In this document: positions 1 through 64,000 of the stretch, piece after piece | How positions within the stretch are numbered: position 1 is the first letter of the stretch | Layout of the letters: each line of letters opens with the position of its first letter | Assembly (NCBI GenBank): GCA_965220995.1 | Contig: CBDCRL010000001.1 | Span: forward strand, 66,623-130,622 | From: Acidimicrobiia bacterium | Lineage (GTDB): Bacteria; Actinomycetota; Acidimicrobiia; Spongiisociales; ZC4RG35 | Reading direction: 5' to 3' | Length of the DNA stretch: 64,000 nt | Position numbers and translations under genes: made by a program | Notes under the pieces: generated by a model | What the model saw: only the letters and a program-made list of their open reading frames with translations | What the model was told of the DNA's origin: nothing | The model's database searches: none

Positions 1-384
1 AGTCGCCAGTTGCTCGGCCTTGCGGGCCGTCCAATCCTCGGGATTGGCCTCCAGGCTTACCTCGGCGCCGGGACGGAGACCGAACCGGGCGTCCAGGAGC
101 GCCAGGATCTCCTCCAACCACATCACCGGCATCCGGGAAGGGGTACCCCCTCCGAAGTTCACCGCCTCCAAGGGCCCCCAGTCGGCCACCGACTCGATCT
201 CGGCCAGCAAGGCTTTTCCGTAACGGTCCGCCAGATGGTCCTGGTCGGCCGCCACCGCGAAGTCGCAGTAGGGACAGACCTGCTCGCAGAAAGGTATGTG
301 GACGTAAACCGAGCGCCAATCCCCGGCCCGGTCGGCCAGATCGGGGTCATCCGGCGCCGGGACCGCCCCCGAGGGCAAAGTCAA
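1..384 (-). CDS. hemW: Radical SAM heme chaperone HemW (HemN-like), 5' part only; runs off the window start
   Basis: Not in the ORF track. Manual translation of the minus strand gives ...[21 protein letters not shown] (CxxxCxxC) and NFGGGTPS. The probable TTG start overlaps the lepA TGA, and lepA-hemW is a conserved order. Confidence 0.88.
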
Positions 385-2207
385 TCCCTCACCCGCAGAG
401 CCGCCACGAATGCCTCCGAGGGAACCTCCACCGATCCCACCATCTTCATCCGCTTCTTGCCTTCTTTCTGACGCTGCAGGAGCTTTTTCTTGCGGGTCAC
501 GTCACCCCCGTAGCACTTGGCGAGAACATCCTTTCTCTTGGCGCGGATCGTCTCACGGGCGATGACCCGGCTTCCGATCGCGGCCTGGATGGGAACGTCG
601 AACAACTGCCGGGGAATCAGTTTCTTGAGCCGCTTCACCATCTCCCGGCCATATTCGTAGGCGCTCTGACGGTGCACAACCGCGGAGAAGGCGTCCACCG
701 GAGAGCCGTTGAGCAGCAGATCCACCTTCACCAGATCCGACCCCCCGTAGCCGTCCGGTTCGTAGTCGAAAGAGGCGAATCCTCTCGTTTTGGACTTGAG
801 GTGGTCGTAGAAGTCAAACACCACCTCGGCCAGGGGAAGACGGCAGGTCAACTCCACCCGCTCGGGACCCAGGTAGTTGATCGGACCCAATTCTCCCCGC
901 CGCGAGGTGAGGATTTCCATCACGGCGCCCAGGTACAGGGGAGGCACCAGGATCAGCGCCTTGATCCAAGGCTCCTCCACCGATGCTTCCCGGCCCGCCC
1001 CCGGAAAGTCGGCGGGCGACCTCACCTCGGTGGGCGGTTCTCCCGGCAGGGTCACCCGATAGGCCACAGACGGGGTGGTGGTGACCAGATCCAGACCATA
1101 TTCTCTTTCCAGGCGTTCCCGCACTATCTCCATGTGCAGCAAACCCAAGAACCCTCCCCGAAACCCAAACCCCAGGGCTTGGGAGAACTCGGGGGAGACC
1201 TGCAGGGAGGCGTCGTTCAGCCGAAGTTTCTCCAGCGCCTCCCGAAGGCGGGGATGATCATCGCCGTCGGTGGGAAAAATCCCGGCGAACACCATGGAGC
1301 GGGGGTCGGTGTAGCCCTGCAGTGGGCGGGCCGCCGGCCGGTGGGCCGAGGTGACCGTGTCCCCCACCCGCACCCGGTCTATCTCCTTGGCGCCGGTGAT
1401 CAGATAACCGACCTCACCGGATTCGAGGGCCTCCACCGGCGCCGAGGCCGGCGTGAGCACCCCCACCTCCGCCGCGTCCCGTTTCTCTCCCGTGGCCATG
1501 AACAGCACTCTTTCTCCGGCCGAAAGGGTCCCTTGCACCACCCGTACGTAGCAGACCACCCCCCGATAGGTGTCGTAGTAGGAATCGAAGATCAGAGCCG
1601 ACAGGGGCAGGTCGGGGTCGCCGGATGGGGGCGGGACCAACTCCACGATCCGTTCGGTGAGTTCCCCAACCCCCTCCCCCGTCTTGGCCGAGACGAACAG
1701 GGTGTCGGCCGGGTCACCGCCCAAGATGGCGGACAGTTCCTCGGCCGCCCGTTCCGGTTCGGCCGAGGGAAGATCGATCTTGTTCACCACCGGTATGATC
1801 TCCAGGCCCGCCTCCACCGCCAGATAGGCGTTGGCCACGGTCTGCGCCTGGACGCCCTGGTTGGCGTCCACCAACAGAAGAGCCCCCTCACAGGCGGCCA
1901 AAGACCGGGAAACCTCGTAGGAGAAGTCCACGTGGCCGGGGGTGTCGATCAGGTTGAGGACATATTGATCGCCATCCGACGCCTGGTAATCCAACCGGAC
2001 CGCCTGCGCCTTGATGGTGATCCCCCGTTCCCGCTCCAAGTCCATGGTGTCCAGCACCTGTTCTCGCATGTCCCGCTGCGACACCGCCCCGGCCGATTCC
2101 AGCAAACGGTCGGCCAGGGTGGATTTACCGTGGTCGATGTGAGCGACGATGCAGAAGTTCCTGATCAGGGAACGGGAAGGCAAGCTGTGTGACCTGGTTT
2201 GGGACAA
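381..2207 (-). CDS. lepA: Translation elongation factor 4 (LepA)
   Basis: [39 protein letters not shown] and NKID motifs; C-terminal [13 protein letters not shown]. Confidence 0.98.
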
Positions 2208-2446
2208 GAGTTTCGGGGCCTCATTTTACCCCGGGCCGAAGATCGGAGGGCCATGGGGTGAACGGGGCCGGATCGGGGAGGTACCCCGCCGGGTCGAATG
2301 CGCGGGAGATTCGCCACTCGCGCAAGGAGACAAACCGGTGGATGCTCGGAGCAAGTTGCCCCACCGGCGGACTCCGGTTACAATGATGCCGCGGCTCGTG
2401 GTCTGTGAGACCACCGCCCGGCCCATTCCGGAAAGTTCACCTGCAC

Positions 2447-2707
2447 ATGGCCAACATCAAATCCCAAAAGAAACGAAACCGCCAGAACGAGCGTCGGCGA
2501 ATGGCCAACAAGAGTGTCCGTTCGGAGATGAAGACTCGTATCAAGAACGCCCTGGACGCCGCCCGGGCCGGGGCGCCGGACGCCGAGTCCCAGCTGCGCA
2601 TGGCCCAAAAACGCATCGACTCGGCCTGCTCCCGGGGAGTGATCCACCCCAACAAGGCGGCTCGGCTCAAGTCGCAGTTGCACCGGGCAGTGGCGGCCGG
2701 CGAATAG
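2447..2707 (+). CDS. rpsT: 30S ribosomal protein S20
   Basis: MANIKSQKKRNRQNERRR...GVIHPNKAARLKS. True start is the ATG at 2447, inside track ORF 2405..2707. Confidence 0.97.
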   Translation: MANIKSQKKRNRQNERRRMANKSVRSEMKTRIKNALDAARAGAPDAESQLRMAQKRIDSACSRGVIHPNKAARLKSQLHRAVAAGE

Positions 2708-2732
2708 TCAACCGCCGGCTTTCGGGAAAACC

Positions 2733-3905
2733 CTACCGCCGAAAACCCGACTTGCGACGCCCTGAACAGAACGCCGGGTAAAGGTCGCACAGTTCCGCCA
2801 CGGTTCTTTCCAACACGGATTGGTGAAGCGGGGCCGGAAACAGTTTCAGGGTGCGATCGGCCGTCACCACCAGAGACAGCGCCTTCTGCGCGGCCTGCAG
2901 TTGATTGGGGCGGCTGACGGAATTGAACGGCTTTCTCTGGTTCCAAATGCGATCGTGGCGCTTCTGGCCCGACCGGACCCGACCCTGGGCGCCGGAACGC
3001 AACTTGCTCTCCGACTGGTTGTCCAACGGACCGGCCGCGCTCTCCAGCATCCGGGAAAACACGTTCCCTTCCTCCATTTGCCGGAAATGCTCCCGATCGG
3101 AGGCCCCGGACGCCAGGAGACGCAGCCGCAGGTCGGACTCCAGCGTTCCCAAAAGGATGTAGGGACGACCATCAGACGGTCTGGCATTGGCCAGATAATC
3201 GCCCAGGCGCCGTAACCCCGCGCTCCGGTTTCCGGCCACAATTTCGTCCAGGATGCGAAACACCGGTTGGTCGGGCCGGTTGCGAAATCGCTCCATGATC
3301 ATGCCGGCGGTTATCGGACGGTTTTCCCCCTGGAGTTGCTGCAGGGCTCTTTCGAGGGCCGCCCGGTCGGTTCCGAACCGTTGCACCAGAGCCGAGCGGG
3401 CTTCGTAGCCCATCCGCAGACCCTTCGATTTGATCTGCCCGTTCAGCCAACCGTGCACCTGGTTCTCCCATAGCGGACGAACCGATTGCACCTTGCCGGT
3501 CTTTTTGATCAGGGCGGGCAGGGGAGCCGGCAACCGACGCTGGGCAACCATCGCCACCGCCACCGCCGAGGGGTCGATGGTCGAGAGCAAGTCGGCCAAT
3601 GCCTTGGCTTCGGCCGCCAACAGAAAATTGGCGTCCACCAGCAGCACACCCTGCTTCTGCCCGAACAGGCTTGATGATTGAAGGAGCGGGACTATCCCAC
3701 TCAACTCGGACCGAAAAACCCCCTGCTGTTCGGGGGCGCCCAACGAAGCACCGCCCCCGCCCCGGGTGGGCGGCACGTCGACCCGGACGATCTGATCCAC
3801 CTCCACCCCCGTTTTGCGAAGATGACGGCGCCCCGCCGAAAGCGCCTCCTCCCGTTCTCCGGGGCCGCCCCGATCGGCAATTATCACCGCCAGCACCTCG
3901 CCCAT
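2733..3905 (-). CDS. holA: DNA polymerase III delta subunit (HolA-like)
   Basis: SLFG...GVLLVDA, WLNGQIKSKGLRM..EARSALVQRFGTDRAALERALQQL and VFRILDEI clamp-loader-like pattern; convergent with rpsT and downstream of comE genes, as in the conserved neighbourhood. Start approximate. Confidence 0.8.
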   Translation of the reverse strand: MGEVLAVIIADRGGPGEREEALSAGRRHLRKTGVEVDQIVRVDVPPTRGGGGASLGAPEQQGVFRSELSGIVPLLQSSSLFGQKQGVLLVDANFLLAAEAKALADLLSTIDPSAVAVAMVAQRRLPAPLPALIKKTGKVQSVRPLWENQVHGWLNGQIKSKGLRMGYEARSALVQRFGTDRAALERALQQLQGENRPITAGMIMERFRNRPDQPVFRILDEIVAGNRSAGLRRLGDYLANARPSDGRPYILLGTLESDLRLRLLASGASDREHFRQMEEGNVFSRMLESAAGPLDNQSESKLRSGAQGRVRSGQKRHDRIWNQRKPFNSVSRPNQLQAAQKALSLVVTADRTLKLFPAPLHQSVLERTVAELCDLYPAFCSGRRKSGFRR

Positions 3906-4012
3906 CGATCTCACGGTAGCAAGCCCGACCCTCGGACCACCGCCATGGTGGGCCCCGGCTCAACGGACCGGAGCGCCGATCAATCCCCGGCCGGGGCGTT
4001 CACCGGGCCGGA

Positions 4013-4393
4013 TCAGGGAGAACAGACCCTGAGCAGACTGTGTGCCTTCAGAGCGCCCCACCCCTCGAAACGACGGGCGGCGGTGACCTGGACCGGGTTC
4101 AGCCCCGTCCACAGTTCCGGCGCCCAGTCACCGGTGAGGGTTACCTGCAAATCCGACCCGGCGACACAGGCCGCCAGATGGCGATCACGGGCCAGTTCCG
4201 AAAGAGCGGCCCCACACTCGGCGCGGGGATCATCAGGTTCCTCCAGCTCACATGTCACCAGCCGCTCCGCTGTACGAACCGCTCGGGCTTCCAGCCTTAT
4301 GATCTCCTGCTCGAACCGGGCGTAATCGGACAGCAAGAGAGTGAAGAGCGTGGCCATGAACACCAACGCCAGGGCCAAGAGCGCCGTGCTCAT
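4013..4393 (-). CDS. TadE/TadG-like pseudopilin
   Basis: N-terminal hydrophobic helix, then EARAVRTAERL and a Cys-containing small domain. The ATG at 4393 overlaps the upstream TGA (ATGA). Confidence 0.55.
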   Translation of the reverse strand: MSTALLALALVFMATLFTLLLSDYARFEQEIIRLEARAVRTAERLVTCELEEPDDPRAECGAALSELARDRHLAACVAGSDLQVTLTGDWAPELWTGLNPVQVTAARRFEGWGALKAHSLLRVCSP

Positions 4394-4761
4394 CCGGTCG
4401 GCAACCAGGCCAGCCCGCGTGCGGACCGCGGATGAGCGGCGTCCGGATCGCAGATGACCTCCACCGCCACCTGTCCACTGCGCCACTGCCCGGATCCGGA
4501 GGCGGGGAGCATCTTCACCTTGGGTCCTTCACATACTCCGAACAGGGCTCTTCGGGCCGCGGCGCCGGCCCGTTCCTCAGCCTCCCGCTGCCGGGCCGCC
4601 GCCGCCCCCGGATGCAGATGGGAGGCGGCCACCGAAGCCGCCTCCTGCGCCGCGTAGCGAATCGACCCCTGTTTGGTCTCCTGCCCGGCCAGCAGGCTCA
4701 TCAGCAGCATCATGGTCACCACCAGATTGAGGGCCAAGAGTCCCGCCACCGCCTCGTCCAT
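4390..4761 (-). CDS. TadE-like pseudopilin
   Basis: TM helix followed by RYAAQEAASVAAS (TadE-type amphipathic helix) and GQVAVEVIC beta strand; located in a tad operon. Confidence 0.65.
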   Translation of the reverse strand: MDEAVAGLLALNLVVTMMLLMSLLAGQETKQGSIRYAAQEAASVAASHLHPGAAAARQREAEERAGAAARRALFGVCEGPKVKMLPASGSGQWRSGQVAVEVICDPDAAHPRSARGLAWLPTG

Positions 4762-4764
4762 GAA

Positions 4765-5208
4765 TCAGGTCACGTTCAAAGTACGGCAGGGTGGAGGGAG
4801 GGTGAGAACATTGTGCACCGTCTCGGCGCAACTCACGGCCCCGGCCGACAGGGCCGCCCACACTCCCTTCACCCTGGCCACCACTCTCACGACCACCGCG
4901 CACCCGTCATCCAGCCCTGTTTCCACATCCGCCGGCGCCACTCTCCCAAAGGACTGCACCCGGCTCACCGCCACCGAAGAAGCCAGTTCTTCCGCCTTCG
5001 GCCACCAGTCTTCATCCATCTCACACCTCCAAGGCCGGAGAGGATCGGCGCCCGCCTCGGTCAGGAACCTGGCCACCGAAGTGGCCGCCGCCCAGGCCGA
5101 AGCGGCCGCCGCGATCCGGGCGGCCTGGTGGTAGAACAGACTGACCATCATCCCGCTTGAGATCAGCAGCAGGCCCGCCACCTTGAGCCAGACGAGCGGG
5201 TACTCCAT
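4765..5208 (-). CDS. TadE-like pseudopilin
   Basis: MEYP + TM helix + AARIAAAASAWAAATSVA; C-terminal AVVVRVVARV..GAVSCA. Confidence 0.65.
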   Translation of the reverse strand: MEYPLVWLKVAGLLLISSGMMVSLFYHQAARIAAAASAWAAATSVARFLTEAGADPLRPWRCEMDEDWWPKAEELASSVAVSRVQSFGRVAPADVETGLDDGCAVVVRVVARVKGVWAALSAGAVSCAETVHNVLTLPPPCRTLNVT

Positions 5209-5230
5209 CAGACCCCCGGGAGTCCCCCGC

Positions 5231-5428
5231 CTAGCCGCATTTGTCGGCGGACCAGCTGTGACCGAGCGCTTCGCAGACCACCTGGTTGGTAATCAGAGCC
5301 GGATCCACGTCGCCGGGACTGCCGCTGGGGGCGCTCTGATTGAAGAGGTCCCATGCCACCGCCACCAGGGCCAGGACCATTGCCATCGCGGCGGCCAACA
5401 CTGCGATTCTTACTATCGGGCTTTCCAT
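5231..5428 (-). CDS. Putative Flp-like major pilin (65 aa)
   Basis: Small single-TM protein directly after tadC, with a strong AGGAG RBS and a C-terminal Cys pair; no canonical G|xxxxEY motif. Confidence 0.55.
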   Translation of the reverse strand: MESPIVRIAVLAAAMAMVLALVAVAWDLFNQSAPSGSPGDVDPALITNQVVCEALGHSWSADKCG

Positions 5429-5468
5429 TGCCTTCTCCTTTCTTCGGTTTTCCTTGCGAATGCCAAGA

Positions 5469-6191
5469 TCAATAGATGACAGTGAAAACCACGGCGGTCA
5501 TGACCAGACCGGTGGTAATCAGGGTGACGACCGTGCTCACCAAGGCAACCGACCGCGCCTTTTGCTCGATCCGCTCGTTCTTTCTTGCCGACAGAACCCG
5601 CACCGACCTGTCCAGGACCCGGTCCAGGAGCGCGATGGATGCTGCTCCGGACCGCTCGGCCTCGGCCAGGGTGGACACCAGTGGCTCCACGGCGGAACCC
5701 GCCAGGCGGTCGCTCACCGCGGCCAGGGGATCCCGGGAATGGGCCAGGGCCTGACTCACGGCGGTCCTGATCGGACCGAAGGCTGCGTCCGGCACTCTTT
5801 CTGCGGCCCCGAGCACCGCCGCCGCGATGGGCTGGCCGGCGCCCACGTAGAGTCGCACTCGGCGTAACCAGGAAAGCAGGGCCTGATCCCGGGCAAACCG
5901 AAACGACGCCGCCACCGCCCAACGGAAGAGGCGCCCGGTGAGCCGCGGCAGCCAAACCGCCACCGCCAAACCGATCACCACCGCCGCCCGGATCCCGAAC
6001 AGCGAGGCGGCCAGCGCAAAAATCCCGGCGGTCGCCGACAAGGTCACCACCCCGGAGACCAGGCCCAACCGAAGCGGCGTCCATCCCATGGCCGCCGTTT
6101 CCTCGGCCCTCGACCAGGGTTGGGCGTCCCGCAGCACCAATTCTGTGGCTCCCAGCGCCCCCACCAAAGCCGCGGCGATTGCCTCGGTCAT
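5469..6191 (-). CDS. TadC-like type II secretion system F family platform protein
   Basis: LRRVRLYVGAGQPIAAA, LAEAERSGA..LDRVLD and ERIEQKARS followed by a TM helix. Start set at ATG 6191 (ATGA overlap with tadB). Confidence 0.8.
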   Translation of the reverse strand: MTEAIAAALVGALGATELVLRDAQPWSRAEETAAMGWTPLRLGLVSGVVTLSATAGIFALAASLFGIRAAVVIGLAVAVWLPRLTGRLFRWAVAASFRFARDQALLSWLRRVRLYVGAGQPIAAAVLGAAERVPDAAFGPIRTAVSQALAHSRDPLAAVSDRLAGSAVEPLVSTLAEAERSGAASIALLDRVLDRSVRVLSARKNERIEQKARSVALVSTVVTLITTGLVMTAVVFTVIY

Positions 6192-6994
6192 CGAAGCATG
6201 CCCCGCACCGAGGACAACATTCGACCCACCAGCAGCGCGGTCAGCCCGGTTGCCACCGCCACCGCCACCTGGCCTTGTGGCGCCAGCAGCCATCGCCCGA
6301 CCTCGGACGACATCCATCCCAGTCCGGTCACGATGCCCACCGACAGGATCATCACCGCCACCAGAGTGGGCAGCTGTGAACCCACCCTGCGGAGCAGATA
6401 TCGAAGAAGCTCAGCCTCCTCCCCGGCCTCGGCTTCGAATATGTGAGCCACATCCATCCACCGTCCGCCCCCGGCCGAACTGATGTCGACAATGTCACCC
6501 AGCCAATCAGCCGACGGGATCCCCAGATTCCGTTTGAACCGAGCCGTGGCCGCTTCCACCCCGATGATCTCACAATCAGCGCCCATTTGAAGGGTGGCGG
6601 TCCTAACCCGTCCTGCAACCAGGGGGGCGGCGTTGCGGACCGCATCAATCACCGTGGTGGCGGCGGTGGCCTGATTGGCCAGTACGGTCGCCAGGGAGGA
6701 AACGGATTCGGCCAGGTCGGCGGCCCTTTTGACTTCTTGTCCGGTGATCCAGGCGCTCAAACACAGCCCGGTCACCAGTCCCAGCGAAGCGGCGATCCCC
6801 CACGCGCCCAGCCACATCCACGCCACCAGCGCCACCAGCACCGGCCAAAACCCCAGTCGGACCAGGCGGACTCCGGCCCGCCGCCCACCCTCCGCCCTGT
6901 CGAGGGCCGGGACCGCGCCGGTGCGGGGCTCCGCAAACAGCAACCCGAGCAGGGCAAGCCCTCCCACCGACACGATCAGAGGCGCCGGAGTCAC
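6188..6994 (-). CDS. TadB-like type II secretion system F family platform protein
   Basis: LAESVSSLATVL...SAGGGRW..V plus multiple TM helices. GTG at 6994 overlaps the tadA TGA (GTGA). Confidence 0.8.
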   Translation of the reverse strand: MTPAPLIVSVGGLALLGLLFAEPRTGAVPALDRAEGGRRAGVRLVRLGFWPVLVALVAWMWLGAWGIAASLGLVTGLCLSAWITGQEVKRAADLAESVSSLATVLANQATAATTVIDAVRNAAPLVAGRVRTATLQMGADCEIIGVEAATARFKRNLGIPSADWLGDIVDISSAGGGRWMDVAHIFEAEAGEEAELLRYLLRRVGSQLPTLVAVMILSVGIVTGLGWMSSEVGRWLLAPQGQVAVAVATGLTALLVGRMLSSVRGMLR

Positions 6995-8532
6995 AGTCTC
7001 ACTCCCGCCGCTTCGTAGAGCTCTCCCAGTCTTCCCTCGGGCGGTCCGCCCACCGGTGTGGCCCACCGGTCCCCCGGGCGGCAGGACCACCTCGGCCTCG
7101 TTTCAATCAACGAGGTGCTCTCATTGATCCCCACCAACTCCGTCACGTCACCCACCACCCGCTCCCCATGGGTATTGCGCCCCAGCCACACCAGCAGGTG
7201 CACCGCGGAGGCGATCTGCCGGCGGGCGTATTCGGCGTCGGCGCCTTCCACCACCGCGTAGGCGACCAGTTTCTCGATCACGGCTGTTCCGGGCCGGGAG
7301 TGGACCGTGACCAGGCACCCGTCCAGTCCCGACGACATGGCGTCCAGCAAGGCCAGGGTGCCTTCGCCCCGCACCTCCCCCACCACCAGCTTGGAGGTGT
7401 TGGCCCGCTTGGCGTCCCGGATGTGATCCGCCATGGAGTGCTTGCCGAAGCCGTCGTTGTTGGCGTCCCGCGTCAGCCGCTCATAGGTGTTGGGATGGAT
7501 GCCGTGCGCCGCCAACCGCAACTCCGGGGTGTCCTCGATGGTGTCGACCCGCTCCAACTCCGGCACGTCGGCCAAGAGCGCCTGGCACAGGGTGGTCTTG
7601 CCGCCTCCCATGGTGCTGGCGATCACCAGATTGGCCCGGACCCTTCCCGACACCGATTCCTGCAGCAGGGCCTTGAGTCGCTGGTCGGCCACACTCAACT
7701 CCTCCAACCCGGTTCGCCCTCGATTGAACCGAAGCACCATGTTGGGGGGAGAAGTGACATAGGCCTCGGCATGCAGCCGCCACCGACCCGATATCTGGAT
7801 GTCCAGGCGAGGATCCAACTGGTCGAACCGCTGGGGATGGTCACCCCCGTAGGCCGCCAGGAACTTGATGGCGTCGATCAGTTCCTCCTCGGTCCCGAAG
7901 GGCGAAAGTCGTTTCTCCCTGGTCCCGTCGGCAAACAGCGCATACATGGCATCCGCTCCCCGGATTTGAAACTCCTCCACCCCCTCCTCCTTCAGCAGAT
8001 CCCGCACCTGGTCCAGGGCCGTTTCCGCCGCCACCTCCCGCCGCAATGTGCCGTCCAGTCGGGCCAACCGATGGGGAGCGGCCGCCGCCTCCGCCGCCCA
8101 GCGCCCGACCTTGCCCAACGACTTCTGTCCCGCCTTGGTGACCATCGGCGACACCGTCCTGACCCATTCCGCCGCCAGGGACATCCCGATCGCCCGTCCG
8201 TCGGTCGCCTGATCGGACACCACCACCAGACCGACAGGCACCGTGGAAGCCTCACCCGTTTGAAGTCCCAATTTCTCTCGTATGGCGCCGGGCCGTCCCG
8301 TGGTCACCACCATCACTGCCGCGGCGGCGGAGGCCGCGGCCTGGAGAAACTGCTCCGGTTCATCGTCAAACATGGCCAACAGGGCCCCCGGGGCGCCCCA
8401 GACATCACCGTCCGACAAGGCGCCGGCCAGCACAACCCCTCGGAGCCTCCGATCCACGCTCCATTTGACCGCCGCCTTCATCCAGGCCGCCGGCTCACCC
8501 CGAAGTTCCCGTTCGAACACGATCAACAGCAC
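6991..8532 (-). CDS. CpaF/TadA (VirB11 family) pilus assembly ATPase with a long N-terminal extension
   Basis: Walker A STMGGGKTT, Asp box TIEDTPEL, Walker B LVVGEVRG and His box TVHS. Confidence 0.9.
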   Translation of the reverse strand: MLLIVFERELRGEPAAWMKAAVKWSVDRRLRGVVLAGALSDGDVWGAPGALLAMFDDEPEQFLQAAASAAAAVMVVTTGRPGAIREKLGLQTGEASTVPVGLVVVSDQATDGRAIGMSLAAEWVRTVSPMVTKAGQKSLGKVGRWAAEAAAAPHRLARLDGTLRREVAAETALDQVRDLLKEEGVEEFQIRGADAMYALFADGTREKRLSPFGTEEELIDAIKFLAAYGGDHPQRFDQLDPRLDIQISGRWRLHAEAYVTSPPNMVLRFNRGRTGLEELSVADQRLKALLQESVSGRVRANLVIASTMGGGKTTLCQALLADVPELERVDTIEDTPELRLAAHGIHPNTYERLTRDANNDGFGKHSMADHIRDAKRANTSKLVVGEVRGEGTLALLDAMSSGLDGCLVTVHSRPGTAVIEKLVAYAVVEGADAEYARRQIASAVHLLVWLGRNTHGERVVGDVTELVGINESTSLIETRPRWSCRPGDRWATPVGGPPEGRLGELYEAAGVRL

Positions 8533-8533
8533 T

Positions 8534-9376
8534 TCAACACGGTTCCCAACCGGAGGCGGGCGCCTCCCACATCACCAGGCCCTCGGCCGCCGAGAGCGAT
8601 TCCGCCGACCTTCGATTGACCACCACGGTGACCGCCTGCTCATCCACCGCCAACAACTCCATCACCCCCAGAGCGCAACCACCCAACTCCACCGCAAACA
8701 CCGCCCGATCCCCCGGCCTCGGACCCGGCGAAGGCCACAACGACCGATCCACCTCCAACCGCAACAAGGTCTCATCGGGGTCGACCAACTCCCCTTCCAG
8801 GAGGGTCGGACAGGGCTCCCATCCGGCATCCGGCGATTCCCAGACCACCAGTCCCGCCACTTCCGAAAGCATCTCGGTGGACTTCCGATCCACCATCACC
8901 GTCACCGCCTGCTCATCCACCGCCAACAACTCCATCACCCCCAGAGCGCAACCACCCAACTCCACCGCAAACACCGCCCGATCCCCCGGCCTCGGACCCG
9001 GCGAAGGCCACAACGACCGATCCACCTCCAACCGCAACGAGGTCATCTCGGATCCGGTTCCCCGGGCGGAGGGTTCACCGAGGACGGCGGACGGCACCAC
9101 CACTCCCTCGGGGAGGAACACCGAGGAAACCATCCCCGCCTCCAAATGATCGGGCAATCCGAACAGACCGCTCAAGGACTCGGGCACCAACACCTCATAG
9201 AACAAGCCGGTCGTTCCGGCCGGCCAAGGCTCGGCCGTGAGCAGCACCGCTACCTCATCCTCCACCGGCCGGCGACCCAGGAACCAGACGGACGCCACGC
9301 AAACCGTCACTATGGCCAGCGCTCCGATCAGCCTCAGTATCGAAAAGGACCGCGTCACCATCCTGTGACGGGGCAT
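8534..9376 (-). CDS. SAF/CpaB(RcpC)-like pilus assembly protein with an internally duplicated C-terminal domain
   Basis: TM helix, then VLLTAEPWPAG (SAF-like start), immediately upstream of cpaF; two copies of a ~76-aa unit. Confidence 0.55.
   Translation of the reverse strand: MPRHRMVTRSFSILRLIGALAIVTVCVASVWFLGRRPVEDEVAVLLTAEPWPAGTTGLFYEVLVPESLSGLFGLPDHLEAGMVSSVFLPEGVVVPSAVLGEPSARGTGSEMTSLRLEVDRSLWPSPGPRPGDRAVFAVELGGCALGVMELLAVDEQAVTVMVDRKSTEMLSEVAGLVVWESPDAGWEPCPTLLEGELVDPDETLLRLEVDRSLWPSPGPRPGDRAVFAVELGGCALGVMELLAVDEQAVTVVVNRRSAESLSAAEGLVMWEAPASGWEPC
8631..9038. repeat. Direct repeat: two identical 135-bp blocks (8631-8765 and 8904-9038), period 273 bp
   Basis: Base-by-base comparison shows identity from accgcctgct to ccgcaac in both copies; the flanks are diverged. 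Confidence 0.9.
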
Positions 9377-10701
9377 CAGCAGTCCTCCCCGGTGCAGACC
9401 CTGGCGGTGGAGGAGGTGTAGTCAACCAGACGCTGCAGGCGGGAAACCCCACTTTGGACCAGCAAAGTCCGCTCCTGGGAGGTGTCACCGTCGGCGGTGC
9501 GAAATGTCGCCCACAGCTTCCACTCCCACACCGAGGGATGCGAGACGAAGAAGACGCAATCGCGGCGCCCTGGCTGTCCCACCTTGCAGACCACCTCCGT
9601 CGGGTTGGTTACACCGGAAGAGCGGTGACGGGCCTGGACCGCCCTCCGCCGGGACTCCCCCATCCGTTCCCACTGCTCCACAAGGTCGGGGGCCGCGTTC
9701 CGCAACTGTGTCCGATCGGCCCATCGCCACACCAGGAGTTCTCGCCACCGGGACCGCACGGACTGCAAATCCCACGAGCATTCGACAATGGTCGGGGTGT
9801 CTCCCACCGCCCCTTGGCTCGCCACGGTTACTCCCTCGGGGACCAATGGCCAGATTCTCGGTTCCGCCGAGGCCGACTCCAGCAGTTTGTTGGAAGTCAC
9901 GAACAACCGGGCCGACCCGGTCCCCACCGGGATCTCGTCGCCTCCCGCCACGCCGCTCGCCAGGCCTTCGGGTCTGCCCAACACGGTGTCCCAACCGAAA
10001 CGGTCTCTCACCAGTTCCAGGTCCGCGTCCGAAAGTGGGCGGCAGTGGGTCGGATCCGGAGGGCGCGTCGTGGTAGTGGTTGAGGGACGCGGCCGGGTGG
10101 TCGGGGGCGGAACCGGACGGGTTGGGCGGGTAGGCCGAGGCCGGGTGGCCCGCGTGGTGGGAGTCGGCCGAGGCCGGGTGGTCGGGGGCCGGGTGGCCCG
10201 GGTGGTGCTCGGCAGACTCACGGCCCGCGTGGTGGTTGTCACCGGTCGGGTGGTGGTGGGTGATCGGGTGGTGGTCGGCGGTCGGGTGGTGGTCGTGGTG
10301 GTCGGGGGTCGGGTGGTGGTCGTGGTGGTGGGATGTCGGTGCGTAACCGTATCCCGGCAGGCCGTCCCGGCCCAGTAGCCCGAACACTCCACACGTGTGT
10401 AGCTGTTGACCACGCTGCACCCCGGACCCGGGCCCGGACAATTCTCCATCCGGATCTTGGTCACCCATTGCAGGCATCCATAGCCCGTCGGATACAAATC
10501 CCCGAAGCGTTTGCAAAGGGAATACTTCACGGGTCGGGCAAAGGCATAGACGATCTTCATCGTGACCGTCCCCGCCTTGGTTCGTACATGGGCATCCGTC
10601 TTCGGGGGATTGGGTATCAGCATCAACGCCAGGGAGATGAGCAACACCGCCGCCGCCGTTCCGGTGAGAGTGCGGTTGAAGGGGGTAGGTGATTTTCCCA
10701 T
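9376..10701 (-). CDS. Hypothetical exported protein: signal/TM segment, Cys-rich domain, Thr/Pro/Arg-rich linker, C-terminal beta-rich domain
   Basis: Start set at ATG 10701 (TGATG overlap). Six Cys in the N-terminal domain; TTTTTTRPP repeats. Confidence 0.7.
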   Translation of the reverse strand: MGKSPTPFNRTLTGTAAAVLLISLALMLIPNPPKTDAHVRTKAGTVTMKIVYAFARPVKYSLCKRFGDLYPTGYGCLQWVTKIRMENCPGPGPGCSVVNSYTRVECSGYWAGTACRDTVTHRHPTTTTTTRPPTTTTTTRPPTTTRSPTTTRPVTTTTRAVSLPSTTRATRPPTTRPRPTPTTRATRPRPTRPTRPVPPPTTRPRPSTTTTTRPPDPTHCRPLSDADLELVRDRFGWDTVLGRPEGLASGVAGGDEIPVGTGSARLFVTSNKLLESASAEPRIWPLVPEGVTVASQGAVGDTPTIVECSWDLQSVRSRWRELLVWRWADRTQLRNAAPDLVEQWERMGESRRRAVQARHRSSGVTNPTEVVCKVGQPGRRDCVFFVSHPSVWEWKLWATFRTADGDTSQERTLLVQSGVSRLQRLVDYTSSTARVCTGEDC

Positions 10702-12434
10702 CAGGACGGGGGGATTCCCAGGTATCGCCTCTGCTCGGGCGTGGCGTTGAGCCAAAAGTCGAGATGATTGGGGGGAAAGAGATCAAAGTCCCATATGGAG
10801 TCCGACCACACCGGATTCGGGTCATCGGGGCAACTCAAGGCGTAATGGACCTTGAGTTCCATCGAGAAGCACCACATGGGATAGGACATGCGCCAGGTTC
10901 CGTCGGCGGTGCGCACCACCATCATGGTGTCCCAGAATCCCTCATGCGGAGGGGGAGGACCGGTGGGAAGTTCCCCACTGAGCGCCCATTCGGGAACGTC
11001 CAGACCCGCATCGACTTGCTCCTGAATCTTCGCCCTGGCCCGTTCCTGCATGTCGGAATCCGCCAATCCCGGACGGGCATAGAGGCGGAACTCGGCGGAG
11101 ATCATCGAGGCGCCGGGGAAGAGGCCGGCCCACCGAACGTTCCGCACCTCCGCCAGGTAGTGGCCGGGGTTGGCCGGATCGAACCAGTAGGCCGAGAAAC
11201 TGTCCTGGTGGTCCTCCCTGACTTGCCGGATGGTTTCCGCCAGGACATGGCCATCCCGCACTGCGGCCTGGGTCTGTTCGGGGGTGGCCGCGGCATGGGC
11301 GAACTGGAAGGCGGTGCGGACCGCGGACAGGGTGCAGGAATCTTCCACCGGCGCCTCCGGTGACCACAGTTGCTCCACCGGCGGGCAGTCGCGGCCCAGC
11401 AGGTGGGCGGTTTCGGGAAACCGAGGCTCGGCATAGGGGATGGTGAGCGGAAGAGGTGGGCTGAAGGGAAGCTCGATGTCGGCCAGGAACCCGTCCTCGG
11501 TGACCAGCAGTTCCCTTTGTTCTCCCAGGGGCCAGGTGGCCACCACTTTCACCGTGTCCGGGTGGTCGTGCCAGGACAGGTCGTAGCGCACCGGATAGTA
11601 GATCATGGGAGAAGACCAGAACACATCCAGGGTGCGTTGCCAACGCCGCCACATCTCGGTTTGCGTGTCCTCCTCCCCCATGTAGTAGAACCGGTAGAAC
11701 CGATGAGGCGTGGTGCCTCGGTCCTGCTTCTCCTCGTACCAAAGATCCGCTCCGGTACTGCTCGGGTCGATGGCCCTGAAGGCCTCCTCCTGCAGACCCG
11801 GTCGCCACCAGATGATTGACCCGATCACCGACGGATCCGGTTGGGAACGCTCCGGGGCTGCCACCTCCTCGGGAGGGGATGGCGGCTCGGGGGCGGGCGG
11901 CTTTGGGCCGGAGTCGGAGGTAACCGGGATCTCCATGGCCGTGACATTCGGAGGAGCGATCTCCTGTGGGGCCGGCGCCACGGTAGTGGTGGAGGTCGTC
12001 GTATCAGCAGGACGGTTAAGGGTCGAGGCAATCGGAGGAGTGCGGTCCCCCACCGGCCGGGTGGCAACCGTCGAGTCAGCGGTGACGGTCGAAGCAATGG
12101 GGAGGGCGTTCCCGGTGGCGGCGGTGGTGGCCGTGGTATCAGCAGGACGGTTGAGGGTCGAGGCAATCGGAGGAGTGCGGTCGCCCACCGGCCGGGTGGT
12201 AACCGTCGAGTCGGTGGTGACGGTGGTCTCGGGCGCCGCATTGGCCGCGGTCGTCGGCGTTTGCGGGGTGGCAGGCTCGGTAACCGCGGTCGTCACCGGG
12301 GCGGTCACGATGCTCATCGGACCATCCTGGGCTATCGGAGTGGCGCGGTTGTCGATGGATTCCTCGCCACAGGACGATCCCGCCAGCAACGCGATCGCAA
12401 TCGGGACCACCAATCGTGGCAGATAACTATTCAC
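10701..12434 (-). CDS. Hypothetical large putative lipoprotein with a Thr/Pro-rich repeat stalk and Trp/Tyr-rich C-terminal domains
   Basis: GAGGAGG RBS; signal peptide ending LLAGSSC (imperfect lipobox); internal 45-aa-period repeat. Confidence 0.7.
   Translation of the reverse strand: MNSYLPRLVVPIAIALLAGSSCGEESIDNRATPIAQDGPMSIVTAPVTTAVTEPATPQTPTTAANAAPETTVTTDSTVTTRPVGDRTPPIASTLNRPADTTATTAATGNALPIASTVTADSTVATRPVGDRTPPIASTLNRPADTTTSTTTVAPAPQEIAPPNVTAMEIPVTSDSGPKPPAPEPPSPPEEVAAPERSQPDPSVIGSIIWWRPGLQEEAFRAIDPSSTGADLWYEEKQDRGTTPHRFYRFYYMGEEDTQTEMWRRWQRTLDVFWSSPMIYYPVRYDLSWHDHPDTVKVVATWPLGEQRELLVTEDGFLADIELPFSPPLPLTIPYAEPRFPETAHLLGRDCPPVEQLWSPEAPVEDSCTLSAVRTAFQFAHAAATPEQTQAAVRDGHVLAETIRQVREDHQDSFSAYWFDPANPGHYLAEVRNVRWAGLFPGASMISAEFRLYARPGLADSDMQERARAKIQEQVDAGLDVPEWALSGELPTGPPPPHEGFWDTMMVVRTADGTWRMSYPMWCFSMELKVHYALSCPDDPNPVWSDSIWDFDLFPPNHLDFWLNATPEQRRYLGIPPS
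12001..12215. repeat. In-frame repeat with a 135-bp period encoding DSTV(T/A)TRPVGDRTPPIASTLNRPADTT twice
   Basis: gtatcagcaggacggtt occurs at 12001 and 12136. Confidence 0.85.
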
Positions 12435-12486
12435 AGCTTCCCTCCTCTCAGAGACGCTTGATGCGGTGCCTATTTCCCCCCGGCGC

Positions 12487-12514
12487 CCGATTCGGGAAAA
12501 GCTTCCGGAATCGG
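12487..12514. promoter_or_regulatory. 12-bp inverted repeat (1 mismatch, 4-nt loop) between comEC and the tad operon; terminator or operator
   Basis: ccgattcgggaa-aagc-ttccggaatcgg. Confidence 0.4.
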
Positions 12515-12596
12515 AACATCGGTGTCTTCGGAACTCGAACGGTAAGGGCGATCCGATCAGGAATCGGCGATGAGCCGCCGGTGAAACTTCCCGTTC

Positions 12597-12789
12597 TTAC
12601 CCGAGTTTTGCCATGGCGGACGGACCCGACAGTTGTTCGGCCCCGGACGGACGCACCACCACATCCCCGTGCCGATCGGTGCGCAGCACCCGGGCGCCTC
12701 CCTCGGCCAGCACCTCTTCCACCCACCGGGCGGGATGCCCATAGTCATTGGGACCCACACTGATCACCGCCAATCGACCGGCGTTTTGC
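12597..12789 (-). pseudogene. comEC: Detached 3' fragment of comEC (end of the metallo-beta-lactamase domain)
   Basis: Encodes NAGRLAVISVGPNDYGHP...VLRTDRHGDV. Removing the IS and one 8-bp duplication restores a 2250-bp in-frame comEC (749 aa). Confidence 0.92.
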
Positions 12790-14199
12790 GGTACTTCGGA
12801 AATTAGTGGGGAGTGATGGTTGCGAGGAGTTTCCAGTTGGGTTTTCCGGCGTAGAGGAGTGCTCGGATTCGGTAGTTGTCGAAGTTCCGAAAACCGAATG
12901 CTGCTCGTTTGATCCGTTTGATCAGGTTGTTCAGTCCCTCGGTGGGTCCGTTCGTCACTTTCGAGTGATGCCAGTTGGTGATCTGGGTGGCCCACCTGCT
13001 GATGGTCCGTCCCAGGCGGTTCACCTCTGGAGGGAGTGACCGGTCCTGCAGATCCGAGGCCAGCTGCTGGGTGAACTCCCAAGCCAGTTGTGGGTCTCCG
13101 ATCTGGTAGATGTCCCGGACGCTTTCCTTAGCCGACCAGGCATCCCGTACCTCTCCGTAGGGGTCACCAGCCCGTAACAAGCCCCGGAGGCGGGATTCGC
13201 CGTGGCTGTCGATCCTTTCATGGGCCATTATCAAAAGCCGTCGTATGCGATACAGCGGGTCGCGTTTGCGTCCCCGGTGTCCCAGTGTCTCGTTCTGCAC
13301 CCGGCATCGGACCTGATCGACGGTGCGGTTAGCCAACCTGATGACATGAAACGGGTCAGCCACCTGAAAGGCGTGGGGCAACACCTGGTCGTAGGCCACC
13401 TGATAAGGGCCGGACAAGTCCAACACCGCCCACTTGATCGCCTCACGCCACCCCGCTGGTTGGTTCCGGAACCAACCAGCCGCGCTTTTTACGGTTCTAC
13501 CAGGCACTATGTCCAACAACTGACACCCACCGACATCCACCACCGACGTGCACCACTGCTTGGTACGCCACCGGCCCTTCTTCCAGAACAGGGTCTCGTC
13601 CACTCCCACCGCCTCCACCCGCCCGAACCGGGCGGTGTCGGCTTCCAACAGCGACTTTCCCCATCGGACGGTCTCCTGGTTCACCGTATGCCAATCACAC
13701 CCCAACTCGGCGGCCACCTCCGACACAGTACGCCCCAAACGGCCCACCTGATAAGTGACCCACCGCCCCGCCCGAGACGTCAACAAAGCCCGCTCCGGCG
13801 CCACCGACTCGTCCTGTTCCACAAACGACCCCACGCCGCATTCCCCATCAGGACACATCCAACGACGTTTCCGCCACCGCAACCGCACCGGCCGCCCAAA
13901 CGCCGGCAAATCCACCAACCCCACCGTCCGATAGCCCTTCGACCACACCCCACCACCGCACTCATCGCATACTGGACGAAAAGCGCCCGATCTGATCGTC
14001 ACCCTCAACCGGTCACCCGAAAGCTCCTCCACCCCTACCAAGTCCACGTCACCCAACCCGACCAACACCTCACACATACGCCTACCATCAGTCTCCACAG
14101 GGTCCTCCTTTCAGATGCGACTGCTTTCAGCACCCGATTATGGAGGACCCTCCCCCACAATCAATGGATTCCCCACTCCCCACTAATTTCCGAAGATCC
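12790..14199 (-). mobile_element. ISL3-family insertion sequence, copy 1 (1410 bp), inserted in comEC
   Basis: Terminal IRs GGTACTTCGGAAATTAGTGGGGAGTG / GGATCTTCGGAAATTAGTGGGGAGTG; 8-bp target duplication CGTTTTGC / CGTTTTCC with 1 mismatch. Confidence 0.95.
12803..14098 (-). CDS. ISL3 family transposase
   Basis: Zn-finger CxxC..CxxxxC, GVDET, LDLSGPY, ADPFHVIRLA and TNGPTEGLNNLIKRIKR..FGFRNF. Confidence 0.96.
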   Translation of the reverse strand: METDGRRMCEVLVGLGDVDLVGVEELSGDRLRVTIRSGAFRPVCDECGGGVWSKGYRTVGLVDLPAFGRPVRLRWRKRRWMCPDGECGVGSFVEQDESVAPERALLTSRAGRWVTYQVGRLGRTVSEVAAELGCDWHTVNQETVRWGKSLLEADTARFGRVEAVGVDETLFWKKGRWRTKQWCTSVVDVGGCQLLDIVPGRTVKSAAGWFRNQPAGWREAIKWAVLDLSGPYQVAYDQVLPHAFQVADPFHVIRLANRTVDQVRCRVQNETLGHRGRKRDPLYRIRRLLIMAHERIDSHGESRLRGLLRAGDPYGEVRDAWSAKESVRDIYQIGDPQLAWEFTQQLASDLQDRSLPPEVNRLGRTISRWATQITNWHHSKVTNGPTEGLNNLIKRIKRAAFGFRNFDNYRIRALLYAGKPNWKLLATITPH

Positions 14200-16264
14200 C
14201 GTTTTCCTTCAGCCACCCCCGATCAGAGGTGGCGGCGCCTTGATGAGGCACCTTGAGGACATCGGGCCGAATCGGTCCCTGTTCGGCCTGCGCCACCTCC
14301 TCGATGTCGGCCGCCATGAGGAAGGACGTTCCGGCCAGGTCCACCGCCAGTACGATCGACTGGTCGTTCATGTGCTCATACCGACGCAGCGGGCCCAGCA
14401 CCTCGACCTGCAGGTCCCCCGCACTGAACCGCTGCCCGGGGAGGGGTCGGTGGACCGCGATTTCCTGGGCGGCGATCCGCTCCCGCAACACCCGATGGGC
14501 CGGGGTCCGGTGGGGGTGGGAGGCATCCCACACCGCCCCCACCGGAATCTCGCCCACCACCGCCTCCAAGCCTCGCACATGATCGGCGTGGGGATGGGTG
14601 ATCACCAGCAAATCCAACTCCCGGACCCCATAGGCCCGGAGTTTGTCCGCCAAGACCAGCGGATCGGGACCTCCATCGATCAACATGGTGAAACCGGTCC
14701 CCATCACCAGAATGGAGTCCCCCTGGCCCACGTCCAGGAACACCACCGCCGGGGGATCGGCGCCCCCGTATCCGGCCAGGGAGGGAAAAACAGGAAGCAT
14801 GGGAACGGCCACCAGCAAAGCCACCCCGGTGGCCAGAACAGGACCTCGGATCACCGGCCATCGCCAAGCCGCCGCTCCCACGCACGACACCACAACCACA
14901 CCCATCCAATTCAATTGAGGAAACAGAGAGGCGAATCTCGCCACCGCCAGCACTCCCTCCGCCGCCCAGGCAGACAACCACACCAGCGGGCGCCAACCCG
15001 CCAAGGCCCCCACACCTCCCAGGCCGGTGGAAACCGCCACCAGGGGTCCGGCCGCCAGATTGGCCAGGGGAGAGAGCAGGGGAAGCGTTCCGAAAAAGCT
15101 CAACACCAGGGGGGCCACCGCCGCCTGCGCGGCCACCGTCGCCCCCAGGGTCTGCCAAACCCACCGGGGCCGACGATCGGCGGCCAACCGCATACCCACC
15201 ATGACCCCCAGCGTGGCAGCCACCGACAGGGCGAACCCCAGGCTGACCGCCAACTCGGCGGACACCAACAGGGCAAGCACCACGGTGGCGCCGATCGCCG
15301 TCCAGGCGCCCAGCGGGTAACCCACCGCCCGGGCGCCCATCACCAGGGAAGCCAACACCCCGGCGCGCAGGACCGAAGGCTCCCAACGGGTGGCCACCAC
15401 AAACATCCCCAGGCCGATCAGTCCCACCCCGGCGCGCAGCCCGGGCCTGCGGGCCAGGGGCCACATCAGCATCCAAAGAGCCCCCAGAAAGAGGGCTACG
15501 TTACCTCCCGAGACCGCCACATAGTGGCTCAAACCCGAGCGCCGCAGGTTGGCCAGGTCGATAGCCGAAAGCCCCGAGGTGTCACCCACCAGAAACCCGG
15601 CAACCAACGCCAACCCGTCGGGCGGGCCGGTCAACAGGTTGCCGATCACTCGCCTTCTCATCTGGTTGCCGGCCGCCACCAGCCAACCCTGAGCGGGTGA
15701 CAATCGAGCCAACCCACCACTTCGCATCCGTGCTGCGTACGCGGCCGTGCCCCGGCGACCGGGTCTCTTGCTGATAAGACCGGACGTCTCGAACACCTCT
15801 CCCGCCGCCACCTGCCCGGCGTCGGAGGGCTCCACCATCACCACCGGACCCGACCACTCTTTCCAGCCATCCTCTTCCGCCACCCGGTAGGCCAGCGGCT
15901 TGGCCAACAACCAAACCTGATCCGGAGTTCCGACCGGGTCGGTGCGAGCCACCGCCCGGATGGTCACCGGCCCCTCCACCACGGGCGCCGAAAGCATGGC
16001 CTGCTCCCGGTGAAACGCTCCCCACCCCGCCCACGCCCCGGCGGCCAGCGCCACGGCCAGGACCGCCACCCTCGCCGACCGCTTCACGAGCAATATTGCC
16101 CCGCCGCCGGCCAACGCCGCCCACAGCCCGAAGGGGTGTCTTCCCAGCAAGGCCCCCGACCAAACCAGCGAGGCCGCCACCAGCATCCGGGCCTCGCCCC
16201 CCGTGGGCAGCGCCACCCGCCACCTCCCCCTCCCTACCGACCGATCCCCTCTCTCCTCAGTCAA
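14200..16264 (-). pseudogene. comEC: ComEC/Rec2 competence protein, IS-truncated
   Basis: HYVAVSGGNV, PSVLRA, SLGFALSVAAT, FLDVGQGDS, THPHADH and KVPHQG; the frame runs into the IS and stops at 14183. Confidence 0.93.
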
Positions 16265-16860
16265 GGCAGGACAACGTAGTCCCGGATCCCCGACAGCTTC
16301 TTTTCGCCGATCCCGGGGACATCCAGTAGATCTTCCACCGTCTGAAACGGCCCGTTGGCAACCCGGTGATCCACGATTCTCGCCGCCAAAACCGGACCCA
16401 CACCGGGGACCTCTTCCAACTCCTGGGCACTGGCCCGATTCAGATTTGGCCGGCCCGGGGAATTCGCTCCCGCAGTTGCCCAGACCTCCTCTTGCCCCGT
16501 TTCCGTGGCAGGACCGGGCACCACCACCCGGTCGCCGTCGAACACCGGCGCGGCCAGATTGATCTCTCCCAGTCGGGCATCCGACAGGGCGCCTCCCGCC
16601 GCGCCGATGGCGTCACCCACCCGAGCGGACGGGCGGACCCTGACCAACCCCGGATGCAGGACCCTTCCCGCCACGTGCACCACCAACCACTCGTCGGGGG
16701 ACGCCTCCACCGCACCCGCCGGGGCGGATGGCAGGACCACCCGTGTCTCACCCTGGGCAATCGGCTCCGGGGGGCGGGGGCGCCACAGCCCGAAGAACAG
16801 TCCGGCTCCCAGGGCGGTGACCACCATCACCGCCACCAAGCCCCAATGTGTTTTCTCCAT
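16261..16860 (-). CDS. comEA: ComEA DNA-uptake receptor (SLBB + helix-hairpin-helix)
   Basis: VVHVAGRVLHPGL, INLAAPVFDG, NLNRASAQELEEVPGVGPVLA and DLLDVPGIGEKK. Confidence 0.95.
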   Translation of the reverse strand: MEKTHWGLVAVMVVTALGAGLFFGLWRPRPPEPIAQGETRVVLPSAPAGAVEASPDEWLVVHVAGRVLHPGLVRVRPSARVGDAIGAAGGALSDARLGEINLAAPVFDGDRVVVPGPATETGQEEVWATAGANSPGRPNLNRASAQELEEVPGVGPVLAARIVDHRVANGPFQTVEDLLDVPGIGEKKLSGIRDYVVLP

Positions 16861-16884
16861 ACTTGACTATGGATCGCCCCCTAC

Positions 16885-16902
16885 CCCAAAGTCCACTTTG
16901 GG
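16885..16902. promoter_or_regulatory. Perfect 8-bp dyad with a 2-bp spacer just upstream of comEA; candidate operator
   Basis: cccaaagt-cc-actttggg, 25-42 bp from the comEA ATG. Confidence 0.35.
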
Positions 16903-17025
16903 ACATCGTTTTTTCTGAAAAAGAAGGCAGAGAATTTTCACCATTGCCGGGACCGCGCCGGGCATGGCGTTCTTTATAGTTACAGGTCAATCAACCCGGG
17001 GGACCGGCCAAAGGAGGACCGCCTA

Positions 17026-17421
17026 ATGGGCAACAATCGACTGATCGGCATCTACCTGACCATCGTGGGCATCGCGGTGGCCGTGCAATTCGTCCTGTAC
17101 CCCCTCTACGGGCACGGTTCGGATGTCGGGATCAACATTTGGCTTACTCTGGACTGGTTCATGGCGATCGGACTGGTGCTGGCCCTGATCACCACCAACC
17201 AACGGCGCCGGATGGCCGAGAGCGGCGACGCTTGTTGCTCCTCGGCCATTATGTTCTTCGGCTTCGCAGTGTTGGCCCTGGCCTTTTTCCCCAACTGGTT
17301 CGGGGAAGCCTTCACCGAGCACACCAACGACGCCGCCGCCTGGACGATCTGGCATCTCATCGACTCGGTGCTGCCCGTACTGTTCATAACGGAAGGGCGC
17401 CGCCTGCTCAAGTCCGCCTAA
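17026..17421 (+). CDS. Hypothetical 4-TM membrane protein
   Basis: AGGAGG RBS and four hydrophobic segments. Confidence 0.75.
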   Translation: MGNNRLIGIYLTIVGIAVAVQFVLYPLYGHGSDVGINIWLTLDWFMAIGLVLALITTNQRRRMAESGDACCSSAIMFFGFAVLALAFFPNWFGEAFTEHTNDAAAWTIWHLIDSVLPVLFITEGRRLLKSA

Positions 17422-17439
17422 CTTTAAGCCTTCTGAGCG

Positions 17440-17613
17440 ATGAACATCCGAAAAACAGCCTTCCGACTCTATTCGGCGCTTATGGCGGTGCGCAGAAGGC
17501 CGAAGAAATCCATCAAGTCCCTCTATGGATTCGTGCAGTACGACGGCCCACCGGTAACCCTGGAAGCAATTGACGATGCCATCGCCGAGGCGGCAGCGGA
17601 AGGAAAGGGTTAG
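17440..17613 (+). pseudogene. 57-aa ORF resembling the C-terminal half of AbrB/MazE/SpoVT-type antitoxins
   Basis: Below the track length cut-off. MNIRK...KKSIKSLYGFVQYDGPPVTLEAIDDAIAEAAAEGKG; resemblance is from memory only. Confidence 0.45.
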
Positions 17614-17635
17614 GGTCCCCCCGAGGGACCACCCG

Positions 17636-20059
17636 TTACTCCACCACCACGTTGACGATGCGGGGCGCCCGGACTATCACCCGGGTGATCCTTCCACCTT
17701 CCAGCCATCGTTGGATCCTCTTTGATCGCAGAGCCACCTGCTCGGCGGTGGCCTCGTCGATGTCGACCGGCACTTCCTCGCGGTCCCTGACCTTGCCGTT
17801 GACCTGCAGAACCATCACCACCGTCTCCTCGCGGGCAATCTCCGGGTCCCATTTCGGCCAGGACTGGGTGGCCAGGATCCCCCCGTATCCCAGCCGCTCC
17901 CAAAGCTCGTGGGAAACGTGAGGCGCCAGGGGACCCAACATCAATAACAGCAGGCGATAAACCTCCCGGAAGGTCTCGGTGCGTCCCCCGCCCCGCAAAT
18001 AGGCGATCAACTCGTTGATCATCGCCATCAGAGTGGAGACCACCGTGTTGAAGTGAAACCGGTCGATGTCGGAGGTGACCTTGCCGAGGGCGCGGTGCGC
18101 CACTCCCAGGATGGCTTTGTCCCGCCGATCCTCCTCCCGGTCGGTCACCGAGCCGACCTCCCCCATGCCCAGTCTCCACACCCGATCCAGGAACCGGGCG
18201 GTTCCCTCCACTCCCCCGTCAATCCAAACCGCGTCGTCGGTGGGAGGACCGATGAACAATTCATAGAGACGGATGGCGTCGGCCCCGTACCGCTCGTAGT
18301 AGGGCTCGGGAGTCACCACATTCCCCCGCGACTTCGACATCTTGGCCCCGTCCTTGATCAGCATTCCCTGGGTGAACAGGCGGGTGAACGGCTCTTCGGC
18401 CGGGCTGTACCCCATGTCAAACAGCACTTTGGTGATAAACCGGGCGTACAGCAGGTGCAACACCGCGTGCTCCACTCCCCCGATGTACTGATCCACCGCC
18501 ATCCAGTAGCCGACCTTGTCCTCGTCGAAGATCCGCCCGGAATTGTGGGCGTCGCAGTAGCGGAGAAAGTACCAGGAAGAGTCCACGAAGGTGTCCATGG
18601 TGTCGGTCTCCCGCCTTCCCGCCGTCCCGCACCGGGGACACTCCACCTCCACCCAGTCGGCGACCAGGGCCAGGGGCGACTGCCCCCTGGGCCGATACTC
18701 CTCAACGTCGGGATGGATCACCGGCAGATCCTCTTCGGGCACCGGTACCAGGCCGCAAGCGTCGCAGTTGATCATGGGAATGGGGCACCCCCAGTAGCGC
18801 TGCCGGGAGACCAGCCAGTCGCGCAGCCGGTATTTGGTGGTCCGCCTTCCGATCCCCCTGTCCTCCAACCAGGCGATGATTCGCTCCTTGGCGGCGGAGG
18901 TCTCCAACCCGTTCAGGAACTCCGAGTTGATGGCCGCCCCGTCGCCGGTGTAGGCCTCCCCCTCGAACCCCAGCGGGGGCTGCACGGTTCGGATGATCTC
19001 CAGTCCGCGTTGGGAGGCAAAGTCCCAGTCTCGCTGGTCTTCTCCGGGCACCCCCATGATCGCCCCGGTCCCGTAGCCCATCAACACGTAGTCGGCGATG
19101 AAGAGCGGCACCTGTTTGCCGTTCACCGGGTTGATGCAGTACCGCCCGATGAATGTCCCCGACTTCTCGCCGGTCGCCATTCTCTCCAATTCGCTGGCGG
19201 CCGACACCCTCTCCACATAGGAGCGGATGCTCTCTTCGTATTCGGTGCCGGACACCAGTTGTTCCACCAGGGGATGTTCGGGCGCCAGCACCGCGAAGGT
19301 CATACCGAAAACGGTGTCCGGCCGGGTGGTGTAAACCTCGAACTCCCCGTCGGCGTCGGCTACTTGGATGGTGAAATCACATCCCTGCGAACGCCCTATC
19401 CAGTTTTCCTGCATGGTCTTGACGCGTTCGGGCCAATCAAGACCCTCCAGGTCGTTGAGAAGGCGGTCGGCGTACTCGGTGATGCGAAAATGCCATTGGG
19501 AGAGGTCGCGGCGCGTAACCGGCCAGTGGCACCGCTCACAGGCGCCGTTCACCACCTGTTCGTTGGCCAGCACGGTCTGATCTTTCTCACACCAGTTAAC
19601 CGCCGAGCGCGACTTGTAGGCCAGCCCCCGCTCATACAGTTTCAGGAACAGCCACTGGTCCCACCGGTAGTACTCCGGCGTGTGACAGGCCAACTCCCGG
19701 CTCCAGTCGTACACCGCCCCCAGCCGCCGAAGCTGGGATTTCATGCGAATGATCTGCCGTTCGGTGAACTCCCGGGGATGGACACCGGTGGCGATGGCGG
19801 CGTTCTCGGCGGGAAGACCGAACGAATCCCAGCCCATGGGAGACAACACGTTGTAACCCTGCATCCTCCGGTAGCGAGTGAGCAGATCCACGTAGGTGTA
19901 GTTGCGGAGATGCCCCATATGAAGATCACCCGAGGGATAGGGGTACATCTGCAGGTTGTAATACTTGGGACGCTCGGGGTCTTCGGTGGTGTAGAAGGTC
20001 TTCTCCTGCTCCCACCGGTCCTGCCACTTGGTTTCGACCGCCGCTACGTCGTATTCCAT
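17636..20059 (-). CDS. leuS: Leucine--tRNA ligase
   Basis: YPYPSGDLHMGH (HIGH), GWDSFGLPAENAA, RDWLVSRQRYWG, YIGGVEHA and KMSKS; start at MEYDVAAVETKWQ. Confidence 0.98.
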   Translation of the reverse strand: MEYDVAAVETKWQDRWEQEKTFYTTEDPERPKYYNLQMYPYPSGDLHMGHLRNYTYVDLLTRYRRMQGYNVLSPMGWDSFGLPAENAAIATGVHPREFTERQIIRMKSQLRRLGAVYDWSRELACHTPEYYRWDQWLFLKLYERGLAYKSRSAVNWCEKDQTVLANEQVVNGACERCHWPVTRRDLSQWHFRITEYADRLLNDLEGLDWPERVKTMQENWIGRSQGCDFTIQVADADGEFEVYTTRPDTVFGMTFAVLAPEHPLVEQLVSGTEYEESIRSYVERVSAASELERMATGEKSGTFIGRYCINPVNGKQVPLFIADYVLMGYGTGAIMGVPGEDQRDWDFASQRGLEIIRTVQPPLGFEGEAYTGDGAAINSEFLNGLETSAAKERIIAWLEDRGIGRRTTKYRLRDWLVSRQRYWGCPIPMINCDACGLVPVPEEDLPVIHPDVEEYRPRGQSPLALVADWVEVECPRCGTAGRRETDTMDTFVDSSWYFLRYCDAHNSGRIFDEDKVGYWMAVDQYIGGVEHAVLHLLYARFITKVLFDMGYSPAEEPFTRLFTQGMLIKDGAKMSKSRGNVVTPEPYYERYGADAIRLYELFIGPPTDDAVWIDGGVEGTARFLDRVWRLGMGEVGSVTDREEDRRDKAILGVAHRALGKVTSDIDRFHFNTVVSTLMAMINELIAYLRGGGRTETFREVYRLLLLMLGPLAPHVSHELWERLGYGGILATQSWPKWDPEIAREETVVMVLQVNGKVRDREEVPVDIDEATAEQVALRSKRIQRWLEGGRITRVIVRAPRIVNVVVE

Positions 20060-20174
20060 GCCAGAGAGATTACCGGCCGCCGGCGTCCGGCCCGCTTCGC
20101 CCGGGACCGGCGTGCGGGGTTGGGTAGGTAGTCTTCCGCTCGGAAGTCCTACTCGACGACAAAACCGGATTTCG

Positions 20175-21767
20175 ATGACGCAGCGACTCAAATACTGGGG
20201 TTGGGGATACGAGGGAGAAGGATTGTCTCCACCCGATCAGGAAACGTTGCTCAGAAGGCTGGCCGAAGAATTCGACATAGAGGGCGCGGCCGGCGCCGGG
20301 GTCCCGCCCATCGGGGAGATAGACCTGCCCAAGCCTCGACTGGCTCCCCCGGCGGGTCTGGCGGGTTGGTGCACGCAGGAACCCTATGAGCGCATCCTGC
20401 ACAGTTTCGGGCAATCCCAGCCCGATTCGATCCGGATCTTTGCCGGCGACTTCGGCCATGCTCCCGACCTGGTGGCCTATCCCAAGGATTCAACCGAGGT
20501 GATGGGCCTGCTGGAGTGGGCCGGCGAGCAGGGAGCGGCCCTGATTCCCTACGGGGGCGGCACCTCGGTGGTGGGCGGGGTGACCCCCGACCTGGACGAC
20601 CGGTTCACCGGGGTGGTCACCATGGACCTTTCCCGGATGAACCGAGTGCTGGAAGTCGACCCGGTGTCACGGGCGGCGCTGATCCAGGGAGGGGCGCGGG
20701 GCCCCGAACTGGAAACCGCCCTCAAACCCCATGGGATGACCCTGCGCCACTTCCCGCAGTCGTTTCTCCTTTCTACTCTGGGAGGCTGGATCGCCACCCG
20801 CTCGGGTGGGCACTTCGCCACCCTCTACACCCACATCGACGACTTGGTGGAGAGCGTGACCATGGTCACCCCGGCGGGGCGAATACAATCTCGTCGCCTG
20901 CCGGGATCGGGCGCCGGTCCCAGCCCCGACCGGCTGATGATTGGCTCGGAGGGGGCGCTTGGGATCATTACCGAAGCCTGGGTGCGACTGCAGGGCCGGG
21001 TCAGATTCAAAGCCACCGCCGGGTTCCGTTTCCCGGATTTCCTGCGGGCCGCCGGGGCGGTCCGAGCCATCTCCCAGGCCGGACTGTTCCCGGCCAACGT
21101 GCGGATCGTCGATGGGGTGGAACTGGCGGTGAACGGCGCCGCCGACGGTTCGTTCACCCTGTTGGTGGTTTCCTTCGAATCCTCCGACCACCCGGTGGAA
21201 CCGTGGATGGAACGGGCCGGGGAGTGTGCCCGGGATCACGGAGGCTCACCGGACGTCGACTGGAGAGCCAACCCGAACAGCCACCTGCAGGGAGCGGTGG
21301 GAGCCTGGCGGGAGGCTTTCATCAAGATGCCCTACAACCGGGAGATCCTTACGCCGCGGCACATAATCTCCGACACCTTCGAGTCGGCCATCACCTGGGA
21401 TCGCTTCGACTCCTTCTATCACTCGGTGCGAGAAGCCACCGTCTCGGCCATTGGCGAAGCCACCGGGCAGAAGGGCGCGGTGTCCTGCCGGTTCAGCCAC
21501 GCCTATCCCGACGGCCCCGCCCCCTATTTTGCCTTCCACTGCGCCGGTGATCCGGGCGCCGCTCTGCGTCAATGGCGGGAAATCAAAGCCGCGGTCTCCG
21601 ACGCGGTAATAGACAACGGCGGGACCATCACCCACCATCACGCCATCGGTCGGGATCATCAGCCGTGGTACGAAAAACAGCGTCCCGAACTGTTCGGGGA
21701 CGTTCTGGCCCTGGCCAAGTCACACCTGGATCCCCAGGGGATACTCAATCCGGGGGTGCTGGTATGA
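20175..21767 (+). CDS. FAD-binding oxidoreductase (alkyl-DHAP synthase/GlcD-like)
   Basis: PYGGGTSVVGG, RHFPQSF..STLGGWIATRSGG and ITHHHAIG..H; start set at MTQRLKYWGWG. Confidence 0.88.
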   Translation: MTQRLKYWGWGYEGEGLSPPDQETLLRRLAEEFDIEGAAGAGVPPIGEIDLPKPRLAPPAGLAGWCTQEPYERILHSFGQSQPDSIRIFAGDFGHAPDLVAYPKDSTEVMGLLEWAGEQGAALIPYGGGTSVVGGVTPDLDDRFTGVVTMDLSRMNRVLEVDPVSRAALIQGGARGPELETALKPHGMTLRHFPQSFLLSTLGGWIATRSGGHFATLYTHIDDLVESVTMVTPAGRIQSRRLPGSGAGPSPDRLMIGSEGALGIITEAWVRLQGRVRFKATAGFRFPDFLRAAGAVRAISQAGLFPANVRIVDGVELAVNGAADGSFTLLVVSFESSDHPVEPWMERAGECARDHGGSPDVDWRANPNSHLQGAVGAWREAFIKMPYNREILTPRHIISDTFESAITWDRFDSFYHSVREATVSAIGEATGQKGAVSCRFSHAYPDGPAPYFAFHCAGDPGAALRQWREIKAAVSDAVIDNGGTITHHHAIGRDHQPWYEKQRPELFGDVLALAKSHLDPQGILNPGVLV

Positions 21768-21816
21768 ACAGACCGTCAGACAGCAGAAGGGGCCTGGCCG
21801 GGCTGGGGCCGAACAC

Positions 21817-23139
21817 ATGAGCCTGCGCTCCCTCCTTCATTCCCGACAGGTGGCCGGGGACCCCATCCGGGTGGGCATTGTCGGCGCCGGGCAGATGGGA
21901 GAGGGACTGGCCATCACCATGGAGCAAATGGAGGGGATGAAAGCGTTCGTGATCGTGGATAGGGGAAGCGGCCGGGGCGCGCAGATTTACCGCACCATGG
22001 GGGTGGAAGAAGGGCGGATCGTGCAGACCGACGATCTGGCCGAGGCTTCCGAAGCCATTGCCGACGGCCGACGGGTGTACACCACCAACCCCGATTTGGC
22101 CGCCGCGTCACCGCTTGACATCACGGTGGAGGCCACCGGGATTCCCGAGATGGGGGCCAAGGTGGCCTTGGGGGCGATCTCGGCGGGCAAGCACGTGATG
22201 CAGATGAATGTGGAGGCCGACGCCACGGTGGGTGCGCTGCTCCGCCGCCGCGCCCGGCAGGCGGGGGTGATCTACTCCCTGTCGGGCGGGGACGAACCGG
22301 GCGCCATTTCCGAGTTGTACGATTTCGCCACTTTCCTGGGATACGAGGTGGTCAGTGTCGGCAAAGGCAAGAACAACCCCCTGATCCCATCGGCCGATCC
22401 CCACACGATGGCGGACACCGCCCGTCGGCAGATGATGAATCCCAAAATGCTGGCTTCCTTTGTGGACGGCAGCAAAACCATGATGGAAATGACCACCATC
22501 GCCAACGCCCTGGGATACCTCCCCGACCGCCGCGGGATGCACGGGCCGCAGGTGACTCCCGACACTTTGGCCTCCACCTATATTCCCGAGAGTGACGGGG
22601 GGATTCTGTCCGGTCCCCGGCGGGTGGACTACGGGCGGGGCGTGGCCCCCGGGGTGTTCGTGGTGTTCACCACCGATCAACCCAAATTGGCCCGGGACCT
22701 GGTGTATCTGAAGGTGGGCAAGGGACCCTACTGGGCGCTCTATCGGCCGTACCATCTCACCAGCCTGGAAACCCCCGTCTCCATCGCCAAGGCAGTACTC
22801 CGGGGGGAAACCACCCTGGCCACCGACCTGCCCCCGTCGGCGGAAACGGTGACCATCGCCAAGAAGGCCCTGCGGCCCGGTGAGGTCGTTGACGGGATAG
22901 GTGGGTTCTGTGTCCACGGAGTGATAGAAAGAGCCGACCTTGCCCACCGCCAGGGACTGCTTCCCCTGGGCCTGGCGCCGGGCGCCCGGATGGTCAGCAC
23001 TCTGGAAGCGGGTGCTCCTCTCACCTACGGCGACGTCGAACTGGTGGAGTCTTCTACCATCACTTCTCTGAGGCGAGAACAGGACGCCTTGTTCGGCGAC
23101 GGTCCCCACGGGAGCGGGTCCGAAGACCGGCGTCGGTAG
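21817..23139 (+). CDS. NAD(P)-dependent oxidoreductase with a C-terminal SAF domain (homoserine dehydrogenase-like)
   Basis: VGIVGAGQMG, GDEPG, FVDGSK and LYRPYHL; SAF tail AKKALRPGEVVDGIGG. Confidence 0.85.
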   Translation: MSLRSLLHSRQVAGDPIRVGIVGAGQMGEGLAITMEQMEGMKAFVIVDRGSGRGAQIYRTMGVEEGRIVQTDDLAEASEAIADGRRVYTTNPDLAAASPLDITVEATGIPEMGAKVALGAISAGKHVMQMNVEADATVGALLRRRARQAGVIYSLSGGDEPGAISELYDFATFLGYEVVSVGKGKNNPLIPSADPHTMADTARRQMMNPKMLASFVDGSKTMMEMTTIANALGYLPDRRGMHGPQVTPDTLASTYIPESDGGILSGPRRVDYGRGVAPGVFVVFTTDQPKLARDLVYLKVGKGPYWALYRPYHLTSLETPVSIAKAVLRGETTLATDLPPSAETVTIAKKALRPGEVVDGIGGFCVHGVIERADLAHRQGLLPLGLAPGARMVSTLEAGAPLTYGDVELVESSTITSLRREQDALFGDGPHGSGSEDRRR

Positions 23140-23170
23140 GGAAAAACAACCGAGAGATCAGGAGAAACCG

Positions 23171-24028
23171 ATGGAAATAACCAGAGTGGGAGTGATCGGA
23201 GGGGGCCTGATGGGCTCGGGCATCGCCGAGGTTTGCGCCCGGGCGGGGACAGAGGTAGCCATGGTGGAAGCCGATGCGGCGCGGGCCGAAGCCGCCTACG
23301 GGCGAATTATGGGTTCTACCGGAAGGGCCGTTGCACGGGGGAAAATGACGGCTGAAGAGCAGGAGACCACCCTCGCCCGGGTGACCGTCAGCGACGATCT
23401 GGCCAGTCTTTCCCAAAGCCAACTGGTGATCGAGGCGGTTTCGGAACTGGTGGACCTGAAAGTTGACATATTCAAACGCCTTGACGAGTTGGTGGAGGAC
23501 CGAGAGGCGATCCTGGCTTCCAACACCTCCTCCATTCCCATCGTGCGCCTAGGCGCTGCTACTTCCCGCCCCGACCGGGTGGTGGGCATCCACTTCTTCA
23601 ATCCCGCCCCGGTCATGAAGCTGGTGGAGGTCATTCCGGCCATCACCACGTCGGAGGAGACCCTCAAGACGGTCAAGGAATTCGTCGCCGACCAACTGAA
23701 CAAGGAAGTGGTCCTGTGCCGCGATCAGGCCGGGTTCGTGGTAAACGGCCTGGTAACCCCGTTCCTGATGTCGGCGGTGAGAATGCTCGAATCGGGAGTG
23801 GCCACCCGAGAGGACATCGACAATGCCGTGAAGCTGGGATTAAACCACCCCATGGGTCCCTTCGAACTGGCCGATTTCATCGGTCTTGACACCATCTACG
23901 AGATCGGCAAAGTCCTATACGAGGAGTTCCGAGACCCCGCCGCCGCCCCCCCACCCCTCCTGGCCCGCCTGGTCGAAGCAGGCTGGACCGGCCGCAAGAG
24001 CGGACGAGGCTTCTACACGTACCTGTAG
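23171..24028 (+). CDS. 3-hydroxybutyryl-CoA dehydrogenase
   Basis: GVIGGGLMGSGIA, IEAVSE, ASNTSS, GIHFFNP and HPMGPFELADFIGLD. Confidence 0.93.
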   Translation: MEITRVGVIGGGLMGSGIAEVCARAGTEVAMVEADAARAEAAYGRIMGSTGRAVARGKMTAEEQETTLARVTVSDDLASLSQSQLVIEAVSELVDLKVDIFKRLDELVEDREAILASNTSSIPIVRLGAATSRPDRVVGIHFFNPAPVMKLVEVIPAITTSEETLKTVKEFVADQLNKEVVLCRDQAGFVVNGLVTPFLMSAVRMLESGVATREDIDNAVKLGLNHPMGPFELADFIGLDTIYEIGKVLYEEFRDPAAAPPPLLARLVEAGWTGRKSGRGFYTYL

Positions 24029-24094
24029 CAGCCCTAACTTCATCAAACGTCTGATCAGTTCGGTTCGGGTAACAGGGGTGAGCCGACGGCTCAT
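24029..24094 (-). pseudogene. Truncated HicA-family toxin (first ~22 codons only)
   Basis: MSRRLTPVTRTELIRRLMKLGL resembles HicA N-termini. Its ATG overlaps the hicB TGA (ATGA), and the resemblance ends at the stop codon of the convergent dehydrogenase. Confidence 0.65.
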
Positions 24095-24330
24095 CTATTC
24101 GAGCAAAGGTCCATGCCCCCAATAGCAGGGATGTCGTCTCGCCCAAGGTCAAGCATGAGTTTCGCCCATTCAACCAGGACCTTCTCCAAGTCCTCCCGCG
24201 CCTCGTCTTGAGTTGCGCCCAAGCCCCATGCTCCCCTTGCCCCCTCAACGTAGGCGTGATACCCAGGTAGGTCATCGGTTCGTTCAAAGTAAGCCTGAGA
24301 AGCAGCCTTCTCAGCCCAGATACCAATCAG
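24091..24330 (-). CDS. HicB-family antitoxin (start uncertain)
   Basis: YHAYVEGARGAWGLGATQDEAREDLEKVLVEW..L...IPAIGGMDL; AAGGAG RBS shortly before a CTG at 24330. Confidence 0.75.
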   Translation of the reverse strand: MIGIWAEKAASQAYFERTDDLPGYHAYVEGARGAWGLGATQDEAREDLEKVLVEWAKLMLDLGRDDIPAIGGMDLCSNR

Positions 24331-24696
24331 GGAAGTTCTCTCCTTGGTCTGAGTATTGACCTCAATCTGGCCCGCAGCCTTGGTCTGAACCAGGCTGCCC
24401 AACGAAAAACCGAGTTCCGGCAGCCTCCTGCTCTCCCCGTTGGGCAGTTCAACTTGTCGCCGTCGCCTCATGGCTGTGCTTTCCTATCCCGCATAGACCC
24501 GCCTCCTTTACGAGTCCAGGCAAGAACCTCACCGGTGATGGGTACCGTGTTGTCTGCCATATCACTATCCCTCCACGATGATGCGATCAGGACGTCCTAT
24601 CGCGAGGATGGGGCAACGCCCCTATTGGTTGGGACTCATTTTATGGTGAAGACCAACGGGATTCCCCAGGATTGATCCCCGTAACGGGCAGTTGGA

Positions 24697-25869
24697 TCAG
24701 GAAAACCCGATGTTCTCCCCGGGGGCAAGGACCCGGAATACCTCTTCGGCCACCCACCGCTTGGAGCGACCGGGTACACCCGCCACCTCTCGAATCAGTC
24801 CGGCTTGCTCAAGCCGCCGCAGATGGTTCAAGGCGCTCTGATTTGTGATGCCCAGATGTGCCGCCACCTGGCCGGCCACCAGCACCGGGTTGTGAAGCAG
24901 TATGTCCACCACTTCTATGGCGCGTGATCGGCCTCCGGTCAACCTGGCTCGGTATTTCTCCCTCAGGTCAGCCAAGACCTCGGCCTGACGGACCGCTTCG
25001 GTGGCTTGTTCCAGGACTCCTTCCAAGAAAAAGTTGATCCACTCTGCAAAGGACCCCTTTTCTCGCGACATTTGAAGATGGTGGTAATACGCACTCCTTC
25101 TTCGCTCAAAGTAGGGGCTGAGCTGGAGCAGCGGGTTGACCAGCAGTTTTCGATCAGACAAGAGAAACGTGATGAGCAGTCGTCCGACTCGTCCGTTCCC
25201 GTCAAGGAAGGGGTGAATCGTCTCAAACTGATTGTGGACCAGGGCAATCTGGATCAGTGGTGGGATAGGCGCCTGCGAATGTACGAACCTTTCCAAGTCG
25301 CTCATAGCCGCCACCATCTCAGTGGGGGGTGGAGGGACAAAGGTGGCCCGTTCCAGAGTGCAACCGGGGGGGCCGATCCAGTTCTGAGTTGTTCTGAGTT
25401 CGCCCGGGCGTTGCGCCTGCCCTCGGACATCAGATAAGAGAATGGCGTGAATCTCGCACAGGAAACGCGTCGAGATCGGTAGCGTCTGCAAGCGATCAAG
25501 GCCATACTCCAGGGCACGGACATAGTTGATCACCTCCCGTAAAGGTTCCGGCTCGTCCCGACGCGCATAGGCATCGAAGACATCCGATAAGGAGGCCTGT
25601 GTCCCTTCGATTCTGTTGCTGGCGGTGGCTTCTCGGGAGATGTACGGGTTTGGCAGCAGATAAGGATTGGAAAGCAGTCGTCCCGATCCGGCCAGTCGCC
25701 CCAGAGCCCGATCCGCCTCGGACAGCAGAAGCAGAGTGGCGGCGGGCAGATCAATGGACTCGGGTAGCGGCGCCGGGTGGTAGGCCCAGTAGCCGTGGGG
25801 TCCTGGCCTCTTGGCGACCCGCCCGAGGGAGGAAGCTGCAAAGTTCTTTGGGTTCACACCCATAAGCAT
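24697..25869 (-). CDS. Fic family protein with an N-terminal inhibitory motif and C-terminal wHTH
   Basis: HPFLDGNGRVGR; SNRIEG matches (S/T)xxxE(G/N); FVPPP. Confidence 0.93.
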   Translation of the reverse strand: MLMGVNPKNFAASSLGRVAKRPGPHGYWAYHPAPLPESIDLPAATLLLLSEADRALGRLAGSGRLLSNPYLLPNPYISREATASNRIEGTQASLSDVFDAYARRDEPEPLREVINYVRALEYGLDRLQTLPISTRFLCEIHAILLSDVRGQAQRPGELRTTQNWIGPPGCTLERATFVPPPPTEMVAAMSDLERFVHSQAPIPPLIQIALVHNQFETIHPFLDGNGRVGRLLITFLLSDRKLLVNPLLQLSPYFERRRSAYYHHLQMSREKGSFAEWINFFLEGVLEQATEAVRQAEVLADLREKYRARLTGGRSRAIEVVDILLHNPVLVAGQVAAHLGITNQSALNHLRRLEQAGLIREVAGVPGRSKRWVAEEVFRVLAPGENIGFS

Positions 25870-26028
25870 AAAAGAAAGGGCTAGTTCTTTGTGGCTCAGT
25901 AAAGGCTGGCGCTTCTGGTCCGATGGTGAACGCGGGACAATAGCTCCGAAAGGTGTGGATCAGATTTCCGCCGCTGTCCACAAAACAGGAGTCTGGTGGC
26001 CGACCGAGACCGGTAGGGTAACGCCCTC

Positions 26029-26970
26029 ATGGATAAACAATGGCAACCCATCAAGCCTCTTGATCCGGCGGTGGCGGAGACTCTCAGAGGAGATTTGACG
26101 GCATTGGATCGTCTTCATGCAACTTGGCGAGACTTCGCCGACTCAGTGGATGAAAGCCACCGGACTTCCTTGAGACGCCGGACGCTCCGAAGACACGCCA
26201 TCGAGACCGGCATCATCGAACGCCTGTATCAGATCGACGGTGAGACAACCGAGACCCTGGTAGTAGAAGGTTTCAACCCGGAAGTTGTGGCACGAGTTGA
26301 CAGTGCTCTGTCCGACGGCGTATTGGAGATGATCGAGTCCCAACTGGCGGGACTGGACATGGTCACCGAATACATTCGGCAGGGCCATCCGCTCACCACC
26401 TCCTTCATCAAGGAGCTGCATGCCCTGATCACCCGCACCCAAAGGTTTTACGAGGCCACCGACGCATTGGGAAGGCCGGTAGAGACCCCTTTGATTCACG
26501 GGAAGTTCAAGACCCTCGCCAACAATGTGCGCCTGGCGGACGGATCGCTTCTGGAGTTTGCTCCACCCGAACAGGTCGACGGCGAAATTGAAAGGTTGGT
26601 GGCGGGGTTCAAAGACATGAGCAAAGCACACCCTGTGGTGTCTTCGGCCTGGCTGCACCACCGCTTTGTCCAGATCCATCCCTTCCAGGACGGCAACGGA
26701 CGGGTGGCGAGAGCGTTGACATTTCTCTCCCTGGTAAGCAATCATTACCCGCCGCTGGTGGTGGACCGCACACGGCGGGACGCCTATCTGGATGCGTTGG
26801 ACAGGGCCAACGAAGGAAACCTGGCGCCGTTGGCAAAGCTGTTCACCAGATTGACGATACGTTCGATCCGCTGGGAAATGGAGAAACCCGGACCACCGGC
26901 CGGTAATGTCGCGGCACGCCCCGGTGAACTGCACGACACGTCAATCCAGGTATCCCCTTTTGGTTGGTAG
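26029..26970 (+). CDS. Fic family protein, possibly C-terminally truncated
   Basis: HHRFVQIHPFQDGNGRVAR and AIETGIIE; ends in a poorly conserved tail abutting the next gene. Confidence 0.88.
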   Translation: MDKQWQPIKPLDPAVAETLRGDLTALDRLHATWRDFADSVDESHRTSLRRRTLRRHAIETGIIERLYQIDGETTETLVVEGFNPEVVARVDSALSDGVLEMIESQLAGLDMVTEYIRQGHPLTTSFIKELHALITRTQRFYEATDALGRPVETPLIHGKFKTLANNVRLADGSLLEFAPPEQVDGEIERLVAGFKDMSKAHPVVSSAWLHHRFVQIHPFQDGNGRVARALTFLSLVSNHYPPLVVDRTRRDAYLDALDRANEGNLAPLAKLFTRLTIRSIRWEMEKPGPPAGNVAARPGELHDTSIQVSPFGW

Positions 26971-26976
26971 ATTTGG

Positions 26977-27984
26977 TTGATCGCTAGCCGGAGGATCATG
27001 GGACGAGCCAAATACGGGCTGACCTTGTCCAACCGAAGCGTTCTGCTGGGGCTGTCCACGGTGGATGAGATGGTGGACTTGGCCGTCCAGGCCGATCGGG
27101 CGGCGGTTTGGGATTCGGTGTGGCTGGGGGATTCGATCTTCGCCAAGCCGCGGGTCGACGCCTTTGTGGCGCTCGGGGCGTTGGCTGCCCGGACCGAACG
27201 GGTGAAACTGGGGGTGGGCTGTATGGCCAGCACACCGCTTCGGGACGCCTTGCTGATGGCCTATCAGTGGCTCAGTTTCGATTTCATGTGCGGGGGGCGG
27301 TCGATATTTGTGGCCTGCCAGGGGCAGCGAGAGGCGGGCGGGGGCAAGTTCGAGGAGGAATTCGCAAGCTTTGGAATCGATCCGGCCACCCGAAGCCGGC
27401 GCATGGAAGAGGCGGTTGAGATCCTGCGTTTGGTGTCGGAGACCGAAAACGCCTCCTACCAGGGGACTTATAACAGGTTTCGGGACGTGACCGTGCTCCC
27501 CCGACCGATACAGCGCCCTCTTCCCATCTGGATGACGGGCCACGCCAACCCCGCATTCCCCAAACTGTCCGAGAGGATTCTGCGGCGGGTGGCCCGGTTG
27601 GGGGATGGATGGATGACCACCGCCAACACGCCCGAGAGCCTCGCCTCCAACCTGGCCGCCATCAAGGGATACGGAGAGAAGGGGGGTCGCCCCCTGGGAG
27701 ACGACTTCGAAGCCTGCCTCTACTACAACATCCACGTCACCGAGGACCCCGACCGGGGAATGGACGAGGTGTTTTCCTACATGCGGGACTACTACAGCAC
27801 CGACTATGACCGGGCGTTTCTGCAAAGATGGGTGGCGATCGGCACTCCCGCCGAGTGCGTTCGGCGCATCAATCGGTTCGTCCGGGCCGGGGCCACCACC
27901 ATCACCCTCCGATTGGTCGGCTACGACGAAGCCCACCAGTTCCACAGGGTGACCCACGAGGTGCTACCGGCGCTGTTGGGTTAG
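26977..27984 (+). CDS. LLM-class flavin-dependent oxidoreductase
   Basis: DSVWLGDS, ALAARTERVKLG, PRPIQRPLPIWM and RVARLGDGW. Confidence 0.92.
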   Translation: MIASRRIMGRAKYGLTLSNRSVLLGLSTVDEMVDLAVQADRAAVWDSVWLGDSIFAKPRVDAFVALGALAARTERVKLGVGCMASTPLRDALLMAYQWLSFDFMCGGRSIFVACQGQREAGGGKFEEEFASFGIDPATRSRRMEEAVEILRLVSETENASYQGTYNRFRDVTVLPRPIQRPLPIWMTGHANPAFPKLSERILRRVARLGDGWMTTANTPESLASNLAAIKGYGEKGGRPLGDDFEACLYYNIHVTEDPDRGMDEVFSYMRDYYSTDYDRAFLQRWVAIGTPAECVRRINRFVRAGATTITLRLVGYDEAHQFHRVTHEVLPALLG

Positions 27985-27991
27985 GGCGACC

Positions 27992-28864
27992 ATGATCCAC
28001 CGTTTCGACCACGCGGTGATCGGCGTACCCGATCTGGAAGATGGCATGGCATCCTTTCGCCGGTTGGGATTGCAGGTGACCGAAGGGGGACGCCACCCTT
28101 CCCTGGGCACCCGCAACGCCATCGTGCGGTTCGGCCTTGACTACCTGGAGTTACTGACGGTGGAAGACCCGGAGCGGGCAGAGGAGCGGGGGCCGTTCGG
28201 AGCGCAACTGGTGGATTTCTTGAGAAAAACCTCGGGACTGGTGGGGTACGTGCTGGCCGGAACCGACCTGAGAAGACCAGCCGATGGGTTCAGGAACCTG
28301 GGAATAGAAGCCGACGGCCCCTTCGAGATGGACCGGATCCGTCCCGACGGCCGGCGACTGGAATGGCGGCTGGTGGTGCCGGGCGGATCGCCGTGGCGCA
28401 AACCATGGCCCTACCTGATCGACTGGATCACCCCCGAAGCCGATCTCCTGGACTGGGACCCTCCGGGGAACCATAAGTCGGGGATAACCGGTGTGGTGGG
28501 AATCGACCTGGTGGTAGAAGACCTGGCCGCGGCCACCCGACTCTACGACCAGGCCCTGGGACTTCGGTCTCACCGAGTATCCGCCTCGGAGTCTCCGGCT
28601 CCCGGGACGACCACCCGCAGTTGCCGATATCATTTGGGCAGAGTGTCCCTGAGTCTCAACCAACCCGCCGCTTCAGGGCCGATGGGGAGAGAACTGCACA
28701 GCCTGGGTCCGGGACCCTACCGTTTGATCCTTACCACCCCCGACATCTCCGACACCACCCGGGTGCTTGTCCGGCGGGGCGTTCCCTTTTGGGAAACCCC
28801 CGAGGGCCTCGACATCGACCCCGAGGCCGCCTCGGGGGTGCGGATCAGAATCTCCTCCGGTTAG
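27992..28864 (+). CDS. VOC/glyoxalase-like family protein
   Basis: FDHAVIGV..L, GGRHPSLGTRNAIVRFGLDYLELL, R.RPDG..LEW and PYLIDW. Confidence 0.88.
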   Translation: MIHRFDHAVIGVPDLEDGMASFRRLGLQVTEGGRHPSLGTRNAIVRFGLDYLELLTVEDPERAEERGPFGAQLVDFLRKTSGLVGYVLAGTDLRRPADGFRNLGIEADGPFEMDRIRPDGRRLEWRLVVPGGSPWRKPWPYLIDWITPEADLLDWDPPGNHKSGITGVVGIDLVVEDLAAATRLYDQALGLRSHRVSASESPAPGTTTRSCRYHLGRVSLSLNQPAASGPMGRELHSLGPGPYRLILTTPDISDTTRVLVRRGVPFWETPEGLDIDPEAASGVRIRISSG

Positions 28865-28865
28865 A

Positions 28866-30188
28866 TCAGGCTGTCACCACCTCACCGCCCTTGTACACCG
28901 CGGAGATCCGTTGGGTGTTGGTGATGTTCTCCAGAGGATCCGCGTCCAGAACCACCAGATCGGCCAGCTTGCGCTTTTCCACCGAGCCCAGTTCGTCGCC
29001 CTGGCCCAACAGATCTGCCGCCCGGCTGGTGGCGGCCACGATCGCATCCAGTTCCGAAAAGCCACAACCTTCCACCAGCAGGCGCAGTTCCTCGTGCATG
29101 CTGTGCCCGGGCACCACGTACGGGTTGGTGAGGTCGGTTCCCGCCGTGACGTTGACTCCCCCTTCCTGGGCGCGCCCGATGAACTCCATCTGATTGCGAA
29201 ATTCCACCGGCGCCTGCTCCCAGTCGGTCTCGCTGTAGTCGAACGGGTATGCGTACTGGCCCCACTGTTCCCGGACCGGTCCCGGCATCTCGTCGAGACC
29301 CGGCGGATTGACCGCTTCGGGCGTGTTGCCCGTCAGGATGGCCTGAGAGAGGGTGAGAGTGGGGGTTATATAGGTGCCCCGCTCCGCCATCAGAGCGATC
29401 AGGCCATCGGCCAGGTCCGACTGCGGATCGATGAATCGCCAGGGCTGAAAGCCGACCAGCGGGTCCAAAATCCGGCCCGTCAGGGCATTGAGTTCTTCCT
29501 TTCGCTCCTCGGGCACCAGTTCTCTCCCGATTCGAACGTGTTCCAGAGCGTCCACCCCCACCGTAACCGCCTCTTCCACCGTCACCATGTGGCCGACGTG
29601 AGCCGAAACCCGCACGCCCCGGCGATGAGCTTCGGACACCACCGCCCGCAGCACCGGAAGCCGCGCCCACACATACACCTTCAGAAAGTCCATGCCCTGG
29701 TCGATCAGTTTGGACGCCTCCCGCCGGGCCGACTCCTCGTCGTCGATGATGGCCAGCCACCTCCACGGCGCGGGAGGATCGGCCGGTCCGTCCAGGATGA
29801 CACCGGCGCCGAAAAAGCGAGGCCAGTCGGCCCGGCCCGCCTTGAAGGTGGAAAACACCTCGTCGGGATCAAAGTTGCCGGTGTCCCGAACCGTGGTCAC
29901 GCCATGACTCAGCAAAGTGGTCATGAACAGGTTCGCCAAAGACTTCGGGTCCTCCACCTGCAGGAAGGAATTGTCGGCCAGCACCCCCACATGGACATGA
30001 CAGTCGATCAGACCCGGGATAACCGTGGATCCGGAGATGTCCGTCACCTCCGCCCCGGAAGGAACTTCCCACTCTCCCCGCCGAAACACCGCATCAATGC
30101 GGTCCCCCTCTATCAAAATCACCGCGTCGTCGATCGGGTCCCTACCCGTACCGTCTATCACCCTTCCTCCCACCAACGCCTTCCTCAT
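28866..30188 (-). CDS. Amidohydrolase family protein
   Basis: PGLIDCHVH, GVTTVRD, DFLKVY, AGTD and GSVEKRKLADLVVL. Confidence 0.9.
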   Translation of the reverse strand: MRKALVGGRVIDGTGRDPIDDAVILIEGDRIDAVFRRGEWEVPSGAEVTDISGSTVIPGLIDCHVHVGVLADNSFLQVEDPKSLANLFMTTLLSHGVTTVRDTGNFDPDEVFSTFKAGRADWPRFFGAGVILDGPADPPAPWRWLAIIDDEESARREASKLIDQGMDFLKVYVWARLPVLRAVVSEAHRRGVRVSAHVGHMVTVEEAVTVGVDALEHVRIGRELVPEERKEELNALTGRILDPLVGFQPWRFIDPQSDLADGLIALMAERGTYITPTLTLSQAILTGNTPEAVNPPGLDEMPGPVREQWGQYAYPFDYSETDWEQAPVEFRNQMEFIGRAQEGGVNVTAGTDLTNPYVVPGHSMHEELRLLVEGCGFSELDAIVAATSRAADLLGQGDELGSVEKRKLADLVVLDADPLENITNTQRISAVYKGGEVVTA

Positions 30189-30273
30189 GTCTGTGTCCTT
30201 TCGCTCGGATTGCCATAAATCTAATCACAGCACCCGCTTGGAACCCTCCGGAAAACGACCGGTGGAGATGGGG

Positions 30274-31491
30274 CTATTGGTGATCGGGAGCGTACAGGTG
30301 CCCCATGCGGGACGCCTTGGTCTCCAGGTAACGGCGGTTTTGATCATTGGGGGCCACCGCCAAGGGAACCCGTTCCCGGATGGTGAGGCCGTAGCCCTCG
30401 ATGCCTGCCCTTTTGACCGGATTGTTGGTCAGAAGGTGCATCGACCGGACCCCCAGGTCATAAAGAATCTGGGCGCCCACCCCATAGTCGCGGGCGTCCA
30501 CCGGCAGCCCCAGTTTCTGGTTGGCCTCCACCGTGTCCAGACCCTGATCCTGCAGGTTGTAGGCGTCCATCTTGGGAAAGAACCCGATTCCCCGGCCCTC
30601 ATGGCCGCGAATGTAGAGCACCACCCCCCGGCCTTCCTCGGCCACCTTGGCCATGGCCAGGTTCAACTGCTCCCCGCAGTCGCAGCGAATACTCCCGAAA
30701 ACATCGCCGGTGAGACATTCCGAATGCACCCGCACCAGTACGTCTTCACCGTCCCCGATCTCCCCCGCCACCATGGCGACGTGCTGGCGGCCGTCCACCA
30801 GAGACCGGTATCCGAAGGTCCGAAACTCCCCCACTGCGGTGGGAATACGGGCGCTGACCACCCGCTCAACAAGTTTGTCCTCGGTTCTGCGGCGATACTC
30901 GATAAGATCTGCCACCGATCCGATCAGCAGGTCGTGTTCTTCGGCGAATACGGCCAGGTCCTCGAGCTTGGCCACCTCGCCCTGGTCGTTCATGACCTCG
31001 GCGATCACCCCCGCCGGGTACAACCCGGCCAACCGGGCCAGATCGACCGCCGCTTCGGTATGCCCGGCTCGTCTCAAAACCCCTCCGGGCTGATAACGAA
31101 GTGGGTAGACGTGACCGGGACGATCAATATCGGCCGGGCGGGTCTCGGGATCGATCATGGTCCGCACCGTCCTGGTCCGGTCGGCGGCCGATATCCCGGT
31201 GGTTACGCCGTGGCGGGCGTCAACGGCCACCGTAAAGGCGGTCCCCAGGTCGGAGGGGTCCTTGCGAGGAATCATCAGGGGTATTTCCAGTTCGTCCAGC
31301 CGCTCCCCGATGATCGGGAGACAGATGATGCCGCTGGTATGTCGGATCAGAAAGCCCATCTGCTGGGGGGTGATCTTCTCGGCGGCCATGATCAGATCCC
31401 CCTCGTTCTCCCGATCCGGATCGTCCACCACGATCACCATCCGACCATCCCGCATCTCGTCGAGCAACTCAGGAATAGAAGCGAATTTCAA
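30274..31491 (-). CDS. ribBA: Bifunctional DHBP synthase / GTP cyclohydrolase II
   Basis: [48 protein letters not shown] and LLTNNP. Confidence 0.97.
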
Positions 31492-32081
31492 GTGCGCAAC
31501 CCCAAAAGCCTTTCCACATACTTGGCCAGGATGTCCACTTCAAGATTAGCCCGGTGACCCACCGCCCAATTCCCCAGGGTGGTGACCTCCAGGGTGTGAG
31601 GGATCAGTGCGACCTGAAAGGACCCCCGATCCACCGCGGTGACCGTCAGAGCCACTCCGTCCACCGCCACCGAGCCCTTGTAGACCAGATACCGCTCCAA
31701 TCCGTCGGGAACCGAAACCGAGACCCGTTGGCCGTCACCCTCCGACAGGATCTCTTCCACCACCCCCACCCCGTCAACATGCCCCTGCACTATGTGTCCG
31801 TCCAGCCTTCCACCGATGGGCAGAGGGCGCTCCAGGTTGACCGCCGAGCCTCCGGCCAACCCGTCCAGGTTGCTTCGAGCCAGGGTCTCAGCCACGGCCT
31901 CCACCCAGAATCGGGGAGGTTCGACCCGCACGGCGGTCAGACAAATCCCATTGACCGCCACCGACCCGCCCACCGGCAGTCCTTTTGTGGTGCGGGGAGC
32001 CGCAATCCCCAAACGCTTCCCCCGATCGGTCCCGCGGCAGTCCACCACTTCGCCCACTTCGCCCACTATGCCCGTAAACAT
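31488..32081 (-). CDS. ribE: Riboflavin synthase (alpha chain)
   Basis: [31 protein letters not shown] and [10 protein letters not shown]; GAGGAGG RBS. Confidence 0.96.
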
Positions 32082-32124
32082 CAATCCTCCTCAGAGCCTG
32101 CGCGGGTAGGTGATTTGGGGAGGG

Positions 32125-32352
32125 TCGCGAAAAATAGGATGGCCGATGACTTGACTTTGTCCCCGAGGCGCCACACAGTGATACAAGTCAAGCACCTCCC
32201 GGTCTGTTCCGACGTCGACCAGACCGGCCGCAGGGAACATATCCTCGGGAAAGCGAAATCCTGTTCTGCGTGACGGATTCGCGTCCCGACCCCAGGAAAG
32301 GTGGTGGCGGGGGAGGGCCCTCGGGACAGAAATTTCAGGGCCGTTTTCGCGA
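32125..32352 (-). ncRNA. Candidate structured cis-regulatory RNA of unknown family between ribD and ribE
   Basis: Outer stem 32125-33/32344-52 encloses four hairpins; an anti-SD-like CCCUCC lies just 3' of it; no FMN aptamer consensus recognised. Confidence 0.45.
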
Positions 32353-32392
32353 AATAGCGTCTGATTTCACAAGTTCTCATTGCCGCCCGACC

Positions 32393-33472
32393 TTACCCGC
32401 TATCCCTCTTGGAACGTCTCCACGCCACTCTCAGGTCCGCCCCCACGCGTCGCACATCCTCGATCTTGATCCCGCGGGCATCCGACAGGGTGGTAAACGG
32501 CCCGCTCATCACCGGCAGTCCTTCTCCCCCGGCCATGCGCGCCGCCAGATAGAACACGCCCCGATCAATCAGTCCGGCTCTCCACAAGGCGCCCGCCAGC
32601 CGGGGACCTCCCTCCACCAACACCTCCAAGATACCCCGTTTTCCCAGGGCCGAAGCCGCCGCCGACAGGTCCACCAGCCCGTCTCGACCGGGCGCCACAA
32701 TCTGCCGCCCCTCGGCAAATCCCTCCACCGGGACGGGGACCACGATCAGTGGTTGTCTCTCCCAGAGTTGGCGAATCTCGGGCAGAGGGGCGCCCCCGGC
32801 CACCACCACCGCCTGAGGTTGAGGACCCTCATGGCCCGGGATCCGAACCGTCAGCCGGGGATCGTCGGCCCGCAGTGTCCCGGCGCCCACCATCACCGCA
32901 TCAGCCGCCGCCCGCAGACGATGGCCGTCCTGCCGGGCCTTTGGGCCGGAAATCCATTGAGAGGTTCCATCGGAAGCGGCCATCCAGCCGTCCAGGGTGG
33001 CAGCCGCCTTGAGAGTGAAGAGAGGTCGTCCGGTGCGCCGATGATGAAAATAACCGGGATCGGCTTCTTCCACCTCATCGGTGAGGATCGGTCCGTGTAC
33101 CTCCACACCGGCGGACTCCAGTATCGCCCTGCTCCGTCCGGCCACCCGAGAATCGGGATCGAGGGCGCCCACCACCACCGACGCCACCCCCGCAGTCATG
33201 ATGCGATCAACACAGGGAGGGGTCCGTCCGTGGTGCACACACGGTTCCAAGGTGGTGACCACCACCCCGCCCCGGGCCCGCTCTCCCGCCTCATCCAACG
33301 CCAGCACCTCGGCATGGGGACCACCCGCACCCCGGTGAACGCCACTTGACACCTGCCGTCCCTCCGAATCGAGAACCAGGGCGGCCACCCTGGGATTGGG
33401 ATGCGGGTGGACCGAAACAGCCATGGCCAAGGCCCGGCGCAGGAGACGGCGCTTGGGAGCAACGGCGATCAT
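32393..33472 (-). CDS. ribD: Riboflavin biosynthesis deaminase/reductase RibD
   Basis: PNPRV, HAE, TLEPCVHHGRTPPC, KAAATLDG and VLVEGG; start approximate. Confidence 0.95.
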   Translation of the reverse strand: MIAVAPKRRLLRRALAMAVSVHPHPNPRVAALVLDSEGRQVSSGVHRGAGGPHAEVLALDEAGERARGGVVVTTLEPCVHHGRTPPCVDRIMTAGVASVVVGALDPDSRVAGRSRAILESAGVEVHGPILTDEVEEADPGYFHHRRTGRPLFTLKAAATLDGWMAASDGTSQWISGPKARQDGHRLRAAADAVMVGAGTLRADDPRLTVRIPGHEGPQPQAVVVAGGAPLPEIRQLWERQPLIVVPVPVEGFAEGRQIVAPGRDGLVDLSAAASALGKRGILEVLVEGGPRLAGALWRAGLIDRGVFYLAARMAGGEGLPVMSGPFTTLSDARGIKIEDVRRVGADLRVAWRRSKRDSG

Positions 33473-33479
33473 GGCGGCG

Positions 33480-34172
33480 CTAGACCCCCGACAACGACAG
33501 GGTGTCGGCGATGGCCATTCGCAAGTCCTCCGCCGCGCGCCTTGGGTCGGACTGACCGAGAATGGCGGTTCCCGCCACAAATACATCTGCGCCGGCGGCG
33601 GCGGCCAGGGGAGCGGTGGTCACATCGATACCTCCGTCAATTTGCAGGGCGGTCTGAAGTCCTTCCTGGTCGATCCAAGCTCGGATGGTCTCCACCTTGG
33701 AAAGAGTGGCCGGCATAAAACTCTGCCCGCCGAACCCCGGCTCGACCGACATCACCACCACCATGTCCAGATAGGCAAGATGGGGACGCACCACCGAAGC
33801 GGGAACCGCCGGGGAAAGGGCCAGCCCGAATTGCAGTCCCAACTCGTGGGCGCGGCGGATAGCCGGAGCAGGATCGGGACACACGTCGGTGTGCACAGTG
33901 ACGTGATCGGCGCCCGCCTCGGCGAGCGGCGCCAGGAGATCGAGAGGCCGGGAAACCATCAGGTGGCAATCAAAAAAGCTGGTCAGGCCCGGACGGACCC
34001 ATTCGATCACCGGAGGGCCGAAGGTCAGGTTGGGAACGTAAACGCCGTCCATCACATCCAGATGGAACATGTCGACCACCGGGGCCACTGCCTGCATCTC
34101 CGATCGGAGACTCCCCAGATCAGCAGCCAGGACCGAAGGGGCCACGCGAAACTTTCGGATCACAGGCTCCAA
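33480..34172 (-). CDS. rpe: Ribulose-phosphate 3-epimerase
   Basis: APSVLAAD, HLDVMDGVYVPN, DCHLMV, MSVEPGFGGQ and IDGGI. Confidence 0.97.
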   Translation of the reverse strand: MEPVIRKFRVAPSVLAADLGSLRSEMQAVAPVVDMFHLDVMDGVYVPNLTFGPPVIEWVRPGLTSFFDCHLMVSRPLDLLAPLAEAGADHVTVHTDVCPDPAPAIRRAHELGLQFGLALSPAVPASVVRPHLAYLDMVVVMSVEPGFGGQSFMPATLSKVETIRAWIDQEGLQTALQIDGGIDVTTAPLAAAAGADVFVAGTAILGQSDPRRAAEDLRMAIADTLSLSGV

Positions 34173-34191
34173 GACTAACTTTCGGACCCTC

Positions 34192-35112
34192 TCATCCGGC
34201 GGTCAGAAATCCCAGCTTGCCTCTCACCCCCCTGGCCCAGGCCGCAGCCGCCATCACTCTCTTACCGGACGGTTGGATTTCATCGAGGATCAAGGCGCCC
34301 TCGCCGCTGCCGCACCACACTTTTCCGTCCGTTGAGGCCAACTCCCCCGGCCGCAGGGGAAAAGGGGGGTCTGTGAAGAAGCGGGCTGACAGGATCTTCA
34401 TCCGGTTTCCCTCCCACCGGGCGTAAGCGCCGGGACGGGGCGCCAAGGCCCTCACCTGCCGGGCCAACTCCTGCGCCGGTCGGTGGAAGTGCATTTGGGC
34501 GTCTTCCGGTCGCAAACGGGGTGCGTAGGTGGCGTCCCGCTCCAACTGAGGCTTTTCCTTCCAATCCCCCGCCCAAAGGACCGGCCATTGCTTCGCCAAC
34601 AGTTCCGCTCCCAGAAGCGACAGCCGTTCGGTCAGGGTTCCCCGGTTGTCCTCGCCACTGATCGGAACGGAGACGGAAGCCAGCACGGGACCGGTGTCAA
34701 GACCTTCGGTGATGCGCATCAGGCTCACACCGGTCACCGGATCACCGGCCGCGATGGCGGCCGCCACCGGCGCCGCTCCCCGCCAGCGGGGCAGGAGGGA
34801 AAAGTGAACATTCACAAAGCCCAACTCGGGTATTTGCAGCATCGCCGGAGTGAGAAGCATCCCATAGGCCACCACCACCCCCATCCGCAGTGGACCCACC
34901 GACCGCAACGCCTGCTCCAATTCTCTCCGGTTCTCCGGGCACGCCACCGCCAACCCCAATTCGATGGCGGCTTTCTTCACCTCCGAGGGGGTCCTTTTGG
35001 ACGATCGCCCCCGTCGTCGGTCTCCCCGGGTTATCACCAGGGCGATCTCACTGCGCTGCGACAGAGCACGGAGAGGGGGAACCGCCGCCGCGGGGGTTCC
35101 CAGGAAAACCAC
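34192..35112 (-). CDS. fmt: Methionyl-tRNA formyltransferase
   Basis: FLGTP, VVAYG, NVHFSLLPRWRGAAP and GLDTGP. Confidence 0.96.
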   Translation of the reverse strand: MVFLGTPAAAVPPLRALSQRSEIALVITRGDRRRGRSSKRTPSEVKKAAIELGLAVACPENRRELEQALRSVGPLRMGVVVAYGMLLTPAMLQIPELGFVNVHFSLLPRWRGAAPVAAAIAAGDPVTGVSLMRITEGLDTGPVLASVSVPISGEDNRGTLTERLSLLGAELLAKQWPVLWAGDWKEKPQLERDATYAPRLRPEDAQMHFHRPAQELARQVRALAPRPGAYARWEGNRMKILSARFFTDPPFPLRPGELASTDGKVWCGSGEGALILDEIQPSGKRVMAAAAWARGVRGKLGFLTAG

Positions 35113-35141
35113 CCCCTGGTGCGGGGAACCGGTAGCCGTGG

Positions 35142-35636
35142 CTATCCCAATGCGTTTTCCCTGATGCTCCGCAGGGCCTGCCTGCGCACCCTGCGATCAA
35201 GCCGCTCCAGCAACAGCACGCCGTTGAGGTGATCCAACTCATGCTGCAGCACCCGGCCCAGGAGTTCATCGCCCCCATATTCCACCGGAGCGCCGGAGAG
35301 GTCCAGTCCTCGGACCACTGCCCAGGACGGACGGCGAATCGGCCAAAAATACTCGGGCACCGACAAGCATCCTTCGTCGTACTCCCACTCTCCGGAAGTC
35401 TCCACCAACTCCGGGTTGATGACCACCTGCGGGCCCTGCTCATCACCGATGTCGAACACGAACACCCGACGGCCCACCCCCACCTGCGGCGCGGCCAGAC
35501 CCACCCCGGGAGCGTCGTACATGGTCTCGATCATGTCCTCCACCAGTTTCTTGGTCCGACCATCGATCCCTTCCACCTCCCTGGAGGCAGATCGCAACAC
35601 GGGGTCGCCGAACACGCGGATGGGAAGTACTGCCAC
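35142..35636 (-). CDS. def: Peptide deformylase
   Basis: GVGLAAPQ, EGCLS and QHELDHL. Confidence 0.98.
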   Translation of the reverse strand: MAVLPIRVFGDPVLRSASREVEGIDGRTKKLVEDMIETMYDAPGVGLAAPQVGVGRRVFVFDIGDEQGPQVVINPELVETSGEWEYDEGCLSVPEYFWPIRRPSWAVVRGLDLSGAPVEYGGDELLGRVLQHELDHLNGVLLLERLDRRVRRQALRSIRENALG

Positions 35637-35651
35637 AAGCGCTACCCGATT

Positions 35652-37460
35652 TTAGAGATCCACCGGATCGACATCCACCCGCACCGAAAAGCCCCGATGC
35701 CTCCAACGGGCCACCAGGGGGCGCAACCGGTGTTTGGTATCCCACAGGTCGCCTCCTTCCACCAACCAGCGCAGGCCGGAAGAGAACTCCGCCGGGCCGT
35801 GCACCGAAACCCCCCGGCTCTCCAACCCGCCGATCTCCCCGCCGATCCGACCGCCGGCCTTCGGTTCGATCCCCCGCACCTCGATCGCCATCAACTGACC
35901 CTGCGGTGGGAACCCGGCTTCCACCCGGCGGTCCAACTCCTCCTGCAGAAAGGCAACCCCCTCCCCCTTGCGCAGGGCCGACAACACCCGATGGCCGGGC
36001 GTGGAGGTCTGCACCATGAGTCTCCGTCCGGTTCCCGGAGCAAGATGTCCGGCCAGGCGCACCATGACCCGAAGGGCCTCCTCGTCGGCCCGGTAGTGGG
36101 GAGCGTAGAGCAACCCATCGGCGTCCACCACCACGACCAGGTCGAACTCCGCCGCTCCGGCCAGCGAGGCCTCGGTGCCCACCTTGACCGGCGCCGACCC
36201 CCCCACCAATCCCACCCGACTCTCCCCCAGAAAACGACGCAGTTCGCCGCGCACCCGCTCCACCCCGGCGCCCAGGGGTTCAAAGAAATGCTTTCCGCAC
36301 TTGCGGCAGTCTCCCAACTGCGTCCCGCACCTCTGGCAGGCCGGCCCCTTCTCCGCCCGCCCTCCGCAGTTCGGACAGCGGCGGAGCGTCCGACAGGCGG
36401 CACAGCGCATGGCGGGGGCGTATCCCCGTCGATGGGCAAACACAAAGGCGCCCTTTCCCGAGGAAGCGACCTCAAGAGCCCGCAGGGTGCGGTGGTGAAA
36501 CAGGCCCCGTCGGCCACCCTCTCTTCGGTCGACCACCTCGACCTGCCCCCACAAACGGCGATGGCCGCGACTGTAAAAGAGATCGGGGCCCAGCGCCAGG
36601 ACATCCACGCTGGGGAAGGCGCCCACCACGGCCAGAATCGAGCCTTCCCGGATGGCCCGTTCCCGGAGAACGCGCCAGGTTGCCACAGTGGGCGCCTGAC
36701 GGCTCTTGTGGGCGCGGCGCCCGTCCTCCAACACCACCAGCAGGCCGGGAGACGCCATGGGCCACAGGGTCACCCCCGGGGTTCCCACCAACACCATTCC
36801 TCCGTCTTCGATCGCCAACCTTCCCCACACCACGGTTTTTTGCCGATGGGAATGGCGGGGGCCGGCCCCCAATACCCGACCGGGGAAAATCCGGCGGAGG
36901 AGGCGGGTGGTCCGCTCCTCCTCCAAAGAGGTGGGCGCCACCACCATCACCGACCGCCCGGCTTCCAGCACCGGACCCAACAGGGGCCCCATCCACTCGG
37001 GATCCGCCGGGTTGATCAAGAGGCATCCCGGTCTTCTGCGCCGCCCCGACGCGGCATCCTCCCCCAACCGGGCGGCTTCATGGTCGCCACCCACCGGGGA
37101 AGCAGGCATCCGGGGCTCCTGCTCCCGGGGGGGTCGTCGGGGGGCGTTGGGAGGCGCGGTTTTCGCCAGGATCGTGGAGAGGGGACTTACGTAATGATGG
37201 GCCGCCCAACGGCACACCGAGAGCAGAGCGTCATCGAAGACCGGCAAATCACCGCTCACCGAGGTGACCGGCTTCAGCTTCCGGGGCGTTCCGCTGCCCT
37301 GCTCCACCACGTATCCGGCGGTGTATCCCGCTCCCAGGGGAACACGCACCTTGCTACCCAGGCCGATCCGGCCGGTCAGCTTGGCTGGTACCGAATACCA
37401 GAATCCCTGGTCCACCTCAAAGGCGGGTACCCCCGGGACCACCCGGACCGCGGGAATCAC
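35652..37460 (-). CDS. priA: Primosomal protein N' (PriA), helicase motifs degenerate
   Basis: 3'-DNA-binding N-terminus (GSKVRVPLG), four CxxC pairs, GVER and VGTE; Walker A and DExH are not recognisable; conserved metK-priA-def context. Confidence 0.85.
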   Translation of the reverse strand: MIPAVRVVPGVPAFEVDQGFWYSVPAKLTGRIGLGSKVRVPLGAGYTAGYVVEQGSGTPRKLKPVTSVSGDLPVFDDALLSVCRWAAHHYVSPLSTILAKTAPPNAPRRPPREQEPRMPASPVGGDHEAARLGEDAASGRRRRPGCLLINPADPEWMGPLLGPVLEAGRSVMVVAPTSLEEERTTRLLRRIFPGRVLGAGPRHSHRQKTVVWGRLAIEDGGMVLVGTPGVTLWPMASPGLLVVLEDGRRAHKSRQAPTVATWRVLRERAIREGSILAVVGAFPSVDVLALGPDLFYSRGHRRLWGQVEVVDRREGGRRGLFHHRTLRALEVASSGKGAFVFAHRRGYAPAMRCAACRTLRRCPNCGGRAEKGPACQRCGTQLGDCRKCGKHFFEPLGAGVERVRGELRRFLGESRVGLVGGSAPVKVGTEASLAGAAEFDLVVVVDADGLLYAPHYRADEEALRVMVRLAGHLAPGTGRRLMVQTSTPGHRVLSALRKGEGVAFLQEELDRRVEAGFPPQGQLMAIEVRGIEPKAGGRIGGEIGGLESRGVSVHGPAEFSSGLRWLVEGGDLWDTKHRLRPLVARWRHRGFSVRVDVDPVDL

Positions 37461-38629
37461 CGAGAAAGCGCCGCGGCCTTCAACTGCTCAGTGAAATCGG
37501 TCCTCTCCCATGAGAATCCGGCGTCTTCCCGGCCGAAATGACCATAAAGGGTGGTGTCGCCGAATGGGGTATCCCACAGGCCGAGTCGGTGGATCATGTC
37601 CTGTGGGCGAAAACTCAGCACCTCCCGCAACGCCTTCTCCAAGGCATCCAATGGGGCCCGGTTGGTGCCGGAGCAGTCCACGTGAAGCGACAGGGGTTCG
37701 GGCATGCCGATTACGTAGCTGAGTTGGATGGAGCACTGACGAGCCAGGCCGGCGGCCACCACGTTCTTGGCCGCGTGCCGGGCGGCGTAGGACGCCGATC
37801 TGTCCACCTTGGTGGGATCCTTGCCCGAGAGCGCCCCGCCTCCATGGGGTCCGTACCCGCCGTAGGTGTCCACCACCAATTTGCGTCCGGTGAGCCCGGT
37901 GTCGGCGCCCGGACCTCCGGCTGTGAAAGATCCCGATTCGTTGATGAGAAACCGGGGGACGCCCTCCAACAGGGCGGCGGGAATCACCGGCCTGATCACC
38001 AACCGCTCCAGGTCCTCCCGCAGAGTGGCCAGGTCGATGTCCCGACTGTGGTGAGCGGAGACCACCACATGGGTGACCCGAATCGGCGCCCGGTCCCGAT
38101 ACTCCACCGTCACCTGGGTCTTGCCGTCGGGGCGCAGGTAGTCCACCAGGCCCCGGCGCCGCACCTCGGCCAGCCGGCGGGCCAGCCCGTGAGCCAGATG
38201 AATGGGGAGCGGCATGAGAGGGGCGGTCTCATCGCAGGCAAAACCAAAGATGATCCCCTGGTCGCCCGCGCCGATCTCCTCGCCTTCCACCACCATGTGG
38301 GCTATCTCACCGGACTGTGCCTGGATGAGGTTGCTGATTTCCACCTGGTCGCAGGGGAACTCGGGGTCTCCGGGCCCGTAGCCGACATCGGCGATGGCCT
38401 GGCGGGTAACCGCCTCCACCACGTCCTCGTCGAGGGGGTGAGAGGTCTCCCCGGCCAGCACCACCCGGTTCCCGGTGAGCAGCACCTCGCAGGCCACCCG
38501 GGGCCGGGGAAACCCGGGGTGGGCGTCCATCACCGCGTCGAGCAGTCGGTCGGCGATCAGGTCCGCCACCTTGTCGGGGTGCCCCTCGGCAACCGATTCG
38601 GAGGTAAACGACCACACTCTGGCGCTCAA
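37457..38629 (-). CDS. metK: S-adenosylmethionine synthetase
   Basis: FTSESVAEGHPDK, GAGDQG, DGKTQVT, GLTGRK and GGGALSGKDPTKVDRS. Confidence 0.98.
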   Translation of the reverse strand: MSARVWSFTSESVAEGHPDKVADLIADRLLDAVMDAHPGFPRPRVACEVLLTGNRVVLAGETSHPLDEDVVEAVTRQAIADVGYGPGDPEFPCDQVEISNLIQAQSGEIAHMVVEGEEIGAGDQGIIFGFACDETAPLMPLPIHLAHGLARRLAEVRRRGLVDYLRPDGKTQVTVEYRDRAPIRVTHVVVSAHHSRDIDLATLREDLERLVIRPVIPAALLEGVPRFLINESGSFTAGGPGADTGLTGRKLVVDTYGGYGPHGGGALSGKDPTKVDRSASYAARHAAKNVVAAGLARQCSIQLSYVIGMPEPLSLHVDCSGTNRAPLDALEKALREVLSFRPQDMIHRLGLWDTPFGDTTLYGHFGREDAGFSWERTDFTEQLKAAALSR

Positions 38630-38642
38630 AATCCAAATCCTC

Positions 38643-39824
38643 TCAGTTGTTTTCCAGCAGCTTTTGGACCTCGTTCCAAAGCCGGCCGGCCACCGCGGCC
38701 TTGGATTGCAGAGGCCACGGATCGGTGTCGCCGTTGCGATGAATCAGGACCACCTGATTGTTGTCGGACCCAAAACCCGAACCGGGGATGGTGACGTCGT
38801 TGGCCACCATCAGATCGACGCCCTTGGCCAGGGCCTTTCCCACCGCTCGTTCAATCCCCCCGGTTTCGGCGGCGAATCCCACCACCACCCTGGGACGCTC
38901 CGGACGGCTCAGCACTTGACCGAGCACGTCGGGAGTGGATTCCAACTCCAGCACTCCGGGCTGTTCGCCCCGGGCCAGCTTTTGGCTGCTGACCACCTTG
39001 GGACGGAAATCGGCCACCGCCGCGGTCATCACCGCCACATCCGCTTCCACCGAACTTACCGCCTCGGCCATGTCCCGGGCCGAGACCACGTCTACCCGTT
39101 TGACTGCGGGCGGTGATTCGAGAGGTGAGCAGGTTACCAATACGGTGTCCGCCCCCCGACGGGCCGCCTCCGTAGCAACCGCATGACCCATCTTCCCCGA
39201 CGAGTGATTGCTGAGATAGCGCACCGGATCGATCGCTTCGCGGGTCCCGCCCGCGGTCACCACCACCTTCACCCCCCGCAAGGGGGCCTCCCACATTTCC
39301 TGAAGGGCGGTGAACAGGTCCTCGGGTTCCATCATCCTGCCCGGTCCCCGTTCCCCGCCCGCCAACCGGCCGCTCACCGGACCCAGGATGGTGACCCCGT
39401 CCGACTCCAAGGCGGCGATATTGCGACGGGTGGCCGGATGCTCCCACATTGCCGTGTGCATGGCGGGCGCCACCACCACCGGACCGGGGGCCGCCAGGAC
39501 GGTGGCGGTTACCACATCGGATGAAAGACCGGAGGCCAGTCGGGACAGGGAAGCGGCGGTGGCGGGCGCCACCACCACCAAGTCGGCCCAGTCGGCCGCC
39601 TCCGTATGGGGACTAACCGAATGGGCGTCGTCGAAAAGGTCGGTGATCACCGGCCGGCCGGTGATGGCCGAAAGGGTGTTGACCCCCAGGAATCTGCGGG
39701 AGGACCGGGTCATCACCGCCCGTACCCGGGCATGAGCGTCGATCAACATCCGGGCCAAGGTAGCGGCCTTGAATGCAGCCACTCCCCCGGTTACCGCCAG
39801 AAGGACTCTTCGTCCCCTGAGCAC
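38643..39824 (-). CDS. coaBC: Phosphopantothenoylcysteine decarboxylase/ligase
   Basis: VTGGVAAFK, PAMHTAMW, TAGGTRE.IDPVRYLSNHSSGKMG and GFAAET. Confidence 0.97.
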   Translation of the reverse strand: MLRGRRVLLAVTGGVAAFKAATLARMLIDAHARVRAVMTRSSRRFLGVNTLSAITGRPVITDLFDDAHSVSPHTEAADWADLVVVAPATAASLSRLASGLSSDVVTATVLAAPGPVVVAPAMHTAMWEHPATRRNIAALESDGVTILGPVSGRLAGGERGPGRMMEPEDLFTALQEMWEAPLRGVKVVVTAGGTREAIDPVRYLSNHSSGKMGHAVATEAARRGADTVLVTCSPLESPPAVKRVDVVSARDMAEAVSSVEADVAVMTAAVADFRPKVVSSQKLARGEQPGVLELESTPDVLGQVLSRPERPRVVVGFAAETGGIERAVGKALAKGVDLMVANDVTIPGSGFGSDNNQVVLIHRNGDTDPWPLQSKAAVAGRLWNEVQKLLENN

Positions 39825-40081
39825 TAAACCTCCAAGTTTTCCAGGGTCTGGTCTTCTACGGTGGGCTCGACAGTCTTGCGGACCACCTTGTCCTCCAGGA
39901 TCTCCTCCATGGCGATCGTCAGGGCCTTCCGATGGTAGGTGTGAACCTGGGGGGGTATGAATCTTCCGATACCCTGGCCGAGATGGGCGTAGTAGCCCTG
40001 GATGTCACGAGCGCGACGAGCCGCCACCACCACCGTGGAGAACCGGTTCCCGATTTTGTCGACTACTTCTTCGATATTCAT
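39824..40081 (-). CDS. rpoZ: RNA polymerase omega subunit
   Basis: RFSTVVVAARRARDI...KALTIAMEEI; located between gmk and coaBC. Confidence 0.92.
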   Translation of the reverse strand: MNIEEVVDKIGNRFSTVVVAARRARDIQGYYAHLGQGIGRFIPPQVHTYHRKALTIAMEEILEDKVVRKTVEPTVEDQTLENLEV

Positions 40082-40680
40082 TTCTGAGGCCGCCTTTCGG
40101 TTCCCTTCGCCGGGAGGGGCGAGTACCGACTCCCGATTATACGGTTCAATTCCTCCACCGTCTCACCGGTTCGGGTGCTGGTAACGACCACGTCATACAC
40201 CTCGTCCATGATCGGGGTGTCCTGTTCCGCCAACGCCAACCTGCGATTCAGAAACTCGGCGGAGGCGCCCCGCGATCGGAGCCTTCTCTCCAGTTCCTCC
40301 GGGAAAGGCGCCTTCAACAACACCAGCACCGCCTGCGGGAAACTGCTCCGGACCGCCATCGCCCCCCGACGTTCGATCTCCAACACCGCCACTCCCCCTC
40401 GCTCCACTATTTTTTCCACGGAGCGTTTGGGGGTGCCGTAGAAGTGACCGTCGTATCGGACCCACTCCAAGAGGCGGTCGCCGGCGATCATCTCCCGAAA
40501 CTGCTCTTCGGTCACAAAGTTGTAGTCCACCTTGTCCACCTCCCCGTGACGGCGAGGGCGGGTGGTGTAGGAAACAACCACCTCCACGTGCTCCTGTTTG
40601 CCCAACCGGGCCAAGGCAGTGGACTTCCCGACCCCGGAGGGACCGGATACCACCAATACCAGGCTCGGAATCTTGGCCAA
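40078..40680 (-). CDS. gmk: Guanylate kinase
   Basis: SGPSGVGKST, SYTTRPRR.GEVD..DY.F and FYGTP. Confidence 0.96.
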   Translation of the reverse strand: MAKIPSLVLVVSGPSGVGKSTALARLGKQEHVEVVVSYTTRPRRHGEVDKVDYNFVTEEQFREMIAGDRLLEWVRYDGHFYGTPKRSVEKIVERGGVAVLEIERRGAMAVRSSFPQAVLVLLKAPFPEELERRLRSRGASAEFLNRRLALAEQDTPIMDEVYDVVVTSTRTGETVEELNRIIGSRYSPLPAKGTERRPQK

Positions 40681-40698
40681 ACCCCGAGAAAAGCCTGG

Positions 40699-41007
40699 TT
40701 AGGACAGTTCTCGGAGCAGGGCTTCCCTCTGACGCTCGCCCAGCCCCCGTAAACGACGGTTCTCCATGATCCCCACTGTCTCCATGAGACGACCGGTGCG
40801 CTTTTTTCCCAGGCCCGGTAAGGCCAAAAGCGCCGCCGACACTTTCATTCCCCCTACCACGGGATCGTCGGTGCGATCCAATAGCTCGGACATCGTCAAA
40901 CGCCGATCACTGAGGTCGGCTTTTATCTCCGCCCTGGCCCGGCGGACCGCGGCCGCCTTGGCTAGGGCCTGTTTGCGTTGTTCGGGGGTAAGGGATGGTG
41001 GGTTCAT
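40699..41007 (-). CDS. mihF: Actinobacterial integration host factor (mIHF)
   Basis: PSLTPEQRKQALAKAAAVRRARAE...LPGLGK...RRLRGLGERQR. Confidence 0.95.
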   Translation of the reverse strand: MNPPSLTPEQRKQALAKAAAVRRARAEIKADLSDRRLTMSELLDRTDDPVVGGMKVSAALLALPGLGKKRTGRLMETVGIMENRRLRGLGERQREALLRELS

Positions 41008-41090
41008 CGAATCTCCTAAGTCTTCAAATGTCAGACGTCCATGTGCTGATGATGGCGGACATTAGCCAAAGTCGTATGGTAGAGGCAGAG

Positions 41091-41756
41091 TCACACGCCG
41101 GTATCCAACTCATCAACCTGTTCGGGTGTGGCAACCACCCAGTGGGCGCCGCCCTTGATTGCTTCTGCTATCCCAGAGGAGGATATATCCCTCCAGACTT
41201 CGGCGATTCTGGTTAGTGTCCCGGGTTTTCCCACTTCCTGGTTTCCCGACACCTGGACCACCACCCCCACCTCCCGCGCCGGGAACAGTATCCCCCCGGC
41301 GCCGGCCCGAACAGCCAGCCTGGTCAGCCGGGAAACCTGGCTTCCGGGAGTGTCGGAGATGCCTACCCCTTTCAGGTCCTCATCGCCGGCCCACCCTGCC
41401 TGCGTGGCTGAAACCACCACCGACAAATCGGAGTATCCCGCCGTCTCCGCCCGGGAGGCTTCGATGACCTTGCGGCCCGCCAACCCGGAGATACTCACCC
41501 ATCGGGCGCCCAGCTTGCCCATTCTCGCCACCGCCCGGGCCACCACCCGGGGATGATCCAAAATACCCAGATCGGCCAGCACCGGTTTTCCCAGGGCCCG
41601 TAGCGCCCCCACCAAGATGGGGCCGCGGCCCAGCAGCAAATCGACCCCCACCGCAAAACCTCCCACCCTTTGCGGCATCCCGGAGGCGATTCTCATCGCT
41701 CTCTCCGCTCCGCCTTCCCCCATGCGCACCAGCACCTTATCGGTCAGAGGATTCAT
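41091..41756 (-). CDS. PyrF (OMP decarboxylase)-like protein lacking the catalytic lysines
   Basis: Positioned carB-X-mihF. Motifs FAVG (usually xKVG), ADLGILDHP (usually xDLKxxDIP) and [11 protein letters not shown]. Confidence 0.7.
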
Positions 41757-44700
41757 CCGCCCCAGTCCTGGAGACTCCGCGGCGCCGTGACACCCTCAAG
41801 ATCCGAACTCATAATCTCCGATGCCGCCCGGGCCGCGGCCAGGGTCGTCATGTAGGGTATTCCCCTTTGCCGGGCGGCGCGAAACAAGTCTCGTCCATCA
41901 AAGCGGCCGATGTCGCGGCCATAGGTGTTGACCACCAGGGACACCTCCCCCGACTCGACCATCCGCACCGCCTTGCGGCGACCCTCTTCCCCGGGTGGAA
42001 GCGATTCCACCTGCGGGTCATTCCATTGTGCCGCCGTGCGGTGATCGGCCACCTGGGTGAGTCCGTTCGACGCCCAGGCCGAAACCAGCGACCGCCCCTC
42101 GTCTATGTCGGATTCCCCCAGCAATATCAACACGGTTCCCGAGTTGGTCAACCGGTCGCCCGCGCCCAGCAGCGCCTTTCCGTAGGCGGTCTTCCAGTCG
42201 CTCGCCACCCCCATCACCTCACCGGTGGCTCGCATCTCCGGACCCAGCACCGGATGAGAATCCGGGAAGCGCTCCCAGGGAAGCACCGCCTCTTTAACCC
42301 CCACCATCTTCGGGGCTTCCGCCTCCCGGTAGAGGCCCTCGGACCGCAGTTCACGCAGCGAGGCCCCCATCATCACCCGGGCCGCCAGCTTGGCGAGCGG
42401 CAGTCCCCGCACCTTGGAAATGAAAGGCACGGTGCGAGATGCCCGAGGATTGGCCTCAAGCAGATACACATCCTCACCCTGAACTGCATATTGAACATTG
42501 ATCAATCCTCTCACTTCCAGCGCCTCCGCCAACCGGGCGGTGATCTCATTAATGGTTCGGCGAGCCGCAGCATCCAGAGTGCGGGGCGGGGTGATGCAAG
42601 CAGAATCCCCGGAGTGGACTCCGGCTTCCTCAACGTGCTCCATAATCCCTCCCATCAGCAACTCCCGCCCGTCGTAGACCGCGTCGACGTCGATCTCGAT
42701 CGCCGACTCCAGGAATGAATCTATGAGAAGCGGAGCCCCCGCCAGATCGGCCTCTTCGACGTTGCCGTACACCTCATCCAGATAGCCTTCCAGCTCCTCG
42801 GGGCCGGTGAGAACCTCCATCCGTCTCCCGCCCAGCACGAACGATGGCCGCGCCACCACCGGGAAACCCATCTCGGTGGCCACCCGGACCGCCTCCGACC
42901 GGGACCGGGCCAATCCGTGACGAGGCTGCAGAATGTCCAGCCGCCGGCACAGTTGCGAAAACCTTTCCCGGTCCTCCGCCAAATCGATGGAGGCGGGGGA
43001 AGTGCCCGCGATGGGAGTCCCGGCCTCGGCCAGCCGTCGGGCAAGATTCAACGGAGTCTGGCCACCGAATTGGACGATCACTCCCACAGGTTGCTCGGCG
43101 GCCACCACATCCAGCACGTCTTCGGTGGTCAGGGGCTCGAAATAGAGGCGATGGGAGGTGTCGTAGTCGGTGGAAACGGTCTCGGGATTGCAGTTGACCA
43201 TCACCGTTTCGTATCCCACCGCCCCCAACGCGAAGGCGGCCTGCACGCAGCAGTAGTCGAACTCGATACCCTGCCCGATCCGGTTGGGCCCGGCGCCCAG
43301 CACCACCACCCGGGGACGAGTGGCCGGCGGCACCTCGTCCTCATCCTCGAATGTCCCGTACATATACGGTGTCAGAGCCGCGAATTCCGCCGCGCAGGTG
43401 TCCACCGTCTTGTAGGTGCGACGCACCCCGCGGGCCAGTCTTTCCCGGCGGATGTCCTCTTCCCGGCGCCCCCACAGAAACGCCAGTTGGGCGTCGGAGA
43501 ATCCGTACCGTTTGGCGTCGGCCCACAGGTCATCCTGGGGACCTCGGATCAAAAGCTCCTCGCGAATCTGCACGATCTCCGCGATTTGATGAGCGAACCA
43601 CGGATCGTAGTGGGTAAGGCCGCACACCCTCTCGGACGACCATCCTCTGCGCAGGGCCTCGCCCACCGCCACCACCCGGTTGGGGGAGGGTGTCGCCAGC
43701 AATTCGGACAGTTGATCTTCGGCCAACTCCTCCAAACGCCCGGAAGCCCGGTCGGCCCCCAACCCCAATCGGCCCGTCTCCAGGCTGCGCAACGCCTTCT
43801 GCAGGGCTTCGGGGAAGGTACGGCCGATGGCCATGGACTCCCCCACGCTTTGCATGGAGGACCCCAGGCGTCGAGGACTTTGGGGAAACTTGGCGAAATC
43901 GAAACGGGGCGCCTTCACCACCACGTAATCAAGAGCCGGTTCGAAAGAAGCGGGAGTCTGGCCGGTTATGTCGTTGGTGATCTCATCCAATGTGTAGCCC
44001 ACCGCCAGCAGAGCCGCGATCTTGGCGATGGGAAACCCGGTGGCCTTGGAAGCCAGGGCCGACGAACGGGAAACCCGGGGATTCATCTCGATCACCAACC
44101 GACGCCCGGTGCGAGGATCCACCGCGAACTGGACGTTTGAGCCGCCCGTCTCCACGCCGATGGCCCGCAACACCGCGATGCCGTCATCGCGCATCTCCTG
44201 GTACTCCCGGTCGGACAGGGTCTGGATGGGGGCCACCGTAATCGAGTCGCCGGTATGCACTCCCATGGCGTCCAGATTCTCTATCGAGCAGATCACCACC
44301 GCATTGTCGGCCCGGTCCCGCATCACCTCCAGTTCGAATTCCTTCCAACCCTCCACCGATTCCTCCACCAGAATCTCCGACACCGGGGAGGCGGCCAAAC
44401 CCCGGCGCGCCACCAACTCGAATTGACGGGCGTCGTGGGCCATCCCGGTTCCCCCTCCCCCCAGGATGTATGAGGGTCGGATCATCAAGGGAAAGCCCAG
44501 CCGGGAAGCGATCCGTCGGGCGTCAGCCATCGATCGGGCATATCCCGCCCGCGGGGTTTCCAGGCCGGCGTCCGACATCACCTCCCTGAACCTTCCCCGA
44601 TCTTCGGCCCGCTCGATGGCCTCCATCCCCGCTCCGATCAGTTCCACCCCATATCGGCCGAGGGTTCCCCTGCTCACCAATTGGGCGGTGATGTTCAGTG

Positions 44701-44983
44701 CGGTCTGACCCCCCAGGGTGGGCAGCAGCGCCTCGGGCCGCTCGTGTTCGATGATCCGCTCCACCACCTCGGGGGTGATGGGCTCCACATAGGTCTGATC
44801 GGCGAATTCAGGGTCGGTCATAATGGTGGCCGGATTGGAATTGACCAGCACCACCCGGTAACCCTCTCGACGGAGGGCCTTGGCCGCCTGGGTTCCCGAG
44901 TAATCGAACTCGCAGGCCTGGCCGATGATGATCGGGCCTGACCCCACCAGGAGAATCGACCGAAGATCACGCCGAGCCGGCAT
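41753..44983 (-). CDS. carB: Carbamoyl-phosphate synthase large subunit
   Basis: [52 protein letters not shown] and EANPRASRT. Confidence 0.98.
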
Positions 44984-44988
44984 AAGGA

Positions 44989-46626
44989 CTACGCCCCCCG
45001 TTCCATCAGGTCCAAGAAATCATCGAACAGCCCCAACGCATCGCGGGGCCCCGGAGCAGCCTCGGGGTGATACTGCACCGCAAAGGCGGGAACATCCCGA
45101 CACTCCAAGCCCTCCAGGGTGCCGTCGTTGAGATTCTGATGAGTGGGCGCCACCGCGCCGAATTCGGATTCGACCACCGACGGCAAGAGATCCGGGCTGA
45201 CCAGACCTTCCCGGGACGGCGGCGCACCGTCGGCCAGGGACCACAGATCCACCGCGAACCCGTGATTCTGGGAAGTTATCTCCACCCTCCCGTCGGAAAG
45301 TCGGCGCACCGGATGGTTCCCTCCATGGTGGCCGAAGGCCAGTTTGTAGGTTCGCGCCCCCAACGCCAGGCCCATCACCTGCTGGCCGAGGCAGATACCG
45401 AACACCGGGACCTTCCCCAGAACGCCCCTGACGGTGTCGATCACCGTCGCAAGCGGCTCGGGGTCGCCCGGACCATTGGACAGGAACACCCCGTCGGGAC
45501 GGGCGGCCAGCACTTGGGAGGCGGTTGCGTCACAGGACATCACTTCGACCTCCAATCCCCGCTCCGCCAATTGCTCCAGGATGTCACGCTTGATGCCCAG
45601 ATCGATCGCCACCACCTTGCCCCTCGAGGAGCCTTGGGCCTCCACCAGGTACGACCGGGTGGTGGACACTTCCGACGCCAGGTCCTGTCCCGCCATCACC
45701 GGCGCGGAAGCCGCCCGTGCGGCCAACTCATCGGCCGCCGCCGCGTCGGAAATGGCGGCGGGCATCGCCCCCTGCTCCCGGATGTGACGGGTCAATCGGC
45801 GGGTATCCACGCCGGTGATCGCCACCAACCCCTGGCGTGAGAGGAATTCCGACAGTTCCCCTTCCGCTCGCCAACTCGAATACCGATGGGAATAGGATCG
45901 CATGACCACCCCCGCCGCGGCGGTGGCGCCGGCTTGGGAATCCAGGTCGGTCACCCCGTAGTTGCCGATGTGGGAGGCGGTCATCACCACGATCTGCCCG
46001 GCGTAGGAGGGGTCGGTGAACACTTCCTGATATCCGCTCATGGCGGTGTTGAACACCACCTCCCCCACCGCGGTCCCCGAGGCGCCCACCGACCACCCCG
46101 CGAAGACCTCCCCGTCGGCGGTGACCAACAGGCCGGGACTTGACCTGCGGCGGCGCCTCGTGGCAAAGGGTCCCCGGTCGACCCCGGCGGTGGTCGGGTC
46201 GGGTCGGATCCATTTGGCCAAAGTGCCCAGCACCCCGTTGATGAACCGACTGCTGTGCTCGGTGGAGAACTCTCCGGCAATTCGCACCGCCTCGGAAATG
46301 ATCACCGCCACCGGGGTCCGGGAATGGTGGCGCAGTTCGTAAACCGCCATCCGCAGAATGGCCCGATCAACCGGCGGCAACCGGGAAGACTTCCAATCCC
46401 GGGCGGCCCTTTCCACGATCAAGTCGATCTGCTCCATTTCCCCGAGGACCCCTCGCACGATCCGGCGAGCCTTGGGAAGTTTTCCCTGGAGGAGACCGTC
46501 GGTATCGGAGATGGGGGCTCTTGACATCTCCATTTCATAGAGCACCCCCAGGGCCTGATGGCGGGGGTCGTCAGAAGAACTGTCGAAAGGCCCGGCGGTC
46601 TCCTCCGATCCGGATGGGCCCCTCAC
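44989..46626 (-). CDS. nusB-carA: In-frame fusion of transcription antitermination factor NusB (N-terminal ~140 aa) and carbamoyl-phosphate synthase small subunit CarA
   Basis: NusB: [26 protein letters not shown]. CarA: [32 protein letters not shown] and QYHPE. No stop codon between the two. Confidence 0.9.
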
Positions 46627-47180
46627 ACGCGAGTGAGATAGGCGCCGGTGCGGGTATCAACCCTGATGCGGTCGCCCTGTTCCACAAACAGCGGAGTCTT
46701 GACCGTGATGCCGGTCTCCACCTCCACTTCCTTGGTGGCGCCCGACACCCGGTCTCCCTTTACTCCGGGCTCCGCATAGGTGACCTCCATCTCCACCGAG
46801 GGAGGCAGTTCCATTCCGATCGGCCGGTCGTTGTGAAAAGCAATAGTGAGGGTCATGGCCTCCACCAGGTATCCCGAGTCCTCTCCGACCTCGTCCTCGC
46901 TCAGTGAGAACTGGGAATAGTCCTCCAGGTTCATGAAATGAAAACCGAGATCGTCCCGGTAGAGATACTGGTGATCCCGGCGGGAGATGATTGCCCGGGG
47001 AACGTCCTCGTCGGCCCGGAAGGTGCGATCCAGCACCTGCCCGGTCTCGGCGTTCTTGAGCTTCATGCGGACAAACGCCTTGCCCTTGCCCGGCTTGACA
47101 TGCTGGTAGGTGACGATGCTGAACACCCCGTCCGGAAGCGCCAGGGCCATACCGGGGCGGACATCGTTGGTGGAGATCAT
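46623..47180 (-). CDS. efp: Elongation factor P
   Basis: HVKPGKGKAFVR and PGVKGD...VKTPLFV..GD.IRVDTRTGAY. Confidence 0.98.
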   Translation of the reverse strand: MISTNDVRPGMALALPDGVFSIVTYQHVKPGKGKAFVRMKLKNAETGQVLDRTFRADEDVPRAIISRRDHQYLYRDDLGFHFMNLEDYSQFSLSEDEVGEDSGYLVEAMTLTIAFHNDRPIGMELPPSVEMEVTYAEPGVKGDRVSGATKEVEVETGITVKTPLFVEQGDRIRVDTRTGAYLTRV

Positions 47181-47225
47181 GTTCGAATCAGGTTGAGCGC
47201 CAAAGTCAGATCAAAGTGTAGAGGA

Positions 47226-48293
47226 TCACAACCCGATCGCGGCCAATCCGATTTCCAGATCCGCATGGGTGACGTCAACCACCACCGGCTTTCCAAAATC
47301 CGCCAGCAACACCATCTTCGGAAGAGGGCCGCCGAAGCGTTTCTTGTCCCTGCCGAGCAGTTCCAGGACTATCTCGCGCTCAAGGGGTGGGGAGGTGACC
47401 GGCAAACCCAGCGAAGCGATTACCCGCCGTTGCCGATCCTGATGAGAAAACCCCACTTTCGCGGCCGAAATCGCTCCCGCCGCCACCATCCCTATCGCCA
47501 CCGCGTGGCCGTGGGGCACACCGGCGGCGGTCTCCACCGCGTGACCGATGGTGTGACCGTAGTTGAGAATCGCCCGTGTACCCGTCTCATAGAAGTCGGC
47601 GCCCACCACGTCGGCTTTCACCTGCACCGCCCTGGGCACCACCTCCTGCAGAGAGGCGTCCAGTTGGCGCTGCTCAAGGAGTTCCACCAGCCCGGGATCT
47701 CCTATCAGGCCGGCCTTCAGGGTTTCAGCCATCCCCTCCACCAGCAGACTGCGGGGAAGGTTGCGCAGGACATCAACGCTCACCACCACCCGGGCGGGGT
47801 GACGAAAGACGCCAATCTGGTTCTTGCCCTCCCGATTGACCCCGGTTTTGCCTCCGATCGAGGCATCGACCGCTCCCAACAGGGTGGTGGGAACGTACAC
47901 TGCCTCCACACCGCGCAGCCAGGTTGAGGCCACAAATCCGGCCAGGTCGGTGGTGGCTCCGCCTCCCACCCCCACGATCGTGTCATGGCGGTCAACCCGC
48001 CGCCGATCGAGTTCTCCGTAGATTCCCTCCACCACCGCCAGGGTCTTGGCATGGTCGCGGTCGGGAACCTCCAACAGGTGGATATCCAAAGGGGGCGCAC
48101 TTGCCCGGGCGTTGTCCTCTTCGATACGGCGAGTTACCGCCAAAGCCACCTCGAGCACCGGCCCGGGCTGAGTCAGCACCACCACCCGAGCGGCGGGGTT
48201 GCCCGAGCGGGGAGGCAAAAGCGGAGAAGGCAGACCGTCGGAGATCAGAATCTCGCACTGCTCGCCGATCAGGATGTTTTCCACAGCCTCCAT
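47226..48293 (-). CDS. aroB: 3-dehydroquinate synthase
   Basis: GGGATTDLAGF, PTTLLGAVDASIGGKTG, KNQIG and LNYGHTIGHAVE. Confidence 0.96.
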   Translation of the reverse strand: MEAVENILIGEQCEILISDGLPSPLLPPRSGNPAARVVVLTQPGPVLEVALAVTRRIEEDNARASAPPLDIHLLEVPDRDHAKTLAVVEGIYGELDRRRVDRHDTIVGVGGGATTDLAGFVASTWLRGVEAVYVPTTLLGAVDASIGGKTGVNREGKNQIGVFRHPARVVVSVDVLRNLPRSLLVEGMAETLKAGLIGDPGLVELLEQRQLDASLQEVVPRAVQVKADVVGADFYETGTRAILNYGHTIGHAVETAAGVPHGHAVAIGMVAAGAISAAKVGFSHQDRQRRVIASLGLPVTSPPLEREIVLELLGRDKKRFGGPLPKMVLLADFGKPVVVDVTHADLEIGLAAIGL

Positions 48294-48784
48294 ACTTCCT
48301 CGGCCACCAACTGCCTGGTCTTGCCGTCCATATCCACCACTTGGTGGGCGGCTTCCTCATATAGGTGACGGCGGGCCTCCCAGATCTCCAGGTAGCGAGC
48401 CCCCAGATCAGAGTGCCCCTGCAAAAGGGGGCGATTATAGGTCTTTCCCTTGGCGATCAGGGACGAGATGGACGGGTTCAGCCAAACCACCAGGCCGGTG
48501 TCCCGCATCAGAACCCGACTGGCCGGATCCAGGATCGCACCACCGCCGGTCGCCACCACCATCTCTCGCCCGTCGCCGGCGATGCGGGCCATCTCGGCGG
48601 ACTCCATGGCTCGAAACGCCGGTTCTCCCTGCTCGGCGAAAATCTGCGGAATGGTCATTCCCGCCCGGTCCACGATCTCGTCGTCCACATCCAAGAACGG
48701 CAGACCGCTTCGGTGTGAGAGCCTCTTGCCGATCTTGGTCTTGCCGGAACTCATCATGCCGATCAGCCACAGCTTGGTGGTCAA
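48269..48784 (-). CDS. aroK: Shikimate kinase
   Basis: LIGMMSSGKT, GEPAFRAME, VATGGG and RPLL; TTG start overlaps the aroC TGA. Confidence 0.94.
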   Translation of the reverse strand: MTTKLWLIGMMSSGKTKIGKRLSHRSGLPFLDVDDEIVDRAGMTIPQIFAEQGEPAFRAMESAEMARIAGDGREMVVATGGGAILDPASRVLMRDTGLVVWLNPSISSLIAKGKTYNRPLLQGHSDLGARYLEIWEARRHLYEEAAHQVVDMDGKTRQLVAEEVWRLWKTS

Positions 48785-49938
48785 AACCGCTCTACCTTCC
48801 TCCAGTGCGACTTCCACCCCGACTTCAGGTCGCGGACGGTATCGCCTCCCACCATCCGCTGCACCTCCTGGGCCAGGATTAACGCCACCATCTGCTCGGC
48901 CACCACCCCCGCGGCGGGGACCGCGCAAACATCGGAACGTTCCCGGAATGCCTTGTGGGGTTGGCGGGTGTCCACGTCCACGGTTTTGAGGGGACGCATC
49001 ACGGTGGAGATGGGCTTCATGGCGGCCCGCACTCTCAGGATCCCCCCCAGAGTGATTCCGCCTTCGGTGCCGCCCGCCCGATTGGTCAGCCGGTAATACC
49101 CCTCTTGGTCCCCGTAGAAGATCTCGTCATGGGCCACGGTTCCCCGCCGGGCCGCGGAACGGAACCCATCCCCGATCTCCACCCCTTTGATGGCATGTAT
49201 CGACATCAGGGCCTCCGCCAACCGGGCATCAAGCTTGCGGTCCCAGTGGACGTGGCTGCCAATTCCGGGAGGCAGACCGTAGGCCAGCACCTCCACCACC
49301 CCGCCCAGGGTGTTGCGGTCGGCCTTGGCAGCCTCGATTGCGGCCACCATAGGACCCTCCACCTCAGGATGAAACACCCGCACCGGCGACTGGTCGATCG
49401 CCATCAGATCGGAGGGATCCGGCAACGGATAGTCCGGAGCACTGACCCCGCCGATGGACACCACATGACTGAACACCTGCACGTCCAAGGCGGCCAACAG
49501 CACCTTGGACAGATATCCCACCACCGTGCGGGCGGCGGTTTCCCGCGCCGATGCTCTCTCCAGGATGTTGCGGGCGTCGTGGGTGTCGTATTTGATCATC
49601 CCGGCCAGATCGGCATGACCCGGACGGGGGGCGGTCATCTGCCGCCGGGGTTCGTGTCCGGGAAAGGGACTCATCTCCTTCTCCCACTTGGGCCATTCGG
49701 TGTTGCGGATAATCACCGCCACCGGGCTTCCCAGCGTGTATCCGTGCCGCACCCCACCCATGATCTCAAACTTGTCCTTCTCCAGTTTCTGTCGATTGCC
49801 CCGCCCAAATCCCATCCAACGCCGCGCCAACTCACCGGCCAAACCCTCGGGTTGGATTTCCAATCCGGCCGGTAGCCCCTCCACGACGGTCACCAACCCC
49901 GGCCCGTGCGATTCCCCTGCCGTCAGAAACCGAAGCAT
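48781..49938 (-). CDS. aroC: Chorismate synthase
   Basis: FLTAGESHG, PRPGHAD, ERASARET, NRAGGTEGG, MKPIST and RSDVCAVP. Confidence 0.98.
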   Translation of the reverse strand: MLRFLTAGESHGPGLVTVVEGLPAGLEIQPEGLAGELARRWMGFGRGNRQKLEKDKFEIMGGVRHGYTLGSPVAVIIRNTEWPKWEKEMSPFPGHEPRRQMTAPRPGHADLAGMIKYDTHDARNILERASARETAARTVVGYLSKVLLAALDVQVFSHVVSIGGVSAPDYPLPDPSDLMAIDQSPVRVFHPEVEGPMVAAIEAAKADRNTLGGVVEVLAYGLPPGIGSHVHWDRKLDARLAEALMSIHAIKGVEIGDGFRSAARRGTVAHDEIFYGDQEGYYRLTNRAGGTEGGITLGGILRVRAAMKPISTVMRPLKTVDVDTRQPHKAFRERSDVCAVPAAGVVAEQMVALILAQEVQRMVGGDTVRDLKSGWKSHWRKVERF

Positions 49939-50096
49939 GCCTCAAGATGCTACCGCCCAGGACACCCCCCGCCTTTCACGGCCCATGCGGGAAGAACCCC
50001 GACCCGAAGACTCGGCCCTTTCCTATGCTTGTGGCGGAGCCGACTGCATCGAAAAGGCGCAAAGTGCACACAGCCAGGGAGAATCGTGGTGGACCG

Positions 50097-50843
50097 GTGG
50101 TGGAATGGGGGTACCGCGGGCCGGGCAGACCGGAAAACTGGGGGTCGCTGTCAAAGGACTACCAGACTTGCGCCACGGGCCGACAGCAATCCCCGATTGA
50201 CATCACCGGATACCAGGTCAGAACCGAAAACCTCCGCAAGATCGGGTTCTCATACGTCACACCCGCACAGCGCATACGAAACGACGGCTTGTTCGTTCAC
50301 ATCGATTTTCCGCCGGGCAACGCCTTCCGAGTTGACGAGCGTTCCTATCAACTGACCTCCGCTCACTTCCATTGTCCGTCCGAGCACCATGTGGACGGTG
50401 TCAGCTATGCGGCAGAACTGCACCTGGTGCATGCCGACGACAATGACAGCCTGGCCGTGGTGGGCCAACTGTTCGAGTTGGGTTCCCCCGGTGCACTCAT
50501 CCAAATGGTTTTGGATGCTGTCCCTCCGGTAGACCAAAAAGCCACCAACCCTCCCGACCTTGGCGCTCATGACTTTCTGCCGCCCCACCTCACCTATTTC
50601 CGGTACGACGGTTCCAAGACCACCCCCCCGTGCGACGAACCGGTCGACTGGTACGTGATAAGCCGACCCAGAACCATCTCAACCAGCCAGGTAAACAGCC
50701 TGCTCCAACGAAGCGGCGGCCCCAACAACCGCCCCATCCAACCCATCGGAGACCGTTGGATCGTATTGGTGGATCTTCGGAAATTAGTGGGGAGTGGGGA
50801 ATCCATTGATTGTGGGGGAGGGTCCTCCATAATCGGGTGCTGA
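50097..50843 (+). CDS. Alpha-class carbonic anhydrase; C-terminus extended by read-through into the IS
   Basis: WGY, QSPID, HFH..SEH..ELHLVH, GSKTTPPC and RPIQP. The original end IVLVR* is reconstructable from the 3' flank. Start approximate. Confidence 0.92.
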   Translation: MVEWGYRGPGRPENWGSLSKDYQTCATGRQQSPIDITGYQVRTENLRKIGFSYVTPAQRIRNDGLFVHIDFPPGNAFRVDERSYQLTSAHFHCPSEHHVDGVSYAAELHLVHADDNDSLAVVGQLFELGSPGALIQMVLDAVPPVDQKATNPPDLGAHDFLPPHLTYFRYDGSKTTPPCDEPVDWYVISRPRTISTSQVNSLLQRSGGPNNRPIQPIGDRWIVLVDLRKLVGSGESIDCGGGSSIIGC

Positions 50844-50870
50844 AAGCAGTCGCATCTGAAAGGAGGACCC
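50806..50870 (+). promoter_or_regulatory. Putative transposase promoter and RBS-sequestering inverted repeat
   Basis: TTGATT-16 bp-CATAAT (50806-50833); GGGTCCTCC (50820-28) is complementary to GGAGGACCC (50862-70), which contains the SD. Confidence 0.55.
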
Positions 50871-50871
50871 T

Positions 50872-52167
50872 GTGGAGACTGATGGTAGGCGTATGTGTGA
50901 GGTGTTGGTCGGGTTGGGTGACGTGGACTTGGTAGGGGTGGAGGAGCTTTCGGGTGACCGGTTGAGGGTGACGATCAGATCGGGCGCTTTTCGTCCAGTA
51001 TGCGATGAGTGCGGTGGTGGGGTGTGGTCGAAGGGCTATCGGACGGTGGGGTTGGTGGATTTGCCGGCGTTTGGGCGGCCGGTGCGGTTGCGGTGGCGGA
51101 AACGTCGTTGGATGTGTCCTGATGGGGAATGCGGCGTGGGGTCGTTTGTGGAACAGGACGAGTCGGTGGCGCCGGAGCGGGCTTTGTTGACGTCTCGGGC
51201 GGGGCGGTGGGTCACTTATCAGGTGGGCCGTTTGGGGCGTACTGTGTCGGAGGTGGCCGCCGAGTTGGGGTGTGATTGGCATACGGTGAACCAGGAGACC
51301 GTCCGATGGGGAAAGTCGCTGTTGGAAGCCGACACCGCCCGGTTCGGGCGGGTGGAGGCGGTGGGAGTGGACGAGACCCTGTTCTGGAAGAAGGGCCGGT
51401 GGCGTACCAAGCAGTGGTGCACGTCGGTGGTGGATGTCGGTGGGTGTCAGTTGTTGGACATAGTGCCTGGTAGAACCGTAAAAAGCGCGGCTGGTTGGTT
51501 CCGGAACCAACCAGAGGGGTGGCGTGAGGCGATCAAGTGGGCGGTGTTGGACTTGTCCGGCCCTTATCAGGTGGCCTACGACCAGGTGTTGCCCCACGCC
51601 TTTCAGGTGGCTGACCCGTTTCATGTCATCAGGTTGGCTAACCGCACCGTCGATCAGGTCCGATGCCGGGTGCAGAACGAGACACTGGGACACCGGGGAC
51701 GCAAACGCGACCCGCTGTATCGCATACGACGGCTTTTGATAATGGCCCATGAAAGGATCGACAGCCACGGCGAATCCCGCCTCCGGGGCTTGTTACGGGC
51801 TGGTGACCCCTACGGAGAGGTACGGGATGCCTGGTCGGCTAAGGAAAGCGTCCGGGACATCTACCAGATCGGAGACCCACAACTGGCTTGGGAGTTCACC
51901 CAGCAGCTGGCCTCGGATCTGCAGGACCGGTCACTCCCTCCAGAGGTGAACCGCCTGGGACGGACCATCAGCAGGTGGGCCACCCAGATCACCAACTGGC
52001 ATCACTCGAAAGTGACGAACGGACCCACCGAGGGACTGAACAACCTGATCAAACGGATCAAACGAGCAGCATTCGGTTTTCGGAACTTCGACAACTACCG
52101 AATCCGAGCACTCCTCTACGCCGGAAAACCCAACTGGAAACTCCTCGCAACCATCACTCCCCACTAA
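50872..52167 (+). CDS. ISL3 family transposase
   Basis: Protein identical to copy 1 except one residue (QPEG versus QPAG). Confidence 0.96.
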   Translation: METDGRRMCEVLVGLGDVDLVGVEELSGDRLRVTIRSGAFRPVCDECGGGVWSKGYRTVGLVDLPAFGRPVRLRWRKRRWMCPDGECGVGSFVEQDESVAPERALLTSRAGRWVTYQVGRLGRTVSEVAAELGCDWHTVNQETVRWGKSLLEADTARFGRVEAVGVDETLFWKKGRWRTKQWCTSVVDVGGCQLLDIVPGRTVKSAAGWFRNQPEGWREAIKWAVLDLSGPYQVAYDQVLPHAFQVADPFHVIRLANRTVDQVRCRVQNETLGHRGRKRDPLYRIRRLLIMAHERIDSHGESRLRGLLRAGDPYGEVRDAWSAKESVRDIYQIGDPQLAWEFTQQLASDLQDRSLPPEVNRLGRTISRWATQITNWHHSKVTNGPTEGLNNLIKRIKRAAFGFRNFDNYRIRALLYAGKPNWKLLATITPH

Positions 52168-52624
52168 TTTCCGAAGTACCGTATTGGTGCGCTGAACCGG
52201 GCCGGCGAACCTGAACGACTCACCGGTAAAAGGCCACCCCACCCGGTGTCGATCACCGGCGGTCGTGGGATGATCTGGCCGAGCTTCGTGACAAAATGGG
52301 GAATAGTGAACATACAAATTGTGGAATAGTGCCTTGAGAATTTGCGGATTAGCAGAATTCCGGGCCGGGATCCTGCTCCACACCGGACCACAGTCCGTGA
52401 CGGTAGGCGACCGACTCCACCTCCGCCCCATCAGCATGCTCTGGTCCAACCCGAACTGATGTGAATCCGGCAGGGTACAAGGATGGTATCAGCTCGAACA
52501 CTTCGAAGACCTATTCCGAACAATCCCTGACCTTCCGGTCGGGCGACGCGCGATAGCGGAGTTGAGAGCAATCGGGCACCTCTGCCCAGGCGCATCACGG
52601 ACATTTGCAGTGCAGTGGGTGCTT

Positions 52625-53290
52625 TCAATGATCGCCTACCCCAACTCCCGGGATGGTTTCCAACAGGAGGTACATGCCTGATGATGGGTTGTTGTCCGGA
52701 AACCGTTTTCCCTCGCTCTCATGCATTTGTTCCAGTAACCGAGCATGTCTCACTGCCTGCCCGCGCCTGGGCATGTACATTGCGCCGTCCACCCTCTTTT
52801 CTCCGGGTTTGCTTCCGTCATATTGCTTGCGTATGCGATCAGCGTCCTTCTTGGTGAGCCATTGGCGACAGTGCTCAAAGTGGAGAGCAAGCCAAACCTC
52901 AAAGCACGGATTTGATACGGCAGTATGGATACCGACCTTTTTTGCCAGGGCCAACGCTTGGTGGAGGTCCGGATGATTGTCCGGCCACTCCACATCAAAG
53001 AGACACCAGATTTCGTCAATTTCTCTGCTCTCGTAAGTGCTGCGTTGTAAGGCGTCCTCTGCTGCTTTGACCAGCTTGAGTGGGGGCGTGATACCGATTG
53101 TCCCTTTGCTTACCTGGATTTCCACCGCAGCCACCTGATGAACCGAAGGGTCTCCCTTCAGCGCCCTTATGTAGTCCGGTTCCGTTACATCCCCTTCGCA
53201 AAACACCAGCAATGTTTTCTTGGGCTTGCGTATCCCGACTTTGCGTCGATTTCGTCTTCTGTGAACCCTTTGTCGAGAACCCCTGGCCAT
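52625..53290 (-). CDS. RloB family (TOPRIM-like) protein
   Basis: LVFCEGDVTEPDYI, WCLFDVE and SNPCFEVWLALHFE; C-terminal NPSS.MY.L. Confidence 0.9.
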   Translation of the reverse strand: MARGSRQRVHRRRNRRKVGIRKPKKTLLVFCEGDVTEPDYIRALKGDPSVHQVAAVEIQVSKGTIGITPPLKLVKAAEDALQRSTYESREIDEIWCLFDVEWPDNHPDLHQALALAKKVGIHTAVSNPCFEVWLALHFEHCRQWLTKKDADRIRKQYDGSKPGEKRVDGAMYMPRRGQAVRHARLLEQMHESEGKRFPDNNPSSGMYLLLETIPGVGVGDH

Positions 53291-54531
53291 CAGAATCCCC
53301 TGACAGACAATCCGATGGTGTTGCGAAGAGCCGCCTGGTCGGCCTCGGGAATGCCCCCAAATCTACCTTGCAGATATGCCTTCTCGAGATTCACCGACCT
53401 TCTTACTCTCTCGGTTCCGAATTCGGCAAGGGCTGTGAGGCTTGAAACCCCGTCGGTTCCTTTCTCGGTGAACCACACCTCGTCGCGATTCAACACTTCC
53501 AGTAGTGATGGGTCGTGAGTTGTGAAGATCAACTGAGCATTATGGGGATTGGTCAGCGGATCCTCGAAGACTTCGATCAGTTGACGGGACAGCTTAGGAT
53601 GCAGGCTTGCGTCGATCTCATCAAACAGCAGGACCCGACCTCCTTTGAGTGCTTGAAGCATTGGCGCCAATGTGCGGAACCAGGCCTGCGTACCAGCGGA
53701 CTCCTCCCTGAACGGAATCCCGTACTCCTCCTCCCCGATATGGCGCTTGAATCGCAGTTCGCGACGGGAGGCATCAGGAGGCCTCTCCCCCTCAGTCACC
53801 TCAGTGAATTCCACATCTACGATGGTCGGATCCGCCCACTGCAACATGCCCAACGCAACCAGCCGATCCTGATCTGTGGACGCGCCGCCCGGTTTCCCCC
53901 TGTTGGCAAATAGGCCGAGAGAAGACCCCCCACGAAGATAAGGACGCATCCTCCACACTCCCATGGGAATCATTCCCGAGATTATTCGACCAGCCTTCTC
54001 GACATTTGGCATCCGAAAACGGGTGGCCGCCGAGAGAGCCAAGGTAGTTGGACTCATCAGCTCTCTGACGGCGCCGGCGCCACTCAAACCCCTACGGAAA
54101 CGGATGCCATCGTCTTCCCGCTCGAAAAGGGTTCGCCTCCTGCGCTGCGGATAACTGAAGAGACTTTCATATCGCACTTTCGTATCATCGACCTCAAGCC
54201 GGTATTCGTACTCAACCCCATCAGCAACGAGAGACACATCAAAAGCCGATGGCCTGGTAGGACCATCCCTAAAAATATGGGGGGCACGTGGAACATACTC
54301 GTCCCAGCCACGAAGAGATCGACCGACAGCCGTGGACAACCACGTGATCGCGTGTAGGAGATTGCTCTTTCCAGAGGCATTCGGGCCGTAGATTCCTCCG
54401 ACCGTCAGGACCTGTTCGGTGAGGAGCTCGAACTCTCGGACCGCCGGACGATCGGTGTCAACGGCGACCATCGAGAATTCGACCCTATCGAGAAAAGAAC
54501 GGTGATTTGAGACCTGGAAACTGAGCAACAC
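53290..54531 (-). CDS. AAA_21/ABC-type ATPase (RloA/AbiLi-like)
   Basis: MLLSFQVSNHRSF, IYGPNASGKSN, ESAGT, DEIDASLHP, QLIFTTHD and YLQGRFGGIP; overlaps the rloB start. Confidence 0.92.
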   Translation of the reverse strand: MLLSFQVSNHRSFLDRVEFSMVAVDTDRPAVREFELLTEQVLTVGGIYGPNASGKSNLLHAITWLSTAVGRSLRGWDEYVPRAPHIFRDGPTRPSAFDVSLVADGVEYEYRLEVDDTKVRYESLFSYPQRRRRTLFEREDDGIRFRRGLSGAGAVRELMSPTTLALSAATRFRMPNVEKAGRIISGMIPMGVWRMRPYLRGGSSLGLFANRGKPGGASTDQDRLVALGMLQWADPTIVDVEFTEVTEGERPPDASRRELRFKRHIGEEEYGIPFREESAGTQAWFRTLAPMLQALKGGRVLLFDEIDASLHPKLSRQLIEVFEDPLTNPHNAQLIFTTHDPSLLEVLNRDEVWFTEKGTDGVSSLTALAEFGTERVRRSVNLEKAYLQGRFGGIPEADQAALRNTIGLSVRGF

Positions 54532-54900
54532 GGTAAGTCCTCCGAGCCATTGGGAAGCACTTTCAACCCATTCTAGGTGAGAAAATCACGAAATACGCCA
54601 TCAGAGCGCGTGATATTGCACTTTTAGTCAAAATAGCCTGGGGAAAATAGGACACAATGATCGAATCAACGTCAATGGCCCCTACAGAACCAAAACCCGG
54701 CGTCGGTTCATATCATGATCCAACCTCAAGCACCCGCCTTACGTCTCCGGTTGACGGTTTTCGACCACAAAAATGGGGGTGCCCCGCCGTGATGATCCGT
54801 GGCGAAGACGAGCAGGATACGATTCTGCCGGTGGCAGAGCGGAAGGCGATGAGGGAGTGGTCACCCCTATCCACCACCAAGCTTGCCGGTGATTCCAAGA

Positions 54901-56811
54901 TCAGTTGGTGGGGACCTTGAGAATCCAGTCGATGTGGATCAGATCGGGGTTGGTGAGAGACCGCCCGTCGGCCTGGGGTTGGCGCTTGTTGAGGGCGAAG
55001 ATTTCTGGCCAGCGGAGTTCGGATCCCAACAGGGAGCGGGCTATCGAGCGTAGAGTGTCGCCGGGTTTCACCCGGTAGGAGCGGGTTGACTCGAGCATCG
55101 TGATCCGCCCGCCGCCGTCGGTGGGATAGGCCGCGGCGGTGATCTTCCCGCCCAGGTCCAGGGCGACGTAATCGGCCAGGGCCTGCTGGTAGGTGACCGG
55201 AAGCTGGGTGGTTTTGACATCACCGAGGGGATAGCAATCGCCTCCCCGAGCCAGGAAATCCACCGTTGCCAAAGTCACGGGATCGCCGGGAACCACCGCG
55301 CCGTCCTGGACGATCTCCGTGCCGTCGGACAGGGTCACCTTCCGAACCCGCTGGCCGGGGGATCCCACAATCGCACAGTCGGCGGACCGATCCACCTCCT
55401 GAGCGGCGGCTTCGGGGGCGTACTCGAAGGTGAACCCCGACACCTGGGCAAACTGACCCCCCGCCCCGGGCAAGCGGCTCACCGCCTGCTCCAGCAGGAG
55501 CCGGAAGGTTTCCCGAGGGACCTCCCCCACCATCACGTAGTTGTGAAATACGGCAATATCCCAGGTCATCCCCGTGGTGAAATCCCCGGCGGGGATCACC
55601 GAGTCATTGCGGATCCCTCCCCCGTTGATCACCGCCACCACCGGTGAGGAGGCGCCGAAATCGGGGGCAAGATGTGAAGCCCGGCTACGGATGGCGTCTG
55701 CCAAAAGATTCCCGACGTTGGTGTCGGTGGTGCGCACCATCGAACGACGACCATCCAGATCGACCTCACTCACCCCGATCACCTGGGTGTCCAGGGCCGC
55801 CACCGCCGCCGCCAGCGGGTCGATCACCGCCGCCTGCACCGTGGGATCTGCAACGGTGTCCAAACCCACTCCCACCGAGCGACCCTTCGCTCCGACCACG
55901 GCGCCGTCGGAATCGAAAACCACCGTAAGCTCGCCGATGCATCGGTATCCGCCGGGAGCGGTGATCACCGGGACCTGGGCGCCGGAGGCATCCGCCACCA
56001 TCAGCGGGTATGGACCGGCAGGTTCTTCATCGGGCATGCACGTATCGCCCTGGTTGGCCAACAGATCATCCCCACCGCCGGCGATCACCACGTCCACCCC
56101 CGTGAGTTCGGCCACCAATGCCACCTCCTCAGCCACATCCTGAAGATGGCTGACCAGGATGATCTTGTCAACTCCCTCACCGGTCAACTCGGACACTGCC
56201 TCGGCCACCGCCGGCGCCACTTCCGAGACCAACACATTCCGGGGACTGGAGATGTTGGCCAGCCAGGGCGTCACCGCGCCAATCACTCCAATCTTCTCAT
56301 CCCCGATCTCGATCACCACGCTCTTGGCAAGCAAACCGGCCTGCTCCAGAGCAGAGAGAGCGGGCTCACCGGAAAAGTCCAGGTTGGCGGCGAGAAACGG
56401 AACAGGCGGTGTGAAACCCTCGATGAACCGGGCAGTCACATCCGGCCCAAGGTCAAAATCATGGTTGCCCAGGGCCATGGCGTCGTAAAGTCCGCTCAGA
56501 GCTACCGAGTCATAAAGCGGGGCGCCTTGGCGGGCGAGCGAGACGCCCAGTTCCTGGGAGGCGAGGAAATTGTCCCCGGAAGTGAGAGTGATCACCGCTC
56601 CGGTGGCGTCAGCTTGGAGTTGTCGCATGATCGTCGCAAACCGAGCTACGCCCGGATATCCGGCATCCGCGTCTTCCAACAGCTTGGATTCCCCGTCGTT
56701 GTTGTGGAGAATCACCAAAGTGAACTCTCCGTTTTCGGCATCCCCGTCCGCGGAAACGACGGGCGTCACCAACAGAAGACCCAACAACAAGGTCAGAGCC
56801 ACAAGACGCAT
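54901..56811 (-). CDS. Secreted 5'-nucleotidase/PhoA-type metallophosphoesterase with a C-terminal LysM domain
   Basis: Signal peptide; LHNNDGES, SGDNF, LGNHDFD and NGGGIR; tail YRVKPGDTLRSIA..LG...RWPEIFALN. Confidence 0.88.
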   Translation of the reverse strand: MRLVALTLLLGLLLVTPVVSADGDAENGEFTLVILHNNDGESKLLEDADAGYPGVARFATIMRQLQADATGAVITLTSGDNFLASQELGVSLARQGAPLYDSVALSGLYDAMALGNHDFDLGPDVTARFIEGFTPPVPFLAANLDFSGEPALSALEQAGLLAKSVVIEIGDEKIGVIGAVTPWLANISSPRNVLVSEVAPAVAEAVSELTGEGVDKIILVSHLQDVAEEVALVAELTGVDVVIAGGGDDLLANQGDTCMPDEEPAGPYPLMVADASGAQVPVITAPGGYRCIGELTVVFDSDGAVVGAKGRSVGVGLDTVADPTVQAAVIDPLAAAVAALDTQVIGVSEVDLDGRRSMVRTTDTNVGNLLADAIRSRASHLAPDFGASSPVVAVINGGGIRNDSVIPAGDFTTGMTWDIAVFHNYVMVGEVPRETFRLLLEQAVSRLPGAGGQFAQVSGFTFEYAPEAAAQEVDRSADCAIVGSPGQRVRKVTLSDGTEIVQDGAVVPGDPVTLATVDFLARGGDCYPLGDVKTTQLPVTYQQALADYVALDLGGKITAAAYPTDGGGRITMLESTRSYRVKPGDTLRSIARSLLGSELRWPEIFALNKRQPQADGRSLTNPDLIHIDWILKVPTN

Positions 56812-56915
56812 CAGATGTCCCCTGTCAGGCTTATAGACGAAAATCGCAGACTCCTTTCAGACTGGTTCCGCTCAGACTATTCCCCCGGACCAGGACACCG
56901 GTTGGCTCGGCCGGG

Positions 56916-58106
56916 TCAGGCCCCTCCTGCCGCTCCTGCCACCTTTCTGATGTCCGTCTTGCTTGTGGCGCGGCGTGGCATCCAACTGATCGCCTTCTTG
57001 AATCCCTCGTTCAGCAGGAAAAAGGTCGTGAGAGAATAGACGGCGACGACGAACGCCACTATCAATAGCCTCGCGGTGTTGGTTTCCTGCACCGCCCGTT
57101 CGGCCAGGTACCCCAGCCCGGAGGGGAAACCCAGGAACTCGGCCACGATCACCAGCGACCAACTCCCGCCCATGGCGAGCAGCAGAGCGGTGCGCAATTC
57201 CGGAATCGACCCGGGCACTATCACTTTGTAATAGGTGTGTAAGCGGGAGGCGCCCAGGGTACGGGCGCTTTCGATGTACCGGTCGGGCACGTTGGCAACC
57301 GCATTCATGGTGGCCACCACCAGGATCGTCCACACCCCGAAGGCTATGTAGATGGCGATACCAAAGAAGGTGGAGCCCACCACCAACCGCAACCAGGGCG
57401 CCGCCACCAGGAGGGGGATCATCCGCAGAAAGTTCATGGGCGCCCACGCGGTTTTGCGCACCGCCGACCAGTAGGGAAGGGCCAGACCGGTCAGTAGACC
57501 GAGCGTGAGACCGATCACCATGCCACACAGCAGCCTGACAAAGGTGGCGGCGGAGTGATAAGTGAACGCCAGGAATACGGCCGGCCAGGTCGCCTCACCA
57601 CGAAAGATGGGAAGAGGCGCCAGCCCCTCGAGATTGAGGGTCACAAACCCAAGGTCAAACCCGCGGACGGTCCAGAATCTGGACATTCCGAACAACGTGT
57701 CACCGAACACGTAGTCCCATCCGGGAACCAGGGGATGCTCGAGAGTTCCGTGAGGCACAACATAGGACGCCACCTGCCAGGCCACGAGCAACACCACCCA
57801 GGAAATGAAAAAGAGCGGGTTACGGCGCATGCCGGCCCAGAGCATGGGCGGCCCCGCCGCTATCCCCCGCCCCGCCTTCACCAGACAGTCCCTGACCCGA
57901 CTGGTGCGGAACACGACCGGCCAGGCCCAGAACAGCACCAAGCCGGACACGATTAATGACCACGTGACGTTGATCACACCGTCGGCCTGTGTCCAGGTAA
58001 CGAAGGGAAGGCCTTCAGGCGCCTGAATCAGCATCCAGGTAATCAGGACAGCCCAGGTCACCCATCCAATCCAATAGAGGCTTCGGAAACGGGCAAGCCG
58101 ATTCAC
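56916..58106 (-). CDS. ABC transporter permease (SsuC/TauC-like) with an extended N-terminus
   Basis: EAA loop IESARTLGAS..HTY.KVIVPGSIP, IVAEFLG..SGLG and multiple TM helices. Confidence 0.85.
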   Translation of the reverse strand: MNRLARFRSLYWIGWVTWAVLITWMLIQAPEGLPFVTWTQADGVINVTWSLIVSGLVLFWAWPVVFRTSRVRDCLVKAGRGIAAGPPMLWAGMRRNPLFFISWVVLLVAWQVASYVVPHGTLEHPLVPGWDYVFGDTLFGMSRFWTVRGFDLGFVTLNLEGLAPLPIFRGEATWPAVFLAFTYHSAATFVRLLCGMVIGLTLGLLTGLALPYWSAVRKTAWAPMNFLRMIPLLVAAPWLRLVVGSTFFGIAIYIAFGVWTILVVATMNAVANVPDRYIESARTLGASRLHTYYKVIVPGSIPELRTALLLAMGGSWSLVIVAEFLGFPSGLGYLAERAVQETNTARLLIVAFVVAVYSLTTFFLLNEGFKKAISWMPRRATSKTDIRKVAGAAGGA

Positions 58107-58115
58107 ACTGTCCCC

Positions 58116-59066
58116 CTACAGACCCAGCCGGCGACCGGCCTCGGACCACTTGGTGAAGGAGCGTATCGCCAGAACCACAATCCCGTCGACCACCACCGCC
58201 AGCACGCCGAAGAAGAGAATCAGAGAGATCACCGCGGTCGGACCGTCCGGGAAACCCGTCCCGTAACTCCACATGCGGATCAGAAATCCGCCTCCCATCT
58301 GTGGTCCCAGCACCTCCACCAAAGTCCCCAAACCCCAGGCGCCTCCCAAAGCGATCCGAAAACCTCCGGCGATCTCCGGAATCGTTCCCCGCAGATAAAT
58401 CCATCTGAAAATAGTGCGGCGGTCGCCTCCCATGGTGAGGGCTGATTCAATGATCCCCACCGGTATGTTCTCGGCCGCCCGGCGACTGAAAAAATACATG
58501 AGCAGAGCGGTGTACAAGGCAACCACCCCGATGGTGGCCAGCAGGGGATTGTCGATCCCGAACCAGATCACGAAGAAGGGCGCGGCGATGAAAATCGGGG
58601 TGGTTCCGAAGAAACCGGCCACCGGGGTGACCACGTCGGCGATCCACGGCAGGAGCAGTGTGCTCAGCCCAACCGTCAAGCCGATCACCGTCCCCAGCGC
58701 AACTGCGATCAGAATATTGCGGATGGTCCACGCCAGGTGGAGAATGTACCCGAAACAGTGGTCGGGGAGACCGGACATCCTGCCCCTTTTGAACTCCAAC
58801 TCCGCCACTAGGTCCGGGCAGGCGTTAACAAACCGCTGCATCATCGGCTCACTGAAAAACAGGTTCTCCCAAAAATGGGTGACGGCGTCGAGCGGCGTGG
58901 GAATGAGAGAGAAAAGGGGCGAGAAGGGCGCGGCCGACAACTGCCAGAACAACAGAAAGAGCACCATCCCCACCACCAGGTGCATGAAGTGGGAGACTTG
59001 GCGGCGCCGTCTGTTGCGGCGCGCCGTCGCTCTTATTTCAAGAACATCGGTGGCTGTGGTGGTCAC
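58116..59066 (-). CDS. ABC transporter permease (SsuC/TauC-like)
   Basis: IESALTMGGDRRTIFRWIYLRGTIPEI. Start set at GTG 59066, since the longer ORF would overlap the tRNA. Confidence 0.85.
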   Translation of the reverse strand: MTTTATDVLEIRATARRNRRRRQVSHFMHLVVGMVLFLLFWQLSAAPFSPLFSLIPTPLDAVTHFWENLFFSEPMMQRFVNACPDLVAELEFKRGRMSGLPDHCFGYILHLAWTIRNILIAVALGTVIGLTVGLSTLLLPWIADVVTPVAGFFGTTPIFIAAPFFVIWFGIDNPLLATIGVVALYTALLMYFFSRRAAENIPVGIIESALTMGGDRRTIFRWIYLRGTIPEIAGGFRIALGGAWGLGTLVEVLGPQMGGGFLIRMWSYGTGFPDGPTAVISLILFFGVLAVVVDGIVVLAIRSFTKWSEAGRRLGL

Positions 59067-59150
59067 TGTACCTCTTTGTCGCCCTCGTAGCCTTGGGAGT
59101 GACAAGAAAACCCGATTAGGCCTCTGACCTGGGGCAACATGCCTCAACGG

Positions 59151-59234
59151 TGTCGGAGGAGGGACTTGAACCCTCACCCTCCTTGGAGGACTAGGCCCTC
59201 AACCTAGCGCGTCTGCCATTTCCGCCACTCCGAC
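59151..59234 (-). tRNA. tRNA-Leu (GAG)
   Basis: GTCGGAG/CTCCGAC acceptor stem, TGGCGGAAATGGCAGACGC D-arm, CTAGG-TTGAGGG-CCTAG anticodon arm, long variable arm and GGTTCAAGTCC. 3' end reads CCG, so CCA is not fully encoded. Confidence 0.96.
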
Positions 59235-59298
59235 CAGGGAAGGGAAGTATACCGCCGGGGGTCGGGTTCCGTTCTTGGTTCCGTTTATTCTGACCGGC

Positions 59299-60846
59299 AT
59301 GACCGACCCGAACTCCTCCCCGGGGAGAGCCGACCAAATCGACTGGGATGTGATAGTGGTCGGAGCCGGCCACAATGGCCTGACCGCCGCCGCCTATCTC
59401 GCCCGGGCGGGAAAGAAGGTGGTGGTGCTGGAACAGCGCGACCAGATCGGCGGGTCAACCGGGAGCGAACAGCCTTGGCCCGAAGTGACGATCTCCACCT
59501 GCTCCTATATGGTGGGTCTGCTTCACCCTCGCATCTGCGACGACCTGGACCTGCATCGCCGGGGTCTTCATCTCACCTACCCCGATCCGCAACTCTACGT
59601 TCCCATCGAACCGGGAATCGGGATCGTGGACTATCTGGATGAGGATCGAACCTGGTCGGAGATGAGGCGGTGGGCGGCGCCGGAGGATGTCAGGGGTTTC
59701 GCAGCCCTGGTCAAATACCTGAAGGGCATCCGCTCCAAGCTGCGTCCCAAAAACGACGATGACCTGTGGCTGCACGAAGCACCCACCCGGCAGATGATCG
59801 CCGATCGGGTGGGAAACGATTCACAAGTCATGCACACCTTGTTCGAGCAGTCTTTCGAGGAGTTGGTGGGCGGGTTCATCTCCGATCAGCGCATATTGGA
59901 CGCCATCGCGGCCAACGGGATTATCGGAACCAACGCTTCACCCCGGGATCGAGGCACCGCCTTTGTCAAATTCCACCATGCTTCGGGGGGATTGGCCGGA
60001 CCCTCGGCCATGACCTGGGCCTTTCCTCGAGGCGGGACTATCGGGGTGGCCCGGGCGATCGCGGACGCCGCCCAATCCCACGGCGCGCGGATCGTCACCG
60101 CCGCCCCGGTGATCGCCATCCTCCCCGGCCGGGGAGTGGAACTCGCCGACGGGAGGATCATCTCGGCCCCGATCGTGGCTTCCAGCGCCGACCCTCGACG
60201 CACCTTCGCCATGGTGGACGCCCGGATAACGGACGAGTTCAGGCACAAGGTGGACACCTGGCCCATGGTGGGGACGGTGGGCAAGGTCAATTTCGCCCTC
60301 ACCCGATTGCCGGTGATCAACGGATTTGCCCCCTCGGGGCAAGCCATGGTGGATATCGGAAGCGGGATGGAGCGGCTCCACCAATCTCATCGGGCGACCA
60401 CCCGCGGACAATTGGGTCCCATCTGGGCGGAACTCTATCCCCAGACCGCTCACGACTCCACCGTGGCTCCACGGGGCGTGGAGGTGCTGTCCTGTTTTGT
60501 GCAACACCTCCCCTATTCGTGGGCAGACGGCCGGAGTTGGGATCATCATCGCGAGCGGGTCGGAGGGCGGGTGATCTCCATGATCGAAGAGTGGTCACCC
60601 GGGTTTTCGGACACCATCTTGCACTGCGAGGTGGTGGGGCCGCCCGATATCGAAGCCAAGACCGGCCTCACCGGGGGGCACATCTTCCAAGGCGACCACC
60701 TGCCCCCGTACGCATGGGACAAACGCATGCCCTATCGCACCCCCGTGGAGGGGGTCTATCTGTGCGGTGCCTCCACCCATCCGGGCGGAAGCATCATCGC
60801 GGCCTGTGGCCGCAACGCGGCGCTTCGTATCCTGGCCGACACCTAG
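59299..60846 (+). CDS. Phytoene dehydrogenase-like NAD(P)/FAD-dependent oxidoreductase
   Basis: VVGAGHNGLTAAAYLA..G..V.VLE, IGGS, GLTGGHIFQG and YLCGASTHPGG. Confidence 0.9.
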   Translation: MTDPNSSPGRADQIDWDVIVVGAGHNGLTAAAYLARAGKKVVVLEQRDQIGGSTGSEQPWPEVTISTCSYMVGLLHPRICDDLDLHRRGLHLTYPDPQLYVPIEPGIGIVDYLDEDRTWSEMRRWAAPEDVRGFAALVKYLKGIRSKLRPKNDDDLWLHEAPTRQMIADRVGNDSQVMHTLFEQSFEELVGGFISDQRILDAIAANGIIGTNASPRDRGTAFVKFHHASGGLAGPSAMTWAFPRGGTIGVARAIADAAQSHGARIVTAAPVIAILPGRGVELADGRIISAPIVASSADPRRTFAMVDARITDEFRHKVDTWPMVGTVGKVNFALTRLPVINGFAPSGQAMVDIGSGMERLHQSHRATTRGQLGPIWAELYPQTAHDSTVAPRGVEVLSCFVQHLPYSWADGRSWDHHRERVGGRVISMIEEWSPGFSDTILHCEVVGPPDIEAKTGLTGGHIFQGDHLPPYAWDKRMPYRTPVEGVYLCGASTHPGGSIIAACGRNAALRILADT

Positions 60847-60892
60847 CCGTCGGCGGGGTCCCGGCCGACTCCTGAGAGCAGCCGAGGTTCGG

Positions 60893-62449
60893 TTATTCGC
60901 GGATCAGCGTGCGAGCCTGCTCCCGCAGGTACTGGCGCATGTACCAGGGGCCGCCGCTGCCCGCCCCCGAGGTGCCCGAACCCTTCCATCCACCGAACGG
61001 TTGGATGTCCGGCCAAGCGCCAGTGGTGGAACCTGCTCGGCGGTTGGCGTACACAACCCCGGCCTGGATGCGAGAGAAAAACCGGTCCACTTCCTCCTCC
61101 TCACCGGCGAAAACCCCGGCGGTCAGTCCGAAAACCGTGTCGTTGGCTTTGTCGATGCCCTCATCCAAAGAATCCACCGGGGTTACCGCCACGAACGGGA
61201 CGAACAACTCCTTCTCCCAGATCCACGTGTCCTGCGGAGCGGTCACCACCGTGGGCTGTACGAAGTTGCCTCGATCCAGGTCTCCTTCGGTGACCACTTC
61301 TCCACCGGAAAGGACCTCGCCTCCGGCTTCCCTGACCGCCTCCACCGCCGACCGGAACCGGTTGACCGCTTCCTGATCGATAACCGGCCCCAGGAAAATC
61401 TCCCGCCGCCGGGGGTCACCCAACTGGATTTCGTCGGTCTTTTGGGTGAGCAGATCCACAAATTCCTCGAAAGCGGGACGTTCCACATACACCCGTGAGT
61501 TGGCGGAACATTTTTGTCCCGACAATCCGAAGGCGGCGCGCATGACCCCTTCGGCGGCCAGGTCAAGATCGGCCGAAGCGGTCACCACCGCCGGATTCTT
61601 CCCACCCATCTCGCATACCACCGGCTTGGGGCGACTCTCGGCCACCGTCCGGTACAGATACATTCCCACGTCATAGGAACCGGTGAAGGTGACCCCGTCC
61701 ACCTGCCGGTGGTGGGCGAGTCGGTCACCTGCCTCATCGCCGCCCGTGATCACTTGCAGGGCCCCGGAAGGAAGACCGGCCCGGTAGAGAATGTCAGCCA
61801 ACAGCAAAGAGCCCAACGCTCCGGTGTTGGAGGGCTTCAGCACCACGGTGTTACCGGCCAGAAGGGCGGCGCTGGTTGGGCTGGCCACCAGCGCCATTGG
61901 GAAATTGAACGGAGAGATGATCGCCCACACTCCCCAGGGCCGCAGAACCGACCGGTTGACATCTCCCACGCCGTACTCTCCCATGGCGGTCTCAAACCCG
62001 CCCGCCTCTTCCAAGCGGTCGCAGTAGTAGTTGGCAAAGGCCACCGCCTCGGACACGTCTCCCAGCGCCTCCAACCTGGTTTTTCCGATCTCAAGGCTCA
62101 GGAACCCCGCCAGAGTAGGGGTCTCCTCCTCCATCATGTCGGTGGCCCGGCGGATTATCGCCACCCTGTCTTGCCAGGAGGTGGCCTCCCACTCCGGTTG
62201 AAATGCCCGGGCCACGGCCACCGCTTCATCCACATCATCGTCGGAAGCCTGGGAGTAAACCCCCACCACCAGATCGGAGTCGATCGGAGAGCGCTCCACG
62301 TATTGGTCGTCGGTGTATCGCTTTTCTCCCCCGATCAAGAGGGGATGAGTCTGCCCGATCTGTTCCGTGGCGGCGGCCAAACCCTCTTCATAGGCTTGGT
62401 GCAGAGCCGGATCGTCGGCCGACATGGTGGCGTAGGTGATCTTTCCCAT
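60893..62449 (-). CDS. Aldehyde dehydrogenase, P5C dehydrogenase-like
   Basis: ISPFNFP, FTGS, CEMGGKN, GQKCSA, ELFVP and QPFGGWKGSG. Confidence 0.9.
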   Translation of the reverse strand: MGKITYATMSADDPALHQAYEEGLAAATEQIGQTHPLLIGGEKRYTDDQYVERSPIDSDLVVGVYSQASDDDVDEAVAVARAFQPEWEATSWQDRVAIIRRATDMMEEETPTLAGFLSLEIGKTRLEALGDVSEAVAFANYYCDRLEEAGGFETAMGEYGVGDVNRSVLRPWGVWAIISPFNFPMALVASPTSAALLAGNTVVLKPSNTGALGSLLLADILYRAGLPSGALQVITGGDEAGDRLAHHRQVDGVTFTGSYDVGMYLYRTVAESRPKPVVCEMGGKNPAVVTASADLDLAAEGVMRAAFGLSGQKCSANSRVYVERPAFEEFVDLLTQKTDEIQLGDPRRREIFLGPVIDQEAVNRFRSAVEAVREAGGEVLSGGEVVTEGDLDRGNFVQPTVVTAPQDTWIWEKELFVPFVAVTPVDSLDEGIDKANDTVFGLTAGVFAGEEEEVDRFFSRIQAGVVYANRRAGSTTGAWPDIQPFGGWKGSGTSGAGSGGPWYMRQYLREQARTLIRE

Positions 62450-62534
62450 GGTTTCTATACCTTTTGCGCGAATTGCTGGAGGACAGTCCGGAATTTAGCA
62501 TGGGCAGGCGTGGCATTGATTTCGACTTGAGCTC

Positions 62535-63557
62535 ATGACGTTTATCCAACGCTTGCATGTGATCGACTCCCACACCGCCGGGGAACCGACCCGGGTGGTT
62601 ACCGACGGTTTCCCCCACTTGGAGGGGGCCACCCTGGCGCAGAAGGAGGCCGACCTGCTGGCCAACCACTGGGATCTGGCCAAGCTTTTGGTGGGTGAGC
62701 CCCGCGGTCACGCCCCGTGGCATGCCGTGCTGCCTCTTTCACCCTCCCACCCCGACGCCAACCTCTCCATCCTGATTCTCTCGTCTCTCGGCTCGCTCAC
62801 CATGTGCGGGCACGCCCTGATCGGTACGGTCACCACTTTGATCGAAACCGGCAGAATCCTACCTGCCACACCCGTCACCACGGTGGTGGTAGAGACCCTG
62901 AGCGGCCTGGTGAAAGCAGAGGCCGCGGTGGAGAACAGCAGGGTTCGATCCGTCACTTTTCGTGGTGTGCCCTCGTGGATCGCAGCCCGCGGCCTTCGGG
63001 TGGAGGTCGATGGACAGACCCTGGAGGTGGACCTCGGTTTCGGGGGAATCTGGTTTGCCCTGGTGAGAGTCGAACAGACCGGTTTGCCCATCAGGGTGGA
63101 AACGGTGCCCGCCCTGGTGGCGCTCAGCCATCGAATCCGCCGTCAGATCAATCGGATGCTCAAAGAACGCTCGGACTGGCCGCCGGGAACCCCCGGGAAC
63201 GTCGATCAACTGCTTTACTTCGGGCCTCCCGCCACTCCGGGCGCCCACGGACAGAACCTCGCCACCTCCACCGGCCTGGGTTTCGACCGTTCCCCCTGCG
63301 GAACCGGAAGCTGCGCCCGCATGGCCTGGCATTTCGAAAGGGGCGAACTTCGGGTGGGAGAGACATTCGTCCACGAAAGCGTGCTCAACACCACATTCAC
63401 CGGCGCGGTACAGGCCGAAACCGAGGTCTTGGGACGACCGGCCATCACCCCCACCATTACCGGCGCCGCTTATCTGACCGGATTCAACCAATTGGTGCTC
63501 GACCAGGACGACCCCCTGGGAGAAGGCATCTTCATCCCCGCCGCCGGCGACACCTGA
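62535..63557 (+). CDS. Proline racemase / hydroxyproline epimerase family protein (Cys/Cys type)
   Basis: DSHTAGEP, MCGH and DRSPCGTG; both catalytic cysteines are present. Confidence 0.92.
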   Translation: MTFIQRLHVIDSHTAGEPTRVVTDGFPHLEGATLAQKEADLLANHWDLAKLLVGEPRGHAPWHAVLPLSPSHPDANLSILILSSLGSLTMCGHALIGTVTTLIETGRILPATPVTTVVVETLSGLVKAEAAVENSRVRSVTFRGVPSWIAARGLRVEVDGQTLEVDLGFGGIWFALVRVEQTGLPIRVETVPALVALSHRIRRQINRMLKERSDWPPGTPGNVDQLLYFGPPATPGAHGQNLATSTGLGFDRSPCGTGSCARMAWHFERGELRVGETFVHESVLNTTFTGAVQAETEVLGRPAITPTITGAAYLTGFNQLVLDQDDPLGEGIFIPAAGDT

Positions 63558-63643
63558 CATAGCAGCAGGAAGGCCGGAACGGGACGATCATTACCCCGAG
63601 ACAAGGGTAAAATCAGGGGATTGTCCCGGAAAGGGTGGTGTAA

Positions 63644-63994
63644 ATGGGACTATTACAGATACATCCAGGTGAGAACGTACCTCTTTGGGTCGATGAAGCA
63701 CATGGGGTGGTCCGGATCCCCGGAACCCGTTTGAAACTGGAGACGGTGATTTGCGAGCATCACCGCGGTTCCAGTCCCCAGGAAATCGTCGAGGCGTTTG
63801 ACACTCTGTCGGTAGAAACGGTGCAGAGTATTTTGGAGTGGTATAGAGGGCGTCGCCAAGAGGTAGATGCCTACATGGTATGGAGCGATGAAAACGCAGA
63901 TCGCATTCGTGCCGACATCCAATCACGTATCGCAGAGTTCCGGGAACTCAAAGAAAAACCGAGCACGAGACCCGTACAGAGTCAACTCGCTTAG
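63644..63994 (+). CDS. DUF433 domain protein (putative antitoxin)
   Basis: RIPGTRLKLETVI...G.SPQEIVEAF..LS...V..IL.WY, followed by a helical tail. Confidence 0.82.
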   Translation: MGLLQIHPGENVPLWVDEAHGVVRIPGTRLKLETVICEHHRGSSPQEIVEAFDTLSVETVQSILEWYRGRRQEVDAYMVWSDENADRIRADIQSRIAEFRELKEKPSTRPVQSQLA

Positions 63995-64000
63995 GGGCCG

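Follow-up and report, generated by a model that had tools for sequence, protein, structure and literature searches.

Four leaderless pilin-like proteins encoded by a divergent Tad-type operon of Acidimicrobiia

The defining mark of a type IV filament subunit is its class III signal peptide, which is removed by cleavage. A review gives Gly or Ala as the invariable last residue of pilin leaders, and polymerization is held to require prior cleavage (PMC10191384). In the DNA analyzed here, a stretch of 64,000 nucleotides from an Acidimicrobiia bacterium that we call the window, four minus-strand ORFs (P1–P4) open with MESP, MEYP, MDEA and MSTA, and in each of them the hydrophobic helix begins right after the Met1 region, with no leader in front of it. 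A sequence-only reading had described the ORFs in just this way and had suggested that they may be pilins that are born mature. The question raised by this locus is whether proteins without a leader can be subunits of a type IV filament and, if so, what would take the leader's place.

The operon and its surroundings

P1–P4 close a Tad-type pilus operon on the minus strand, the third of the genome and a very divergent one, in which a TadA-like ATPase is followed by two platform-like genes and then by P1, P2, P3 and P4. This order (ATPase, two platform-position genes, one protein of 65 aa and three of 120–150 aa) mirrors that of the genome's own canonical Tad loci. In the direction of transcription, and with gene conservation counted over 80 related loci, the operon reads:

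10701–12434, minus strand: X577, first gene of the operon, exported and lipoprotein-like, kept in 62 of 80 loci
9376–10755, minus strand: X459, exported, Pro/Thr-rich, kept in 78 of 80 loci
8534–9376, minus strand: X280, in the CpaB position, membrane-anchored, with an internal duplication, kept in 80 of 80 loci
6991–8532, minus strand: TadA-type secretion ATPase, N-terminally extended by ~150 aa
6188–7090, minus strand: polytopic membrane protein in the TadB position, kept in 80 of 80 loci
5469–6317, minus strand: TadC-like platform protein with a T2SSF domain
5231–5428, minus strand: P1, 65 aa, bitopic, MESPIVR..., placed like a major (Flp) pilin
4765–5208, minus strand: P2, 147 aa, leaderless, pseudopilin-like, MEYPLVWLK..., four conserved Cys
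4390–4761, minus strand: P3, 123 aa, leaderless, pseudopilin-like, MDEAVAG..., invariant N-terminus M-D-E
4013–4393, minus strand: P4, 126 aa, leaderless, pseudopilin-like, MSTALLA..., invariant D23, four conserved Cys

All ten operon proteins were scanned against Pfam and NCBIfam, with a reporting limit of E ≤ 1 for P1–P4. The ATPase belongs to the TadA/CpaF family (T2SSE 51.8 bits, cut-off 24.9) and has intact Walker A (GGGKTT) and VVGEVRG motifs; its top NCBIfam match is TIGR03819 with 137 bits, under the equivalog cut-off of 373, and it is 30% identical to the canonical TadA of the same genome. T2SSF scores 21.7 bits in the TadC-like protein of the window against a cut-off of 25.2, which two of the three orthologues tested exceed (29.1 and 27.9 bits), while the protein in the TadB position has no Pfam/T2SSF match in any of six sequences (the window copy and five orthologues). 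The starts of these two platform genes are probably the GTG at 6994, in a GTGA overlap with the ATPase stop, and the ATG at 6191, in an ATGA overlap with the upstream stop. X577 and X459 gave no family match in either library, and one X280 orthologue gave a weak match to SAF (18.5 bits). A ParA/CbiA match indicative of a TadZ/CpaE protein was absent from the operon in both scans; such a protein is present in the canonical locus L088.

The operon shares gene order and gene sizes with the actinobacterial Rv3654c–Rv3660c-type or 'helicase-secretion neighborhood' Tad (type IVc) loci, which comprise TadA (TIGR03819), TadB, TadC, a DUF4244 Flp, TadE (NF041390) and TIGR03816. Also common to both are the ATPase family (best NCBIfam match TIGR03819), a T2SSF-type platform, four bitopic proteins encoded behind tadC (one small, three mid-size), and a peptidase gene outside the operon, in this clade next to aroE. 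The operon differs from these loci in its ATPase (30% identical, N-terminally extended), in the lack of CpaE/TadZ, in three extra exported proteins encoded upstream, and in P1–P4 themselves, which have neither leader nor Gly(−1), Glu(+5) or HMM match.

The P1–P4 machine occurs mainly in sponge- and coral-associated Acidimicrobiia. Among 20 genomes searched in the window's own GTDB family, the locus was found in one, the window genome itself, and in none of the 19 others. A comparative paper on sponge Actinobacteriota does not mention pili, and no report of a 'leaderless pilin' was found in the literature searched. A search for RNA sequencing data returned only DNA runs and runs of unknown type.

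The window has comEA-comEC on one side of the operon and holA on the other. Only the closest relative (L003) again has holA, rpsT and lepA beside the operon, and no comEA/comEC match was found in the 80 related loci, L003 included. These neighbors were left unused as a clue to DNA uptake; the four loci inspected had differing flanking ORFs.

Start sites and the prepilin peptidase

Start codons of small ORFs are often mis-assigned in GC-rich genomes, and P4 indeed has a longer ORF with a GTG start that reaches 4486, so that a non-canonical upstream start, a frameshift or readthrough might be thought to supply P1–P4 with a normal leader. The sequences speak strongly against this. As noted earlier for P1–P3, the reading frame contains no ATG, GTG or TTG from the preceding in-frame stop down to the start. 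In alignments from related Acidimicrobiia (65 sequences for P1, 49 for P2, 19 for P3 and 51 for P4), conservation collapses right upstream of the starts: entropy is 1.9–3.7 bits at each of the 12 codons before the start, falls to 1.0 bit or less at codon +1 and mostly stays at 0–2 bits across codons +1 to +12. In-frame stops are common in the unconserved stretch, occurring within 12 codons upstream of the P2 start in 35 of 49 sequences, and independent gene callers agree on the lengths. P1 has a strong Shine-Dalgarno sequence (AAAGGAG) at the right distance, 8 nt 5' of its start; the start is kept in 65/65 sequences (60 ATG, 5 GTG) with an SD-like sequence in 64 of them, and tadC ends 40 nt away in another frame. 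The P4 ATG (4393) and the P3 stop share an ATGA, and this start is kept in 51 species.

A regular-expression scan of positions 3801–17000 on both strands found no G|xxxxE site in any frame, in agreement with the sequence-only reading, nor did it find a hidden canonical prepilin, that is, a hydrophobic ORF with G-xxxx-E. We consider mis-called starts highly improbable and this explanation largely refuted; the alignments support the view that the lack of a leader is conserved in four protein families.

The claim that the cluster has no prepilin peptidase stands for the operon, where Pfam and NCBIfam scans gave no Peptidase_A24 match, but not for the genome, which encodes one A24 peptidase (C5:799733–800059) adjoining aroE-mltG-ruvX-alaS, so that a TadV-type enzyme is available. 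Class III leaders are hydrophilic, in most cases basic, and are cut by an A24 peptidase. The same genome has two canonical Tad loci with seven pilins, all with normal 'RG|'-type leaders: each leader is basic and ends in Gly, five have Arg at −2, and the Flp cleavage region reads 'RG|QGTVEY'. In this clade the A24 gene never lies inside a canonical Tad operon; it adjoins aroE. Since all 50 genomes with a P1–P4 locus have both A24 and a canonical Tad locus, the absence of a peptidase gene from the operon means little, and independence from the peptidase is not to be read from distribution. In Poriferisodalis-type genomes, an A24 gene lies ~9 kb upstream of the operon, in a housekeeping block (alaS-ruvX-mltG-aroE-A24-aroB-efp-nusB) with the operon between nusB and pyrR; we rejected linkage and treated this proximity as coincidence.

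Pilin likeness of P1–P4

The labels 'Flp-like' and 'TadE-like' given to these ORFs before proved to be positional only. At E ≤ 1, P1–P4 had no Pfam or NCBIfam match of any kind, be it to Flp, DUF4244, TadE or Tad, and P1 none to Class_IIIsignal either. P1 has neither the HMM match (Flp_Fap PF04964 or DUF4244 PF14029) nor the G|XXXXEY site of a Flp pilin, and none of P2–P4 scores above cut-off with PF07811, PF13400, NF041390 or TIGR03816. Of the seven canonical pilins run as controls, three scored above cut-off (with DUF4244/Class_IIIsignal, TadE and TIGR03816) and one more below it, the scores being 34.8 bits for Flp with DUF4244, 39.3 for TadE, 34.4 for Tad and 66.9 for TIGR03816; the models hence detect ordinary Tad pilins of the window genome. 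The P1 family comprises 176 clusters of 64–82 aa (all except one 64–72 aa), none with a precomputed Pfam domain. An exhaustive P2 profile search returned only 35 representative proteins, nearly all aligning from residue 1. All P1–P4-type members found are annotated 'hypothetical protein'.

Profile–profile comparison with hhalign places P2, P3 and P4 in one register on canonical TadE-type proteins, with Met1 over Gly(−1), although each alignment is individually weak. P2 aligns with Rv3654c-type TadE-like proteins with a probability of 76% (E 2.2e-5), P3 with canonical TadE at 16% (A4-V5 over A(+3)-V(+4)), and P4 with the Rv3654c type at 11% (D23 over D30). A relation among P2, P3 and P4 was not detected by hhalign, nor was one between P1 and 16 canonical Flp sequences (probability 4.6%).

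AlphaFold2 models of P2 and P4 predict an N-terminal helix of 47–50 residues from residue 2–3 on, a short helix and a three-stranded sheet (P2: pLDDT 88.8, helices 3–52 and 69–85; P4: pLDDT 88.1, helices 2–48 and 59–69). These models suggest a pilin-like architecture for both proteins; a type IV pilin resembles a 'lollipop', its β-sheet head carried on a long α1 helix with ~20 hydrophobic residues as α1N. Neither model gave a significant Foldseek match in the PDB, and the matches returned (pantothenate synthetase, crystallin domains) were discarded as noise. Conserved Cys counts are mostly even across P1–P4: always 2 in P1 (65 sequences), 4 in 48/49 P2, 2 or 4 in P3, and 4 in 38/51 P4, the other 13 having 5 or 7. 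With type IV pilins (IPR012902), P1–P4 appear to share a predicted long hydrophobic α1, a small β-sheet domain, Cys residues capable of forming disulfides, and one N-terminal motif across the subunits of one system; they differ from them (Pelicic 2023, PMC10191384) by the absence of Glu5 and of a leader ending in Gly or Ala.

The motif common to the four families is M-[DE]-[ST]-[PA]-hydrophobic-x-x-L. In P1, MESPIVR is followed by ~19 hydrophobic residues, W26, an N-[AT]-P motif and a conserved Cys pair, with M1, A16, P34 and C52 invariant. The residue equivalent to Glu at mature position 5 is residue 6, which is G/A/S, A/V/T or V/L, and in P1–P3 the acid is found at residue 2 instead. The earlier proposal that this acid replaces Glu+5 survives in part: residue 2 is D or E in 48 of 65 P1 sequences and an invariant D in P3, but Gln in the remaining 17 P1 sequences and S, T, H or Y in P4. 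Moreover, residues 2 and 7 of P1 covary, D/E occurring with K/R in 48 sequences and Q with Q in 17, and a lone charge never; judged from this covariation, a buried ion pair fits better than a simple Glu5 substitute.

What P1–P4 may be

We give about an even chance to the reading of P1–P4 as pilin-like subunits that lack a leader, go unprocessed and belong to a clade-specific Tad-type machine. The analysis, computational throughout, shows the leaderless and conserved N-termini, the layout of the operon, a predicted fold and the canonical pilins that serve as controls in the same genome; filament formation, non-processing and the role of the acid are inferred. The machine would be a highly divergent filament system of the Tad type (type IVc-like), the third in the genome, and P1–P4 its subunit set, with one short major-pilin-like and three pseudopilin-like proteins. 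These would have lost the class III leader, the initiator Met occupying the canonical −1 Gly site, and would insert into the membrane as N-in/C-out signal anchors that expose Cys-bonded ectodomains to the outside. Their extraction and stacking would then fall to the TadA-like ATPase and the platform proteins, with no A24 cleavage beforehand, and the shared N-terminal motif together with the charge-balanced 2/7 pair of P1 may replace the docking and charge-neutralizing role of Glu5.

Leaderless filament subunits are improbable a priori, because pilin leaders are described as invariably ending in Gly or Ala (PMC10191384), and a precedent for another role exists. The archaellin-like proteins ArlF and ArlG (FlaF/FlaG) belong to the type IV filament superfamily, lack a class III signal peptide and are unprocessed (PMC8978795). 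By analogy, P1–P4 could be pilin-like but membrane-anchored accessory, stator or alignment parts, the filament being built from a canonical Tad pilin or there being no filament at all, as in a secretion or uptake machine. The absence of a class III signal and of pilin HMM or Foldseek matches agrees with this, as does the fact that every locus-bearing genome also has one or more canonical Tad loci encoding a normal Flp. However, P1–P4 sit exactly at the flp/tadE-like positions of an operon that has no other pilin candidate, P1 is about the size of a mature Flp and no larger, the predicted α1 has a length typical of pilins, and a single N-terminal motif runs through four families, as in pilins of one system. 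ArlF and ArlG, moreover, share their operon with processed archaellins, whereas here every candidate subunit is leaderless, and their context is archaeal, as opposed to the bacterial Tad-type context here, with no sequence relation expected. We regard such an accessory role as rather unlikely.

Alternatively, the housekeeping A24 peptidase or another protease might remove a very short acidic leader from P1–P4 by cutting at a non-canonical site. An A24 enzyme is at hand in 50/50 locus-bearing genomes, and candidate sites exist after the small residue 6 of P2 (G, S or A in 45/49) and P3 (G or A in 19/19) or after Ser3 of P1 (63/65). P4 might be trimmed by MetAP, for which S or T at position 2 makes a substrate: in the 34 of 51 P4 sequences with S or T there, trimming would leave an S/T N-terminus like that of canonical 'G|T/S' pseudopilins. 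Yet the putative leaders are net acidic without a single basic residue, as against basic, Gly-ending leaders in all seven canonical pilins, Val stands at position 6 in the window copy of P2, neither P1 nor P4 has G or A at a suitable site, and a cut behind residue 12 of P2 would make the remaining hydrophobic segment too short. Such processing appears improbable.

Returning to unprocessed subunits, we put forward only tentatively, at somewhat below an even chance, the stronger proposal of a Tad-type lineage entirely without prepilin-peptidase processing. Its four pilins would be 'born mature', with Met in place of the −1 Gly, a 2/7 pair (Asp/Glu2 with Lys/Arg7, or Gln with Gln) in place of the salt bridge from Glu5 to the N-terminus and, at most, MetAP trimming of P4 only.

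If true, P1–P4 would be an exception to the rule of a cleavable leader in subunits of type IV filaments. Their assembly would show what leader and peptidase are for, be it targeting and topology or the licensing of assembly, and would reveal how Glu5 can be replaced. Leaderless subunits are invisible to PilFind and HMM annotation, all members found being recorded as hypothetical proteins, and similar systems may hence be under-counted. The enrichment of the locus in sponge- and coral-associated Acidimicrobiia, together with the co-resident canonical Tad loci, suggests a specialized role of the machine in symbiosis, for example in adhesion or uptake.

A Tad-like operon ending in four small genes

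The source genome (2.7 Mb, 63% GC, Acidimicrobiia; the window is contig C2:66623-130622) has sponge- and coral-associated nearest relatives, namely Ca. Poriferisodalis, Poriferisocius, Aldehydirespirator, Spongiisociaceae and Sva0996. The tightly packed Tad-like operon occupies 12434 to 4013 of the minus strand.

Genes of the Tad-like operon
X577, minus: exported, lipoprotein-like protein
X459, minus: Pro/Thr-rich exported protein
X280, minus: membrane-anchored protein with an internal duplication; weak SAF match in one orthologue
6991-8532, minus: TadA-type ATPase; T2SSE 51.8 bits, TIGR03819 137 bits (under that model's cut-off)
TadB position, minus: polytopic protein without family match
After the TadB-position gene, minus: TadC-like protein; T2SSF 21.7 bits (cut-off 25.2)
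3' of the tadC-like gene, minus: the four small genes P1 to P4
5231-5428, minus: P1, 65 aa, product begins MESPIVRIAVLAAAMAMVLALVAVAW
4765-5208, minus: P2, 147 aa, product begins MEYPLVWLKVAGLLLISSGMMVSLFY
4390-4761, minus: P3, 123 aa, product begins MDEAVAGLLALNLVVTMMLLMSLLAG
4013-4393, minus: P4, 126 aa, product begins MSTALLALALVFMATLFTLLL

Two of three tested TadC orthologues reach 27.9-29.1 bits with T2SSF, over the 25.2 cut-off. Start and stop codons overlap as GTGA from the ATPase gene to tadB, and as ATGA from tadB to tadC and from P3 to P4. The longest ORFs of the tadC-like and tadB-like genes, starting at 6317 and 7090, probably begin too far upstream; ATGA at 6191 (6188-6191) and GTGA at 6994 (6991-6994) give coupled starts without long overlaps. 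The operon holds no CpaE/TadZ gene, and residues 1-150 of the ATPase form an N-terminal extension of ~150 aa without family match, which could replace TadZ.

Translation starts of P1-P4

We collected 80 related loci with the ATPase as query, placed P1-P4 in them by tblastn and inspected the in-frame upstream sequence. The start codon, mostly ATG, is kept in 65/65 P1, 49/49 P2, 19/19 P3 and 51/51 P4 sequences. Per-codon entropy does not exceed 1.0 bit at codon +1 and mostly stays within 0-2 bits from +1 to +12, against 1.9-3.7 bits at each of the 12 upstream codons, and many loci have a stop in frame within the 12 codons before the start (35 of 49 for P2). A motif scan of both strands from 3801 to 17000 found no hidden ORF combining G-xxxx-E with a hydrophobic segment. 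Word-indexed searches of 5.8 billion proteins returned 124 P2-like and 176 P1-like clusters; among the matches listed, their lengths agree (P2-like mostly 138 aa; P1-like 64-72 aa, one 82 aa), none has a Pfam domain and all are labelled 'hypothetical protein'. Among 1.84 billion representative proteins, an exhaustive profile search recovered just 35 P2 relatives, and almost all of these align from residue 1; in the few that are N-terminally extended, an internal V/L-D-T-A... looks like the true start.

Because starts are conserved, upstream codons are not, database lengths agree and the motif scan is empty, the leaderless state of P1-P4 is real and conserved rather than a start-calling artefact. 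The absence of a class III leader, claimed by the sequence-only reading, is thus confirmed. Together with the in-frame stops, these observations largely refute mis-called starts, an alternative we regard as highly improbable.

AAAGGAG precedes the P1 start at the right distance, 40 nt separate the end of tadC from this start, and the two genes lie in different frames. The first P1 codons (5407-5422) include the rare, A/T-rich ATA, GTA and AGA despite the 63% GC genome, consistent with real initiation there on mRNA with little structure. In a related locus of another genome (L012:10452-10640), a stop, perhaps a sequencing error or the mark of a pseudogene, shortens the P2 orthologue to 63 aa.

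Pilin likeness and N-terminal features

P1-P4 occupy flp/tadE positions and have fitting sizes, yet none matches the Flp, DUF4244, TadE or Tad models, so that the Flp-like and TadE-like assignment did not survive HMM scans. These models do detect ordinary Tad pilins of this genome: of the seven in its two canonical loci, three score over cut-off and one more under it; all seven carry a basic leader ending in Gly (G| marks cleavage).

Canonical Tad loci of the same genome
L087, G000:C5:972001-992000: DUF4244/Class_IIIsignal Flp, ...DQRG|QGTVEYILVV
L087, same interval: TadE, ...DERG|SLAVEAVLVLP
L087, same interval: Rv3654c-type TadE-like protein, ...GQRG|TITVL; TIGR03816 66.9 bits
L088, G000:C5:380001-400000: CpaB (SAF/RcpC), CpaE-like protein, TadA/B/C
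L088, same interval: Flp, ...GQGG|LSTAEL; three pseudopilins with G| sites

Compared with an alignment built from 16 canonical Flp sequences, P1 scored 4.6% probability, and its homology to Flp is purely positional. AlphaFold2 models with family alignments (P2, pLDDT 88.8, helices 3-52 and 69-85, three strands; P4, pLDDT 88.1, helices 2-48 and 59-69, three strands) predict a pilin-like architecture, with a pilin-length alpha1 from the extreme N-terminus and a small sheet. Neither model has a significant Foldseek match in the PDB, so the fold evidence is one of topology only. The pilin nature proposed earlier is favoured by position, size and predicted topology, but not by family models or structural matches.

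Profile-profile alignments with canonical pseudopilins of this and related genomes are each individually weak (P2 vs Rv3654c-type, 76%, E 2.2e-5; P3 vs TadE, 16%; P4 vs Rv3654c-type, 11%). All three share one register, in which the initiator Met takes the place of the -1 Gly of a canonical prepilin; there, the invariant D23 of P4 meets canonical D30, and A4-V5 of P3 meet A(+3)-V(+4).

The P1-P4 families have in common the pattern M-[DE or ST]-[ST/E]-[PA/S]-[VILF]-x-x-[LIM]. Pilins of one machine usually have a common N-terminal consensus, which this pattern recalls. An acidic residue 2, suggested earlier as a stand-in for Glu+5, recurs in P1 (48/65), P2 (45/49) and P3 (19/19, followed by invariant Glu3), but 17/65 P1 sequences have Gln and P4 has S, T, H or Y. 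At P1 residues 2/7 (5407-5425 in the window, plus 64 orthologues) we found D/K in 40, E/K or E/R in 8 and Q/Q in 17, and a lone charge in none of the 65, a pairing that fits a buried ion pair. Since every Q/Q sequence starts MQSAIVQ and the 17 probably belong to a single clade, the covariation may reflect one evolutionary event. Methionine aminopeptidase retains Met1 before D, E or Q and removes it before S or T. Met1 would thus be kept where D/E/Q follows and lost in the 34 of 51 P4 sequences with S or T, leaving an S/T N-terminus as in mature canonical 'G|T/S...' pseudopilins. The number of conserved Cys is even in most sequences (always 2 in P1; 4 in 48/49 P2; 2 or 4 in P3; 4 in 38/51 P4, the remaining 13 having 5 or 7), which fits ectodomains outside the membrane.

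Prepilin peptidase, distribution and possible roles

No A24 peptidase is encoded in the Tad-like operon, as stated earlier, but the genome has exactly one (C5:799733-800059, 49.8 bits), directly following aroE-mltG-ruvX-alaS. Two further TadA-family ATPases each lie within a canonical Tad locus, L087 or L088, whose pilins are substrates for which the peptidase is retained. In these lineages A24 sits outside canonical Tad operons too; its absence beside P1-P4 is therefore uninformative by itself. Distribution cannot settle peptidase independence either, because all 50 of 50 genomes with the atypical, P1-P4-bearing locus have an A24 gene (44 over cut-off) and at least one canonical TadA besides the atypical one. 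Cleavage of a non-canonical kind, removing a very short acidic leader after small residue 6 (P2, P3) or Ser3 (P1), seems to us doubtful.

The P2 family occurs in only 9/151 genomes of the window's GTDB order. Of 20 genomes searched from its GTDB family, 1 carries the locus, namely the window genome, against 0/19 others; the remaining carriers within the order belong to two other families. This patchiness suggests horizontal transfer or patchy loss. In the window the operon lies between comEC and holA; an ISL3-type transposase ORF (12803-14098) interrupts comEC (region 12597-16264), and comEA (16261-16860) and leuS lie upstream. Among the 80 related loci there is no comEA/comEC match, and holA, rpsT and lepA flank the operon again only in the closest relative (L003). 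In Poriferisodalis-type genomes (L089, G186:C1:3478001-3493000) it lies between nusB and pyrR, inside an alaS-ruvX-mltG-aroE-A24-aroB-efp-nusB block; the A24 gene, which shares the operon's strand and lies ~9 kb upstream of it, is the housekeeping, aroE-adjacent one. The housekeeping neighbourhood thus varies by lineage.

All readings of P1-P4 are computational; a search for RNA and protein data turned up only sequencing runs that were DNA or of unknown type. There is about an even chance that a clade-specific Tad-type machine uses P1-P4 as leaderless subunits, which would be inserted into the membrane N-in/C-out and assembled without A24 cleavage. Somewhat unlikely, though better placed than non-canonical cleavage, is a role as membrane-anchored accessory proteins, by analogy with ArlF/ArlG of the archaellum, which likewise resemble filament subunits and have no signal peptide (PMC8978795). 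According to a recent review, the last leader residue of a pilin is invariably Gly or Ala, and that signal defines pilins (PMC10191384); the literature searched makes no mention of a 'leaderless pilin'. If P1-P4 are indeed leaderless subunits, they would represent a variant that departs from this definition of pilins.

Follow-up and report, generated by a model that had tools for sequence, protein, structure and literature searches.

The spacer between ribD and ribE in an Acidimicrobiia genome is probably one copy of a dispersed, structured and non-coding element

The riboflavin genes of an Acidimicrobiia bacterium raise the question of what the 308-nt spacer between ribD and ribE is, and whether it belongs to the control of ribE at all. 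In the window, as we call the whole stretch of 64,000 nt that was analysed, the gene map places fmt (34192-35112), rpe (33480-34172), ribD (32393-33472; 359 aa, from its ORF and Pfam context), ribE (riboflavin synthase, 31488-32081; 197 aa, from PF00677 relatives) and ribBA (30274-31491) in this order on the minus strand, with 7 nt from the rpe stop to the ribD ATG. The spacer (32085-32392, minus strand) has a GC content of 59% versus 63.5% for the window. An earlier note on this DNA, made from the letters alone, had read it as a multi-stem RNA-like element where an FMN riboswitch might be expected, and had proposed a novel riboswitch or attenuator for ribE, with an independent ncRNA or MITE as the fallback. 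It had recognised no FMN riboswitch, and we likewise found none anywhere in the 64-kb window using Rfam at the gathering score, at which a tRNA gene (59151-59234, minus strand) was the sole match; between 31900 and 34000 no Rfam family matched at E<=10. A consensus scan of 31900-32600 gave no sigma-70-like promoter and no intrinsic terminator. The ribD-ribE-ribBA genes seem to share a transcript with fmt-rpe, in which no riboflavin sensor can be recognised.

We compared the ribD-ribE junction among graded RibE relatives, which came from a search of proteins with RibE as the query; fetching loci by RibE from genomes and from metagenomes gave, among the matches listed, only relatives of at most 60% identity. 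In L162 (RibE 88%), L165 (82%) and L163 (81%) the junction is empty and reads ...AAGGAGGATTGATG, in which the stop of ribD and the start of ribE overlap and a spacer is missing, whereas the contigs of the closest relatives, L161 (98%) and L164 (96%), start within the spacer and contain its 3′ part. In more distant Acidimicrobiia and other Actinomycetota ribD also abuts ribE, and in those distant relatives that have an FMN riboswitch it is located upstream of ribD (86-117 bits). The comparison of the junctions shows the overlap of the ribD stop with the ribE start as the ancestral arrangement, and by the same comparison about 315-320 nt is inserted a few bases upstream of the ribE Shine-Dalgarno sequence in the window's lineage. 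Since the spacer occurs only in the closest relatives (96-98%) and is missing at RibE 81-88%, the insertion is recent. The junction therefore shows the insertion polymorphism of the MITE type, being filled in the window, L161 and L164, and empty in L162, L163 and L165.

The whole inserted element (32091-32410, minus strand, about 315-320 nt) is bounded by its similarity to a second copy, L166:4824-5149, and continues to 32410, into the end of ribD, so that the extent given in the earlier note was too short. The last five codons and the stop of ribD lie inside it. The ribD product ends in ...VAWRRSKRDSG* in the window versus ...VAWRCLKED* in L162, and its full length is 359 aa versus 358 in L163. 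From this comparison of termini, the last codons of ribD are shown to be replaced, and the new TAA stop to come from the inserted DNA. The ribE Shine-Dalgarno GAGGAGGA (32085-32092, minus strand) aligns with AAGGAGGA of L162, L163 and L164 and is, on this alignment, the ancestral one, kept from the pre-insertion junction. In the one filled/empty pair, motifs similar to the ancestral AAGGAGGAT flank the insertion on both sides, AAGAGGGAT to the left and GAGGAGGAT to the right; the left motif is common to the L166 copy and so may belong to the element, and no clear target-site duplication is readable from this single filled/empty comparison.

Copies elsewhere came to light through proteins. The six reading frames of the spacer were joined and searched against a collection of 5.8 billion proteins, and the single match was an oxidoreductase (P0121) whose called N-terminus runs through the second copy. 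This copy (L166:4824-5149) is 88% identical to the window copy over 328 aligned DNA positions, lies in another assembly with an acyl-CoA dehydrogenase gene on one side and a gene for a pyridine-nucleotide oxidoreductase on the other, and begins directly after the acyl-CoA dehydrogenase stop; from its similarity the window copy extends over 32410-32091. Representative proteins, searched without a profile, gave the ORF of the spacer itself (P0122) and a third close copy within a mis-called protein (P0123), with yet another 3′ flank. The gene calls P0121, P0122 and P0123 through element copies are probable annotation artefacts. A common 5′ motif was recognised through a weak match that lies between fmt and rpe in L163.

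We then used two pattern scans (the 5′ motif, then the 3′ motif) over one genome per species, with confirmation by nhmmer. Real copies were found only in metagenome-assembled genomes (MAGs) of Acidimicrobiia, and the pattern matches in other taxa failed the nhmmer profile. In all, nhmmer gave 26 further copies, 67-70% identical, in at least nine Acidimicrobiia MAGs, with matches spanning about HMM positions 35-300; at least nine copies lie in one 2.94-Mb chromosome, OY762464.1. As in a MITE, the copies are small (about 270-320 nt), dispersed and without a conserved frame. Many dispersed genomic copies were the finding that the earlier note had itself set against a riboswitch, and with them its fallback of an independent ncRNA or MITE turned out to be essentially right. 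Four OY762464.1 copies at different loci (L168, L172, L192 and L173) have diagnostic variants in common, which points to spread within one genome. No match was found in plasmid and phage collections by blastn, no copy in IMG/VR by the two pattern scans, and no second copy in the 64-kb window by blastn or by the covariance model described below. The names of several of the MAGs suggest sponge or marine sources. Separately, L167 was discarded as a false positive of a translated-frame peptide-pattern scan, as it lies inside a long ORF and is without DNA similarity. We also observed two identical copies with the same neighbours in one MAG (L193:3940-4285 in JAPPFD010000031.1 and L204:5882-6227 in JAPPFD010000002.1), explained either by duplication of the region or by an artefact of assembly or binning.

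To describe the settings of the copies, genes around them were called with a codon-usage caller trained on the window genes, which reproduces the known gene map. The copies lie singly at about 20 contexts with no gene function in common and in either orientation: in sense between co-directional genes at seven loci, in the opposite orientation between co-directional genes at about seven independent loci, between convergent genes at four loci and between divergent genes at none. At about half of the loci the element is antisense to both flanking genes. The neighbours include genes for Sir2, SDR, CoA-transferase, amidohydrolases, Ddl, an AMP-binding enzyme, thiolase-like and sulfatase proteins, MFS, PafA, aminotransferase, hydantoinase B, FGE-sulfatase, HAD and epimerase. 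For sense copies, the upstream ORF often ends at the TAA or TAG of the 5′ extension GCGGGTA(A)GG, as in the window, L168 and L172. The element is kept in eight MAGs at the thiolase-like/sulfatase locus and in three at the aminotransferase/hydantoinase B locus. At the former, mean column identity among three genomes is 84% for the element, whereas the neighbouring gene reaches 90%; of the 277 columns of the element, 165 (60%) are invariant and clustered in blocks. This looks like more conservation than expected of neutral intergenic DNA, and fits a selected function better than junk.

Transposase genes were found beside individual copies, but among the 8-kb pieces no consistent adjoining transposase, recombinase or reverse transcriptase was found next to the copies, and no IscB/TnpB-like ORF adjoins any of the 26 copies. 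The L186 copy is truncated beside an insertion sequence (IS), and around the L185 copy there are fragments of transposases of the IS256 (Mutator) and IS110 families. As observations in their own right, an IS of about 1 kb with a 302-aa DDE transposase (PF13612/PF01609; L172:3816-4839) splits a copy at CTAG, with CTAG on both sides; a 707-aa ORF without Pfam match and with atypical codon usage (L186:26-2149) lies just upstream of the truncated copy and a DDE transposase gene; and in the stretch L185:3900-6520, which also holds those transposase fragments, a DUF222-HNH endonuclease gene ends 17 nt before the element copy.

The copies have in common a core of about 270 nt in which invariant blocks alternate with variable hairpins. 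In the window this conserved core, defined by nhmmer coverage and by the invariant blocks in alignments, runs from CTTGTGAAAT..CTATTTCGCGAAAA to TTTTTCGCGACCC (32121-32373; minus strand, as for all features below). The invariant blocks are CGCGAAA (twice at the 5′ end and once inverted at the 3′ end), GGGCCCnCCCCCGCCnCCACC, GGACGCG, ATATGACCTC, CGGTCCG..GACGTCGG..CGGACCGGGAGGTG, CAATnTG, TGTGACA, CAAC and TTTTTTCGCGACCC, and the C-rich block GGGCCCTCCCCCGCCACCACC (32300-32320) is nearly invariant in all copies. Outside the core, the 5′ strand of the outermost helix P0, GGGTAAGGT (32390-32398), contains the ribD stop (TAA, 32395-32393) and is complementary to the 3′ strand ACCTACCC (32104-32111); P0 is formed in the window's subfamily, and L166, L168, L171 and L172 have equivalents of its two extensions that partly co-vary. 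Helix P1, the outer stem of the earlier note, is formed by TCGCGAAAA (32344-32352) and TTTTCGCGA (32125-32133). By a rough estimate, chance alone would give about 0.2 perfect 9-nt inverted repeats in 308 nt. The CGCGAAA of P1 is invariant in 23 of 23 aligned copies, and P1 is therefore beyond a covariation test. Three invariant 6-bp palindromes were also noted, TCGCGA (three times), GGGCCC and GACGTC, which in the window lie at 32125-32130, 32347-32352, 32315-32320 and 32211-32216, the last inside CGACGTCG in the P5 loop; proteins could bind them on the DNA, or they could serve as motifs for RNA-RNA dimerisation.

RNAalifold on a plain MAFFT alignment of 23 copies recovered only invariant pairs because the variable hairpins were misaligned, and a model from a well-aligned subset was needed. 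For the long hairpin P3 (TCGGGACGCGAATCC ... GGATTTCGCTTTCCCGA, 32245-32289), a covariance model was built from ten well-aligned copies and then used to align 23 copies, an alignment that is fitted to the model and leans towards the structure. In this model-fitted alignment, 84.7% of P3 cells were paired versus 43-50% with the partners slid, ten of the 18 pairs change on both sides, and 36 cells changed on both sides versus 13.9±3.8 in shuffles, none of 500 reaching the observed number. P3 is present in every copy with differing sequence. Hairpin P5 (CCGGTCTG...CAGACCGG, 32199-32227), with the palindrome CGACGTCG in its loop region, carries compensatory variants at its two inner pairs, one being CG in 18 copies with UA in two, and the other GC in 17 with UA and CG. 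P3 cells contain 52 G·U versus 10 A·C, and read as the other strand about 73% of the cells pair, not 85%; this excess indicates that the fold belongs to the sense strand, as RNA or single-stranded DNA, which in the window is the rib mRNA strand. Folding energies did not set the element apart: the MFE z-score of the spacer was 0.06 for the mRNA strand and -1.49 for the other strand, and the P3 region of 20 copies gave a mean z of about -0.6 in sense and about -0.5 in antisense. The support for the predicted structure is comparative, not thermodynamic, and comes from the model-fitted alignment. In the 3′ domain, two alternative partners are predicted for the invariant block GGGAGGTG (32193-32200), ACCUC in the ATATGACCTC block and CGCCnCC in the C-rich block. 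Here GGGAGGUG has two mutually exclusive invariant partners, ACCUC or the C-rich block, and as all these positions are invariant, covariation cannot choose between them.

These results allow the multi-stem fold of the earlier note to be placed in the family. Its inverted repeats are all present in the DNA, at 32125-33/32344-52 (9 nt, perfect), 32150-57/32185-92, 32199-209/32217-27 and 32283-89/32321-27, the GCGAAATCC/GGATTCGC repeat is readable in the sequence, and so are CCCGAGG (32162-68) and the two CCTCGGG copies (32243-49 and 32319-25). The fold holds in part. P1, CCGGTCTG/CAGACCGG as P5 and GCGAAATCC/GGATTCGC as the distal part of P3 recur family-wide; in single-sequence energy the spacer is no better than shuffles. 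The CTTGACTT hairpin is kept only in part among family copies, and the GTCCCGA/TCGGGAC stem is not conserved, TCGGGAC pairing instead downstream as the base of P3. The alternative CCCGAGG/CCTCGGG pairings, which were to give mutually exclusive folds, are not conserved in the family either. The covariation that the note had suggested looking for was found in P3 and P5 among the family copies, but its outer stem is invariant.

Given these data, we put at about 0.8 the probability that the spacer is one copy of a multi-copy non-coding element of about 270-320 nt, specific to a clade of uncultured Acidimicrobiia. Judged on sequence evidence, the element is probably mobile, structured and non-coding, and the family new: neither Rfam 15 nor the literature searched describes such an element, and Rfam gave no match for the window copy (E<=10) or for eight other copies (E<=5), HEARO and IS605-orfB included. 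We propose that it would spread as a non-autonomous mobile element, by way of a sense-strand RNA or single-stranded DNA, and would settle where insertion is tolerated, at the 3′ ends of genes. The rib copy would then be a passenger, co-transcribed within the fmt-rpe-ribD-ribE-ribBA message; its insertion would break the translational coupling of ribD and ribE and leave ribE dependent on its own retained Shine-Dalgarno sequence, and the element would sense neither FMN nor any rib-related ligand. Against mobility stand the inverted repeats, which are subterminal and short (9-11 nt) and not classic terminal inverted repeats: CGCGAAAA/TTTTCGCG, which is invariant, and GCGGGTAAGGT/ACCTACCCGC further out are inverted, subterminal and short, and could equally be RNA helices.

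A less likely alternative is a family of functional ncRNA genes, each with its own promoter, in which copies are kept by selection and were duplicated rather than transposed, so that the rib copy would be an expressed gene. The long invariant single-stranded blocks between covarying helices, the strand-specific G·U excess and the retention at one locus in eight MAGs and at a second in three would all suit such genes, and the palindrome CGACGUCG of the P5 loop could form a kissing dimer. However, no consensus promoter or terminator was found at the window copy, several other copies are cut short or carry an IS, presence varies between close relatives, and within operons both orientations occur. 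The ncRNA-gene and mobile readings are not exclusive, since a functional RNA may be encoded by a mobile element. The invariant unpaired blocks, the covarying helices and the strand-specific wobble exceed what a transposase-binding end needs, and the selected object may be the RNA or a single-stranded intermediate. The same features, with the retention in eight genomes, lead to a further and distinctly less likely reading, that of mobile, self-folding RNAs of a new class, such as a ribozyme, an RNA assembling through its palindromic loop, or the scaffold or guide of an undescribed RNA-dependent mobility system; selection would then maintain the copies for their RNA and not for a DNA end.

The mobile, non-coding element that we favour resembles several known repeats in part. 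Like MITEs and structured repeats such as ERIC/IRU, Correia (the Neisseria repeats), RUP and BOX, it is small and non-coding with many dispersed copies, has inverted repeats near its ends, lies between genes, at gene 3′ ends or in operons in either orientation, is polymorphic for presence and can fold as RNA; co-transcription, a trait of these repeats, would apply to the rib copy. In contrast to them, no 20-30 bp terminal inverted repeat, clear target duplication or cognate transposase was seen, and its core has unusually long invariant single-stranded blocks, covarying helices and strand-specific G·U. REP/BIME sequences are imperfect palindromes of 20-40 nt, often clustered, with a RAYT transposase, whereas the present unit is complex, about 270 nt long and single at each locus. 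As with the mycobacterial MIRUs and the Rickettsia RPEs, which are repeats of an actinobacterial or a reduced genome, the repeat lies in operons or at gene ends, follows the orientation of the genes, and its stop and start codons mesh with the neighbours: the element donates the ribD stop, and the ribD frame stays open to the ribE ATG. MIRUs, however, are tandem units of 40-100 bp and RPEs are translated in-frame inserts, whereas the element, with its one unit of about 300 nt, is on present evidence untranslated and is also found antisense to its neighbours. HEARO and the omega RNAs of IscB-TnpB are likewise structured over 200-300 nt, present in several copies per genome, provided with conserved unpaired blocks and associated with mobile DNA; in contrast, the element has no Rfam HEARO or IS605-orfB match and no adjoining IscB/TnpB, and its neighbours are ordinary metabolic genes.

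We return to the riboswitch or attenuator, in which a multi-stem leader would bind a metabolite and hide or expose the Shine-Dalgarno sequence of ribE. The element does lie directly upstream of ribE on the mRNA strand, in the leader position of a riboflavin gene that the FMN riboswitch (RF00050) may take, and the window has no FMN riboswitch; moreover, the CCCUCC tract just 3′ of the outer stem and the GAGGAGG before the ribE ATG are both present, as the earlier note had pointed out, and could pair. However, the tract belongs to the conserved 3′ tail of the element at every locus. The position is not conserved, as relatives with RibE at 81-88% and more distant ones have no element at the junction. 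Elsewhere about 20 unrelated gene pairs adjoin the element, which is often antisense to them; no terminator-like site is present, and the alternative pairings proposed in the earlier note are not kept in the family. The element matches RF00050 neither in sequence nor in structure, is unrelated to it, and is not confined to rib genes. This distribution rules out a rib-specific riboswitch or attenuator, and we regard any such control of ribE as very improbable.

Hardly credible, too, is a small protein gene in the 99-codon ORF at 32380-32081, since the frame, although open over the whole spacer, in frame with ribD, called as a protein in a public collection (P0122, 100% identical) and of an insertion length that preserves the ribD frame, has codon-position GC of 0.49/0.59/0.65 versus about 0.72/0.46/0.74 in real genes, differs among copies through frame-shifting indels that are not multiples of three, gives only mis-called extensions when all six frames are searched against 5.8 billion proteins, and owes the overlap of its TGA with the ribE ATG (TGATG) to the ancestral ribD stop. 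A type I toxin-antitoxin or other small ORF was also considered and rejected; by eye, the frames after the conserved ATATG and CAATnTG are not conserved, and there is a stop in L195.

For annotation, the spacer should be labelled neither as a riboswitch nor, in its 99-codon ORF, as a gene, and the lineage runs ribD-ribE-ribBA without a recognisable FMN riboswitch nearby. With this family, a covarying element about 270 nt long is added for uncultured Acidimicrobiia, whose 3-Mb genomes would each hold some ten copies or more. Elements of this type are signs of recent change in a genome and can rewire operons; here one insertion rewrote the ribD C-terminus and would have ended translational coupling. 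They occasionally prove to be working RNAs of mobile systems.

Some minor observations concern the rib locus and its relatives. In L163 the gap between fmt and rpe is about 1.17 kb of lower-GC DNA (L163:972-2147) versus 20 nt in the window; it begins with the 5′ module of the element, TTGTGAAAACGGACGCTAATTCGCGAAAAC, contains two ORFs (117 and 148 aa) without Pfam match, and may be related to the element as a rearranged form or as one that carries cargo. Directly after ribBA the window has an amidohydrolase gene (PF01979; 28866-30188, minus strand) and not ribH, so that ribH must be elsewhere; the 81% relative L163 has the same order. Finally, a perfect tandem duplication of 9 nt (CCACTTCGC twice, 32045-32062) lies inside the 5′ end of ribE and gives GEVGEV in the N-terminus of RibE, and L161 and L164 have this duplication too.

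Follow-up and report, generated by a model that had tools for sequence, protein, structure and literature searches.

On the minus strand of the 64,000-nucleotide stretch of Acidimicrobiia DNA that was analysed as a whole (the window), efp is followed by a single open reading frame encoding NusB and CarA, then by carB and a pyrF-like gene (Table 1). The fusion gene starts with GTG, and this codon overlaps the TGA stop of efp as GTGA; efp holds the same position in two further loci, L081 and L082, whose synteny is identical to that of the window locus.

Table 1. Features of the nusB::carA locus, with positions counted from the first nucleotide of the window
Feature	Position	Strand	Basis or remark
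nusB::carA fusion ORF	44989..46626	-	545 aa; coordinates include stop codon; frame kept in 13 species representatives
NusB domain, residues 21-143	46198..46566	-	Pfam, TIGR01951, PDB alignments, AF2 helices, dN/dS 0.22
Linker, residues 144-164	46135..46197	-	pLDDT <50, dN/dS 0.74, indels in-frame only
CarA, residues 165-545	44992..46134	-	TIGR01368; E. coli CarA alignment; dN/dS 0.11-0.13
CarA catalytic codons Cys412, His520, Glu522	45391-45393, 45067-45069, 45061-45063	-	
(GGTCG)3, (CGACC)3 on coding strand	46192..46206	+	spans NusB end and linker start
TTG codon, Leu167	46126..46128	-	candidate internal CarA start of the first-pass annotation
efp (elongation factor P)	46623..47180	-	Pfam EFP_N/EFP/Elong-fact-P_C
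carB, 1076 aa	41753..44983	-	Pfam; starts 5 nt after the TAG of the fusion
CarB C-terminal allosteric (MGS-like) domain, degenerate	about 41756-42205	-	PF02142 score
pyrF-like gene, predicted pseudoenzyme, 221 aa	41091..41756	-	ATGA overlap with carB

The first-pass annotation of this DNA had described a complete NusB domain joined to a complete CarA with its catalytic Cys and His, and both descriptions held. Pfam placed NusB (PF01029) at residues 21-138 with 91.5 bits (cut-off 23.1), CPSase_sm_chain (PF00988) at residues 167-292 with 164.9 bits and GATase (PF00117) at residues 340-539 with 140 bits; the product also passed the NCBIfam equivalog cut-offs of TIGR01951 nusB (104.4 against 88.35 bits, residues 22-138) and TIGR01368 CPSaseIIsmall (441.4 against 307.35 bits). 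The NusB domain was alignable to PDB entries 1eyv, 1tzt and 3d3b, ended with the C-terminal "IRP" of the family and was complete at its C-terminus, where query residue 143 corresponded to residue 137/139 of E. coli NusB in the structure alignment; in the AF2 model it was all-helical, residues 21-140 forming seven helices. CarA began at E. coli residue 5 (query residue 165) and aligned to the end (1bxr_B/1cs0_B), and its triad of Cys412 (GICLGQQ) and His520/Glu522 (YHPE), which corresponds to E. coli C269/H353/E355, was invariant in 42 sequences.

Between the two domains lay 21 residues without homology to either NusB or CarA, the first of which (144-160) were disordered in the AF2 model, with pLDDT below 50. 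A linker had thus been correctly recognised on first pass, but its length of about 25 residues was an overestimate, because "IRP" belongs to NusB. The (GGTCG)3 repeat that had been placed in the linker was likewise present, but it spans the end of NusB and the start of the linker and does not lie in the linker alone; it encodes IRPDPTT, occurred once in the window and never in 100 shuffles, was not conserved among fusion orthologues and is probably incidental. All three frames were free of stop codons over the length of the linker in the window, and the only in-frame candidate start was TTG, ATG and GTG both being absent there, as had been noted. A scan for promoters and terminators at the nusB-carA junction yielded nothing above chance. 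From the domain assignments we infer that the gene would give one 58-kDa polypeptide, with a short disordered tether connecting NusB to CarA, both of them complete.

Fused frames in clades A and B

A genome collection was scanned for fused genes with the NusB and linker part as the query. The clade of the window locus (clade A) comprised about 35 protein clusters of 73-100% identity and 543-551 residues, all with NusB plus CarA, and the architecture of NusB with CPSase_sm_chain, for which a search had been proposed, is thus found well beyond the window. Thirteen species representatives, among them complete chromosomes of 1.35-3.3 Mb, had one open fused frame. Complete chromosomes of clade A include OY762464.1, OZ219757.1, OZ253443.1, OZ242375.1 and OZ242000.1. 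When the linkers of 14 sequences were compared, only in-frame insertions and deletions were observed; frame 0 was free of stops in all, whereas frame +2 contained stops in 11 of the 14. The codon corresponding to the window's TTG was CTG, CTT or CTC in most of the 14 orthologues, with the adjoining Val codon being GTC, GTG or GTA, and no internal start codon or Shine-Dalgarno (SD) sequence was conserved at the CarA start in any comparison of the 14. In a linker that is otherwise variable, the clade keeps a short run of Arg ahead of CarA.

The ratio of nonsynonymous to synonymous substitution (dN/dS) was 0.22 for NusB, 0.125 and 0.11 for CarA and 0.74 for the linker, and the residues typical of the NusB family were invariant. 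These values indicate purifying selection on both halves and almost neutral evolution of the linker. The NusB ratio and the invariant residues predict that this half binds NusE/S10 and boxA and supports rRNA antitermination; the low ratios of CarA argue that it too is functional, and from them glutaminase activity and a complex with CarB are predicted.

A second group of fusions (clade B), of about 30 protein clusters, comprised P0198/L102 together with L103 (Ca. Hopanoidivoransaceae), L183 and L184; OZ241989.1 is a complete chromosome of this clade. In the tree of CarA plus CarB, clade A was monophyletic in 100 of 100 bootstraps and clade B in 100 of 100, while the two were united in 0 of 100, indicating that the nusB-carA fusion arose twice independently in Acidimicrobiia. 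The linkers of clade B were 28-80 residues long, low in complexity and rich in repeats. Its losses matched those of clade A: the locus contained neither pyrD nor pyrF, and the MGS domain of its CarB scored 0-14 bits. One member of the clade-B lineage, L185, had undergone a 52-nt deletion in the linker, by which nusB and carA became separate genes again; the two overlap by GTGA, and an SD of the GGGAAGG type is present. Isolate names in both fused lineages point to sponge or coral hosts. About 65 database proteins with the fusion are named only "CarA", and nothing relevant was found in the literature on a NusB-CarA fusion, on Ca. Hopanoidivoransaceae or on the pyrimidine metabolism of sponge Acidimicrobiia.

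The pyr operon of unfused relatives

In all eight of the nearest unfused relatives the gene order was efp-nusB-[hairpin]-pyrR-pyrB-pyrC-carA-carB-pyrD-pyrF, so nusB follows efp there too, in the orthologous position. The fused locus retained efp, nusB, carA, carB, the pyrF-like gene, a mihF-like gene, gmk and rpoZ in this ancestral order. When PyrR, PyrB, PyrC and PyrD of the relatives were used as tblastn queries, no match was obtained in the window or in 16 orthologous loci, nor did about 350 kb of fused loci contain any; the absence of pyrR, pyrB and pyrC from their usual place, noted on first pass, was thereby confirmed. No arg genes were present in the window. Among the 80 loci listed in a genome-collection scan for PyrB, none was from a fused-clade chromosome, an outcome that has no bearing either way.

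The hairpin was located by motif search and then compared to Rfam. Each of the eight unfused relatives had a single copy, placed immediately before pyrR, and none of 22 fused loci had one. Its best Rfam match was the PyrR binding site (RF00515), at 27.2 bits and an E value of 0.033, which is below threshold; at the gathering threshold, Rfam reported no PyrR site in six relatives.

Downstream of the junction, the MGS-like domain of CarB scored 19.6 bits against a PF02142 cut-off of 24.1, and the match was confined to the C-terminal half of the domain; scores were 19-22 bits throughout the fused clade, in contrast to 67-72 bits in unfused relatives. CarB identity within clade A was 84-92%. No pyrD lay between carB and the pyrF-like gene, unlike in all eight unfused relatives, where pyrD follows carB. 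The PyrF motifs ALD, FKxG, DAKLHDIPNT, PGIR, DQ and IGR, kept in seven relatives, were lost clade-wide, with the catalytic DAKLHDIPNT replaced by DLGILDHP or DLSLLARP, and the protein fell below the NCBIfam cut-offs. Judged by these motifs it is catalytically dead, although a dN/dS of 0.30 indicates purifying selection; the module may therefore hold functions beyond a simple story of decay. The first-pass view of a rewired module agrees with the state of both PyrF and the CarB domain.

Linkers of 14 orthologues, compared in all frames to PyrC C-termini as possible pyrC remnants, gave background scores only. An "RRRRR" upstream of carA, in the carA frame of the relative L001, was taken as coincidence, because its spacing differs and it is absent from other relatives. 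Nor is the Arg run a credible substitute for the N-terminal Arg-rich motif of NusB, which unfused relatives also lack. Many unfused CarA proteins have basic N-terminal residues.

Proposed origin and alternative explanations

We consider it probable, though well short of certain, that the protein is a passive bifunctional fusion, left behind by a deletion that freed carAB from PyrR/UMP control. The ancestor would have had the operon of the unfused relatives, with a PyrR-binding hairpin lying over the ribosome-binding site of pyrR. A deletion of about 2.8-3 kb would have started at the 3' end of nusB and reached into the first codons of carA, taking with it the hairpin, pyrR, pyrB and pyrC and by chance putting the nusB and carA reading frames together; such an origin by deletion, already suggested on first pass, is supported by the gene order of the eight relatives and by conservation of the frame in 13 or more species. 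A second deletion would have removed pyrD, and the catalytic residues of PyrF and the nucleotide-sensing domain of CarB would have been lost as the lineage abandoned de novo pyrimidine synthesis. The fused lineages would then be pyrimidine auxotrophs. On this proposal carAB was kept for carbamoyl phosphate, with arginine its most likely (and here assumed) use, and, having presumably escaped PyrR/UMP control, would be translated with the constitutive efp-nusB unit, the in-frame fusion meaning that carA could do without a new ribosome-binding site. The two activities would be independent: NusB would bind S10 and the boxA of the rRNA leader, while the CarA half would dock on CarB and deliver ammonia from glutamine. 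The fusion itself would add no function and would persist because it does no harm and is not easily reversed.

That the fusion is an artefact of assembly or sequencing, or a recent pseudogene, has practically no probability left. In the relative L100 the gene is present as two ORFs (P0121 and P0036), which at first sight could pass for an unfused member of clade A; the frameshift, however, lies inside CarA and not at the junction, the contig is error-rich, with many broken genes, and the NusB ORF still runs through the linker into CarA. The fused frame is moreover kept in the 35 or so protein clusters and 13 species-level genomes, it recurs in independent assemblies from NCBI, ENA, JGI and Logan, complete chromosomes included, and both halves are under purifying selection, in agreement with the earlier judgement that a single-base error does not easily explain it. 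A more substantial, if still unlikely, explanation is that the working species are separate, released by a protease cut in the linker (e.g. at the Arg run) or made in part from a weak internal CarA start, so that the fusion exists at the level of the gene only. The linker is disordered and exposed, every clade-A member has an R-R-R run about five residues ahead of CarA, some members have TTG or GTG codons at the CarA start, and the split in L185 shows that separate proteins are viable. Yet the third positions of these codons are free to vary, and the TTG that had been proposed as a separate CarA start finds no support, as most orthologues have CTG, CTT or CTC in its place. The linker frame is kept in 14 of 14 sequences while off-frames carry stops, a strictness that speaks against an internal start, since it would then be unnecessary. 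Clade-B linkers have no common cleavage-like motif, and inheritance may be all that explains the Arg run, given that basic N-termini occur in many unfused CarA as well.

The joining of the same two genes twice, in similar and apparently sponge-associated lineages, and the retention of the fusion over long divergence (down to 46% identity in clade B) could be read as adaptive. In such a case antitermination and ribosome synthesis would be tied to the status of nitrogen, arginine or carbamoyl phosphate, or the two proteins held at 1:1 dosage, with selection having acted twice; we regard this as distinctly improbable, and as a shade more doubtful still the specific form in which the tether between NusB and CPS links rRNA antitermination to nitrogen/arginine metabolism, or sequesters NusB on the enzyme complex, as a device found twice by salvage-living, host-associated Acidimicrobiia. 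The event would be expected to recur in any case, since every one of these operons has nusB on one side of the same deletable pyr block and carA on the other. The linker of clade A is near-neutral in sequence and that of clade B unconstrained in length, natural fission is tolerated in L185, NusB is fused to other unrelated downstream enzymes as well, and no mechanism is evident from the sequence. The first-pass annotation had left a choice between coupling to nitrogen status and a passive fusion; the near-neutral linker, the lengths of 28-80 residues and the re-split disfavour the former and favour the latter. Very unlikely, finally, is a repurposed NusB half that now helps CarA with solubility, RNA binding or regulation, with another nusB providing antitermination. 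NusB-like domains are reused in enzymes such as RsmB, to which weak NCBIfam hits were obtained, but the domain here follows efp as its orthologues do, scores above the nusB equivalog cut-off and shows the constraint and invariant residues described above, and among the matches listed in a search for NusB domains no stand-alone NusB was found on contigs as long as a fused-clade chromosome.

Together these data make the fusion look like a tolerated by-product of the dismantling of the pyr operon, not a new regulatory device. So read, the locus would offer a clean, datable example of an operon being dismantled once its pathway is abandoned, with two deletions, a dead yet constrained enzyme, a decayed regulatory domain and a leftover chimeric protein, and with the same outcome reached twice and once naturally reversed. 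It cautions that gene fusions ("Rosetta stone" links) need not signal shared function, and predicts pyrimidine auxotrophy and a UMP-insensitive CPS in two apparently sponge-associated groups. NusB, a core component of rRNA antitermination, apparently tolerates the attachment of a 41-kDa enzyme whose docking partner measures 118 kDa.

Comparison with known systems

The N-terminal 143 residues correspond to a full-length NusB (TIGR01951; 1EYV of M. tuberculosis and 3D3B, the E. coli NusB-NusE complex), adjacent to efp as in other Actinomycetota; in contrast to known NusB, the fused clades have no nusB stop, and NusB apparently exists only within a 58-kDa protein expected to sit on CarB. Residues 165-545 likewise resemble CarA of E. 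coli CPS (1BXR/1JDB), with the triad in place and carB directly after, but here carA lacks a separate start codon, CarA is extended at its N-terminus by 164 residues, and the allosteric domain of its partner CarB is degenerate. In Mycobacterium the pyr operon is under translational repression by PyrR. The fused locus shares its flanking gene order with PyrR-controlled pyr operons of actinobacteria, from which it differs in lacking the PyrR hairpin, pyrR, pyrB, pyrC and pyrD and in having a pyrF that is, by its motifs, dead.

Large C-terminal enzyme domains are tolerated by the NusB fold in RsmB/Sun-type proteins as well, which combine a NusB-like domain with a methyltransferase; there, however, that NusB-like domain forms an integral, RNA-binding portion of the enzyme, whereas in NusB-CarA the halves would have unrelated jobs and are joined by a free linker. 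Other C-terminal fusions of actinobacterial NusB, judged by eye, were HAD-like (P0206) or GNAT-like (P0273 and P0313). Bacteria and fungi have arginine-specific CPS enzymes, which serve that pathway alone and escape feedback by pyrimidines. The eukaryotic multidomain CPS proteins (CAD, URA2 and CPS1, the last of which was among the structure matches of the fusion protein) also accommodate a GATase-type subunit within a longer chain, but those proteins unite enzymes of one pathway, whereas NusB-CarA unites a transcription factor with a metabolic enzyme.

Architecture and conservation of the NusB-CarA protein

As the first-pass annotation had proposed, a NusB and a CarA are both contained in a single 545-codon ORF. 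Each half scored above its NCBIfam equivalog cut-off, with 104.4 bits against 88.35 for nusB and 441.4 bits against 307.35 for the carbamoyl-phosphate synthase (CPS) small subunit. When aligned with solved structures, the NusB part reached the C-terminal end of E. coli NusB (query residue 143 matching residue 137 of 139), the CarA alignment began at query residue 165 (E. coli CarA residue 5), and Cys412, His520 and Glu522 matched the E. coli catalytic triad. An AlphaFold2 model gave a helical NusB and a folded CarA, with residues 144-160 at pLDDT <50. Earlier observations on the junction also held: the window's sequence is free of stops there in all frames, the linker lacks ATG and GTG, and a (GGTCG)3 repeat lies at 46192-46206. 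The gene is part of a tight operon, in which the efp stop overlaps its GTG start (GTGA), carB starts 5 nt past its stop, and the pyrF-like gene overlaps the carB stop.

Features of the fusion protein and of the window
Feature	Position	Strand	Remark
nusB::carA fusion	44989-46626	-	single ORF, 545 codons
NusB domain	residues 21-138		Pfam
Linker	residues 144-164		21 residues outside both NusB and CarA homology
CPSase small-chain domain	residues 167-292		Pfam
Class-I glutamine amidotransferase	residues 340-539		Pfam
CarB C-terminal allosteric (MGS-like) domain	41756-42205	-	degenerate, 19.6 bits
pyrF-like gene	41091-41756	-	intact ORF throughout clade A
Alpha carbonic anhydrase	49947-50843	+	eukaryotic-type
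5'-nucleotidase-family protein, then two ABC-transporter permeases	54901-59177	-	
Amidohydrolase	28866-30188	-	Amidohydro_1, 440 aa
ISL3-family copies	12789-14199; 50770-52180	-; +	inverted
Fic-domain proteins	24697-25869; 26029-26970	-; +	divergent; first also with Fic_N and an HTH domain
RloB-like protein and AAA_21 ATPase	52625-54531	-	beside IS copy

The protein database contains ~35 clusters of the fusion (543-551 aa, 73-100% identity), every one NusB plus CarA, drawn from NCBI, ENA, JGI and Logan assemblies. The fusion was carried by 13 species-level genomes, several of them complete chromosomes (1.35-3.3 Mb), with the frame uninterrupted and the neighbours unchanged in all 13. Across genomes of this fused clade (clade A), Nei-Gojobori dN/dS was 0.22 for NusB, lower still in the two CarA domains (0.125 and 0.11), and much higher, at 0.74, in the linker. 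Among 14 linker sequences, indels occurred only in multiples of three, and stops were found in the reading frame of none and in frame +2 of 11. A two-ORF call (P0121 and P0036, locus L100) was rejected as an unfused clade-A member: the frameshift lies inside CarA, the contig has many other disrupted genes, and the NusB reading frame stays open across the linker and into CarA.

The pyrimidine genes at fused loci

The eight closest unfused relatives, L001-L007 and L101 (CarA 61-67% identical), all shared one gene order, efp-nusB-pyrR-pyrB-pyrC-carA-carB-pyrD-pyrF. Directly upstream of pyrR, once per relative (n=8), lay a conserved hairpin, CCTTTAAG..GGTCCnGyGAGGCC..AAAGGAG, whose 3' arm contains the pyrR Shine-Dalgarno sequence and whose top Rfam match, at 27.2 bits (E 0.033) and under the gathering threshold, was RF00515, the PyrR binding site. 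The hairpin was found at none of 22 fused loci, and searches of the 64-kb window, and of ~10 kb on each side of the gene in fused relatives, gave no PyrR, PyrB, PyrC or PyrD homologue, confirming that pyrR, pyrB and pyrC are missing from their usual place. Given this gene order and these absences, one ~2.8-3 kb deletion joined nusB to carA, as the first-pass annotation had suggested, and pyrD was lost in a second. An origin of the linker in pyrC was not traceable by comparison; the NusB C-terminal tails of relatives vary from 3 to 24 residues, and such a tail probably supplied some of the linker. In L003, a tandem heptamer (GCCGTCT, ~9 copies, ~7150-7230) lies between nusB and pyrR, immediately 5' of the hairpin.

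The pyrF-like protein has lost ALD, FKxG, DAKLHDIPNT, PGIR, DQ and IGR in every clade-A member, whereas relatives retain them. Since these OMP-decarboxylase motifs are gone yet the ORF is intact clade-wide at dN/dS 0.30, the product appears to be a constrained pseudoenzyme. The MGS-like domain of CarB, which has known regulatory roles in E. coli, scored 19-22 bits in clade A versus 67-72 in unfused relatives. The emptied locus and dead PyrF suggest that pyrimidine synthesis was lost in the fused clade.

No other pyr or arg genes were found in the window; an amidohydrolase was ruled out as a PyrC orthologue by tblastn. The 5'-nucleotidase and permeases would fit nucleotide scavenging by a pyrimidine auxotroph; in L100 the 5'-nucleotidase likewise adjoins aroC. 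The carbonic anhydrase gene adjoins aroC, divergent from the fusion operon, and L100 holds a fragment of the same family at the matching place; bicarbonate is a CPS substrate. The window also holds two ISL3-family copies (99.93% identical across 1411 bp; transposase 431 aa), an element probably active recently, two Fic-domain proteins, and an RloB-like/AAA_21 pair that may form a module of defence or abortive-infection type.

A second group of NusB-CarA proteins

An HMMER search of the whole library with residues 1-230 recovered P0198. This NusB-CarA protein, 545 aa long, shares only 45% identity with the query, and its group (clade B; ~30 clusters, 517-641 aa) includes a chromosome labelled Candidatus Hopanoidivoransaceae (Acidimicrobiales). 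In clade B the gene order is aroK-aroB-aroQ-pepQ-efp-nusB::carA-carB, neither pyrD nor pyrF precedes mihF-gmk, and the pyrF-like gene is absent; the CarB MGS-like domain scored 0-14 bits, an independent decay. In distance-based neighbour-joining trees (CarA+CarB, 1097 columns; CarA alone was also built), the CarA+CarB analysis recovered clade A in 100/100 bootstraps, clade B in 100/100 and A+B in 0/100, each clade having its own unfused sister groups. Because it is implausible that the pyr block was regained at an identical position, the two clades represent two independent fusions.

Clade-B linkers are 28-80 aa long and low-complexity or repetitive. In L185 (3564-5191) the linker has lost 52 nt, and the locus again encodes NusB (146 aa) and CarA (396 aa) as separate genes. 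Stop and start overlap as GTGA, an SD-like GGGAAGG has arisen upstream, and this locus is, judged from its sequence, a natural re-split. Isolate names (RHO, SB0665, Plut) and the same-family Candidatus Poriferisocius led us to infer that the fused lineages are host-associated; one paper placed SB0665 bins among sponge Poribacteria.

Probable passive tethering, its rivals and known fusions

A passive bifunctional fusion is the best-supported account, and selection probably acted on the deletion rather than on the fusion. A passive tether is consistent with, though not proven by, the near-neutral linker, the free clade-B linker length, the L185 re-split and the unrelated C-terminal fusions of NusB. 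In the ancestor, carAB would have lain downstream of a PyrR-controlled start, with a nucleotide-sensing domain in CarB; in actinobacteria PyrR represses translation. Under a lifestyle of salvaged pyrimidines, the sole CPS would have been repressed and inhibited while carbamoyl phosphate was still required, most likely for arginine. Loss of the PyrR element with pyrR-pyrB-pyrC, and in-frame attachment of carA to the constitutive efp-nusB unit, would have freed the synthase without carA having to acquire a ribosome-binding site. Degeneration of the allosteric domain in CarB would follow the same logic of escape from pyrimidine control.

The alternatives were ranked by confidence. Foremost, though unlikely, is that the chain is cleaved after translation or CarA initiated internally; at the internal TTG near 46127, raised earlier as a separate start for CarA, most orthologues read CTG, CTT or CTC, the following Val codon varies (GTC, GTG, GTA), and no initiation signal is conserved among them where CarA begins. 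Of the first-pass annotation's two options, tolerated passive fusion is the one favoured; that the fusion adaptively links antitermination with nitrogen metabolism, an idea prompted by the two origins, ranks low and is less probable still than cleavage or internal initiation. That NusB was repurposed, with a second nusB elsewhere in the genome, is very improbable, a word-limited NusB-domain search having detected no separate nusB on the chromosomes of the fused clade. An artefact, ranked last, is given almost no credence.

NusB seems prone to fusions. NusB proteins of other Actinomycetota (P0206, P0273, P0313) bear unrelated C-terminal domains, judged by eye to be HAD-like or GNAT-like, and Acidimicrobiia nusB ORFs in L004 (~6649-7206) and L006 (~6506-7144) show an apparent ~60-aa N-terminal extension. 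Literature searches turned up no account of NusB fused to CarA, and source databases list such proteins as 'glutamine-hydrolyzing carbamoyl-phosphate synthase small subunit'. The NusB and CarA parts are each typical of their families. What is new is the architecture, the fact that it originated twice, and the syndrome that comes with it; NusB-CarA belongs to a known phenomenon, the fusion of operon neighbours.
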